A stretch of 63,813 nucleotides of DNA, filler included, from Squatina squatina (Eukaryota): NCBI GenBank assembly GCA_031763465.1. It is 4 parts of 4 records of this genome, joined end to end, with 100 filler letters (N's around TTAATTAATTAA, not from the genome) between each part and the next. Parts side by side here need not be neighbours in the genome. Positions count along the whole stretch, not along the records: positions 1 to 17,476 come from JARFOE010000004.1; 3 more parts are not named here. One strand, given 5' to 3'. How positions within the stretch are numbered: the first letter of the stretch is position 1; every line of letters starts with the position of its first letter. Below, one piece after another: positions 1 to 63,813 of the stretch. The notes under the pieces were generated by a model. That model searched no databases and was not told the origin of the DNA. It worked only from the letters and a program-made list of their open reading frames with translations. A program made the position numbers and the translations under genes.

Positions 1-1923
1 ATTGTATCCATCAGTAGATTTTTGAATTTTTCTGTGTACCTCATTATTTCTGTTATATAAACAAAGTTTTCTGCAATAAGTCTTAAAAGCTATGAAAGGA
101 TACTTTTTTTTTGAAAAAAAGGGGTGGGGAAACACTGCTGTATTGAATCCTGGGGAGCATCAGAAACCCAATCTTCACCGCGTGCATTTCCCAATAGGGA
201 TCATATTGCAGTTAGAACCCCAATTAATTTTGCCCTTTCCCCTTCCAAACTCAGAGCTGACACCAATTGAACTGCCTTTCTGTCATCCTTGCCTGAGACT
301 GAGAACTCAGGATAGACTCGGACTCAAACCCATGATTTTCCTCCTCTATGGCTTAATTCCACACTGAGCAGCACTTTCACCAGTTTAAGCCATTGGAATG
401 CTCTGGTAAGAAGTGGTTTTGATGCATAACGAACATCATGTTGGCAAGTTTCAGAATGTCCCTACTTTAAAAAGACTTATTTCTTTGTGAGTACTACTGA
501 TTGACAAAAAATAAATATGGGATCATGCAACTTTAATACATAGATGTCAAATCAAGAGCCTAATCCATTCCTCAAATATACAAAGTTGCATATTTATCTT
601 GGACTGCAGTATGGGGAAAAATATCACTTTTTAAAAACCTTGTTTAGGCTAAACAAAGATTTAAGTTTATATAGTCACTGTTTAAGTTTGTATACTAATC
701 AGTTAAAAGCTTCATAACAAACGTGTTGGGAGTCTGCGAGCAGTCACAAATTACAAAACAAATCTAGAGCAAAAATCAGTTTTATGGAGAGAGAAAAGCT
801 GACGTCAAGCCAAATTACAGCACAGTCTGTTAAACATAGGTCATACGTTATTCACAGTTGCTAAACTCACCGTCAGAAGCTGCTTTTTGTATTAAATTAG
901 TTTGCAATGCAGAAAACCAGTGAAAATAGTTTAAAAAAAGAGCTTTATTTTGACTGTTACTATAGTCAGAATAATGTAAATTAGAACTCAACTATGTTTC
1001 TACTAGTCTAACACTTCACTGAATGTCAACCATGTAGGCAATGTTACTTGTACAGCTATTACCAGCCTCAATTACAATGACAGTGACAGGGCATTGCAGT
1101 AAATGTACTTTCTCACTAAATTAATTAGAAAAAAGGAAAACAATGATTCTTAATTTGGCTATACAAAGAAAAAGGCCTATTCAAACTCCTTTGTCTGACA
1201 GAACCAGTTAACTCTACATGAAATTTTTTTTTTTTAATTCACAAGAGGCATCTTACTGTATTACCAAGGAGAATGAAAGGCCTCCAGCACAATTGGTGCT
1301 TGCAAGGAGTTCAGAATTCACATTTTACAACACATGCACAAGGGGGAAGTCATTTTGAGATTCAACACTAAAATATTTTAAAGCACTGAAAATAAATTTA
1401 ATGTTACTACAATAAATATCGTGCAAGTCCTACATTAAAGAAATCTACGAATCGCAAAAAAGACAGAAAAAGAGGCAGTCATGCCAAAATGATGTAAAGC
1501 ATTTAAAAGTTAGTTCTAGTTTTAATTGAGTGCAATTCTGGCTGAGAAATTCCACATTCCTCAGTTGCCCTTAATCTCTCAAGTGTTAAATGTTGTTCTT
1601 TTTTAGAAGCGATGACCATAAGACCTAGACCTCTGTTACAGTGCATTGTCCATCAGGTTGCTGCTCCCTGGCTCTGATGCTGCTGCTCGGCCCTCCTTCT
1701 GGAGATGGTTCACCTCCTGGTATCTCATTCTCTCTCTCACTGTTTGGAGAAACAAGTCTTTGCCTGCTGTGGATGGTGGTTGCAGACTCATGAAGCTGAC
1801 TGATGTTCTCATCCTCGGTATCANNNNNNNNNNNNNNNNNNNNNNNNNNNNNNNNNNNNNNNNNNNNNNNNNNNNNNNNNNNNNNNNNNNNNNNNNNNNN
1901 NNNNNNNNNNNNNNNNNNNNNNN

Positions 1924-1980
1924 ACGGCACTTCAAGTGCACATCCAAGTACTTTTTAAATGTTATGAGGGTTTCTGCCAT
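1924..1980 (-). mobile_element. CR1-like LINE fragment (ORF2 C-terminus)
   Basis: Translates AETLITFKKYLDVHLKCR, a typical end of CR1-clade ORF2; abuts a gap. Confidence 0.65.
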
Positions 1981-4139
1981 AACAAAAGCAAATTAGTTGG
2001 GCCTGGAATTGCTGGGTGTCTGCTCTGCCAAAGGAGACCCCCCACTCGCCCTAGCCCTAGGCTAGAGACCCCATCCCAAATCTCAGCGACAAGGTCTTCT
2101 GCATGGTCAGAGTGTGTCTCTCACGCTTGCAAGGAGACATCAACAACAGCCGTTTTGAATGGCTGGCAGACTGGCACCATGCCACTCTGATTGTAAAGAG
2201 GAGGCCTGGCAAGGTTCCAAAGAAATGTGTCCTCTTCAGGATTGATTATTTTTACCTGGTAAAAGATTAGGACCTGTTTAGAGGCCCCAGCGCTCATCTG
2301 ACATAAGTTCCGCTGAGGCCCAAGAAGAACTCAAAAGGTGGAATCCCCGGTGGAGCCTAGGAACTCCTACAGACAAGGCCGCTTGACATGGGAAGGTGGG
2401 CAGAAGATCCATCGGTGGCTCCCCCACTAGAGAATGGTGTAACTGAAAACACTGGGTGGAATACCAATGGAACTGGATTCTGACTCATTTTCTGGTTCTC
2501 CTGGGGCAGTCTAGCCCCGGGTCTGATCGGAATTTCAGGCCAGTGTACATTTTGAGAAAGCATTTCAGCACAGGATTTTTACCTTTTTCCCAGTGAACCC
2601 TTGCAATCCCTTGCAGTTAAATGGCTTGCTGACTCATAGCCAAGACTCACACATGAGCACCTGTGGAGCCTATCCCAGCAAAGTGTCAACACTTTCAGAA
2701 GAAGAGGGTAGCGGAAAAAGATTGTTGGAGAAAAGGGTGAGAAAGAAATAAACAAGAACCAGTTATATACAGCTCTAATATGCTTTGAAGAACACAGCTT
2801 TTGATTATTTAAAATTCATTTTTTGATTCTATTGTTTCAAATTATTTTAACATCTGGACCTTGTAACAATACATGCAGGCAACTTGTGATCAAACTGAAG
2901 CAGGAGATGAGACCAATAGTCCCTATTATTTGAATCAACAGCACTTTTTTTAAACAAAGGGAACATTCCTCCTTTATCACAATGTAATGAAAGCACTATA
3001 TTGTTCCTGTTATTTCATTTTAGGCTAAGATTGTAGGTTTCACATGAATTGTGTTCTCATATGTGATTAAATTATATTACTTGGTAGTTAAGAGTAATTT
3101 GTAACATTCCTTCTGCTTCAGGCAAGAAAACACAAAAGCAATATAGAATTCATACTTTTTAAACTACAACTTAATATTTTTCATCATAATATATATCCTA
3201 CAAAATAAATTGTCCCACAGTTCGAATGAAAGTAGCTTGCATACTTCAGCAAAGATCTGATAAGCTAGGAGTGCAGTATCTATATAATCATTAGTTATCT
3301 GGCAATATATTACTTCAGTTTCCATGAAATTAGCTCACTTAGGGTCAGATAGTTGACAATGTCCTGTTATTAAAATGATAACTTAATATTAGGTTTAATA
3401 AATAATAATGAGAGCACTGAATAACTCCAGTATTAGGTTGCTTTAATTACATTTTTCTGAGCTGTAGATTTGTTCACAATGATGTTTAAAGCAATATGCG
3501 TAACAGTGGTCCTAATTACGAAACTGACATAAGACAAAATTGTTCACAATGTATTATTTTCAAGAGTTGATGGAAATATATTTAATTANNNNNNNNNNNN
3601 NNNNNNNNNNNNNNNNNNNNNNNNNNNNNNNNNNNNNNNNNNNNNNNNNNNNNNNNNNNNNNNNNNNNNNNNNNNNNNNNNNNNNNNNCCTCAGATGGTA
3701 AAGGAGGGCCTCTTGAGAAGACTCTTCCCTGGCTTGCTGAGCCATGTGTGTTAGTGCTGAAGCACTTTTCCCATTTTTTTTGGTTCAGAAGGGAATTCAG
3801 CTTTAAGAGCTGAAGATTCTCATTTGGGACTTTTTAAAAATGTTAATGAAAAAAAAACTTTGCAGTATTATGCTACTGACAGGTACAGCTGTTAATTTGG
3901 CCATTACTGAGTTCTTGTCAGGAATGTGTAACAAATTAAAGGGCCAGATTTGGGTAGCAGACATTTCTATCATTCCAGTCAATCAAAATGTTTCCTGATG
4001 CATATGCAATAAACTAGTAAATAAATAATAATTCCCCAAACTATATACTATAATGCTACATAGAGAAGGATATTCATGTCATAAACATATACTCTGAGCA
4101 CTCAATAAAGGAAATATATTTTTTTTATTTGAAATACAG

Positions 4140-4255
4140 GTGCTTTTAAGCAGTTTAGTGGCATCTGTTGACAACAATGACACCAGCTCGGGTGTGTGCA
4201 CTGTTTCTTACAGAGGTCATAAACGAAAACTTAAAAACAATACTTTAAAAGAAAG
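4140..4255 (+). CDS. possible isolated exon of an unknown gene
   Basis: T-rich tract plus tacag| acceptor, AG|gtaac donor, open frame VLLSSLVASVDNNDTSSGVCTVSYRGHKRKLKNNTLKE. No homology recognised. Confidence 0.2.
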
Positions 4256-4657
4256 GTAACAGTTGGTTCTCCAGGCTTCAAATGACATTTATTACATTCC
4301 TCTATATTACAAGGCGGCAATCTGTTCATAATTAAAAGAAAAAAGAAAAAAAAGAGCCTGTTGTCATTTTATACAGAAACTAGAAACATGCACAAATGCA
4401 TATCACGTTTGCTGAGGAACCTCCGGCACAGAAGCTAAAGACTTCCCTTAAAGTGAAATAGTTTTTCTCAGCAAAACTGGCTCTTTTTTTTAACCCTTAA
4501 AGGGCTAGTCATGATATTTGTTGTGCTAACCATCTGGAGTTCTAATTTATTTGGTGGNNNNNNNNNNNNNNNNNNNNNNNNNNNNNNNNNNNNNNNNNNN
4601 NNNNNNNNNNNNNNNNNNNNNNNNNNNNNNNNNNNNNNNNNNNNNNNNNNNNNNNNN

Positions 4658-4970
4658 AAACATGGCGGCCGGCGGTGCTATCACCGCACCTTTAAGCAGC
4701 CTTGAAAATGACAGGTAAAACCTCGTCGCGCTCCAATTCTGCAGAGGGGGCTAGTGGGTCGGCGTTGTGGGGTTCGCGCATGAATTCATGACATCACGCG
4801 CCTTACCTTGGCGCCAATGGCGTCCCTGGTGAGGAGGCCTTAGCGCCGCTGGGGTGCCATGCCCAATTGCGCAAACCACTACAATTTAGCTTAGCGCTGC
4901 TTTAGCACCTGGGTAGTGCCACTGTTCGGTGCTACCACAGGTCTAAACCACACCATTTGGGCCCCCTAAG
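4658..4970. mobile_element. GC-rich non-autonomous DNA transposon (MITE-like) fragment
   Basis: Abrupt GC/CpG-rich island ending ...catttgggccccc-taa, similar to termini at 20075, 27858, 29372 and 45718. Confidence 0.45.
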
Positions 4971-6249
4971 TAACTGCATTCCTTTAACTTTTAGCCCTTT
5001 AAGTGCTGCTGACGTATTGCTGTTTCCTGCTCTCTTTTGCTGATCTCAATCACCAGTGCAATATGGACTAGGAGCTTTATGAATAATTCATTAGCACCAA
5101 TCAAGCAGATCGTCTATCAATGCTACACTTGCTGTGCTCCAGCTTTTCTGCTTTATCCCCAAGGCCAGAATTACACCCTGTGCCTCACTTTGGCAATAGG
5201 ACAATGAAATTGCAGATGTACACAAAATTATACTTATAGGAAACAAAAGGAATGAAGCTCTTAAATTTTACAGTGCACCCCACTCTCTGAACTGATGGGA
5301 GACTCACAATACTGACGCAAAGCCCCAAAATTAAAATGATTGGCCTACTGGTTAGAAGCCAGAACATAAAACATTTCAGTAGTCACTTATTGTGAAAATA
5401 CTTCTTTAATTTTTCAGTCCTAGAATTGTTCATTAAGAAAGATAAGCATTAAGCCTTACTCATCACTGTAAATCATTCCAGATTTGTGCGCTTCAAATCA
5501 TTAAAAATTATGACAAAATAACTGCACAAAATCTCAGTGACCCATTTCTACAAAGCATGTGTAGATGCTAGATTGGGCTCCCTGCAATGAAAACTTGAAT
5601 GTTTCATTGTTTTTCCACCTAGAATGCCCAACAATATGCATACTGCTGTCCTAGGCCAATATTGTGTACTGTTCTAAATTAGAGATCATCATAATATGTC
5701 TTATACTGGAGACAGTATTATAGTGAGGGGCCTGATATCTGTCATAATTCATTTCAATTAAATGTCAGAAGGGCAGCGTACAGCTGTAGCATGACATAAA
5801 AAGCCACAATTTAAATAAAGTTTATGAATAAAAATTTCCAAACAGGCAGCTGTGATGCCTCAGAATTTAACATGTTTATAATTTTTTAAGAGTGCTGTAC
5901 AGTTTTTAGACATTTTATTTACACAATATTCAAAGGGCTGCACTCTTATTTCTGTTGGAGATAATGGAGCATTAATATCAAGTACATGATACCACAGGCC
6001 AAGTTTACCAATATTAATCTGAAGTACCTGTAAACAGAATTAAGAGTTCAGCCCACTAAATAAAAATACCTACCCTCAGTTTGGAAGAAAGAAACAATTC
6101 TAGGTAAGTTTTCATCTTTAATCCTCCTCATGTGTGAAGCAGTGTACTGGGAGCACTAAAGATAAGAATTTAGCCCTATATTTTTCAAGAGTTTTCAGGA
6201 ATGTTTTCCTCTTTCCTAATTTTACTGACAAATGTGATGTTAGTAATAA

Positions 6250-6888
6250 GTGGTAAAGTCAGAAGAAGGCATGAACGGACTACCTATCCATGGTTAACAT
6301 TGGTCTGAAGAATCTTATCCCTCCTAAAATGCATTATTGAACAGAAAGAAAAAGTGAGAGAAAAGGGCAATTTTTACTTTTTCAGTTCATTAATAATCAA
6401 ACCAATAGCATTTTGCAGATGTACAGTCTGCATTAGTATCCAGGTCAAATCTAGAGTTAGTGAGCTTAATCGGCAGGACAATTCTGAAGTATCGCTACAG
6501 CAGCAACAGAAGCAAGTAGTACCCATGAGATTTTTTTTTGTTAGAGCAAATGGCTGTAGAGGTCGCTGATAGGTATAATGCAACAGAGGAGCAGGAAGTG
6601 ACGATGCACCAGAAATGTAAAGTACATGATTCGTGACAGAGTCAAGTACAGGGCCATGGCAAACCACTATTGCATGATCCATCAGTGAGATAGGGATGTT
6701 CGATATCTGGGTCACAAAGACCTGTAGGAACAATGAAGCATCTGTACTGATCTATACGTAGCTTAATATAGATCACCATTTGCCTCAACTTTAACACCAC
6801 AGGAGTACGTCCAGACATCCACAGGGGACATCTTGGGAGTCGGCCACTTTCTTTTGGATAATTGACACTTTTTTGGCACAATGATAGT
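6250..6888 (+). pseudogene. decayed coding-like segment, possibly part of the same foreign element as 8776-16069
   Basis: Manual translation through stops and frameshifts gives ...ADVQSALVSRSNLELVSLIGRTILKYRYSS...FLLEQMAVEVADRYNATEEQEV/RNVKYMIRDRVKYRAMANHYC...TLTPQEYVQTSTGDILGVGHFLLDN. More CpG than the flanks; no family recognised. Confidence 0.3.
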
Positions 6889-7104
6889 NNNNNNNNNNNN
6901 NNNNNNNNNNNNNNNNNNNNNNNNNNNNNNNNNNNNNNNNNNNNNNNNNNNNNNNNNNNNNNNNNNNNNNNNNNNNNNNNNNNNNNNNGAGGTTACAAGT
7001 CAGTCACATTGGTAGGACTGAAGTCACTATCTCACGACACCTGGGGACAGGTGATAATTGCCAGCGACTCCTGCAGCCCAAGTATCATTTCCCATTCGAT
7101 TTCT

Positions 7105-7260
7105 GTTTATCCAATCCGACTGGTTCTCTCTCTCTCTCTCTCTTTTATATATCCAATCATCTCATGGGTTCTTAGCAAACGGTCCCGATTGGCTTCACCT
7201 GCAGCACGTGATTTGTCAGTGATGAATATTGCCGCGAGCTGCTCAATGCAAATAAGGTTC
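7105..7260 (-). promoter_or_regulatory. Pol II promoter-like or LTR-like motif cluster
   Basis: Octamer ATGCAAAT 7246-7253, E-box CACGTG 7205-7210, CCAAT/ATTGG at 7188, 7153 and 7111, TATATAAAA on the minus strand (7151-7143), followed by (GA)n. Confidence 0.4.
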
Positions 7261-8668
7261 AGCTTCTCAGCAAAAGAGAGAATATTGGATTTCAGCTCAA
7301 CCCGTGGAGGCCCACGCTCGCTGGGATTGTCACAGATCATGCATTTCAAATTCACCCATTTGACTACTCTCACCTGCTTAGCATTTGTTAAATCTTTAAA
7401 GGATGTAATAGTACAAACATTTGTCAAATCTTATTGTGGCAGCAAGTAATCTACAATCATTATCAAAAAGTATTATATTACTAAGCAGCAACTTAGCTGT
7501 GACCAGGCAAGTCCCTGTTCCTTTAGTTTCTTTGGTAAGTTAGAACATGGCATGTGCAGTAAAAAATGGCATCATTAGTTGCGCTAGTCATGTTTACATC
7601 AAGCCTTTTGATTATAGATTAGTTCTAAATTTGGGACCCAACTCGATTAAAATGGCTTGACATAAAGTACATTTAATACATGCACCTTTGTTTTGTTAAT
7701 CGCTAAAATGATTCCTTTCAAAATTCCACACTTCCAATGAGACTGTGTGCTGGCTACTTTATCAGTGTATTTGCACTGGAGGTTACCAGAGTGTCTCCAC
7801 ATGTACTAGACTTGAAATCATTTCAACTGGTGTTGGTTCAAAATCTCAGAGAAGGTCTCAAATGAATCACATAAATTATGCTGGGCCTGCTCTGAACTGG
7901 ATTTACTGCAGATTAGTAACATTAGAATTCCAGGAAAAAAATAACTACAGCTTCCTATGTCAGCTCATCTTATACAGAGCATTATAAAAGCATTCAGGCT
8001 CCTAGAGGAGGATTCAGTGAATGGGTTTTACATTTTTAAGATNNNNNNNNNNCAAATGGATTCACTCGCTTAGGCTGAGCTTCAGACATCTCTGAAGTTT
8101 ACTTCTGCAAAGTTTTTCAATTCATCATCACCCACATTTAGAGTGCATTAGCAAATAGGGCTTTAGCAAAATTGGCTTCTCAAGCAGTATTTCTTAAATG
8201 CTAACAATGATTACTGTGGATTGTGTTTGTGTAAAGTGAATGGGAATTTATGAAATAAAGTTGACTTATCTAAAGGACTGTACTATTACACTTCTAAAAC
8301 TCCTTCCCATTATTGCTTCATCACCTGTATGTTTCCACATGGAACAGTCTGAGCATCCATCCATCACTAATCCTTCCCACTGATTAAGATCTTATCCTCA
8401 GATATAACACACACAGACCAGTTGTTGAGTGAAATGTTAGAACAGCAGTTCTTTACTTTTCACCCAATTCTTCATAATTGGATATGATTCAACACGTCAA
8501 TAGGAACTATGAGACTATAAGGTAGCAAATGCAAACCCACTATTTAAGAAAGGAGGGAGATAGAAAACNNNNNNNNNNNNNNNNNNNNNNNNNNNNNNNN
8601 NNNNNNNNNNNNNNNNNNNNNNNNNNNNNNNNNNNNNNNNNNNNNNNNNNNNNNNNNNNNNNNNNNNN

Positions 8669-8777
8669 GGATGTCTCGGAGCGGCTGCAGAGCATTCTGG
8701 AGGGGGAGGGTGAACAGCCAGTTGTCGTGGTGCACATTGGCACCAGCGATATAGGTAAACAGCGGAATGAGGTCCTA
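8669..8777 (+). mobile_element. CR1-clade LINE ORF1 (SGNH esterase-like) fragment
   Basis: DVSERLQSILEGEGEQPVVVVHIGTSDIGKQRNEVL carries the VHxGTND-type block of CR1 ORF1 esterase domains. Confidence 0.75.
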
Positions 8778-11700
8778 CCATATCCATCATTTTCACTGAT
8801 ACGAGGCAGACCTGTCTCCCCGCGGTAAGTGTTACTCCGCAGGTACGGCAGGCTCTCCCTGTTCAGGATAGCACTACACACATAAATGGTGCCGATTGTT
8901 CCGGAGATGTCATGCGGTGCATTGCAGAGCGCGGTATCAGGCAGGGAACGCGCAGTGTAAGCAAACCATTCGTCGATTCGTGTCTCTGGACACATTATAC
9001 ATATCGCCGCGGTCCAGCAGAGCGCCGAGGCTGTTTAAAGCTGCAGTACTGTTGCAAAACCATACAAATCACATGCTTTTATTACTGGGACCAAATGTAA
9101 ACAAAAGTTACATTTTTTAACGATGCTTATAGCCGCAATTTTGACCTGTGAATAAATTCGAATTACACTGACCATGTGACTTTTCCGACTTGGGTTTGTT
9201 AAAGAGTGATACCTGAATGAAGACGTGACACAGACTGGTGCTGACATTCTGTTATAAGTTAAGATCAGGAAAGATACGGAATTCAAGTGGGTTATAAGCA
9301 TGAACATGGTTGAAGTAATCCGATAACGCCACAAATGATGGGGGATCGGAACTGACGCTGCCAGGGGCGCCCTTTTTTAGTCTCGATATCCCAGTTCCAG
9401 TGGGTGAGAAACGAGTTACAGCGTTTTTAAGGGTTCGCTCTGAATGTGGAATCTTCATGTACTGCAGCGGCCAGAGTCACCGACCAAACTTGGATCATTC
9501 ATGAGTACAAACATTTATCTTCTCTAGTATGCGTTTTGTTACCAATATTTATTGTAAGGTAACGAACTTGTAAGCACGAAAAGAACAGTTCTCTCTCACT
9601 CTCTCAAAATTCAGATATTGGTTTATGTAGGCTAAAGTCATTTTATTGTTTTTAAAACAAATCAAACAACAAGCGTTAATATTTCAGCCCTCCGTGTCGA
9701 TGTAAGCTCTGGACTCGCCTCCCAGAAGAGGACAGACACTGGATGTCCTGCTTGTAAAACAAACGCCAATGTTGTTTTTGTAATAGGAGCTGCTGTTGTG
9801 TTTGGACCCCGCCATCCCGGGGCTCGAAGAGGAACGCTATGAATCACTTTTATCGTCCAGATTGTCAGTGGAAGCAATAAGCGGATCAAAACGCTGCACA
9901 AACAAGAAATAGGACAATATGATGCAACTGTTGGAGTTTGAAAAGGCTAAANNNNNNNNNNNNNNNNNNNNNNNNNNNNNNNNNNNNNNNNNNNNNNNNN
10001 NNNNNNNNNNNNNNNNNNNNNNNNNNNNNNNNNNNNNNNNNNNNNNNNNNNNNNNNNNNNNNNNNNNNNNNNNNNNNNNNNNNNNNNNNNNNNNNNNNNN
10101 NNNNNNNNNNNNNNNNNNNNNNNNNNNNNNNNNNNNNNNNNNNNNNNNNNNNNNNNNNNNNNNGGACGCCGATTCCGTTTTTCGACGTTGTGAGCCAAGT
10201 CCCTTGTTCTTGAATCCGCGTCTAAATGCTGCTTACATCTGTTTGTCAGTGATCACCACAGATTCATTAGATCCTGCTGTTGAACCAAGCTCTTGTTAGA
10301 TTGGGGCTGATTATTGCTAAACTACTGCGGATCGAACTTTGCAGAATCAAGTAACTAAGATTCCGTTTTTTTGTTGTTGCAGGTTTCCACATCTCTTCCG
10401 CCATTGGCGCTCAATTTAAACCACCATCGGCTCAAATATACCATCGAGAACTGGACTCTTAGAATTGATTCCCAAACATTGGACTGTCCGTCAGTGCCAT
10501 TAAAGCGCATTAATGTCCGTGTGGATATGGGTTCGGCAAGCGTAGACACCACTACATCCTCGACAGAAAATGTGTGTTTTTTTAAGAAACCCTGCTGAGT
10601 TTCTAGAATGGGGCGGTTAGATTTGAGGCTATGTGACCCGTTCTGAAATGCCCAGATCAGCCTCCCACACGCTTCCTCGCTGCGGTCGCGGAAACCACGT
10701 CAACCCTTACATGGGGGAGTCATCCCGCACACTGTGTCACAAATCGTGGCAAATGTCCTGGTTTCGAATGCACAAAATTATATTGATAGGTTTTCGGAGC
10801 AGCTTCGTTATTCACTTTTCAATTACACGGCAGCTGAAGTAAAACTCGATTTTACACTTAACCTTTTATAGGTTTCAATTCCCCAACATTTACGACCAGC
10901 CCCTCCACACACAGTATAAGCACTGTATCTACTACACTGACGGTATAGGCAAATCCCTGATGTAAGTAGATCTTTACCCATTTCACTACTGGAGCCATCC
11001 TTCACGGAACAGGATCCCACTGTAATTCTGTTTAGGTTTCCAGGGCTTTGAAGACAATTAAATCTCAGCTGCGATGTTAATGTGTCCTCTCATCGTCTCA
11101 GTGTCAGGCAAATCCAGTGGGATTGGAGACCATTTCCTCTCATCGAGTAGTTCAGTCATTTGGGAATGATATTTTTTAGCCACAGGCTAATCTTTTTCTG
11201 CTTTAAGTGCTAACATTTAAACTCCTGCAGGTTCACTGTGTTCTCATCGACCAAACCTTCTGCCAAAACTCCACTATAAAATTCATACTTTTACTGCCAA
11301 GGGCTGGATGGTATCCTCGTCCAAATCAACTCTGCTAAAGACATTAAACAGCCATGTTAACAGCAAAAACAGTAGTCACTGCGTGGTCCATTGAGCGGGG
11401 GTTTGGGGATTAATTTCATGATTAATTGTTTTCTCAAAGAAACCTGCAAAAGTCGCCGCATCTTCAGTGGAAACATATCCCGAGCAGAGATCGGTTTCTG
11501 CTGAGCGATCTCCCGCCGGTTAACACATGCAGGATTAGATGTGAGATTTGGGAGCACGATTTGGAATGGGGAGAGCCCCCACGCCCTCTTCGGCCGCAGG
11601 TCTCACAAAGGGAGAAGCTGCTTGGAGCTGACTGCGGTAAAAGTACCCATCGGGTTTAATTTGGTTTAGAAAATAAACCGTATTAAAAAGGGGATACGCG

Positions 11701-14700
11701 TTCTTCTAAGTTAATACCTACACAGATAAAGGAGTCGGGCTTTTAAAATTAGCATCTTTCCGGGGTGTGGTAGCTCTTATCCCAGGGCTTTATGTGAACT
11801 GTTCTTGTAAGCGATGCTCCCCTATCCTATATCGTGGCGATTCGAAGCGAGCGGAATTCAGATACATACAGCATGCTAGAACCACGAGGAAATCATCTAT
11901 AAGGGGACCAAACTATCTATAAGTAAGAATGGGTTCATCGGATACAAACCAGCGTCTGACACTCAAATCTTTTTTAAATCATAAATTTATATTCAATTTC
12001 TAAAGTCTACGCATCTTTCACTTGATCACGCTGGGTTGGCAGCAGTATGAGATCCATCAATGATTGTTGTAAAGTTGCCGTTACAAATGTTAGAATTGCT
12101 ATAAAATGTTGGCACGGCAGCGAAATCTTGAATCCGATCAGTATTAGCTGCGTTGAACGAACCACCGCCTTCACTAATATTGTAATGCTCGGAGAGGTGA
12201 TTGTACTATATTAAGAAATTACAGAGTGCTTTGAACAAAATGCGGTCGCTGTCATACCAATTTCAACACAATTTTCACGTTTGGATATAACTTGTTCATT
12301 GTTTTAGGGTTGTGGTCAAACTAGTTATGTAATAATAGCGCGTGCCGCACACAAAAGGCTCTGCTTTTAGCAGTCACGGAAGTACATTTAGAAATAATAT
12401 TTTACAACACAAGATGTCGCAGTAGGTGTTCGTTTGGAAGGCTCATATATGAAAAAAAGAGAATCAACTTTGATCAAACGGAGGAGGTCTTCGACCGCTG
12501 TTTATTGGTACAGCCAATGTGCAGGGTGAGCAGACAGTAAGCCTGCTCTTTGCTCAGTAATGTCCCCCGAGACTCCCCACTCCAAGCAGTAGTATCGCAG
12601 AGCACGTGGGCGCGGGGAACCTCGAACTCACACCAATGAAATGGGACAGAGCGACTGGCCCATGTACCAGTTGTAGATACCGCGGGGACACTGGTTACNN
12701 NNNNNNNNNNNNNNNNNNNNNNNNNNNNNNNNNNNNNNNNNNNNNNNNNNNNNNNNNNNNNNNNNNNNNNNNNNNNNNNNNNNNNNNNNNNNNNNNNNNN
12801 NNNNNNNNNNNNNNNNNNNNNNNNNNNNNNNNNNNNNNNNNNNNNNNNNNNNNNNNNNNNNNNNNNNNNNNNNNNNNNNNNNNNNNNNNNNNNNNNNNNN
12901 NNNNNNNNNNNNNNNNNNNNNNNNNNNNNNNNNNNNNNNNNNNNNNNNNNNNNNNNNNNNNNNNNNNNNNNNNNNNNNNNNNNNNNNNNNNNNNNNNNNN
13001 NNNNNNNNNNNNNNNNNNNNNNNNNNNNNNNNNNNNNNNNNNNNNNNNNNNNNNNNNNNNNNNNNNNNNNNNNNNNNNNNNNNNNNNNNNNNNNNNNNNN
13101 NNNNNNNNNNNNNNNNNNNNNNNNNNNNNNNNNNNNNNNNNNNNNNNNNNNNNNNNNNNNNNNNNNNNNNNNNNNNNNNNNNNNNNNNNNNNNNNNNNNN
13201 NNNNNNNNNNNNNNNNNNNNNNNNNNNNNNNNNNNNNNNNNNNNNNNNNNNNNNNNNNNNNNNNNNNNNNNNNNNNNNNNNNNNNNNNNNNNTAATCAAT
13301 GCTTTCTGACCTATCTCTTCTCTTGGCGGCGTCCCGCACCTGTGGCTTCACCTTGTTTCTCAATCAGAAACCACTGGTGACAATGGGTCGCCCCTTAACC
13401 GTTAGGAGTCCAAATGATCTTTAAAGCGGCGACTCCACTGAGCGCGTTGGAAGAGTTGATGGGTTTCAGAAGCTAGAGCTTCACCTGGTTGAACTCCTTT
13501 GTTGATCATATGGTTTCCGATTGTTTGTGGTACAATGATATAAGTTAATGTTTATGTGATATTCGAAGCAGATATTTGTTAAAAAGACGGAAGTATCTTC
13601 ACATGCAATACAACCAAAGAGGACAAAGCGTACATACAAGATGGGCTGTCTTTTTTTAATGTGTAGGTATGGGGAAGGGTGAAACCCATTAGATAGCCGC
13701 ATCCTCTGAGCTCTGGTTGTTTTACAATTGTGTTTTCTTTCGACAGACTCAACATGAGAAGGGTTTTCCGAAGTGAGGGGGTGGGGGAGTGGGGATGATC
13801 ACAGATGATCGCAAAATGGGAAATTTATGAATGAGGAAGATTTCAGACAGGTTTTGATGACTGATTTCATTGGATCGTTACGGGTGAAGGAAATTTCTTT
13901 CTCCCTGTATTTAAATAAGATCTGGAACCGAGTATCACACACTGGGCGTTTATGGAGATATGTTGAAATCAATGACCCGCAAACACACACATACACACAC
14001 ACCTTCTCTGTTTCTGTTTTAAAAGCTTTTAAAAATGTTCAATAATTCAATAATCATCTCCGAAATCTTTTCTTTCGGCTCCTCCTCAACACACTGTGCC
14101 TTGTGTTTAACCAGCATCTTCTGGGTATGAAATACTGACACTAAAAGGTCGAGTGTCATGGTTATTTTATCTAGAAGAAAATAAACATACCGAGCACTTC
14201 CTAATATCTTAACTTCATGGCACTGTGTATGAGATATATTCTATTCGAGTTCCTTCAGGGCGCTAAGGAGTAGAAGTCCAGCTGCGAGGAGTGCCTGTCA
14301 ATAAGTTTCAGGTTACATGTAGTTGACCAAAGAAGCAAAGTACTGAAATACTTCTGCAGTCAAACAGAAGAAGCACATTAGCTGCGCGATCTCAGGGCGA
14401 TAAGCAAAGTGTCAAGTACAAAAGCGCTCTCAGCCGCAGAGCTCCGTCTGATGAAGGCATATGCACTTATTGGCCCGGCTTCGGTGACCTGATTACCCGT
14501 ACCCTTGACCTACAAGTTTTTCTAAATACTCGGGCGAGAATGGATGCTAAACACATTTAGGTGGTGCTAATGTGTATTGTCCTATCAACCGGGGACGTTT
14601 CCCCTCCACAGGTATTCAAGGGGTCTCAAGTCAGTCCACACACAGCAGCAAACTCTCGGCGGCGGAGGACAGGGATCCATAATATGCTGCTGTCTTTATT

Positions 14701-16069
14701 TAATAAAACACTGATAACNNNNNNNNNNNNNNNNNNNNNNNNNNNNNNNNNNNNNNNNNNNNNNNNNNNNNNNNNNNNNNNNNNNNNNNNNNNNNNNNNN
14801 NNNNNNNNNNNNNNNNNNNNNNNNNNNNNNNNNNNNNNNNNNNNNNNNNNNNNNNNNNNNNNNNNNNNNNNNNNNNNNNNNNNNNNNNNNNNNNNNNNNN
14901 NNNNNNNNNNNNNNNNNNNNNNNNNNNNNNNNNNNNNNNNNNNNNNNNNNNNNNNNNNNNNNNNNNNNNNNNNNNNNNNNNNNNNNNNNNNNNNNNNNNN
15001 NNNNNNNNNNNNNNNNNNNNNNNNNNNNNNNNNNNNNNNNNNNNNNNNNNNNNNNNNNNNNNNNNNNNNNNNNNNNNNNNNNNNNNNNNNNNNNNNNNNN
15101 NNNNNNNNNNNNNNNNNNNNNNNNNNNNNNNNNNNNNNNNNNNNNNNNNNNNNNNNNNNNNNNNNNNNNNNNNNNNNNNNNNNNNNNNNNNNNNNNNNNN
15201 NNNNNNNNNNNNNNNNNNNNNNNNNNNNNNNNNNNNNNNNNNNNNNNNNNNNNNNNNNNNNNNNNNNNNNNNNNNNNNNNNNNNNNNNNNNNNNNNNNNN
15301 NNNNNNNNNNNNNNNNNNNNNNNNNNNNNNNNNNNNNNNNNNNNNNNNNNNNNNNNNNNNNNNNNNNNNNNNNNNNNNNNNNNNNNNNNNNNNNNNNNNN
15401 NNNNNNNNNNNNNNNNNNNNNNNNNNNNNNNNNNNNNNNNNACTCAGAGCTCACTTGGGGGAATCTCCGGGATATCCTCCGCCGTACAATCAAGTTCTAG
15501 CTATTGATGCAAATGTAGCAAAAAAAAAGTAGTGAAGGCAGCCTTTCCAGATCTATAGTGCTACAACGTGCAGACAGATCTGATGTTGGGCCCCGGAATC
15601 ACTGGCCCGAGTTGTAAGTAACATCTTGCAGCCAAGTGTTTTGTAAGCCTCCTCATAGAACTCCGAGGGCTGGGGTCTCACCTCTTTAAAAAGAAACGCC
15701 TTGGACAGCCCTAGACCAGGTCCCGTCAACATCTGCTCTGCCGACACCCCTCAAAAACTGTCACATTTAACACCTTCACAGCCATCCAGTTTTCAACAAT
15801 CTGAACAAATGCCAATTTTTTTTTTCCAAGGGGTGGACAAAAGAGGAAGTCAATGTGCCAACACAAGTGACTTTTTGATACCACCTGTTACAGAAGCTGG
15901 ATATACTACTTTGGATACACGTGTAACCTATTCTACATCTACTATGGTAAACCATGCTAAGAATCCACTCGGTCTCAAAATACCTCATTATCCCGAACAT
16001 AGGAGCTATAAGCTTTTGTAATACGATCAAATTACTGATCTGCTCAATCGATCAGACAGGCTTTTACAT
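8776..16069. other. CpG-rich block of degraded, apparently intronless reading frames; candidate endogenous viral or other foreign element
   Basis: About 35 CpG in 8780-9480 versus about 4 in 5000-5700 (manual count). Long stop-interrupted frames on + (~9590-10871, 13300-14520, 15442-16069) and on - (~12000-10858). No splice structure or host repeat signature seen. Internal gaps are sized (212, 594, 723 N), implying physical linkage. Confidence 0.45.
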
Positions 16070-17520
16070 NNNNNNNNNNNNNNNNNNNNNNNNNNNNNNN
16101 NNNNNNNNNNNNNNNNNNNNNNNNNNNNNNNNNNNNNNNNNNNNNNNNNNNNNNNNNNNNNNNNNNNNNAGGAGAAGCAGTCTGGCTCCTACTGGCCCCA
16201 CACAAAAAGAAAAGATAAAAATTTAGGGGCTGGGATTATTGTCTGTAATTGTTGAACTCCTCTACTGACATGAGCCAGAGCTGTTAGCAAGGTTAGAGGT
16301 TAAACATAGCAAGCATTTTCAGAGTGTTCTTGCATATCAAGTTCAGTTTTCAGATAAACACAAGAAGTAAAACGTGAAACTAAGAGGAAAAACTGTTATT
16401 AATTAGCAGAAATAGTGCCAAAAACATATTTGTTTAGCAACAAAGAACCTGCGCTCTTGTTGCGATTTCATAAATTTATCCGAGTTTCATCGCTCTCTAA
16501 TTCCTGGAATAAATAAGATTTATGACCTTTGACTAAGAGTGGGGAACTGCCACATCTGGTTATTTCAATACTAACTTTATTAATAAAATTTTTCTTTAAT
16601 ATTTTCTTTTTATATTTCTTTTAGTTCCATTCTAAAAATGTTCACATTTTAACCTTAGTCCCATTTTCTAATATCTTTGTAATTTCAATTTTTATATCCA
16701 TGGTTCCTGTTTTATTCTGTTGCGTTCATTTCGTATTTTTTAATTTGTTCTACTTTCTTATTATATCTTTGCTTCTTTCGTAAGACTGTCAGAGCTGGAT
16801 TTCACTCTGTGGTCCAGCCCAAAATCAAGCTGAACAGCAGCAGAAAATGAAGAGAAATGCATGAGGTGAGGCCGACCATCATATGACCACAGGACATTCC
16901 TCCCCATGCGAACCACCCATCCCTTCACTATTACTGCTGTTGGCCACTCCTCCACTCCATTCCCTCCCACAGCATGCTAATAGTGATGGGGAGAGGGCCC
17001 AGTCGCACAATGGATTTCCTTCTTTTCTGCCCATGTTACTGCTACTTCCCAGGGCCACCATTTGGAAAGTGGTAGGAGGCCCAGAAAGCAGCAGGAATGC
17101 TGCCAAAGTCCCCCGGTGGAGTGAGAGGATCTTGCAGCGGCTTTCGTTCCCTCCATTTTACTTCCAGCACTTATCTGCTGAAGGGCCCGTTTCTTTGGGA
17201 ATCCTTTTTTGAATGTGACCTAGGAAAATGGGTTACGGTTGGGGTATAAATCCCACCACACCACCAATCTACCTGTAAAGAAAAATCCAGCCCTTATTTC
17301 ACTGCTGATCTTATTTCACTGCTGACATTCCAATTTGCATTCTTACTCTTTATTTTATATTCCTTTTTCAGTTTTCCTCTTTTTGTTTCCTTTTTTAAAT
17401 TTATTTCTAAGTTTTCCCATTTTATGTCTTTTTTTCTAACCACTACTGGCACACTTGTCAATCTAGCCAAGGATAANNNNNNNNNNNNNNNNNNNNNNNN
17501 NNNNNNNNNNNNNNNNNNNN

Positions 17521-17532
17521 TTAATTAATTAA
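17521..17532. other. artificial scaffold spacer TTAATTAATTAA
   Basis: Palindromic all-frame stop linker flanked by 44 N on each side; occurs three times in the window. Confidence 0.95.
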
Positions 17533-17980
17533 NNNNNNNNNNNNNNNNNNNNNNNNNNNNNNNNNNNNNNNNNNNNAACACAAGGTAAATTTACTGCACT
17601 TCAGTATTTAAAGCTGGTTGGTTGGCACACCAGTGAAAGATGCTTTTCAATGTCTGGAATCGATGATCATTAGCACCAACTGTATTCCATTAAAGTTGTT
17701 CTAACGTGTTAGCTACATGGGGCAACTTGTAAACCTGACATGTATGGTATTAGTCTAGACTACAGCCCTGAGAGCAAGATTCTTAAATTACATGAGTGAT
17801 GCCATTAAAATAGTATAACTTAATTACTAATGAAGGTACGAAGTGGAAAATCGTTGTGCACTATATACTTTTAATTTAAAAATAACCCATCAAAAAGTTG
17901 CAAAAATACTCAAGTAATGTGTGCTGAAGACGCATGGAAAACATTGCAGATACATTATAGAAAAATGTATTTGAACTCAC

Positions 17981-18481
17981 ATGTGCCTCTTGTTTTACAA
18001 GATCATCCCACCGTGGCAGTCTTCTTGGCATAAGCTGAAGTTTGGAATCACTAGTTTCAATAATGAGTTCAGATGTTAAATAATTGGTTCTTTCTAACCA
18101 ATTAAGTGGCGATGAAAGCCCATCAGCGTCACCTTCAATTTCAGCAGAGTCCAATTCTGGAAATTCTTCATTATTTGTGGTTGTACTGTACTGGAATGGG
18201 GATGGAGTCAGCAGTAATCGCTGTTGGTCTCTAGTTAAAATATAAGATGCCATTACTAGGCATAGTATTATTACTCCCAAAAACAGGGTGCCCAGTTTTG
18301 CTTTCCAAGCAAAAATATGTCCACTCCACCCAAACCTGCGCTCTGCTTTGACCTCCAGTGTTGCAAGTAAATTCATTGGCTGCAGCTCAGCTTCATAAAA
18401 TAGTCGAGGTGGTTTTTGAAAGTCGCCGTTACAAGTAGATGAAGCAAATTTATTTTCTGTACGATCAGTCCCTGAATGCAT
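17981..18481 (-). CDS. CHST15: carbohydrate sulfotransferase 15 (GalNAc4S-6ST), first coding exon (cytoplasmic tail, TM segment, stem)
   Basis: MNLLATLEV, LVMASYILT, SPFQY and DDLVKQEAH match CHST15 (MNLLAVLEV, LVMASYILS, SPFHY, EDLKKQELH). Donor GTGAGT at 17980-17975; likely 5'UTR acceptor ttttccag| at 19015. Synteny with OAT and NKX1-2. Confidence 0.9.
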
Positions 18482-19832
18482 TTTACTCGGTCATGTACCT
18501 TGTAATAGTAAAGCAAAAGTGCACAGCAATTGTGTATTAAATAACTACATTTTCAATTGATGTCCTGGACTAATTTCTTTTGTCACCCTAGCATTGAAGA
18601 AAAGTCAGCCTTAGTTGATAAGTGGCTTGACAGAATCTTGCTCTTAAGCCATGAAGACTCTTTTCCGATGCGAGTTAGCGGAGGTAGTCAGTTTGCCTTT
18701 AAACATACCTACAGAAAGAGNNNNNNNNNNNNNNNNNNNNNNNNNNNNNNNNNNNNNNNNNNNNNNNNNNNNNNNNNNNNNNNNNNNNNNNNNNNNNNNN
18801 NNNNNNNNNNNNNNNNNNNNAACAGGAAATGTTACATCAGCTTCAGGAGTGTTTTTTTTCTCCATGCTAATTCAGTGCAGAATGGTCTTTTCTTCTTCAG
18901 ATCAGCTGCCTCACTGCGTGCACACAGCAAGAATTCAGGACTGCTCTTGTGGTTTCCTGAGTGGAACGTCAGCTGTTTTACTTATCCCATTTCCATCAGA
19001 CTATTTTTCCACCACCTGGAAAAGTGGTTCTCTTCATTTTGGTTTGTGCATATTTAACAAGTCACAGTTTGCACTCTACATTCCATTATCTTTTTAAAAA
19101 CTAACACGCTCAGGTTTATTCAGACAGTTTATGATTATTTAGAGAATGATGCTTAGACTATAATCATAGTCACATATCTTTTGGATCTCAGATGGTGAAA
19201 ACTAAGCTTGAGGTTTTTCTTACATAAAAATGGGTTGTTAATACTGTAGAGTTTGTCCCAACAGTTAACACTCCCTCAAGAATATTCACAAGACTTTGAA
19301 TGATCAGATACTGCATGCAAGAACTTATTGCATGTTTTGGCTTAATTCAGTTCCCGACTGTTGTATCTCTGTTCTAAGTCAATGACATTATACTTGAGAT
19401 TCACTGCCTGTGATCATCTGGTTGGGAGTTAACGCTGTGCTGCTACTGTTTTCAGGCAACCCCCTACCTTTAAGATTTCAAAGTAATATTTCAACTGTTG
19501 GAGTTGTTCAGACTGTTCTGGGGATCATAGAAGGATGACAGCTACTGATTACTGTGATATAGGCCTCATTTCGTTTATCATTTAAGAACTCAAGTTTCTT
19601 TTTGCCATTTTATCAGCACCAATTGACTAAAAAGTAAAATATACTTCATGTCATAAAGGATGAAACTCAGTAATCAAGATTTACTGGATATATTTCTAGA
19701 CACACGAGAAATATAAGTAGAAGATAATAAGTNNNNNNNNNNNNNNNNNNNNNNNNNNNNNNNNNNNNNNNNNNNNNNNNNNNNNNNNNNNNNNNNNNNN
19801 NNNNNNNNNNNNNNNNNNNNNNNNNNNNNNNN

Positions 19833-20090
19833 GGCAGGCCGCAGGGAGGCCTGGCCGTGCTGCTGATGTCAGCACGCTGCGTCTGATGTCAGCACGCAGC
19901 GACGCTGACTTGACATAGCTGATGTCGCTAAAATGGTGCTGAGGCCACAACAGCGACGTCCCCAGCCTGCCGACCCAGTTCCACCCGGGAGCGAGAGCGG
20001 CAAATTCTGCGGCGTGCGGGGCAGGGCGGGAGCCGGCACGAAAAATGCTGGCTCCCACCCCGAAGCAAAGCAGGTAAATTTTGCCCCCGT
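19833..20090. mobile_element. GC-rich MITE-like fragment
   Basis: CpG-rich, internal ctgatgtcagcacgc duplication, ends aaattttgccccc. Confidence 0.45.
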
Positions 20091-20091
20091 A

Positions 20092-20232
20092 GTTTTTAAG
20101 GAGCATCTTGAAGGAGCAAAGAGAGGTAGAGGGGCGGAGAGGTTTAGGCAGGGAATTTCAGAACTTAGGGCCTAGGCAACAGAAGGCACGGCCGCCAATG
20201 GTTGCGCGATTATAATCCGGGATGCTCAAGAA
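20092..20232 (-). mobile_element. L2-like LINE 3' fragment
   Basis: Reverse complement resembles 37340-37450 (ctaggccctaag-tctg-aatt...aaacctctc). Confidence 0.6.
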
Positions 20233-20902
20233 GAAACAAGAGTGCAAGAACATGCAGCAAGCAAGCGGTTGTAGGCAGAGACTTTTAGGCCCTACCCACC
20301 ACCATTTAATGCAAAAGGTTTATTATTCACAAATATGGATTGCCTTGTGATAGTGTTAGAGTGAACAAAGAAGTCTGTAAAGATGAGAAACCTCCTGTGT
20401 GAGTTTGCACCTGGTTGAGGTGAAAGTAGTTGTTGCTGCCAACCCACACCAGAACACCACAGCAAACTTCGTCAAACTGTTGAATTTTTTTTCTACATCT
20501 AGTTCGAAGATCTCCTGATACCAGACATTGCGTGGAGCTGCTATGTCACCTCTTTTCGTGCAGCACTGATAGATGTATTTCAAGAAAGGTGCTCCTCAGG
20601 CTGCTGAATGGCAACCCTCTTTTGCATTTCCTACTTGAATATTCACTCCAAGGCTCTGTCAGAGAAGGGAGCAGGCCTCCCTCCTCCCTGCATGTTTGCA
20701 GTTTCTTGTATCATCATTCAAAATGCCTCTTAAAATTGGAAATGCTCCCATACAGGAAGCACAACTGCAGCTATAATGTGCTCCAGCATCACTTTTAACC
20801 TCNNNNNNNNNNNNNNNNNNNNNNNNNNNNNNNNNNNNNNNNNNNNNNNNNNNNNNNNNNNNNNNNNNNNNNNNNNNNNNNNNNNNNNNNNNNNNNNNNN
20901 NN

Positions 20903-21041
20903 TGCTTTTTCTGGCCAATTTGTATGCCTCTTCCTTGGATTTGATACTGTCTCTAATTTCCCTTGTTAGCCACGGTTGAACCACCTTCCCTGGTTTATTT
21001 TTACGCCAGACTGGGATGAACAATTGTTGTAGCTCATTCAT
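20903..21041 (-). mobile_element. CR1-like LINE ORF2 fragment
   Basis: ELQQLFIPVWRKNKPGKVVQPWLTREIRDSIKSKEEAYKLARKS is the typical CR1 ORF2 linker region. Confidence 0.8.
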
Positions 21042-24000
21042 AATAAGTTAATGACATTAGTGGAAACATCAAAAGGGTGAAATCAACTTCGAACTCAATT
21101 TATAAAATGTAAAATTGTGACTCTGGTATAATTTCATATAAAGATAATCATATATGCACTCTCCTTTGTTCAGTCCTAATACTTGTGATTACCTTTCGTC
21201 TCAAAATGCAGTATTAATTAATCAAGGCAGATGTTTTCAGCATCATCAGTTCCACTGTGTCAACTGGCCACACTAGAGTCTACACTGCAGTTTTAATTAT
21301 TTCAGTTGAGACCTACATCATATACACCTAACCTGCATTCAAATGAACTCGATTGCAAAACCATGTCCAAGTAGAAAGTGCACATCTTTTAATTTAGATT
21401 AAGATTCACTTCATCTGGCTTGTTTTCTTAATAAGTTATAGTATAAAAATAACTATAACCTTTGTACTGTTTTAGTTTCAGGACGTAAGTTAAAGAGGAC
21501 CCTAGCTGAAACGGTTGAAGTTCAGTACACATTGCTCAACAGGCTGGAATGCTAGCCACCTCTGGGACCTGAACTTTCAACCATTTAGGTGCAAAGCAAA
21601 TGATCTTAACCACTTTGCTGGAACATCATGACTCACCATTTTTTTCTAATTTAGCCAATAAATACATCATTCATACTATCATGAGACCTTGCATGAAGTT
21701 TCCAGACACAGCAGTGAGCTCAGGATTTTTACGTCCTAACCATATAAGATTCTTTGTAAATCCTTGAACTCCTAAAAGATGTGTCCCAAAGCTATATTTT
21801 TTTTAGTAAATGGACTCTGCCTACACTCTGTTAACCTTAAAAGCTAAGTATGATCTTCCATAAATGCATTTTTGCTATAAAATATGAATAGTGCTCCATT
21901 CAGAAGTGGCTTGAGACTGTTTTCCTAGTTTCTGCTGGTTATTAGTTTTATTCCAACAATAGTTCATTTTATTTCCGTTTATATTTAAGGAAAGCTTTTA
22001 CGTAATCCTGTGAGTCAAACTTCATGGAGAACAAAATACGTTTACAGATGGAAATGATTAGCCAATACCAAGAAATGACATATTTCCATGTCATTTTCCC
22101 TAGTAATTGTCATCTATTTGGGTCTGCTGCAGGTTGGCAGGAAGGACAGGTAGGCAATAGCGGGTTATTAATTGGGCGGCTTCCTNNNNNNNNNNAATTC
22201 CACTAAAGCATTAGAGGTGAACATGACCTGTTAGAATGTCTGCTGCTTTGTTGTTAATAGGTACTTGAAAAGAGTTTTGTTAGCACATGTTGGTTACTCA
22301 GCCAAAATAAATGGATGCCTAACTAGAAAGCAAATCATATCCAAACAAAAAATGAAAGTTAAACAAAAAGGGTACAATTTCGATTGAAATATTTTACACA
22401 GAGGTTATGAACATGTGGAATGGACAGTCCAAATAATTGGCGAGGAAGACAGTGAAGAAATAGACGAGGGAGAGTGTGGTGAGAGCCTGACAAAGTAATG
22501 TGAGTTTGTGAGCGGGTGGGCAGTTAAAAAGCACTGAAATTGTCAGTGTGGTGGGAAGCCGGCTTCAACCTGTCAGCTTCTGCCTTTAACTCGGGCACGT
22601 TAGTCAGCGCGCCAGAGACCCGCTCGGGAGAGGCAGGTGAGCTAATTGAAGTAGGTGAGAGCTCGTTAAAATGCCTTTTTAACCGGATGTTGCGGCTTTT
22701 ACTGGCTGTCCACAGGATTCATGCGCTTGCTGAACCTCGCCAATGAAAGCAAGGAAAGCACAGAGCGGCCCTTGTGGGAGTTGAACAATTAACAGTAAAA
22801 AAAAAAATCACAAAAACTCACATCTGCTCTTGCTGACACCATTTGTGCTGAGAGTTTGCAGGTGATGTCTATAACTGTGGAAGTTCCTCTNNNNNNNNNN
22901 NNNNNNNNNNNNNNNNNNNNNNNNNNNNNNNNNNNNNNNNNNNNNNNNNNNNNNNNNNNNNNNNNNNNNNNNNNNNNNNNNNNNNNNNNNGTCAGTAACT
23001 AGTGAACAATGCATGATATCCTAATGTCATCAGCAATTTAACTGAAAGAATTGAATACAAAGCGTTGGAGTAGATAAGCTTTTTTGTATTTACTTTGCTC
23101 GCTCATTATCACTAGAAACTGGATGAAAGTCCTTCAAAATCTCACACAAATGTCGATTTCCACTATCCCTATCATCACTCCTGTACCGTAAAACATTGCC
23201 ATTCATGTATGGTCACTTTCACACGGATGTGCAGTATTTTTCACTCTTCTGCCCTATGACTGATGATGAAGCCAAATGTTTAGACCAAGTGCTCATTCCT
23301 TGTGTTTTTTTTCCACATAGCTTCAGTTCAGTCAAAGCTACATTTAAATATGGGTTTCTAATTTTGAATTGAGAAGGGAAAGTTCTGTTTTGACAACTGA
23401 AGGCAAATGTGTTTGATTGCAGTGCTCACTCAGACCTGCGTGGTGAAGAGATGACCTTGGCAACCAATATTGAGATTCTGGTCCTCCGTACAGAGAGGAA
23501 CACAAACAATTTTCTGTTTGAGATTAAAGTTGTTCAAAACTTAATTGTTTTACCCTTCCATGTTTCACTGAAGCTTTTCTTAAAGTGAAACAGTAGAACA
23601 AAGATGCTTTGGAGAAAGACTATTTCCACACGACTGTTAAGTCATTATTTCTTGAAGACACTACATAATTACTGGAAATGTCATTGAAGACTTCAGCTTT
23701 TGTGCTGTNNNNNNNNNNNNNNNNNNNNNNNNNNNNNNNNNNNNNNNNNNNNNNNNNNNNNNNNNNNNNNNNNNNNNNNNNNNNNNNNNNNNNNNNNNNN
23801 NNNNNNNNCACCCGCACGCAGGAAGCCTCCAATCGCAATTTCAGGCCCAATTTGTTGCAGTGGAGACCTCAGTCATTCATAGCTCGCACAGTTATAAAAG
23901 AAAAACACTTTGGCAAGTGGCCTGGTACTGATGTACGAAGACTCCTGTTCCTCCACCGACTAAAATCCCATATAGATTAAAATCCCAGGCCTGTATATGA

Positions 24001-26069
24001 TTCACGCGTCTCTAGTACTGCTGAGTGCAGGTTTCATTGTGTGCTCTATCAGACTGGCTGATCAAAGAGCCTTGCTGCACGACAGTTCTTCGTTTTTTTT
24101 TTAATCTTCCTTTGGCAGGTGGCGAGTGAACAGCTGGTTTGCTTCTCTTTAAGCAAACCTCCTATCCTCCAGTCATAGGGCAGTGATGCCAATTTGCCAT
24201 AGACTAATCCATGGCTCAAACAGCATCTCCCACTTGGCTGAAGAAGACAGCTTGGAGCAAGCAATAGCCATAGTCAGATAAATGGAGCCAACAATTCAAT
24301 GATAAAAATGAAGCGAAACCATTCTTTCTCCTTCAAATGTTGACCTTCAGCACCGGCACAGTTAAAGTAATAGACTATTAAAGAAAGATAATTGTAATTG
24401 AGTGTGAAGCTAAACTTTAGCTACTAAATCACAAAAACAGCAACAAAAGTTAAAAACAAAATAAAGTTGTTTAGGCTGAAATAATGGTTCAAGATATTAG
24501 TGAGAAAGAAAACCATGCCTGTTGCGTCAATTGGATGATGTTTAAATTCCGCAGAGCAGCAGATATGAAGTTTCTAAATAATTTACGACCTTTATGAATT
24601 TAAATTAACCTTTATTGACCTCCATATTGGAGAAAGAAACAAGAATCTATTGAATTTGTTTCAGATCTGCTCGAAAAGTGTAGATTTATGCTGCTCCGAC
24701 CCCCTTGTGTCAGGACTGAATACTGAATTGTTGTGGCATGCCTAATTGGCAATACCCTTTCCATTCGAACTGAATGAGGTGTTTAATGCAAGAAAAACAG
24801 TGTTCATTCCTCAGTAAATGCAGTGTCGAGCACTGGAATGAATACTAATGTGAGGAAGTTGACTGCAGCGAATGACAATGAAGTTGCTTGTGTTAAGGTC
24901 TTATTTATACATGCATTGAAAAAATAAACATGGTTCATTGGAACACTCTGCACAAGAGTCTTAATGATTATTTGCAAACAGAAATACTTTCACACGTGAG
25001 ACCGACTGGAATTAAATTAAACCAGGCGATAGGGATGAACATTATTTTCTGAGAAAAAATATTATTTTCCTAACCGGTGCTGAAATAAAGCTTAACAGAT
25101 TTTGCCGCCTTAATTAAATTGTGAGTACTTAAAATATAATTCTATTTGTCATTGCAGTGGCTCACTCCCCGTAAATTCTAAAGTGATACAGTGAAGCCAC
25201 ATTTTCTTTAGATCTATAAATCAGCTCTGTGCATGATAACATCAGAACCCTCGTAGAACAAATTCCTTGTCATGAATGAAGTTACTTGACTGAATACAAG
25301 TATCACAGCACTACTTTTCAAAGGCCCTAAATAAATGTCAGCTGAAGACAATTGTTTTATAGACTCCCAGATAATGTATTTTGTGTCGTATTCAAGTACT
25401 TCCCAGATGACACAGGGGAAGAACAAATATCTCATGTCAATTGAAATCACCTATTAGTGCAAAAGGCCCTCCCTCCACTGTTGAACATTATTGAACTGAT
25501 CTTTAACAGCTCTGAAGCTGGCAAACATTCTGCCTATGGAATTCGGGCCATTAACACCGGCTGGGTTCAGTGGAAAAAGTGGCGGGCGCCTCGCTTCTGC
25601 ACTCTTCTGGCGCGGAACATGGCAACCACCATTTTGGGCAGGCCACCAGCGCTGCTCTTGCCTGCGCTCTCTGCAAATATGGTAATTAGTCAGATTGTGA
25701 TATCAATCAGCGTGCAACGCTGAATTAACGCAGTACCTGCTATTTTGACGTTGCCATGCCTTTTAACACCCTTTCCCAAGCACGCACAGTTGAAAGTGCA
25801 TTCAGCCATGCGACGTAGCCCCTACCAACGCTTCTTAAAGGGACACACACAACTTTTCAGGTAAGTTTATATTTTTGTTTTTGTATTGGTTTCTTTACAT
25901 TTTATTGAGTAGTGGCTTGGTGTAATGCATTTCAAAAGTTGTTGAATTGTGAAGTAGCACAGGGACTGNNNNNNNNNNNNNNNNNNNNNNNNNNNNNNNN
26001 NNNNNNNNNNNNNNNNNNNNNNNNNNNNNNNNNNNNNNNNNNNNNNNNNNNNNNNNNNNNNNNNNNNNT

Positions 26070-26400
26070 TCCTTTTTTTATTGATATGTCTATAAAATAT
26101 TTTGCTAATTTGTTATATGTTCCCTGATAATTTACTTTCATAATTCCTCTTTGTCTTCCTATTTGTTTTTTGACTTTGATCCTAACCTCTTCATATTCTC
26201 CCTTATCATGCACTCCCCTGCTCTCTTTGTACTTAATATATGCCTCTTTCCTTACCCTCAATTGTTCCCTTCAGGCTTTATTCATCCGTGGAATATCTTT
26301 GGTATTTAGCTTTTTCTTTCATTTCAGCGGAAAATATTGTTCCTGGACTGTGTTGAACACTGTTTTAAATGTTTCCCATTGCTGTTCTACATCATTGTTT
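26070..26400 (-). mobile_element. degraded CR1-like LINE ORF2 fragment
   Basis: RVRKEAYIKYKESRGVHDKGEYEEVRIKVKKQI, the same CR1 linker region. Confidence 0.65.
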
Positions 26401-27517
26401 ACAAGTATAATCCATTTTATTTTTACATAAGATGAAACGTTTAAATATTAACAGGGCCAGCACTGATACTTCTGGATAGTCCCCTTACAGATTACAGATT
26501 GCAAATGCAGTGTTCAGCTGAAAATATCTCCTCAAAAAGGGTCCAGGCATGGCACAATTCAAGCATGCAAGATCAGAGATCCAGTTGTCTGACCTGCACC
26601 CACTTAGGAAAGGATCTGTGCTGCAGCAAAGCCTTGGAAAGTGAACGCTCACGCGTCCAAAATGATCGTTCTTTATCAGTGTGAGTTAATAATAGAAATA
26701 TTAGGAGGGGTAATTATCACCCTGCTTGAAGCCTAAGCATAGACTTTGGGTTTTGGGTTTTCAACTTTGCTTTATTCCAATTGTTTATCACAATTTCTTT
26801 CAAGCCCTTCTAAGTTCCTTTGCATTGTATATTGTAGTTCTTTGAATAAATTAATGTGGGGTTTCAGTCCATTTAACGTAGACAGAGGTATAACCTCTGT
26901 TCCAGATCAGTGCAAATCTGTGCGAAGAGGATCAGGGTATTTAGCTTTGAAAATCATTAAAATGAAAAGGGATAATTTGAGCATCTAAATATCCTAATCC
27001 CTTAAGTTGCTCTTTAAATGGGGAAAAAAATTGAACGTACCATCTGGGAAGATCGGTACACCAAAAGTAAGACGGGCAGATCCGCTGTCCTGCTGCTACA
27101 CCAACTGCAGGATTACGAGTTCTCCAATCTTATTTTTATAGCTTGGTTGTGGTCCAAGCCAATGAATAATCAGCAAGAATTGAAGAATTCATCTTTTCAA
27201 TTGGCCAAGAATGTCAGAATTTTGTCTGCACTTGATGATAAAGAGAAAAACTCCTCTTTTACTGAAGAAAGGAGGCCACAGACTAGACTGCCATTCTGCC
27301 ACTTGGTGTAGTGGCATAAATTGGGCAGCCAGAGCGGAAAATGGTCAAAGCCTCTCTCTGCCGGAACACCACCCACTTCCCAACATCATTCCCAGTGGTG
27401 GGGGAGAAGTATTTTTGGGCAGGTCGGCGGATATGAGGCAGTCGTGAGGTGGTGGCATCACAAAGTCCGACTCTTCATCATTTCCAACTCTTTAGTGCAC
27501 AATTACGTTCCCATACA

Positions 27518-27665
27518 TATAGAAACATAGAAACATAGAAAATAGGTGCAGGAGTAGGCCATTTGGCCCTTCGAGCCTGCACCGCCAGTCAGTATGATCA
27601 TGGCTGATCATCCAACTCAGTACCCTGTACCTGCTTTCTCTCCATACCCCCTGATCCCTTTAGCC
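27518..27665 (-). mobile_element. CR1-like LINE 3' end with (catagaaa)n tail
   Basis: catagaaacatagaaaataggtgcaggagtaggccatttggcccttcgagcctgc; the reverse-complement counterpart is at 29800-29871. Confidence 0.8.
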
Positions 27666-29371
27666 NNNNNNNNNNNNNNNNNNNNNNNNNNNNNNNNNNN
27701 NNNNNNNNNNNNNNNNNNNNNNNNNNNNNNNNNNNNNNNNNNNNNNNNNNNNNNNNNNNNNNNNNGTATTGAAAAGGCAGAATTTTGCCTAAAGTTCCAA
27801 GACCAAAACTTAGCGCCTAACTATTCCTCCGTTAGCGCCCGAAACTTAGGGCAATTGAATTGGGTGCCCCAATACTTTAAATATTTAAAATTGCCAAGAT
27901 AGAGCAGAGCATCAGGGCTCAGAAACTGAATTCTGAGCTTCTGCAAAGCTAATTGTTTAAGGAGCTAAGCTCAAGTGGATAGCTAATCGAGTGACCCGCC
28001 CAGTGCTGAAGGTGTGAAATAAAAGGTGTGAAATATGTGGAGATTGATCAGTGGTAAATCAATGGAGATCGGTGTCCGAGGTTACCATTTAGTTTGGAAT
28101 ATTGAGTAGATGTTCCAATTCAATTGCAACAGGGAAAACAGTTTTGGAAAAGGCAGAAGACAAAATCTGCAAAGGGTCTCATAGCTGTAGAAGCACTGAG
28201 ATTTAGGGGCCCCATCTGTATTTTCCGAAAGAGTTATTGGATTTAGTTGTATAATCGTACAATCTAAATGCTATTTCAGTTCAAATAGCAGTGATAAAGC
28301 TGGATAAAACTGTTCCCCATCTGTTTTTGGTTTCCAGTCATTTCCATACTAGTTGGATGGTGTTCTGATCATAGCAGCCCTTCGAGAGCACTGTTTCTTT
28401 TGTTTGTTAATGCAGTCTTGCAATGTGTGGTACATCAGTTAGATATTATGACAAAAATAAATTGGTAACATTCAAGTGCAGATTGAAGAAACCACTAAAG
28501 ACTGCTACATGGCTTCTGCAATTTAAATTTAGGATGCACCATTCATAACCAATTCTGGCATGGTGTAATGGCTTAGAAATGGGCATTTTTAATTGTCTAG
28601 CATCTACCCCACCCAGTGACTGGCAGCTAACCGCAGTATTTTTGTGGGGCCGAGATGAATATTACTGCTCCTTCTCGCCCCACAAAAATTCCTCCCAATA
28701 AAGCTCCAGGCTGTTTTGGGAGCGGCCTCCAATGGTACCGGAAAAATTGAGGTCGTACAACTGGTAAAGGGCCCTGATATGAATATGTGAGCAGACTTCT
28801 GCCTGTTTCAGGTGAGTGTGCTGTGCTCCCATTCAGGCCTTCCTGAAAATTGTAGCAGGTGAGCCTTGAGCATCCAGGGGGTGACCAAGGGGGTCCGCCC
28901 CAATTTTCCTCAGTCAGCTGGCTGTTTTTCAGGTAAGAATTGGGTGTCCAGCAGTTAAAAATTGCCTCCAATGTAATACACTTCCGGAGATAGAAGAGGT
29001 TGAATGATTGAGGTGAGAAGAAAGGTAGGTGGAACTGGTCTCTGAAACAGAGACAGAGTTGCTGCCTCAAATAACCTTCCCTATTGCTAGTTCGACCCAC
29101 AACCGAAACCAATAGTCTTCTAATCCACTATGATCCAGGAGCTTGTTGTTTCCAGAGCATTAGATAAGGCTTCTCGTCATAAACTTTTGCTGAAAATCTG
29201 GTAAACTGTTGAATTACAATAATGAGAAGATAAAACTATTGGCGGCTCAAATGGACATGTTTCATTGCAACACTTCTGCAAGGGTGTCCTGGGGAAGTAC
29301 TTCTCTTGGTCGCACTTTGTTTCTCATAACTCCAAGATACAAAAATGTACACAATTTGAATTCAATATTAA

Positions 29372-29610
29372 GGGCACCCAATTGGTCTGCCGGTGCAAGC
29401 GCAAAATGAGCATTAAATGGGCGCTAGGGGTCTTGTGCCCGCTTTTGGCGCCAAGCGGCTCCGCTGCTGAATTGGCATTGGAGCAGTACAGGTGCTAAAT
29501 AGGCGCTGCTCCAGCAGCGCTCCAAACTTGGCGACGGGCGTTGGATGGCGTCCATGACGTCATCATCAGACGCAGCGCCCAAAATGGCTGCCCGACAATG
29601 AATTCACTTC
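29372..29610. mobile_element. MITE-like element, left end
   Basis: Starts gggcacccaatt, the exact reverse complement of 27858-27869; GC/CpG-rich body. Confidence 0.5.
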
Positions 29611-29614
29611 CAGG

Positions 29615-29871
29615 AAATCCAGGTTAGTCGGGAAGTGGTGTTAGGTAAATTGAATGGATTAAAGGCAGATAAATCCCNNNNNNNNNNNNNNNNNNNNNNN
29701 NNNNNNNNNNNNNNNNNNNNNNNNNNNNNNNNNNNNNNNNNNNNNNNNNNNNNNNNNNNNNNNNNNNNNNNNNNNNNATTGAATTTGGATGATCAGGCAT
29801 GATCGTATTTAATGGCAGAGCAGGCTCAAAGGGTCGAATGGCCTACTCCTGCTCCTATTTTCTATGTTTCT
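29615..29871 (+). mobile_element. CR1-like LINE fragments either side of a gap
   Basis: EVVLGKLNGLKADKS before the gap; 3' tail gaatggcctactcctgctcctattttctatgtttct after it. Confidence 0.75.
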
Positions 29872-30185
29872 AACGCTTCAAGAACTGGTGGAAAGCAGTC
29901 AAACACATTTCTAACTGGTTATATCTTTCTCCCTCCTGAAAGAAAAATTCACAACCACTTACAAAGAAGTTCCTGATGACTGTCGTTTGTTGTAATCATC
30001 TGAAACAAATGTGACACCTGTTCTAGCCAGTTATCTCCAGCTGCATTCTGTTATGCCACCAATAAAACATTTTTATTTATATGGTCTCTCTAGTAATCAT
30101 CTGTTGTTTGACTGGAATTTCTATAACATGGAGTGTTAGAAAAAAATTCAGGCGTTGATGAAAAATTGCCAGACTGTTTTTGTAC

Positions 30186-30330
30186 CTTTTGTGTCTTTAA
30201 TAACAATGGCATTCAATAATCCTTTTCCTCTTACAGCAGTCACAATATCTGACGGCAGTTTCATCAGCTCACTTCGGAGGAGCATTCCCATTTCCTCTGA
30301 ATTTTCTGCCAAGTTTTCTTCTTCAAGAAC
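30186..30330 (-). CDS. OAT: ornithine aminotransferase, penultimate coding exon (missing from the ORF track)
   Basis: ccag|[48 protein letters not shown]|gtac; 145 bp; contains the class-III aminotransferase VRGKGLL motif and is near-identical to vertebrate OAT. Confidence 0.93.
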
Positions 30331-31719
30331 CTGGATATTACAGTTAAAGGGATATTACAAAAAAAAATCAAATTTTGCCCAGTTATGTAGATATCCCACT
30401 AAATTCAAGAGAAAAGGTTAAGCAACAGGAAAAGCCAAATCAGCTTAAACAAGCTTTTCCCTTTCCACATGCACCACTTATCTGCCTCATCTCTACATCC
30501 CTCAACCAGAAAATCATCAGTCCTGAAGCCATTTAAACAGTCTGGTTCAGAGGCCTTTCCTGATGACTTAGTCCACAACTCCATCTTTTGGGCAAAAATA
30601 TTCCACCAGACATGCCTCCTTATTTCAAACTTCATTTTTTAAATTGAATATTGGTATGAAACCTTCAAACTGAATAAGTTTCCTTAATAACCTCTTCCAC
30701 ATTCGTGAATTCTTCAGCTTGAAGGCTCCTTTCCAAAAGAAAAACTTCCAAAACAATTTAAATCTCTAGAATCTGTCAAACTGCTGCCTTATTTCCAACA
30801 TGCTCTTTATCGCCAAGGTCANNNNNNNNNNNNNNNNNNNNNNNNNNNNNNNNNNNNNNNNNNNNNNNNNNNNNNNNNNNNNNNNNNNNNNNNNNNNNNN
30901 NNNNNNNNNNNNNNNNNNNNNAGCACCATGGAATGCTTGCTACAGTCTAACTGTAACACCACATCTAGATGAGCCAGAATAACATTAACTACTTCCAGAT
31001 AACGGTTTCTTCTCCTGCTTTAATTTTTTAAAATATGTTATCTCCAATTGCACACTCAGTACATGTCTTGGAATTAAATTTACCCATCCCGTCCATTTCA
31101 ATACACAGTTGCTGTAATTTGCTACTGTGTGTATTCCTTCAATTTAAACAGCAGAGCAGTCCACCATGGATTCTTGTAATATCTACTGTTAATACTGGTC
31201 CCAAGAATTGAAATAATTTATTATGGATAATAGTAATGTGCCTACAAAGGTAGATTTTAAAGACTTTGAGGGACAGAATATCATTACTTTAGTGTCCTTT
31301 TTAGGACATTGGACATGAAGGTGCAACTGGACTGTTCGAACCTTAGACTTAACAATATTCCACAAGAACCCAACAGAAGATATGTGACTTCTGAGTGGGT
31401 CTGACCCCAACAGGTTTGTTTGTTCTCCCTTTGAGATAGAGCAGCAGTATTTGCCTAGTACTTTGTCTGAGACTCTCAGAACTTGTCCATGTCAGGCGTT
31501 GAACTAGACTGACTGCTGAAGACAGGTTCTGAACTGTAGGCTACTACCACTAGAGCTACTCAGCCCCTTTGGAGTGATGATGCTGTTTACATTATCATTA
31601 AATCGTTAAAAAGAAACGCCCACGATGGTTGTACAAAAATGGCAGCTCAAGGAAAAAGTTGGTTGTCAGTATGTTCCACATCAGTACTTATTATTTGAAA
31701 GAGATAGCCTGCATAGTTT

Positions 31720-32364
<645 letters not shown>

Positions 32365-32492
32365 TCAGCTAGGTAAGTTTTGAAATGCATGATGACACTA
32401 TAATCTTTAAACCCCTGTTTTCTCTGCTGCTTTAAGCAAACATACATGNNNNNNNNNNNNNNNNNNNNNNNNNNNNNNNNNNNNNNNNNNNN

Positions 32493-32504
32493 TTAATTAA
32501 TTAA
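32493..32504. other. artificial scaffold spacer TTAATTAATTAA
   Basis: Same N-flanked linker. Confidence 0.95.
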
Positions 32505-33017
32505 NNNNNNNNNNNNNNNNNNNNNNNNNNNNNNNNNNNNNNNNNNNNACCCTGAGTCCGATATTTTTATAACTAATAAACAGGAGAAAATTAAAACAAA
32601 AATGCCATTTTATGAATGCCGCTATTATTCACCTCCTGGGTTTTGCTCGTGGCTGTGCCACAGAGATTAATCTTTCATTCCTGGAGACTCTAGGGCAATC
32701 CTGGAGGGTTGGCAACCCTAATCAAGACTGTTAACCTTTAAGTACCTGGCTAACGACACCAGGACACAGTTGTGGCCTTTGTGGGACGGTGGTGGAAGGC
32801 ACAGCTATGATGGGCCAAATGGCCTCCTCCTGTGCTGGTTCATTCTATGATTCTAACCTCTTCCAAAAGAAAATATGTAATTTGTGGTGTCGCAGATCAA
32901 GCAGCACTTACTGCTATTCGTGTCGTAGAACTAGCAGCATTTTTAAAGGGGCTTGGTGGTAAAGGCATCCTTGTTGATTTACCAGTGCCTCATTATCCCG
33001 TCATTCTCTCTCTGCAG

Positions 33018-33184
33018 GAGCACAGGGCCTGTAACGTGGACTCGTGCCCCGAGGTACGCAGGAACACGCCGTGGACACCCTGGATGCCGGTCAACGTGAG
33101 CCAGACCGGAGCCCGTCACGAGCAGCGTTTCCGCTACACCTGCCGGGCCCCACTGGCAGACCCACACGATCTCCAGCTTGGGAC
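33018..33184 (+). CDS. SEMA5B: semaphorin 5B internal exon (thrombospondin-repeat region), truncated by a gap
   Basis: ctctctgcag|EHRACNVDSCPEVRRNTPWTPWMPVNVSQTGARHEQRFRYTCRAPLADPHDLQLG matches SEMA5B (CPEVRRNTPWTPW...CRAPLADPH); synteny with SLC49A4. Confidence 0.88.
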
Positions 33185-34512
33185 NNNNNNNNNNNNNNNN
33201 NNNNNNNNNNNNNNNNNNNNNNNNNNNNNNNNNNNNNNNNNNNNNNNNNNNNNNNNNNNNNNNNNNNNNNNNNNNNNNNNNNNNATTCTTTTAAAGGTTG
33301 CAGCAGTCATTTTCTTGACTTAAAATGACGATTTGGCTAAGGACATTTTAGCTGACAGGATTGTTGGAATGCATGTCAAACAGAAGCATCCATTTTTCTC
33401 AGCAATTTTACATAAATAATGAAAAATAAAAACTACCGCAGCACTGAGTTGCTTAGAATCCTGAGTGTCTTGGGAACAGGTCAATAAAATTAATTATTTA
33501 TTGATCATTCGGTTTAATGAAAAAAAAGCAACACAGATTATTTAGCCTAGGACTGGATACCCTTAATTATAGTAAATAACTCATATTAATAGTTCTATAG
33601 TGATGTTTTAAAAGCTGAAAACTATCAATTTAATGGCTGATTTTTTTTCTCCATATCTTTCTTACTTCAAGAAAGACAGCTCCCCGAGATGAAAGTATTG
33701 CTGATGGTTAATAATAGGCCAATTATATTACACAGTTTTGACTTCTCATCACCGCAAACTGCGAAGTGGGATTTGAATACAAAGTAACTCCAGGAGGTAT
33801 TTTTACACCACTTTTGGCTTCATAACTGCAGGCAGTGTGCAGTGAAGTTTAAAATGTCCCCTGGTGGTCCATTGAATAGCTTGGGAACTTCTTAAATCAC
33901 ATTTTTAATCTTTTTGCTGCTCGCAGAATGCTGATAGCTCTGCTGATGCTAAAATTGAATTGGCATTCTGATGCCACTGATATGCCTGCAAAAAGCCTCC
34001 CCCCCCCCACCCCTTACAGGCAGGCCAGAACCCTGAAATTTACAGCTATCATTTTAACGGACCTGTGATGCACAAAAGAAAAATAGATCCTTTGATGGGA
34101 GCTGTGCCACGCGGCTGGCACTGGCGAGTTGTAAGATGCCAGGGATCGCCACGTTATTCTGAGGGGCGGTATCTGCCCACGTAGCGACAATACCCCAGCG
34201 ACTGACGACTTTTAACCGCCCTGAACAATATTGAGCACCAGCCTGCTGGTTATAAAACTAGAAGAAACGGATCTATGGATCTCCATACTGAACAAATGGG
34301 CAAGGTTGCGCTCATTGCTGGCACCGCAGAGTCCCCAGTGGGTCGGAGGAGTTGTTTTTGAAGGTTCTCATGCCTTCCTATGCAATTTAAATTATGGTAC
34401 TGTCGGTAAACTGCGGCATAGAGAGTAATCACTGCCTCTGTAGACACTGTGAATTGTTTTTTTGTTATTCTATGTATTTTTTGTATATTGTACATTGCAA
34501 AAGATATTACAG

Positions 34513-34518
34513 AATAAA
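34513..34518 (+). terminator. possible polyadenylation signal (SEMA5B 3' end?)
   Basis: AATAAA preceded by a T-rich, TGTA-rich tract (34460-34500) typical of 3'UTR ends. Confidence 0.3.
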
Positions 34519-37319
34519 CCATTCCGAGGAGATGTTAAGTTGAATGTTTCCCTCAACGATGTGGTCCCTTTTCTTTCTTCTTTCCCCCTGCCCCCCACCC
34601 CATCTCTTTTCATGNNNNNNNNNNNNNNNNNNNNNNNNNNNNNNNNNNNNNNNNNNNNNNNNNNNNNNNNNNNNNNNNNNNNNNNNNNNNNNNNNNNNNN
34701 NNNNNNNNNNNNNNATTTCTCCACTCGGCATCTCAGGAGGCCATCGAATGGAGAGCCAAACCGGACACCCGCTTTTCCAGTCATACACATCAACGTGTCA
34801 CGGGGAGCTAGGAAAGCTGATTTATAAAATCTCTCATGACTCCGGGGGTCGTGTGTCATCCATCGCCAATACCTCAGCAGCTACAGCGTGCAGAGCAGTA
34901 GCAAAGAACAATGGAGACAAAACCGTATTAAAGAATCTGACAGATGATTATTGAGTGTAAAAAAAGTTGGTGAAGGTGAATCGGGAACCTTGTGCCCAAG
35001 TGGCAGGTAATTTGTATGATTGCAGACATCACAGCCAAGAGGCTCCATAGGAGATTAATGCAGTTTGAAAGCTTGTATTAAATATATCTTCCTGTGGCTC
35101 ACCTCCACAAATGTGATTTACTGGCAATTTTAATCTCTGCGTACAAGGGGGAATATGAACGAAATTGGAAACAAAATAAAAGCAATTTTGAATTAAAGAA
35201 AAAAAAAATTACCAAAAGCTGTTTATCTCTTCTGTGGAATTCGAACGCAGCTCCTCAGGGTTATGTTGGTCTTTGCAGTGAGATTCCTCTGATCATGTGG
35301 CATTTTTTGGGCAATGCTTACACATCACCCACTTTTTAAAAATTCGTTCTCAAAGCCAGCATTTACTGCCCANNNNNNNNNNNNNNNNNNNNNNNNNNNN
35401 NNNNNNNNNNNNNNNNNNNNNNNNNNNNNNNNNNNNNNNNNNNNNNNNNNNNNNNNNNNNNNNNNNNNNNNNTTCAGCACAACAGCCGGGATGTTACCAG
35501 GTCTGATAGCCTTTGCTGCACTCAGTGTTCTCAGCTCAGCTAATCAGTGGGCGGCTCGGGGTCGTGTTTGAGTTTTAAAAACATTTTTTACATCTCATCT
35601 GACCTGAACCCACCTGTTTTTTGGGGGTTAAAGTGACATCCATAGTCATTGACGGAGATTTATTGCTAAGAAAGTTGGTTAGCTATGTGAGTCACAAAGA
35701 TAAACCTACAGGATAAAAGTCTGGCTCCCTGGAACAAGAGCTGCATAGATTGGGAAAACGATTGTAAGATTGCCGACGGGAACCGAAGCGGAGCTAGTGG
35801 TGGTGGCCCGTGTAAGGGTTGGCAGAATAGGGAGAAATTGTACAGAGGCCCTCAAGGACACCTATGTGAGGTTAACCTCAAAACCTAATAGGGAACGTGA
35901 AGTAATGTTGCCAGGCACACTTATCGTGTTTGGAAAAAGAGATGAGTTGATAAGAAAAATAGATGATGTGAACAAACGTTGGTTCTTTCTTTTTTTTAAT
36001 AGACTGGCAGCTCAGAATAAGAGGAAGGGGATAATGAAAAGTTAAGGAGGGCATGCGAAAACAAAAAGGTTGTATTAAAATGGGATTCCAAACGAACTAA
36101 TATTAAATCGGGGTTGCCCAAAGTGGCCTGGAGTCAGGATTGGAAAATGCAGTGCATGATTGCTTCAGGACTCAGTACCTCACTGAAATCACAAGTGGCA
36201 CATCTCTGCTCTGCTTAGTAATGATAAGTGACCTTGACAGCGTGCAGTAAATGGAAGTCATGGGACCTCTGGATGACAGTGACCACAACCTGATTACGTT
36301 TGATGTGATTTGGGATTCGACACTGCCAACATCCATTTTAAACAATATTCCATTTTCCTTCAGTATTGGTAGTAACCTTACTTAATAGAGTTGATCAAAT
36401 TACCTGATTGAAATTTTCTGCAATTTTAGTCAAGTTTTCCTTTTTAACGTCCGGAATTAACATTGGCTCCTCAGTGCCTTCTGGTTCTACTCGCCAACAG
36501 AAATCTAATAAATGCTATGATCATTATTGCTCAAGTTTTCCCCTTTATAGAGGTCTGATGCTATATCACTGCTGAACACTAATTCAAGTATATGTCCAGC
36601 CCATGTTACCTCCTTGACTTGTTGAGTTAGGGAACAGTTTTATAAGATTTCTACAAATCTTTCAGCTACCCTGCTCTCAATATTTGATAGCTCACCACTG
36701 ATTGATCTGTTGGCAAATTAAAGTCCCCCATCAGGCATCACTTGTTTCAGAAGCTTTAGTAATTTGTTTCTATTTTGCCACAATGGGCTTCTTCACCTGG
36801 AGGTCTATAAAAATGACCAATAATCAGTCTATGGCCTGACTTCAACTGTTTCCCATTAATAAACATAGTCACACCTCTACTTTTATGACCTACTCTATCC
36901 TTTATGAATCAATTGTAACCTTTTAAATGATTCTCTGATCCATTATTCCCAAGTAATCATGTCTCAGAAAAGCATATGATATCCAATTTNNNNNNNNNNN
37001 NNNNNNNNNNNNNNNNNNNNNNNNNNNNNNNNNNNNNNNNNNNNNNNNNNNNNNNNNNNNNNNNNNNNNNNNNNNNNNNNNNNNNNNNNCAAACAGAAAC
37101 TTAGGAGGAGCAGAACCCTCCCGAAGAAGCAAAATCATTCGCTCTATCTTTTGCGAGCACCAGCTCAGAGATCGGCACCCTGGTTGGGATAGAAAGTAAG
37201 GCAGAGGTGGATACATAGGATGATATGCACAGTACTCATGAACAGATGGGGGAGACAGTGAAAAGGGAAGCCCAGGTTATAGGAACTCTGTGTTCCTCCA
37301 AATCTGGCCTCTTGTCCAA

Positions 37320-37585
37320 CCCCAACTTCCTTCATCCCACCAATGGCGGCTGAACCTTCAGCCATCTAGGCCCTAAGCTCTGGAATTCTGTCTATAAACC
37401 TCTCTACCTTTCCAGCTCTCTTTCCTTCTTTAACACCCTCCTTAAAACCTACCTCTTTGACCAAGCTTTTGGCCACCTGTCTACTTCTTTGGCTTGGTGT
37501 CAATATTTTTCTGATAATGCTCCTTTGAAGCATCTTGGGACATTTTACTACGTTGAAGATGCTATATAAATGCAAGTTGTTGTTA
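37320..37585 (+). mobile_element. L2-like LINE 3' end
   Basis: cttaaaacctacctctttgaccaagcttttgg...gggacattttactacgttgaagatgctatataaatgcaagttgttgtt; tail related to 46670-46783 and to the Deu-SINE tail. Confidence 0.75.
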
Positions 37586-37859
37586 CACACACATTGAGGT
37601 TTAAGTCCATTATCTTCATGCTAAGAAACTGGGTTGGTACTTAAGATTTCTTCAATATACACTGCATTCCACTTGCACAGATGCTTAATGCAAAATCCTG
37701 AGATACAAATAACCTATTTACCATGCAAGACTAAACTCCTTGTATCCACAATACTTTTAATGCAGAACCTTATGTAACACACAAAAAATGCCAATTGAGC
37801 ACACTTCAAAGTCTGGAAAACAGCAATACAAATTATCAAAAGAAAACATTTAAAATTAC

Positions 37860-38042
37860 CTGTGTGATAAAATGTCAGGAACATTAATAATAATCCCATG
37901 AAGATGTTGCTTAAGAAGGTCACAAATCCACATGTTATCCCCTCTGGTACTGGGTACACAGTCTCCACAAAAAGTTCAAAGAAGAAGGGAACACTGCTGA
38001 TTATGAATACTCCAATTAATATGCACGATGTATATAAAGTTG
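37860..38042 (-). CDS. SLC49A4: SLC49A4/DIRC2 MFS transporter, late exon
   Basis: ttccag|..[60 protein letters not shown]|gtaatt; 183 bp. Confidence 0.92.
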
Positions 38043-38459
38043 CTGGAATATTAAATAACACAAGTTAAAAAAGGATCATGAAACAGATTGAGAAATGGCA
38101 CACTCTATAAGCAATAGAAAACATCACTAAATTGTGGCATAGAAACCGAGATGCAGGACAAAATTCAGAGCATAGCCAGTTGTATAGCCTGTTCTGTATA
38201 GTCCAGCTCTACAGATTGTATGTGAGATTACCAAGCCAAGAGTCTTGCAAAGCAGAAAGGTTTACCATGATGGTAAAAGTACCTATAGAACATCCTAAGA
38301 AGTTGTCTTCTGTGCATCTGTTTGTGTTCTTTGCAGTCTATTTGCTACAGTCTGGTTCCNNNNNNNNNNNNNNNNNNNNNNNNNNNNNNNNNNNNNNNNN
38401 NNNNNNNNNNNNNNNNNNNNNNNNNNNNNNNNNNNNNNNNNNNNNNNNNNNNNNNNNNN

Positions 38460-38760
38460 TTCATCTAAAGAGGTACGCAGATTATGAGCAATAGTCAGTT
38501 TCATAAATTGAAATTCTTTGAGGAAGTAACTAGCTAGAGGATGTGGATGATCCAGTAGATGTAATTTACTTGAATTTCTAGAAATTATTTGCTAAAGTTC
38601 CACCTTTGAGATTTTTTAAAGAATGTTAAGGCTCATGTAATTGATGGCAAGTTAGTTAGCTTGAATGAAAACTCGTTTAACAATAGGATCCAAAGGATAA
38701 TTGGAAAACGCTTCATCGGGGAGAAGTGAACAGTGGAGTTCCACATAGGGCCATGCTTTA
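38460..38760 (+). mobile_element. degraded CR1-like RT fragment
   Basis: FFEEVTS...VDVIYLNF*KLFAKVP and VNSGVP resemble CR1 RT motifs (YLDFQKAFDKVPH, SGVPQG). Confidence 0.75.
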
Positions 38761-39320
38761 CAAAGCTACTATAATTCTTTCAGGGGCAACTGAACAAGAG
38801 TAATGTGGTAGATGTAGATGTGCAAGTAAGGTAGAGTCAGAGACCAGAACTGTCCAACCCTTCCTAAAAGCACGACTCCCAAATGCTTGGCAGTGGCTTC
38901 AGGCTTATGGGCTTCACAGGAGTAAAAAGAAACAATAAATTCAATGGCTGTCAGCAAGATGATGCCAGAATCTAGTTGATGTTTACATTCAGTCTCAAGG
39001 CGTGCCCTCATTATTTTTTAACTTTCTATTAAAACCACTCACAACATTATAAAACCAAAAATAAACTGTTAATTCTCAGGATAAAAAAACCCACAAATAA
39101 AGAAAACACAGAGCCTGACTTCTGGAGCAGAGAGATACAATACATGACAGAGTGGTTCTCCGGTATTGAAAGAAAGAACAATTCAGTACTCGGGCAATCG
39201 TAGATTCTCAAAAAATCACCTGCTGGTAAAATCTAGGAAACACAAGGCCAGGTAAGAATTGTCCAACAGTCTGCAAAATAAAGCAATTAAATGTTAAAAA
39301 AAAAAGTTCATGTTATTCAC

Positions 39321-39589
39321 CTGCGTATAATAGAGCTTGAATACGATCCTTTATAGAGTCAATGTAAGGGTTAGAGGCAGTAAGCAGAGGCGTAGTGCCA
39401 TTGGGTGCCGGAACTATCAAAGGGCCTACCAAAAATGCACAAGCCCCACCAAAGTAGTTGAACAGCGATGCAATGGCAGTGGCTGTAGCTCGCTGGTCTG
39501 GAGGGAACCAGGTTGTCGAGAGAAATGGAGGAGCGTTCACAACGGCAGGACCAGCTAATCCATTGAGCAGCTGTCCAGTGTGGATCAAC
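39321..39589 (-). CDS. SLC49A4: SLC49A4/DIRC2 MFS transporter, early exon
   Basis: ttttag|.[65 protein letters not shown]...IQALLYA|gtgaat. Confidence 0.93.
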
Positions 39590-40441
39590 CTAAAAGCATA
39601 GGACAAAAATTACAACAGTGAATAGGCGTCAACATTCACTATGTGTATTAATGTCGATGAAATCTTGAAAATTATTAATAAGTATCAGAATTTCAAAAAA
39701 ATTAAAAATGAAAGGCAATATGAAATTAAAACAAGGACTGTGCTAAAGAATAAAGCCAGCTATGAAGCAAAATTTGAAACAGCATCTCTTCAGAAGCAAT
39801 GAAGAACTCTCAGTCTAAAGCCAGCAGGTGCTCCAGTCGAGTCCAGTCAGGACTAGTTATTCATCCCACAGGTTTAGTATCTTATGCAGGTGCTTAATGT
39901 TTGTAATAGTAAAGAGAAATGGCCAATAAAGATATGGTGCATTAAAGTACGAAAGCCCATTTGTTGAAACTACCTTCGACATTGGTACCAAGCCAAATAG
40001 TTGAAATAGCCTTTTTGGAAACATTTCATCTTGCGCAGTGCCAAGAACATTTTCAAAAGGCTTCACAGTCATCCTTGGTTGGCCAGGACAATTGCAGCTT
40101 TGTCAGCCTGAACAAAATGGCAACTCAATAATGCTTTAAACCCCATGACAACACGTTGACAAATCAGTAGATTACTTCAGCGGTGATAAAAAAAATGCTT
40201 AAAGAACATAGTGCACTATAGTGAGGCATTGCTCAGGAATGCATTCAACACCAGGTACCACTGACATTTCTTTTCAAGCACCCATTTGTAAAGGAGAAAG
40301 GAGCCCACTATTGCAACTAGAACATCTCAATAAATTAATTGACCAAAGGCACATTAGTGTACCTGAAAGGGGACAAATTCTTACCTTTTAATTTGCTAGT
40401 ACAAATTGTAATCTGCAATGGAGTCCACCATCACAAAGATT

Positions 40442-41050
40442 AGAATCATAGAGCACAGAAGGAGGCCATTCAGCTCATCGTGCCTGCTCTTCGAAATTAG
40501 TCCCATTCCCCAGCAAGTTTTTCCTTTTCAAGTGCTTAGCCAATTAACTTTTGAAAGTTACGACTGAATCAGCTTCCACCACCCTTTCAGGCAGTAAGTT
40601 AAAAAAAAAAATTCTCATCTNNNNNNNNNNNNNNNNNNNNNNNNNNNNNNNNNNNNNNNNNNNNNNNNNNNNNNNNNNNNNNNNNNNNNNNNNNNNNNNN
40701 NNNNNNNNNNNNNNNNNNNNTCTTCAGCATTTTCCAAAGTGCTTCAGTCAATGAAATGGAATCATAGAATCAAAGATCACAGAAGGAGGCCCTTCAACCC
40801 ATCATGCCTGTGCTGGCTGTTTGAAAGAGCTATCTAATGCATCCTATTCCTCTGCTCTTATCCCATTGCCCTGCAAATGTTTCCCCTTCAAATTACTTTT
40901 GAAGTGTCATCACTGCAATTTTGTAAGCGGCCAATTTGCCTACAACAAGCTTCTACAAACAGCAGTGAGATGAATGACCAGTTAATATATTTTGGTAGAG
41001 TTGGCTGAGTGAGTAATGCTTGCCAGGACACTGGGAGAGCTCCCTGCTTT
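40442..41050 (-). mobile_element. nested CR1 3'-end and Deu-SINE fragments
   Basis: Two agaatcataga..cacagaaggaggcc tails; 40900-41050 resembles the reverse complement of the Deu-SINE at 42130-42290. Confidence 0.6.
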
Positions 41051-41464
41051 TATGCCCATCTGAATAAATTAACATTGATTTTTGAAACATTCTGCCCCTG
41101 ACCTGACTTTGTTAAAAGGCATAGGACTTAATTTTTCAGTAGCTGAGCTGTTGCAGCATCATTCTTTCATACAGTTGATGGATTAATTACAATTACACTG
41201 AGTACTTATTCATCTATTCATTTAATTGAATGCACAGCAAAGTGAAAAACATTCATTTCTCTCTGAACCTCCTGGGCATGTTTTTGTTTTTCCAATTTAA
41301 AATATGACAGTCAGAATCACTGTTCTTCATCATGTCACATTAATAGGTTAAGAGTGAAGGAGGTTTTAAAGTATTAAAGTTAAAAGTAATTCTGCTCCAG
41401 AAGCTTGTGATTTTTCTCAAACAAGTTAGGATGTTTAAAGCAAAGCAAAGGGGATAGGATGGGT

Positions 41465-41795
41465 CAGTGTTTTTTTGGAGGATGTGTGTGTTTTTGGATG
41501 GTGTGTGTGTGTTTTGGAGGTTTTGTATGTGTGTGTGTTTTAGAGGTTGTGCCTATTTGTGTATGGAGATTATGTGTTTGTGTGTGTGTTTTGGATGTTG
41601 TGTGAGTTTGTGTTTTGGGGTGTGTGTGTGTGTGTGTTTTGGATGATGTGTGTTTGTTTTGGTGTGTTTTTGATATTGTGTGTTTTGGACTGCGACTGTT
41701 TGTTTAGGAAGGTGTGTGTGTGTGTTTTGGAGGGTGTGTATGTGTGTGTTTTGGCACGTGTTTTGGTGTGGGTGCATGTTTTGCTGGATGTGATT
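41465..41795 (+). repeat. degenerate GT-rich tandem repeat, roughly (gtgtgtgtgttttgga)n
   Basis: Recurring gttttgga motif separated by (gt)n runs. Confidence 0.85.
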
Positions 41796-42003
41796 NNNNN
41801 NNNNNNNNNNNNNNNNNNNNNNNNNNNNNNNNNNNNNNNNNNNNNNNNNNNNNNNNNNNNNNNNNNNNNNNNNNNNNNNNNNNNNNNNNNNNNNNATAAC
41901 ATGAAATGTTTAACTTCAGGAATCAATGAAATATGGATCGTGAAGTTAACGAAATACTCATTTTGCTTGCGTGGGGGCTCTTGCTGCAGGTATCCATTTG
42001 GAT

Positions 42004-42367
42004 CCAGTGCCAGTGCTGAGGGAGTGCTGCACTGTCGGAGGTGCCGTCTTTCGGATGAGACGTTAAACCGAAGCCCTATCTGCTCTCAAGTGGATGTAAA
42101 AGATCCCAAGGCACTATTTCGAAGAAGAGCAGGGGAGTTATCCCCGGTGGCCTGGCCTATACTTATCCCTCAATCAACATAACAAAAACAGATTATCTGG
42201 TCATTATCACGTTGCTGTTTGTGGGGGCTTGCTGTGCACAAATTGGCTGCCCCGATTCCTACAGTACAACAGTGACTACACTTCAAAAGTACTTAATTGG
42301 CAGTAAAGCGCTTTGGGACATCCTGAGGTCATGAAAGGCGCTATATAAATGCAAATCTTTTCTTTCT
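42004..42367 (+). mobile_element. Deu-domain SINE (SacSINE1/AmnSINE1 superfamily), 5'-truncated
   Basis: gagggagtgctgcactgtcggaggtgccgtctttcggatgagacgttaaaccga...aaagatccca.ggcactattt is the Deu core; L2-like tail gaaaggcgctatataaatgcaaatctttcttt. Confidence 0.85.
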
Positions 42368-43009
42368 AATATGTGCAACAGGAAGAAACAGCAGACTTTC
42401 CCAGTCTCTCTTTTTCAGATCCAGTTTTTAAAAAAAAACAGAATAAAAATTATTTCCTCAGCTTCTTCCGTACTGCTTGATTTATTATTTTTCCTTGTGG
42501 TATTATACAGGGAATGTTGAAGTGTTTTGTTTTGCCCGTTGTTAATCCTTTCAGTCTCAATGGAGTTTTGATAGATTAAACAGTGTTGATATGCTCTTCT
42601 GGAAGAAACAGGCGGTGCGTGAATTGCACCAAGAGCACATTTAGTGGCTTCTCAAGACAGGATTTGTTTCTCCTAAATCAAATTAGAAATTGTACAGAGC
42701 ATGACCTTTTCCCGGAAGTTGGTTGCATCTCATCAGCAGCAGTCATCTTTAGAACATGGGTCATTTGTGATATTTTCATTCGCCTTTTATGCTAAATTCT
42801 GATGGAACTGCTGACCCATTCAGCTTCACTTTTTCTTCAACAATCATGAAACTGTTGTCATGGTTGCGCTGTGTATTGTAATGCACGTAGACTATTGTAA
42901 TCTAATTCAATCCTGATTTTGGCATTTAAATTTTTACATAGATTTTAATTTCCCACACAGACTGAGAGAAGCAGAACAGCTCACGTAGTAAAAAGAAAAA
43001 AAAAGTAAG

Positions 43010-43121
43010 AGGTTACAGCGCCTTTCACGACCGCCGGACGTCCCAAAGTGCTTTCCAGGCAATGAAGTACTTCTTGAAGTGTAGTTACTGTTGTAATGTA
43101 GGAAACGCAGCAGCCAATTTG
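43010..43121 (-). mobile_element. Deu-SINE 3' fragment
   Basis: Reverse complement of ~42240-42345; similar tails at 46207-46284 and 47980-48060. Confidence 0.8.
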
Positions 43122-43274
43122 NNNNNNNNNNNNNNNNNNNNNNNNNNNNNNNNNNNNNNNNNNNNNNNNNNNNNNNNNNNNNNNNNNNNNNNNNNNNNNN
43201 NNNNNNNNNNNNNNNNNNNNNGCTTGTTGCTGAGTGGAAGCAATGCTAAGGGAATTACAATTTATCACCAAACC

Positions 43275-43570
43275 ATAAAAAGGTACAGCAGAGAAGAGGC
43301 CATTCGGCCCATCGTGCCTCTTTGAAAGAGTTATCTAATTAGTCCCACTTCCCTGCTCTTTCCCCATACTCCTACAATATTTACCCCTTCAAGTATTTAT
43401 TGAATTTCCTATTGAAAGTGACGATTGAATCTGTTTCCACCATCCTTTTAGACAGTGCATCCCAGATCATAATAACTCAGTGCATTTAAAAAAAAATCTT
43501 GTTTTCCCCTCTAGTTCATTTGACAATTACCTTCAATCTGTATCCTCTGGTTTACCGACCCTCCTGCCAC
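43275..43570 (-). mobile_element. CR1-like 3' end
   Basis: Similar to 50196-50499 (gaggccattcggcccatcgtgcct...tccaccatccttt). Confidence 0.75.
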
Positions 43571-44169
43571 AGTATGACACTTGAATTGACCAACAAGCAT
43601 AAAAAGTAGAGGGGTAGAATCTTGCTACTTTGCTTTTGCAAAGGAGTCTGGAATTGGAAAGGGAAGATTCCACGTGTTTGGTGCGAACAGCTAGTTAAAA
43701 AAAAAATTGAAGTACTTGAAAACACTCTGCATCTGGTACAAGCTAAGAATATTAATAAAAAGTAACCAACACATGATCTCATCTAGTTGGCAGCATTCGG
43801 GTTATGATCATGCCTAGATGACATCAGCATTATTACACCTAACAAATTGATTTGTGTAATTTCCCTCAAGACCGGCTTGTTAACAGGCAAAAGATCCCAG
43901 TTTTTAATTTAAACATGATGTAGGTGACAAAATGGGTTTTGATAACAAGTTGTGAAGAAATGTGCAGTGTCTGCGCTGAACGATAAAACGCATTTGAAAA
44001 AGGAAGAAGTGGAATACAGGCAGGGAAGGGGGCTAGAAGTCCAGTTGAATTCTGATGTTTGTGTCTTGGNNNNNNNNNNNNNNNNNNNNNNNNNNNNNNN
44101 NNNNNNNNNNNNNNNNNNNNNNNNNNNNNNNNNNNNNNNNNNNNNNNNNNNNNNNNNNNNNNNNNNNNN

Positions 44170-44600
44170 TATCAGGACAGGTTGAATAAACTTGGCTTGT
44201 ATTCCCTTGAGTATAGAAGTTTAAGGGGTGATCTAATCGAGGTGGTTGGAATGATAAAATTATTCATTCGTGTAGATGAAGAGCAACTATTTCCTCTGCT
44301 GGGGGAATCCATAACAAGGGGGGCATAATCTTAATATTAGCACCAGGCCATTTAGGAGTATGATCAGGAAGCACTGCTCCACGCAAAGGGTAGTGGAAGT
44401 CTGGAACCCTCTCCCCCAAAAACCTGTGGCTGCTGGGAGTCAATTAAAGGTTTCAAGTCTTGGATCGATAGATTTTTTTTAGGTAAGGTTATCAAGGGCT
44501 ATGGAGCAAAGGCAGGTAAATGGGGGTGAAGTACAGATGGGCCATGATCTAATTGGATGAGGGAAGAGGCTAACTTGCGTACTCCTATTCTTATGTTCCT
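44170..44600 (+). mobile_element. CR1-like LINE ORF2 C-terminus and 3' UTR
   Basis: YQDRLNKLGLYSLEYRSLRGDLIEV motif; tail actcctattcttatgttcct. Confidence 0.85.
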
Positions 44601-45166
44601 AAAAACAATACATTGCAGATTTTCACATCTGACCATTCAGATTCATAGCCAAAAGGGTAAGCCACAGTTACGTCATTGATCTGTCCTGGTGCTTAAAAGG
44701 GAAGTCTCACTCTCTGAGCTCTTTTTAAAGAGGGAGTCGCCATTTGACACCATCTGAGGAGGAAGATGTGTGCGTTGTTGCGATAGAGACACATGGATAA
44801 AATGAGTCCTTCAATGCTCCGATCATCTCCAAAGCAAAATGGTGAAAATTCACGTTTCCACATCCAGTGTTGGAAACTGAGAAGGTAGCAGCCTAGTCAG
44901 GGCAGATGCCTTGGAGTGAGTTTAGAAAATAAAAACAATATAGGTGTAGTAATTGTGACTTCAAGTCCTGGTCAGGAGGCTTGGGTCACTCTTAACATAG
45001 TGTTTAGAACTGAACGAAATGGGTCATAGTTGAGGATGGAGACCTGGTGTTGGTCATGTTAAAATGCTTTTTGTGCTGCTGCGCATGCTTTGGGAGAGAG
45101 GCACAGCTCACCCTTTTTTACCCGAGTGATAGCAGTGTTTCTGATTCTGTTCCCTTCCGTTACCAG

Positions 45167-45277
45167 GGTGATGATGATGAAGCCAGAGTTGGGGAGGCGT
45201 TGACTCGCGCTGTCGTCTGTGCTCTGAAGTCTGCAGATCCTTGCGCTGATACTGCCAGCTGGCTGAATACCACAGAG
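45167..45277 (+). CDS. HSPBAP1: HSPB1-associated protein 1 (JmjC family), internal exon
   Basis: taccag|GDDDEARVGEALTRAVVCALKSADPCADTASWLNTTE|gtgcgt; 111 bp, phase 0; resembles ARVEEAITRMLVCALK...WLNPTE; head-to-head with SLC49A4. Confidence 0.85.
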
Positions 45278-46384
45278 GTGCGTGAATCTGTGTTTTAGTC
45301 TGTTGGAGCTTTGATTATGGTTACCATATTCGAAAATGTAGTATATACCATCAAGCATTAAATTTACCAATTATAGGCATTTTATGAATTAACTATTGGT
45401 GTCATGAGCAAACACACAGAAACTGCTATGCGGAGAGGTTGCAAAAGTTAGGACNNNNNNNNNNNNNNNNNNNNNNNNNNNNNNNNNNNNNNNNNNNNNN
45501 NNNNNNNNNNNNNNNNNNNNNNNNNNNNNNNNNNNNNNNNNNNNNNNNNNNNNNGCTGCGGCTCACGCATGCGCGGTTGCACGCTGCTGGCGCTGCCATG
45601 CTATGCTGGCCTGAAGTGGCCTCAAAGAGGTCAAGGCCTTGAAGCAGTGCCCCGCTGTTAGTGGAGCGCATTCCAGGCTGAGCGACCCGAATGCTGTGGC
45701 CCGTTTGGGCACAGCCGAATTGGGGTCCCTCAGCTTTGATGCCTAAGCTAAAATCAGAAGGCAAGGAAAACTTCTATTCAAGTTATGTAGAACACTAGAT
45801 GGCAAAGGGTTGGTTCTGGGGTGCTACAGCCAAGGAGAGTCATAGTTTTGGCCTCCCTGTGATTCAAATGTATGTCTAGAGCTTTGTGAAAGTCGCCTCG
45901 TTCCACTATGCAATAGTCATTTTTGGCATCCATTCTGATGTAGAAGGATGTGCAGAATGGAAACAATTGATTTAATGTCACGGTTCATGAAAGATACTTA
46001 GAAGATCAATTCTCCCTTTCGTGCCATAAATCCTCCATAGGGATTGAATCTAGTTTTCCATAAGCTCACACAGCCCTCTATTGAGTCTCAAGTCTCCAGA
46101 TAGCTCAAGGTTCTGACTTAGAAAGGAAGTAGTTACCCGAGAAGACTCAAGGAGCAACAAGCTCTGGTCGTTGACTAATTTAATCTTATCAGGCTCAAGA
46201 AGGAAAAGAAAGACTTGCATTTATATAGCACCTTTCATGACCTCAGGATGTCCCAAAGCGCTTTACACCCAATGAAGTACTTTTNNNNNNNNNNNNNNNN
46301 NNNNNNNNNNNNNNNNNNNNNNNNNNNNNNNNNNNNNNNNNNNNNNNNNNNNNNNNNNNNNNNNNNNNNNNNNNNNNNNNNNNN

Positions 46385-46655
46385 TCTCGCTGCTGCCTCT
46401 AGCCTTCTCGCAGTTCCGCGCTCCCTGTTGGGTGCTGGGCCTCTCGCTGCTGCCTCTAGCCCCCTCGCAGGTACGTGCTCCCTGTGGAGTACTGAGCCTC
46501 TCGCTGCTGCCTCTAGCCCCCTCGCAGGTCCGCGCTCCCTGTGGGGTGCTGGGCCTCTCACTGCTGCCTCTAGCGTCCTCGCAGGTCCGCGTTCCCTGTG
46601 GAGTACTGAGCCTCTCGCTGCTGCCTCTCGCCCCCTCGCAGGTCCGCGCCCACTG
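46385..46655 (+). repeat. 57-bp GC-rich minisatellite, ~4.7 copies
   Basis: Units start at 46385, 46442, 46499, 46556 and 46613. Confidence 0.9.
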
Positions 46656-46659
46656 TCGG

Positions 46660-46783
46660 GCGGTATCGCCTTATGTGGCTCGGTTTCAAATTTTATTGGA
46701 TAACGCTCCTGTGAACCCCCCTGGGACGTTTTACTACGTTAAAGGTGCTATTTAAATACAAGTTGTTGTTGTTATTGTTGTTG
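46660..46783 (+). mobile_element. L2-like 3' UTR with (ttg)n tail
   Basis: Matches 37490-37585. Confidence 0.7.
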
Positions 46784-46871
46784 AATTATGCGATCCAAGC
46801 TGGGATACTACAAGTGGAATCAGTGTGTGTGTGGTTTGAAATGGAAAAAAATGGCAAAGCAGTTCCATTCT

Positions 46872-46999
46872 TGGGGATTGTCCCATGAGGAGAGATTGAG
46901 TAGACTGGGCCTGTGTTCTCTAGAGTTTAGAAGAGTGAGAGGTGATCTCATTAAAACATGTAACATTTTTACAGGGATCGACAGGGTAGATGCAGGGAG
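46872..46999 (+). mobile_element. CR1-like ORF2 C-terminal fragment
   Basis: GLSHEERLSRLGLCSLEFRRVRGDLIKT. Confidence 0.85.
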
Positions 47000-47099
47000 N
47001 NNNNNNNNNNNNNNNNNNNNNNNNNNNNNNNNNNNNNNNNNNNNNNNNNNNNNNNNNNNNNNNNNNNNNNNNNNNNNNNNNNNNNNNNNNNNNNNNNNN

Positions 47100-47155
47100 G
47101 GCTTGAATCCAGGACCTTCGGTCTCAGAGGCGCGAGTGCGACCCACAGAACGTCT
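47100..47155 (-). mobile_element. tRNA-derived SINE head
   Basis: Minus strand gtgggtcgcactcgcgcctctgagaccgaaggtcctggattcaagcc with a B-box-like ggattcaagcc. Confidence 0.6.
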
Positions 47156-47239
47156 GCCTCCACTCACCGTCTGGGTTCAGAGGTGACGAACGGCCAACAG
47201 GGTGAGCTACCTTGCTGGCTGTACCCCAGTATAAATTAC

Positions 47240-47572
47240 AGACTTGTTTCCCCTGGCTGATGAGTCTTGATGGACAGATAGATTTTTGGACTTTAGGGGA
47301 ATCCGGGGATATGGAGCTCAGGCAGGAAAGCGGAGTTGTGGTCGACGAGGGTGGTAGAAATTTGGAACTCTCTTCTGCAAACGGCAGTTGATGCTGGGTC
47401 AATTGTTAGTTTTAAATCTGAGTTTGATAGATTTTTGTTAACCAAAGGTGTTAAGGGATGTGGGGCAAAGGCAGGTATATGGAGTTAGGTTGGAGATCAG
47501 CCATGATCTCATTGATTGGCTGAGTATTCTCGAGGGGTCCTATGGACCACTCCTGCTCCTAATTCTTATGTC
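47240..47572 (+). mobile_element. CR1-like 3' fragments
   Basis: gatagatttttgttaaccaaagg...gatcagccatgatctc...ctcctgctcctaattcttatgt. Confidence 0.7.
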
Positions 47573-49124
47573 CGGGCTGGGAGAAAAACGATCATATATA
47601 TTTTTAACTATTTATTGAATACTTGTTGCATGAAACTCCAGTCACACCAGTAAACATCAACAACAGAAACATTTAACTTCCCATTTGTGCACAAACTTTA
47701 ATTGTCAAGAGGTTAAAATTTATTCCATGTTACCTGCATCTGGTCAGGTTGTATGACAAATCCACCCTGAAATATGAGTATTCAAAATGTTAAAAACAGC
47801 ATTTAATGAGAAAGTATTGATAAGATATATTCTATTTAGTATGATCGCACTGGAAGAGATACTTGTTAATGCATACTTACAAAGTTGGCATTCATTCTGG
47901 TGGCCTGTAGAGTCCATCGAGATCCCTGGGTACAAATTAACGACAATATTAATTGTTGGCTTTGAGGTGTTAGAAGCAAAGAAAGAGCTTCCATTTATAC
48001 AGCGCCTTTCATGGCCGCAGGACATCCCAAAGAGCTTTACAGCCAATGAAATACTTTAGAATACANNNNNNNNNNNNNNNNNNNNNNNNNNNNNNNNNNN
48101 NNNNNNNNNNNNNNNNNNNNNNNNNNNNNNNNNNNNNNNNNNNNNNNNNNNNNNNNNNNNNNNNNTCTGGTGACAAGGCCCATATGATTGGATTTTTTTT
48201 GAGCGGTGATGGAAGCTGTGAGCTTACGAGCATCTAACCAGCGTATTTGCTTTGACCGCCTAGAAACGCCAACATTTAGGCCTTGCTAAAGACCCTCTCC
48301 TCTGTCTGTATTTTATGTTTTGAGGTATAAAACCCATTGCATCAACTCTTGTGGCTGTAAATCGGAACAAGAAAACAACCAAGATGGTGGCATCAGTAAT
48401 TTTAATCAAGTATAATTAGATACACATTGTAACGAGGCAGTACGTACATAGATGGATATTGCCCCAGTCCTTTGGTGAACAGGCAGTCATGTCTTGAAAC
48501 TGTCCATCCTCATGTTCCTTGCTCATGCTCTGTTCTTCCCCTGGAGGCAGTTCTTCATATACCCCCCATCCTGACTCCATGTGGTGTCCACATGACCATA
48601 ACATCATCCATCCTCAGCTAATCGGCGACACTGAAGTCCATTAACCCATATATGGACACGCTTCAAGTTTGTTTTTTGCCTTACATTTTCCAGCCAACAC
48701 AACTTTAAAACAAACTGCAGTGCGACAGTTTAGAATTGCATGGCTGGCAGTGTATGACAGAACTGTGCTGAGTGGTGCGGAGCCATACGGGCCAGATAAT
48801 CTCTCCTTCATGCCAGATCTCAGCTGGTGCATGAGTTGAGGCACGACATTAGCTCTCTGGCTCGGGGTCAGGGAGGTTTAAAAAGAAATAGACTTGTAAT
48901 TCTTGCTCCTGGATCATGTCGCAGTGACCACGTGGGTGTGGGAATGATGGCTGAGAACAGGATTGGCATTGGTGGTGATGTGGTCGAAGAGTTTGACCAG
49001 CTATACAGCAAAAAGGAAGGACAGAAATTGGACTGAAGGAGAGAAGAATTGGCGATTGGGGGAGGTGGAGATTGTTAGAGAATTGCAGTTTCTGGTATAT
49101 TGGACTAACATCTGGTTCCCCTCC

Positions 49125-49345
49125 ATAGCCAGGGTATAGGTCTGCAGTTACCCTCCATACAGTGTTTAGATCTGCGATTACCCTACATAGCCAGGATACA
49201 GGTCTGTGATTACCCCAGAGACAGTATGCAAGTCTGTGATTACCGTAGAGACAGTATGCAAGTCTGTGATTACCCAAGGTAGGCCGTGTTTAGATCTGCA
49301 ATTACCTTACATAGACGGGGTACAGGTCTACAATTACCCTCCATA
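49125..49345 (+). repeat. degenerate ~28-30 bp tandem repeat (tctg(c/t)gattaccc core)
   Basis: Core motif recurs about seven times. Confidence 0.7.
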
Positions 49346-49479
49346 CTGTTTGGCCTGGCAATTGAGAGTCTTTGCGAAGTAGTCACTGCTTTGGCTTAGA
49401 TTTTTCCATGTCTCTTAATCGTTCTTAAAATGTTGACCATTATTATGGTTATTTATTTGGGATGTTTTTGTGTTTAAAG

Positions 49480-49565
49480 GCAGAAGAAGAATTTTTAAAA
49501 GCCCAGAAAGTGTTCGAGGAAATTAATATTGACTTGCAGGAAGAGTTGCCATCACTATGGAACAG
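49480..49565 (+). CDS. BIN1: BIN1 (amphiphysin II) BAR-domain exon
   Basis: tttaaag|[28 protein letters not shown]|gtgggt; 86 bp; SLWN favours BIN1 over AMPH. Confidence 0.82.
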
Positions 49566-50195
49566 GTGGGTGGTCGGTCCTTTCGGCTGTACTGGGAGGT
49601 ACCAGAAGCTGGTACTGAGATGGCTAATGGAAGCCAGAGTCTTAATTTACCTTTTACATAAAAACAGAATCAGCTCAGCTCACTGTGACTGAATGTAGTC
49701 TTGCTCTTGGTTGCTAATTAACACCATTGTGTCAATAGTCGTGGGTAACCTAAGAGGCCCATGGAGCACGATTGACTGTCTGCTCCATCATGTGCTGCAT
49801 CACAAAGCAAAGGTTGCAAAATGTTGTAAAGTTGGAACTGTTCATGTTTTGAAGGTTTATACCATGAAACGTTAACCCATCTTTTCTGTGAACAAATGCT
49901 GACTGACTTGTGCATTTCCAGAATTTGTTTTTCTGTTTTATAGCGTGTGAATTTTTTTTCCCACGTCTGACACTTGGAACTAGTTCTATGCAAGACTCTT
50001 AAACTGTGCATTGATGGTGGATTTCAGGCAATTAAGATTCCTCTGGTTACAGAAGTGGCCAAGTGCTCAGTGCCCACTCGCAGAGTAATAATCCATTGAT
50101 CCATTGCTGCAACTCTCCTCTGTAGTCTGTATTCAAATCCCTTCACTGAAAGGCTACACGAGGGGCTTGATTTCTCCTATTTTTTCCCCTTTGGA

Positions 50196-50722
50196 TAGAA
50201 TGATACAGCACAGATGAAGGCCATTCGGCCCATCGTGCCTGTGCCGACTCTTTGAAGGCCGACTATCCAATTAGTCCCACTCCTCTTTCCCCATAGCCCT
50301 GCAAATTTTCCCCATGCAAGTATTTATCCAATTCCCTTTTGAAAGTTACAATTGGATCTGCTTCCACCGCCCTTTCAGGCAGCACGTTCCAGATCATAAC
50401 ACATCGCTGCCTTTTTAAAAAAAAAAAGTTCTCCTCTGCCCTCTGGTTCTTTTCCCAATTAACTTCAATTTGTGTCCTCTGGTTACCGACCAGTGTAAAN
50501 NNNNNNNNNNNNNNNNNNNNNNNNNNNNNNNNNNNNNNNNNNNNNNNNNNNNNNNNNNNNNNNNNNNNNNNNNNNNNNNNNNNNNNNNNNNNNNNNNNNG
50601 AATCTGGCCTTAACTCCACTTTCCTGCCTGTTCCCCATAACCTTTGACTCCCTTGCTGCTCAAAATTCTGTCTATCTCAGCCTTGAATATATTCAATGAC
50701 TCAGCCTCCACAGCTCTCTGGG
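50196..50722 (-). mobile_element. CR1-like 3' fragments either side of a gap
   Basis: WNVLPERAVEADPIVTFKRELDKYL and QRAVEAESLNIFKAEIDRIL. Confidence 0.85.
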
Positions 50723-50866
50723 TCTGGTCTGGTCTGCTCTCCCCTTCCTCAATTCGCTTAGTCTCTGGAGTGATGTTTGTTACAAAGTTAAGCATTTATT
50801 ATCCTGCATTACCTCTTTTTTCTACCTGCTTTTTTTTGCTATTGATGTCTCTTTGTGCATATACAG

Positions 50867-50995
50867 CAAAGGAAAGGCCCTCCAGTGCCCCCTCCACCAA
50901 AGGTCACACCGTCGAAGGACGTCAAGCAAGAAAATATCCTCAATCTGTTTGATGACCATTTCATCCCCGAGATAAGTGTGACGACACCTTCGCAG
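50867..50995 (+). CDS. BIN1: BIN1 neuronal alternative exon (first CLAP-domain exon)
   Basis: atacag|[43 protein letters not shown]|gttagc; 129 bp, phase 0; closer to BIN1 (PPPPK.TPSKEVKQE) than to AMPH. Confidence 0.85.
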
Positions 50996-51000
50996 GTTAG

Positions 51001-51136
51001 CCATTCCCCCGCCCACTCACCCCCGCCCTGTTATCATCTCCATCACCCTCATCTCCATCACCATCATCTTAACAAGCCCCCTACCTTCATCGCCACTTTT
51101 GTCTAATCCTCACCTATCCACGGTGCATGAAGCATG
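51001..51136 (+). promoter_or_regulatory. intronic splicing-regulatory cluster (NOVA YCAY plus RBFOX TGCATG)
   Basis: About 15 YCAY within 120 nt of the donor; TGCATG 51124-51129; GCATG 51132-51136. Confidence 0.65.
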
Positions 51137-51928
51137 CTTTGTGTCTGACCCTTCCCTTCCGTTATCCACCTAATGCTAGTCTTGTGTTCATTCCAACCGG
51201 ACTGGGGTTGCCACCTTTCTTGCCCCCTTCCCCCCTAAAAAATGGGATTGCATTAAAATGTTTCAGTTCTGATCTTTGCTGAGGAAAAATCACCGAAAGC
51301 CTAAATAGTCACAAAATGCCAGTATTGCGGCAGAAGATAACTTGGGTGGGGTGGGAGAGGGGGCAGAAACCTGACAACCCCAAGTCTAATAGAATATTTG
51401 TTCCCTTGTCTGTAGCTGCTTGCAGCAAATTCTTACCAGAGGTTACAAAGTCAGAATAATAACTGTTCCTTGCTGTGTTGGCTGTCGTACACTTGTAGGA
51501 AACTGGTTGTGATCCACGTGGCCTATTCTGAGCAAGTGTCCAATATGCTCTCTTTGACGAGCAGCTTTATTTTCCTTAACCACTTGCACTCGTACAGTAT
51601 TGGTATCATTTAAACTTGAATAGATTTCAGCNNNNNNNNNNGGAGCAAAGTGTCTATCCAAAAAAGGAGAAAATTCTGTGTGGTTTATAAAGTGCAGTTA
51701 TTTTTGACCAAGTGTTTCTTTACTCCTTAATGCTCAGATTTCTGAGGGAATTATTCTGTAGTAATGTGAAGTGGAATAATTTACCTTTTAACCAATGATG
51801 GTTATGCTCGATTTGGGATTTTCTTCACGTTACCCATTTGAGGCTCTGTGTTATGACAAACGCTTTTAAAATGAACGGATTGGANNNNNNNNNNNNNNNN
51901 NNNNNNNNNNNNNNNNNNNNNNNNNNNN

Positions 51929-51940
51929 TTAATTAATTAA
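51929..51940. other. artificial scaffold spacer TTAATTAATTAA
   Basis: Same N-flanked linker. Confidence 0.95.
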
Positions 51941-51983
51941 NNNNNNNNNNNNNNNNNNNNNNNNNNNNNNNNNNNNNNNNNNN

Positions 51984-54900
51984 NCAGAGGGAGCTCTGTA
52001 TTGTAATGTGGAGTGGGGTCTGTATTGTAATGCGGAGGGAGCTCTGTATTGTCATGTAGAGGGTGCTCGGTATTGTAATGTAGAGGGAGCTTGGTGTTGT
52101 AATACAGAGGGTGCTCTGTATTGTAATGTGGAGGGGGTCTGTATTGTCATGCGGAGGGAGCTCTGTATTGTCATGTAGAGGGTGCTCGGTATTGTAATGT
52201 AGAGGGTGCTCGGTATTGTAATGTAGAGGGGGCTCAGTATTGTAATGTAGAGGGAGCTCTGTATTGTAATGTAGTGGAAGCTCGGTATTGAATTGTAGAG
52301 AGAGCTTTGTGTTGCAATGTAGAGGGAGCTCTGTTTTTAATCTAGAGGGAGCTCTGTATTGTAATGTAGAGGGTGATCGGTATAGTAATGTAGAGGGAGC
52401 TCGGGACTGTAATGTAGAGGGAGCTCTGTATTGTAATATAGAAGGAGCTCAGTATTGTAATGTGGAGGGAGCTCTGTAACCTAATGTTGTTGGAGTTCTG
52501 TACTGTAATGTAGAGGGAGCTTGGTATTGTAATGCAGAGGGAGCTCAGTATTGTAATGTAGAGGGAGCTCTGTATTGCAATGCAGAGGGACCTCTGTGTT
52601 GTAATGTAGAGGGAGCTCTGTATTGCAATGTTAAGGCAGCTCAGTATTGAAATGGAGAGAGAGCTAGTATTATAATGTAGAGGGAGCTCGGGACTGTAAT
52701 GTAGAGGGAGCTCTGTATTGTTTTCTAGAAGGAGCTGTTTGTAATGTGGGGGGAGCTCTGTATTGTAATGTAGGGAATGCTCGGTATTGTAATGTAGTGG
52801 GATCTAAGGACTGTAATATAGCGGGAGCTCGGTCTGTAATATAGAGGGAGCTCTGTTTTGTAATGTAGAAGGAGCTCGGTATTGTAATGTAGAGGTCGCT
52901 CAGTATCCTAATGTAGTGGGAGTCCTGTATTGAAATGTAGAGGGAGCTCGGTATTGTAATGTAGAGGGAGCTCGCTATTGTAATGTAGCAGGAGCTCTTT
53001 ATTGTGATGCAGAGGGAGCTCAGTCTTGTAATGTAGTGGGAGATCTGTATTTTAATGTAGAGTTGGCTCTGTATTGTAATGCAGAGGGAGCTCTGTATTG
53101 TAATGTAGAGGGAGCTCTGTATTGTAATGTAGAGAGAGCTTTGTATAGCAATATAGGGGGAGCTCTGTATTGTGATGGAGAGGGAGCCATGTAATGTAGT
53201 GTAGAGGAATGTCTGCATTGTAATGTAGAGGGAGCTGAGTATCCTAATGTAGTGGGAGTCTGGTATTGAAATGTAGAGGGAGCTCGGTATTGTAATGTAG
53301 AGGGAGCTCTGTGTTGTAATGTAGAGAGAGCTTTGTATTGCAATGTAGAGGCAGCTCTGTATTGTAATACAGAGGGAGCTCTGTATTGTAATGCAGAGAG
53401 AAGTCAGTATTGTAATGTAGAGAGAGCTTTGTATAGCAATGTAGAGGGAGCTCTGTATTGTTATGCAGAGGGAGCTCTGTTTTGTAATGTAGTGGGAGCT
53501 CGGTACTGTATTGTAGAGGGACCTCTGTATTGCAATGTAGAGGGTGCTTGGGAAAGTAATGCAGAGGGAGATCTGAATTATAATGTAGAAGGGAGCTCTA
53601 TTTTGTAATGTAGAGGAAGCTCTGTATTGTACTGTAGAGGTAGCTCGGTATTGCAATGTAGAGGGAGCTTGGTACTGTAATACAGAGGGTGCTCTGTATT
53701 GTAATGCAGAGGGAGCACACTATTGTAATGCAGAGGGAGCTCTGTATTGTAATGTGGAGTGGGGTCTGTATTGTAATGCGGAGGGAGCTCTGTATTGTCA
53801 TGTAGAGAGCTTTGTATTGCAATGTAGAGGCAGCCCTGTATTGTAATACAGAGGGAGCTCTGTATTGTAATGTCGAGGGAGCTCTGTATTGTAATGTAGA
53901 GAGACCTAGTTTTGTAATGTAGAGGGACTCGGTATTGTATTGTAGAGGGAGCGTAGTATTGTAATGTAGAGGGAGGTCTGTATCGTAATGTAGAGGGAGC
54001 TTGCTATTGTACTGTAGAGGCAGCCCTGTATTGTAATACAGAGGAGGCTCTGTATTGTAATGTAGAGGGAGCTCTGTATTGTAATGTAGAGAGAGTTAGT
54101 ATTGTAATGTAGAGACAGCTCGGTATTGTAATGTACAGGGAGATCTGTATTGTAATGTAGAGGAAGCTTGGTATTGTAATGCAGAGGGAGATTGGTATTG
54201 TAATGCAGAGGGAGATCTGTATTTTAACGTAGTGTGGGCTCTGTATTGTAACATAGAGGGTGCTCTGTATTGCAACGCAGAGGGAGCTCGGTATTATAGT
54301 GTAGAGGGAGCTCTGTATTGCAATTTAGAGAGAGCTTTGTATAGCAATGTAGAGGGAGCTCTGTATTGTGATGCAGAGGGAGCTCGGTATTGTAATGTAG
54401 AGAGATCGGTATTGTAATGTAGAGAGAGCTCTGTATTGTAATGTTGAGAGTTCTCAGTATAGTAATGTAGAGTGATCTCAGTATTGTAATACTGAGGGAG
54501 CTCTGTATTGGAATGCGGAGGGAGCTCTGTATTGGAATGCGGAGGGAGCTCTGTATTGTAATGTAGATGGAGCTCTGTATTGTAATGTAGAGAGTTCTCA
54601 GCATAGTAATGTAGAGTGATCTCGGTATTATAATACTGAGGGAGCTCTGTATTGTAATGTAGAGGAAGCTTTGTCTTGTAATGCAGAGAGAGCTTGGTAT
54701 TTTATTGCAGAGGGAGCTATCTAGTATAATGCAGAGGGAGCTCTGTATTGTAATGTAGAGACAGCTCAGTATTGCAACGTAGAGGGAGCTATGTATTGTA
54801 ATGCAGAGTGAGTCGGTATTGTAATGTAGCTGGGGCTCTGTACTGTAATGTAGAGGGAGCTCGGTATTGTAATGTAGAGGGAGCTCGGTATTGTAATGTA

Positions 54901-57900
54901 GAGGGAGATCAGTATTCTAATGTGAAGGTAGCACGGTATTGTAATGCAGAGGGAGCTCGGTTTTGTAATGTAGAGGGAGCTCTGTATTGCATTGTAGAGG
55001 GAGCTCTGTATTGCAATGCAGTGGGAGCTTTGTATTGTAATTTAGATGGAGCTGTGTACTTTAACGTAGAGAGTTGTTAGTATTGTAATGTAGAGTGATC
55101 TCGGTATTGTAATGTAGAGGGAGGTTAGTATCCTAATGTAGTGGGAGTCCTGCATTGAAATGTAGAGGGAGCTCGGTATTGTAATGTAGAGGGAGCTCGC
55201 TATTGTAATGTAGAGAGAGCTTTGTATTGTAATGCAGAGGGAGCTTGGTATTGTAATGCAGAGGGAGCTCTGTATTGTAATGTAGAGGAAGATCTGTATT
55301 GTAATCTAAAGGTTGCTCGGTATTGTAATGTAGAGAGAGCTTTGTATAGCAATGTAGAGGGAGCTCTGTATTGTTATGCAGAGGGAGCTCTGTTTTGTAA
55401 TGTAGTGGGAGCTCGGTACTGTATTGTAGAGGGACCTCTGTATTGCAATGTAGAGGGTGCTTGGGAAAGTAATGCAGAGGGAGATCTGAATTATAATGTA
55501 GAAGGGAGCTCTATTTTGTAATGTAGAGGAAGCTCTGTATTGTACTGTAGAGGTAGCTCGGTATTGCAATGTAGAGGGAGCTTGGTACTGTAATACAGAG
55601 GGTGCTCTGTATTGTAATGCAGAGGGAGCACACTATTGTAATGCAGAGGGAGCTCTGTATTGTAATGTGGAGTGGGGTCTGTATTGTAATGCGGAGGGAG
55701 CTCTGTATTGTCATGTAGAGGGTGCTCGGTATTGTAATGTAGAGGGAGCTTGGTGTTGTAATACAGAGGGTGCTCTGTATTGTAATGTGGAGGGGGTCTG
55801 TATTGTCATGCGGAGGGAGCTCTGTATTGTCATGTAGAGGGTGCTCGGTATTGTAATGTAGAGGGTGCTCGGTATTGTAATGTAGAGGGGGCTCAGTATT
55901 GTAATGTAGAGGGAGCTCTGTATTGTAATGTAGTGGAAGCTCGGTATTGTAATGTAGAAAGAGCTTTGTATTGCAATGTAGAGGCAGCTCTGATTATAAT
56001 GCAGAGGGAGCTCTGTTTTTAATCTAGAGGGAGCTCTGTATTGTAATGTAGAGGGTGATCGGTATAGTAATGCAGAGGGAGCTCGGGACTGAAATGTAGA
56101 GGGAGCTCTGTATTGTAATATAGAAGGAGCTCAGTATTGTAATGTGGAGAGAGCTCAGTAACCTATTGTTGTTGGCGTTCTGTACTGTAATGTAGAGGGA
56201 GCTTGGTATTGTAATGTAGAGCGAGCTCCCTAGTGTAATGTAGAGGGAGCGCTGTACTGTAATGTAGAGGGAGCGCTGTATTGTAATGTATATGGAGCTC
56301 GGTATTGTCATGCAGAGGGAGCTTGGTATTGTAATGCAGAGACGCTTAGTATTGTAAAGTAGATGGAGCTCCGTGTTGTAATACAGAGGGAGCACTGTAT
56401 TGTATTACAGAGTGTGCTCGGTATTGTAATGTAGACGGAGCTTGGTATTGTACTGTAGAGGGAGCTCAGTATTGTAATACAGAGCTAGCTCGGTATTGTA
56501 ATGTAGAGGGAAATTGGTATTCTAATGTAGAGGGAGATCGGTATTGTGATGTGGAGGGAGCTCGGTATTGTAATGTAGAGGGAGCTCTGTAGTGTAATGC
56601 AGTGGGAGCTCAGTATTGTAATGTAGAGCGAGCTCTGTATTGTAATGTAGATGGAGCTCTGTAATTTAATTTAGAGAGTTCTCAGTATTGTAATTTAGAG
56701 TGATCTCGGTATTGTAATACAGAAGGAGCTCTGTATTATAATGCAGAGGGAGATCTTTGTTGTAATGTAGAGGGGGCTCTGTATTTTAACGTAGAGAGAG
56801 CTTTGTATTGTAATGCAGAGGGAGCTTTGTATTGTAACACAGAGGGAGCTCAGTACAGTAAAGTAGATGGAGCTCGGTGTTGTAATGCAGAGGGAGCTCT
56901 GTATTGTAATGTAGAGGGAGCTCTGTATTGTAATGTAGAGGGAACTCTGTATTGTAATGTACAGGGAACTCGGTATTGTAATGCAGAGGGAGCTCTGTAT
57001 TTTAATGTAGCGGGAACTCGCTATTGTAACGTAGAGGGAGCTCGGTAATGTATTGTAGAGGGAGCTCGGTATTGTAATGTAGAGGGAGATCTGTATTGTA
57101 ATGTAGAGGGATCTCTTTATTGTAAAGGGATCTCTTTATTGTAATGTAGAGGGAGCTCTGTACTGTAATGCAGAGGGAGCTCTGTATTGTATTGTAGTTG
57201 AATGTATGCATTGTAATGTAGAGGGAGCGCGGTAAGTAATGCAGAGGGTGCTTGGTATTGTAATGTAGAGGGAGCTCGGTATTGTAATGCAAATCGTGCT
57301 CTGTATTGCAATGTAGAGGGAGCTTGGGAAAGTAATGCAGAGGGAGCTCTGTATTGTCACCTAGAAAGGGCTCTATATTGTAATGTAGAGGCAGCTCGCT
57401 ATTGTAATGTAGAGGGAACCCTGTATTGAAATGTAGAGGGAGCTTGGGAATGTAACACAGAGAGAGCTCTGTATTGTAATGTAGAAGGGAGCTCTATATT
57501 ATAATGTAGAGGGAGCTCTGTATTGTAATGTAGAGTGAGCTCTGTATTGTAATGTAGAGGGAGCTTGTTACTGTAATATAGAGGGAGCTCTGTATTGCAA
57601 TGTAGAAGGAGCTCAGTATTGCATTGTCGAGGGAGCTCTGTATTGTAATACAGAGGGAGATTTGTATTATAATGTAGAGGGAGCTCGGTACAGTATTGTA
57701 GAGAGACCTCTGTATTGCAATGTAGCGGAAGCTTGGGGAAGTAATGCAGAGGGAGTTCTGTACTGTAATGTTGAGTGTGCTCTGTATTGTAATGTAGAGG
57801 GAGCTTGGTACTTTAATATAGAGGGAGCTCTGTATTGCAATGTAGAAGGAGCTTGGTTTTGCAATGTCGAGGGAGCTCTGTATTATAATGCAGAGGGAGA

Positions 57901-60900
57901 TCTGTATTGTAATGTGAATGTTGCTCGGTAGTGTAATACAAATTGTACTCTGTATTGTAATGCAGAATGTGCCCTGTATTGTGATGCAGAGGAAGCTCTG
58001 TATTGAATGTAGAGGGAGCTCAGGAAAGTAATGCAGAGGGAGCTCGGTGGTGTAATGTAGAGGGAGCTCTGTATTGTACTGTAGAGGCGGCTCGGTATTG
58101 TATTGCAGAGGGGGCTCGGTATTGTAATGCAGAGGGAGCTCTGCATTGTAATGTAGGCAGAGCTCTGTGCTGTAATGTAGAGGGAGCTCGGTATTGTAAT
58201 GCATAGTGAGCTCGGTATTGTAATGCAGAGCATGCCCCACATTGTACTCTAGAGGGAGCTCTGCATTGTAATGTAGAGGGAGCTCAGTATTGTATTGTAG
58301 ACTGAGCTTGATATTGTAACGTAGAGGGATCTCTTTATTGTAATGTAGAGGATGCTCTGTACTGTAATGCATAGGGAGCTCTGTATTGTAATGCAGAGCA
58401 TGCCCCATATTGTAATCTAGAGGGAGCTCTGCATTGTAATGCAGAGGGAGCACACTATTGTAATGTAGAGGGAGCTCTGTATTGTAATGTAGAGGGGGCT
58501 CTGTATTGTAATGCGGAGTGAGTCTGTACTGTAATGTAGAGGGAGCTCTGTATTGTAATGCAGAGGGTGCTCGGTATTGTGATGCAGATGGAGCTCAGTA
58601 TTGTAATGTAGAGGGAGATCAGTATTGTAATGTAGAGGGAGCTCGGTATTGTAATGTAGAGGGAGCTCGGTATTGTAATGTAGAGGGAGCTCTGTATTGT
58701 TATGCACTGGGTGCTCTGTATTGTAATATCGAGGGTGCTTTGTATTGTAATGCAGAGGGAGCTCTGTATTGTAAAGGAGAGCGTTCTCAGTATTGTAATG
58801 TAGAGTGAACTCGGTATTGTAATATTGAGGGAGCTCTGTATTGTAATGCAGAGCGAGATCTTTATTGTAATGTAGAGGGGGCTCCTTATTGTAATGCAGA
58901 GTGAGCTCTGTATTGTAATATAGAGGAAGCTCTGTATTGTAATGCAGGGAGAGTTTGGTATTGTATTGCAGAGGGAGCTATCTAGTGTAATGCAGAGGGA
59001 GCTCTGTATTGTAACATAGAGGGAGCTCTGTATTGTAATGCAGCGGGAGCTCTATAATGTAATGTAGAGCGAGCTCTGTATTGTAATGTAGATGCAGCTC
59101 TGTATTGTAATGTAGATGCAGCTCTGTATTGTAATGTAGAGAGTTCTCAGTATTGTAATGTAGAGGGAGCTCTGTATTGTAATCTAAAGGTAGCTCGGTA
59201 TTGTAATGTAGAGGGAGCTAGTATTGTAATGTAGAGGGAGCTCGGTATTGTAATGTAGAGGGAGCTCTGCATTGTAATCTAAAGGTAGCTCGGTATTGTA
59301 ATGTAGAGGAAGCTAGTATTGTAATGTAGAGGGAGCTCGGTATTGTATTGTAGAGGGCGCTCGCTATTGTAATGTAGAGGGATGTGTGTATTGTAATGTA
59401 GAGGGAGCTCGGTATTGTAATGCAGAGGGAGATCTGTATTTTAATGTAGAGGGGGCTCCGTGTTGTAACATAGAGGGAGCTCTGCATTGTAATGCAGTGG
59501 GAGATCGGTATTATAATGTTGAGGGAGCACTGTATTGTAATGTAGAGAGAGCTTTGAATAGCAATGTAGAGGAAGCTCTGTATTGTAATGCAGAGGGAGC
59601 ACAGTTTTGTAATGTAGAGGGAGCTCTGTGTTGTAATGTAGAGGGTGCTCAGCATTGTAATGTAGAGGGAGCTTGGGAAAGTAATGCAGTGGGAGCTCTC
59701 TATTTTAATGTTGAAGGGAGCTCTATATTGTAATGTAGAGGGAGCTCTGTATTGTAATGTAGTGGGAGCTCTGTATTGTAATGTAGAGGCAGCTTGGTAT
59801 TTTAATGCCAGAGGGAGCTATGTATTATACTGCAGAGGCAGCTTTGTAGTGTAATGCAGAGGGAGCTCTGTATTATAATGTAGAGGGAGCTTGGTATTGT
59901 AAGGTAGAGGGAACTCTGTATTGTAATGTAGGTGGTACTCTGTATTGTCATGTAGATGAGCTCTGTGTTGTAATGTAGACGGCACTCTGTATTGTAATGT
60001 AGAGGGAACTCGGTATTGTAATGCAAAGGGAGCTCACTATTGAAATGACGAGCCTGCCCTGTATTGTAATGCAGAGGGAGCTCCGCATTGCAATGTAGAG
60101 GGAGCTCGCTATTGTAATGCAGAGGGAGCTCGCTACTGTATTGCAGAGGGAGCTCAGTATTGTAATGTTGATGGAGTTCTGTATTGTAATGTAGAGGGAG
60201 CTCGGTACTGTAATACAAAGGGAGCATGGTATTGTAATGCAGTGTATGCCCTGTATTGTACTGCAGAGGGAGCTCTGTATTGTAATTTAGAGGGAGCTCT
60301 GCATTGTAATGCAGTTGGAGCTCGGTGTTGTAATGTAGAGGGAGCTTTGCATTGTAATGTCGAGAGAGCTTTATATTGTAATGCAGAGAGAGCTTTATAT
60401 TGTAATGCAGAGGGAGCTTTGTAATGTAATGCAGAGGGAGCTCTGTATTGTAATGTAGAGAGAGCTCGGTATTGTAATACAAAGTGATCTCGGTATTGTA
60501 ATGCAGAGCGTGCCCTGTATTGTAATGCAGAAGGCGCTCTGCATTGTAATGTAGAGGGAGCTCTGCAGTGTACTGCAGAGGGAGCTCGGTGCTGTTATGA
60601 AGAGGGACCTCTGTATTGTAATACAGAGGGAGCTCTGTATTGTACTGTAGAGGGAGCTCAGTATTGTCATGTAGAGTGAGCTCTGTATTGTAATGTAGAG
60701 GGAGCTTGGTACTGTAATATAGAGGGAGCTCTGTATTGCAATGTAGAAGGAGCTCGGTATTGCAATGTCGAGGGAGCTCGGTATTGTAATGTAGAGGGAG
60801 CTCTGTACTGTACTGCAGAGGGAGCTCTGTATTGTAATGCAGATGGAGATCGGTATTGTAATGTAGAGGGTGCTCTGTATTGTAATGTAGAGGGAGCTCA

Positions 60901-63813
60901 GTATTGTAGTATAGAGGGAGCTCGGTATTGTAATGTAGAGGGAGCTCTGTATTGTAATGCAGATGGAGCTCGGTATTGTAATGTAGAGGGAGCTTTGCAT
61001 TGTAATGTAGAGAGAGCTTTGCATTGTAATGCAGTGGGAGCTTTGTAATGCAATGCAGAGGGAGCTCTGTATTGTAATGTAGAGGGAGCTCAGTATTGTA
61101 ATACAAAGGGATCTCAGTATTGTAATGCAGAGCTTGCCCTGTATTGTAATGCAGAGGGTGCTCTGCATTGTAATGTAGAGGGCGCTCTGCAGTGTTATGC
61201 AGAGGGAGCTTGGTGCTGTAATGTAGAGGGAGCTCTGTATTGTAATGCAAAGGGAGCTCAGTATTGAAATGCAGAGCCTGCCCTGTATTGTAATGCAGAG
61301 GGAGCTCTGCGTTGTAATGTAGAGGGAGCTCCCTATTGTAATGCAGAGGCAGCTTGGTATTTTTTTGCAGAGGGAGCTCGGTATTGTAATGTAGAGGGAG
61401 CACGGTATTGTAATATAGATGGAGTTCTGTATTGTAATGTAGAGGGAGCTCGGTATTGTAATACAAAGGGAGCTCGGTATTGTAATGCAGAGGGAGCTCG
61501 GTGCTGTAATGTAGATGAGCTCTGTATTGTAATACAGAGGGAGCTCTGTATTTTAATACAGAGGGAGCTCTGTATTGTAATGTAGACAGAGCTCTGTACT
61601 GTCATGTAGAGGGTGATCGGTATTCTAATGCAGAGGCAGCTCGGTATTGTAATGAAGAAGGAGCTCTGTGTTGTAATGTAGAGGGAGCTCTGTACTATAA
61701 TCCAGATGGTGCTCGGTATTGTAATGTAGAGGGAGCTTTACATTGTAATGTAGAGAGAGCTCTGTATTGTAATGCAGAGGGAGTTCTGTATTGTAGTGCA
61801 GAGGGAGCTCTGTATTGTAATGTACAGGGAGCTCAGTATTTTAATGCAGAGGGAGCTCTGTATTGTAATGTAGAGGGAGATTTGTATTGTAATGTAGCGG
61901 CAGCTCGGTATTGTAATGCAGAGGGAGCTCTGTATTGTAAAGTAGAGGGGGCTATGTAGTGTAATGTAGAGGCAGCTCGGTATTGCAATGTAGAGGGATC
62001 TCTGCATTGTAATGTAGAGAGAGTTTTGTATTGTAATGCAGAGGCAGCTTTTTAGTGTAATGTAGTGGGAGCTCTGTATTGCATGCAGGGGGAGCTCAGT
62101 ATTGTAATGCAGAGGGAGCTCAGTGTTGTGATGCAGAGGGAGCTCTGTATTGTATTGTAGAGGGAGCTCTGTATTGTAATGTAGAGGGAGCTCGGTAATG
62201 TAATGTAGTGGGAACTCTGTATTGTAATGTAGGTGGTACTCTGTATTGTAATGTAGATGGAGCTCTGTGTTGTTAATGCAGAGGGAGCTCTGTATTGTAA
62301 TGTAGGGGGAGCTCGGTATTGTAATGCAGAGGCAGCTTTTTAGTGTAATGTAGAGGGAGCTCTGTATTGCATGCAAGGGGAGCTCAGTATTGTAATGCAG
62401 AGGGAGCTCAGTGTTGTGATGCAGAGGGAGCTCTGTATTGTAATGTAGATGTGCTCGGTAATGTAATGTCGAAGGAGCTCTGTATTGTAATATAGAGGGG
62501 GCTCTGTATTGTGATGTAGAGGGAGATCGCTATTGTAATGTAGAGGGAACTCTGTATTGTAATGTAGGTGGTACTCTGTATTGTAATGTAGATGGAGCTC
62601 TGTGTTGTTAATTCAGAGGGAGCTCTGTATTGTAATGTAGGGGGAGCTCGGTATTGTAATGCAGAGGGAGCTTGGTATTGTAATGCAGAGCGAGCTCGGT
62701 ATTGTAATGCAGAGGGAGTTCGGTATTGTAATGTAGAGGGAGCTCTGTATTGTAATGCAAAGGGAGCTCAGTATTGAAATGCAGAGCCAGCTCTGCATTG
62801 TAATGTAGAGGGAGTTCTGTATAGTAATGCAGAGAGAGCACGGTATTGTAATGTAGGGGGAGCTCAGTATTGTAAGGCAGAGGGAGCTCAGTACTGTAAC
62901 ATAGAGGGAGCTCTGTATTGCAATGTAGCAGGAGCTCAGTATTGCAATGTCGAGGGAGCTCTGTATTGTCATGTAGAGGGAGCTCTGTATTGTAATGTAG
63001 AGGGAGCTGTGTATTGCAATGTAGAGGCAGCTCTGCCTTGTAATGTAGATGGAGTTCTGTATAGTAATGCAGAGGGAGCTCTGTTTTTTAATGTAAGTGG
63101 TACTCTGCATTGCAATGTAGATGGAGCTCTGTGTTGTAATGCAGAGGGAGCTCTGTATTGTAATGTAAGGGGAGTCCGGTATTGTAATGCAGAGGAAGTT
63201 TGGTACTGTAATATAGAGGGCGATCTGTATTGCAATGTAGAAGGAGCTCGGTATTGCAATGTCGAGGGAGCTCGGTACTGTAAAACAAAGGGAGCTCCGT
63301 ATAGTAATGCAGAGGGCACTCTGCACTGTAATGTAGAGGGAGCTCTGCAGTGTAATGCAGAGGGAGCTTGGTGCTGTAATGTAGAGGGAGCTCTGTATTG
63401 TAATGCGGGGGGAGCTCTGTATTGTACTGTAGAGGGAGCTCTGTATTGTCATGTAGAGTGAGCTCTGTATTGTAATGTTGAGGGAGCTTTGTAATGTAAT
63501 GCATTGGGAGCTCTGTATTGTAATGTAGAGGGAGCTCAGTATTTTAATGCAGAGGGAGCTCTGTATTGTAATGTAGAGGGAGCTCTGTATTGTAATGTAG
63601 AGGGAGCTCAGTATTTTAATGCAGATGGAGCTCTGTATTGTAATGTAGAGGGAGCTTGGTATTGTAATGTAGAGGGAGCTCTGTATTGTAATGTAGAGGC
63701 AGCTCAGTATTGTAATGTAGAGGGAGCTCTGTATTGTAATGTAGAGGGGGCTATGTATTGTAATGTAGAGGCAGCTCGGTCTTGCAATGTAGATGGAGCT
63801 CGCTATTGTAAGG
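51984..63813. repeat. 24-bp satellite array, consensus TGTATTGTAATG(T/C)AGAGGGAGCTC, ~490 diverged monomers
   Basis: Continuous tandem periodicity; 8-aa periodic translations (ALYCNVEG, ELPLHYNT, SSLYITIQ, RAPSTLQY); SacI site in the consensus. Confidence 0.97.

Follow-up and report, generated by a model that had tools for sequence, protein, structure and literature searches.

Between positions 8776 and 16069 of the window (the whole stretch of DNA that was analysed, 63,813 nucleotides with filler, from the Squatina squatina assembly GCA_031763465.1) lies a CpG-rich block, which raises the question of whether foreign DNA has been preserved here in the genome of a shark and, if so, from what kind of element it came. 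An earlier note had described the block as foreign, once-coding and decayed. This description finds statistical support in the CpG content and the codon phase; the virus families that were named with it do not. The region itself is real, but the note had left unmentioned that 1,529 of its 7,294 bases are N.

Extent and composition of the block

Four pieces make up the 5,765 known bases of the block. The three runs of N between them measure 212, 594 and 723 bases and are the sole odd-sized ones among the 41 of the window. The draft is built of pieces of 0.2–2.5 kb, and in size the N-free pieces within the block (628–2,535 bp) are typical of it. The segment between standard joins that contains the block measures 7,401 bp, three times the next largest (2,334), and the right end of the block coincides with a scaffold join (100-N).

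A total of 215 CpG was counted in the known bases, equivalent to 26 per 700 bp with an observed/expected (o/e) ratio of 0.78, compared with 7.9 per 700 bp (o/e 0.30) in the left flank and 11.4 (o/e 0.42) in the right flank. Sliding windows of 700 bp held 15–37 CpG within the block (median 26), with medians of 5 and 10 outside. The excess is therefore about three- to five-fold; the density of 35 against 4 given previously compared a peak with a trough, although the excess that it described is genuine. Among the 37 N-free pieces of at least 500 bp, the first three ranks in CpG o/e are held by pieces of the block, and the unusual CpG composition is a real anomaly. The value of 0.78 also falls within the 10–90% range (0.76–1.19) found for 26 large-DNA-virus loci with a similar GC content. 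The GC content of the block is 44% versus 39–40% in the flanks, and TpG/CpA are barely elevated (1.10/1.20). Its trinucleotide signature is closer to the host flanks (r 0.27–0.62) than to viral medians (0.13–0.27), and its A/T-run excess of 2.4-fold is like that of the flanks.

Piece 1 (8778–9951) has the highest CpG o/e, at 0.88, and its minus strand is the poorest in stops. Piece 2 (10164–12698; o/e 0.84) shows short-range codon phase and contains a switch in the sign of the GC skew, which also differs between pieces. Piece 3 (13293–14718) has an o/e of 0.68 and carries two polyadenylation-like hexamers back-to-back at 14695–14707; three further pairs of this kind were seen in the host flanks, so the pair is not diagnostic. 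Piece 4 (15442–16069; o/e 0.50) is bounded by the scaffold join, and its plus strand carries a 120-codon open frame (15659–16021), longer than any other in the block. None of the 5,765 bases is repeated elsewhere in the window, which agrees with the lack of a host repeat signature noted before, but the same is true of the left flank (0 of 8,265 bases).

Coding signal

The block had been read as containing protein-like frames of hundreds of codons. However, no intact gene was found in it, the longest open frames of the four pieces are 113, 114, 105 and 120 codons, lengths reached by 19, 41, 31 and 7 of 100 shuffles, respectively, and stops make up 3.9–5.5% of its six frames. Stop depletion was slight on the minus strand (reached by 1 of 60 shuffles), with 43 of 60 for the plus strand and 12 of 60 for both strands together. 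The minus strand of piece 1 includes 200 codons with one stop at 8777–9376, and this poverty in stops was reached by none of 60 shuffles. Frames picked from composition alone contained 45 stops in 1,230 (observed/expected 0.77, compared with 0.53–0.92 in shuffles) and are not stop-poorer, so that their initially promising agreement with the stop-poor frames failed the shuffle test. A single frame kept across all gaps, with 77 stops against 83–107 in the other five, was the best of six and was dropped.

Base autocorrelation at multiples of three gave a contrast of 8.8 over lags 6–30 (shuffle standard deviation 2.3; 0 of 200 shuffles). Each of the four pieces showed a positive contrast, the values of five flank sets ranged from −2.0 to 2.9, and Markov surrogates reached the value of the block in 0, 0, 0 and 1 of 150 cases. 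It was near zero in the four longer lag bins, only one of five bins thus carrying the signal, and in 300-bp windows the periodicity of block and flanks differed at p 0.03 only. A self-trained 3-periodic model gained 20–21 bits on the block, compared with at most 13.9 in 30 shuffles; in a comparison with 14 local shuffles the gain was 22.6 bits and their maximum 9.8. Under a 6-state model the block exceeded 24 of 24 local shuffles; four of six flank sets also exceeded theirs, an excess which probably stems from exons and tandem repeats. The more often the 3-periodic model was allowed to change frame, the better it fitted, the highest rate examined being 1 in 40 bases.

We take this signal to be a genuine trace, moderate in strength, of coding DNA interrupted by frequent frameshifts, which would also account for the weakness of single-frame searches on this block. 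The protein-like signal reported earlier is upheld insofar as it exceeds shuffles, but its reach is short and it is gone beyond 30 bases. Codon models trained on viral ORFs scored the block at z ≤2.6, with flank controls at up to 3.0 and host exons at 2.9–5.1; natural ORFs dropped to the score of the block only near 20% simulated decay. Genes on both strands, as had been suggested, are unsupported, since mixed orientations fit the block 14 bits better than one but the skew of local shuffles alone gives 9.5–15.9 bits.

The lag profile of the block (strong below 30, none above) is closest to that of large-DNA-virus loci given 2% indels. Such loci then had medians of 10.3/4.0/1.4 or 6.2/2.4/0.5, and RNA-virus loci so treated had values of 3.2–3.7, which the short-lag periodicity of the block exceeds.

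Homology searches

No significant similarity of the block to viral proteins was detected with Pfam, PHROGs, the sensitive library or the targeted and frameshift-aware comparisons, which cover part of viral protein space and were applied to a span that is 79% readable and 21% N. In Pfam, the best match of the 24 frames had an E of 0.0044 over 20 residues, short of the cut-off, and that of 12 hand-picked stretches 0.044; this silence is weak because Pfam also missed the LINE fragments which we take to be present in the flanks (0 of 6 relevant matches). The best PHROGs match in the 24 frames had an E of 0.0087, and no match below E 1.5 was obtained for six whole frames against PDB, where the TAL-effector rows are sums over repeats with no single significant stretch. 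Three word-based protein searches, limited in length range and sensitivity, gave 0 matches each. The sensitive library search, in which one frame of six over 11100–14699 was compared with 1,835,955,588 proteins, gave none, and no match from the pattern-based locus searches was confirmed. Piece 1 was accordingly left with no homologue in the word-based and pattern-based searches, and piece 2 with none in these and the sensitive library search. Rfam gave no match in the block, and DNA searches gave none in plasmids or phages, nor in E. coli, for which only 8776–12698 served as query. The structural comparison which the earlier note had called for also returned nothing, the single-sequence AlphaFold models being uninformative (pLDDT 34.5 for piece 1 and 34.8), with no Foldseek match at E ≤0.001. 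Of the two outcomes that together would have refuted the earlier reading, one was obtained, in that no profile match is significant; the other was not, as a codon-like signal does exceed shuffles.

For the targeted comparisons, natural reference ORFs were gathered by motif or by published primer (primers: PMC7289782), with the reversed block as control. The 289 ORFs of Mononegavirales gave 13 weak matches in the block and 13 in the reversed block, and a profile of 60 L proteins gave an E of 0.073 versus 0.041 in the reversed control; L-protein motifs that had been seen by eye just after two N runs were rejected on this basis. Profile scores for F, HN, rhabdovirus G and bornavirus G were reached by 1, 25, 8 and 28 of 40 null sets, respectively. 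An apparent gene order M-F-HN-L as in paramyxoviruses, suggested by eye together with cysteines spaced like those of F at the start of piece 2, was likewise rejected, as PDB gave no match at this place, the profiles were negative and the F score fell elsewhere. For large DNA viruses, mostly environmental, 1,211 ORFs from around the polymerase gave 5 weak matches compared with 9 in the control. The alloherpesvirus references comprised four cyprinivirus-type records only and included the polymerase, the major capsid and neighbouring genes; 187 ORFs from these polymerase and capsid regions (33 profiles, 7 loci) gave a best E of 0.032.

Frameshift-aware comparison was made with 2,294 natural ORFs, drawn from Mononegavirales, from the polymerase and capsid regions of alloherpesviruses, from further large DNA viruses and from loci with protein-primed polymerases. 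As a control of the aligner, a 28%-identity homologue scored 387 at 10% substitution and 1% indel noise and a borderline 85 at 20% and 2%, where chance tops out near 80. The top residual was 24.9 versus 31.9 in the control for 594 ORFs of Mononegavirales and alloherpesviruses, and 19.1 versus 26.1 for 489 ORFs from 128 protein-primed polymerase loci; of 18 ORFs taken as a sample of these loci, 6 carried DNA_pol_B_2 and 1 carried Pox_A32, capsid and integrase references in the set being unconfirmed. For the 1,211 ORFs it was 27.2 versus 23.5, which is below the 31.9 of the 594-ORF control and was taken as noise. From these comparisons, neither a family B polymerase nor an L protein nor a capsid gene of the cyprinivirus type is detectable in the visible bases. 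The proposed alloherpesvirus/Teratorn-like or Maverick/adintovirus-like assignment therefore found only noise at the polymerase, capsid and protein-primed loci, even when frameshifts were allowed.

Junction with the host and mobile-element hallmarks

The block adjoins a LINE ORF1-like fragment at 8777 without a gap, a join that had been claimed before and is present in the sequence. The fragment (8670–8777, plus strand) is still open over its 36 codons and is truncated on its 3′ side by the block; we take it to be the esterase of a CR1/L2-type element of the shark type. Its best single-stretch match in PDB is a weak one to 4c1b, 'ORF1-encoded protein' (residues 2–36 of 36, E 0.16), and it has no match in Pfam. 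The block may be integrated in the host, on the basis of one junction, that of the left side, within a draft of such small pieces; the right end falls at the 100-N join.

Motifs of reverse transcriptase (RT), protease, zinc knuckle and RNase H are absent from the 24 frames of visible bases, as is a Pfam match to piggyBac transposase, and two integrase patterns gave one loose match each. No LTR or terminal inverted repeat pair beyond chance was found in the visible bases, the right end of the block lying outside view. An 18-bp inverted repeat (8810/12678) was dropped, as about 0.3 are expected by chance by our estimate. It should also be noted that a direct repeat matching at 15 of 16 positions occurs at 13645 and 14689, each copy on the minus strand being a gene-end-like A-run with an ATG 14–15 bases on; this was noticed post hoc.

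Origin of the block

The block is most likely a decayed insertion, the fossil of a virus or a mobile element. Within this, our preferred reading, to which we give a probability of about 40%, is that the fossil derives from a DNA virus, or a virus-like DNA element, with densely packed genes. It is preferred because large-DNA-virus loci keep their short-lag periodicity after about 2% indels, which RNA-virus loci mostly lose, and because the CpG o/e falls in the range of such loci. Against it stand the absence of a homologue in any search, the trinucleotide signature, the low scores under viral codon models, base rates that favour retroelements, and a heavy decay which sits badly with the kept CpG, the TpG/CpA values and the open LINE fragment. 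The narrower claim, that a large DNA virus whose family has no detectable sequenced relative left this fossil in the germline, is rather unlikely. Under the preferred reading, a gene-dense foreign fragment would have entered the germline beside or within a LINE copy. Its capture may have been non-homologous and independent of any visible integration machinery of its own, since terminal repeat, integrase and transposase are all invisible. Neutral decay, with frameshifts every few dozen bases, would have followed; the block may once have had a protein-coding role and a foreign source and may now lack function.

The main rival, a decayed endogenous retrovirus, LTR retrotransposon or large DNA transposon with its domains eroded or hidden inside the N runs, is a doubtful explanation, though one that the base rates keep in contention: the viral fossils of cartilaginous fish are overwhelmingly retroviral (PMC11089739), and retrovirus-like elements with viral ectodomains have also been reported there (PMC11521997). 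The length of the block fits such an element, the codon phase is explained equally well by a single orientation and by mixed ones, the Pfam silence is weak, and the frameshift-aware sets contained no retroviral or transposase proteins. The missing pol-type motifs, the lack of an LTR or TIR pair and the sign changes in GC skew between pieces speak against it, as does the CpG content, retroviruses usually being lower in CpG than the block. The fossil of an RNA virus, in the form of a Mononegavirales-type gene array copied by LINE reverse transcriptase, would explain the LINE fragment at the junction and perhaps the direct repeat of piece 3, and paramyxovirus- and benyvirus-like elements have been reported from sharks (PMC11089739, PMC11521997). 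We nevertheless regard it as improbable, because the L, F, HN and G profiles performed no better than described above and the periodicity exceeds what decayed RNA-virus loci retain.

The conflict between heavy decay and CpG kept in a host with an o/e of 0.3–0.4, beside a LINE piece that is still open, brings in two further explanations, both of them unlikely. A contaminant or chimeric contig (from a parasite, prey or other source), scaffolded through its LINE-like end, would need no extra assumption for the undecayed CpG, and the outsized segment, the odd-sized N runs and a right junction outside view accord with it; but the left join is gap-free, the N-free pieces are of ordinary size, plasmids, phages and E. 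coli gave no match, and intact microbial or viral DNA would give long ORFs and a 10-fold stronger periodicity. Slightly less likely again is host non-coding DNA kept unmethylated, with periodicity by chance. Broad non-methylated islands that CpG-island rules catch poorly occur in cold-blooded vertebrates (PMC3583005), a homeobox gene lies 16 kb from the block, and the trinucleotide signature and A/T runs resemble the flanks. However, such islands lie over developmental genes in the same account (PMC3583005), and neither such a gene nor an exon is visible at the block, the edge of which is abrupt, inside the LINE fragment, and the codon-phase excess over shuffles and surrogates would be left to chance.

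Comparison with known elements

In six genomes of Chondrichthyes, 5 non-retroviral elements were reported next to 2,018 + 2,843 (4,861) retroviral RT loci, and no herpesvirus or alloherpesvirus element is given for the group in the available part of that source (PMC11089739). Likewise, the available part of PMC5822658 gives no Teratorn-like match in chondrichthyans, and Mavericks were absent from the few chondrichthyans screened, for which sampling is a possible cause (PMC8097293). At the level of titles and abstract openings, no large-DNA-virus fossil is described in a shark, and supplements may list loci.

Teratorn and other endogenous alloherpesvirus elements (PMC5601938, PMC5822658, PMC11089739) are of the kind proposed here, namely foreign DNA within the genome of a fish, rich in CpG and densely packed with genes. 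Teratorn has 13 alloherpesvirus core genes (PMC5601938), whereas the block has no polymerase, major capsid or neighbouring-gene match, no piggyBac transposase and no intact ORFs. Stops and frameshifts have eroded 96% of the Maverick loci of vertebrates (PMC8097293), and a degraded Maverick/Polinton would be alike in this erosion and, as a partial copy, in size; the block differs in that its visible bases give no signal of a protein-primed polymerase, A32-type ATPase or integrase and no terminal inverted repeats. The non-retroviral elements of sharks (paramyxovirus-, hepadnavirus-, parvovirus- and benyvirus-like; PMC11089739, PMC11521997) are degenerate viral fossils of the sort proposed for the block, but these were detected by protein similarity, of which the block has none, its L, F, HN and G comparisons being negative. 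The benyvirus-like elements come from a shark, and the virus-like ectodomains from cartilaginous-fish retroelements (PMC11521997). To the endogenous retroviruses and LTR retrotransposons of cartilaginous fish the block can be likened in length, and they are abundant, but it has no LTR or pol motif visible to single-frame scans.

For now, the main use of the block, a decayed insert, is as a starting point for follow-up at the scale of whole genomes. A viral origin, if true, would place it among the rare fossils of cartilaginous fish that span several genes and are not retroviral, and would point to a virus lineage that the databases lack; the block also exemplifies a type of insertion that single-frame screens miss.

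Composition and repeats of the CpG-rich block

Across the four pieces of known sequence in the CpG-rich block (window 8776–16069), a candidate decayed foreign insert, the observed/expected CpG ratio declines from left to right, with values of 0.88, 0.84, 0.68 and 0.50. The block also contains a direct repeat matching at 15 of 16 positions (window 13645–13660 and 14689–14704), where, on the minus strand, a run of A is followed 14–15 bases on by an ATG. It may represent a gene junction that occurs more than once, or it may have arisen by chance. The whole window is a draft in pieces of 0.2–2.5 kb, with joins of 100 N (29 runs) or 10 N (three runs) and three pads, each consisting of 44 N, TTAATTAATTAA and 44 N; the order of pieces over the N joins may be unreliable.

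A host exon, exon-like open frames and tandem repeats

On the minus strand, 31720–32364 is an intact exon of the host that encodes a homeodomain (Pfam PF00046, E 8e-22) and is presumably NKX1-like. The CpG ratio is 0.50–0.60 at 32549–35372, which is probably the promoter region of this homeodomain gene. Two other minus-strand open frames resemble host exons, one of 204 codons (17876–18490; codon-model z of 2.9–3.8 as coding) and one of 116 codons (37714–38064) which, by eye, reads like a transporter exon; a Pfam search gave no match for either.

A satellite with a 24-bp unit (~494 copies, 79% matches) occupies 51986–63811 and gives rise to long repetitive pseudo-ORFs; its G skew is strong. Minisatellites were detected at 46385–46660 (57-bp unit, 4.8 copies, CpG-rich) and 49119–49329 (unit of about 30/62 bp).
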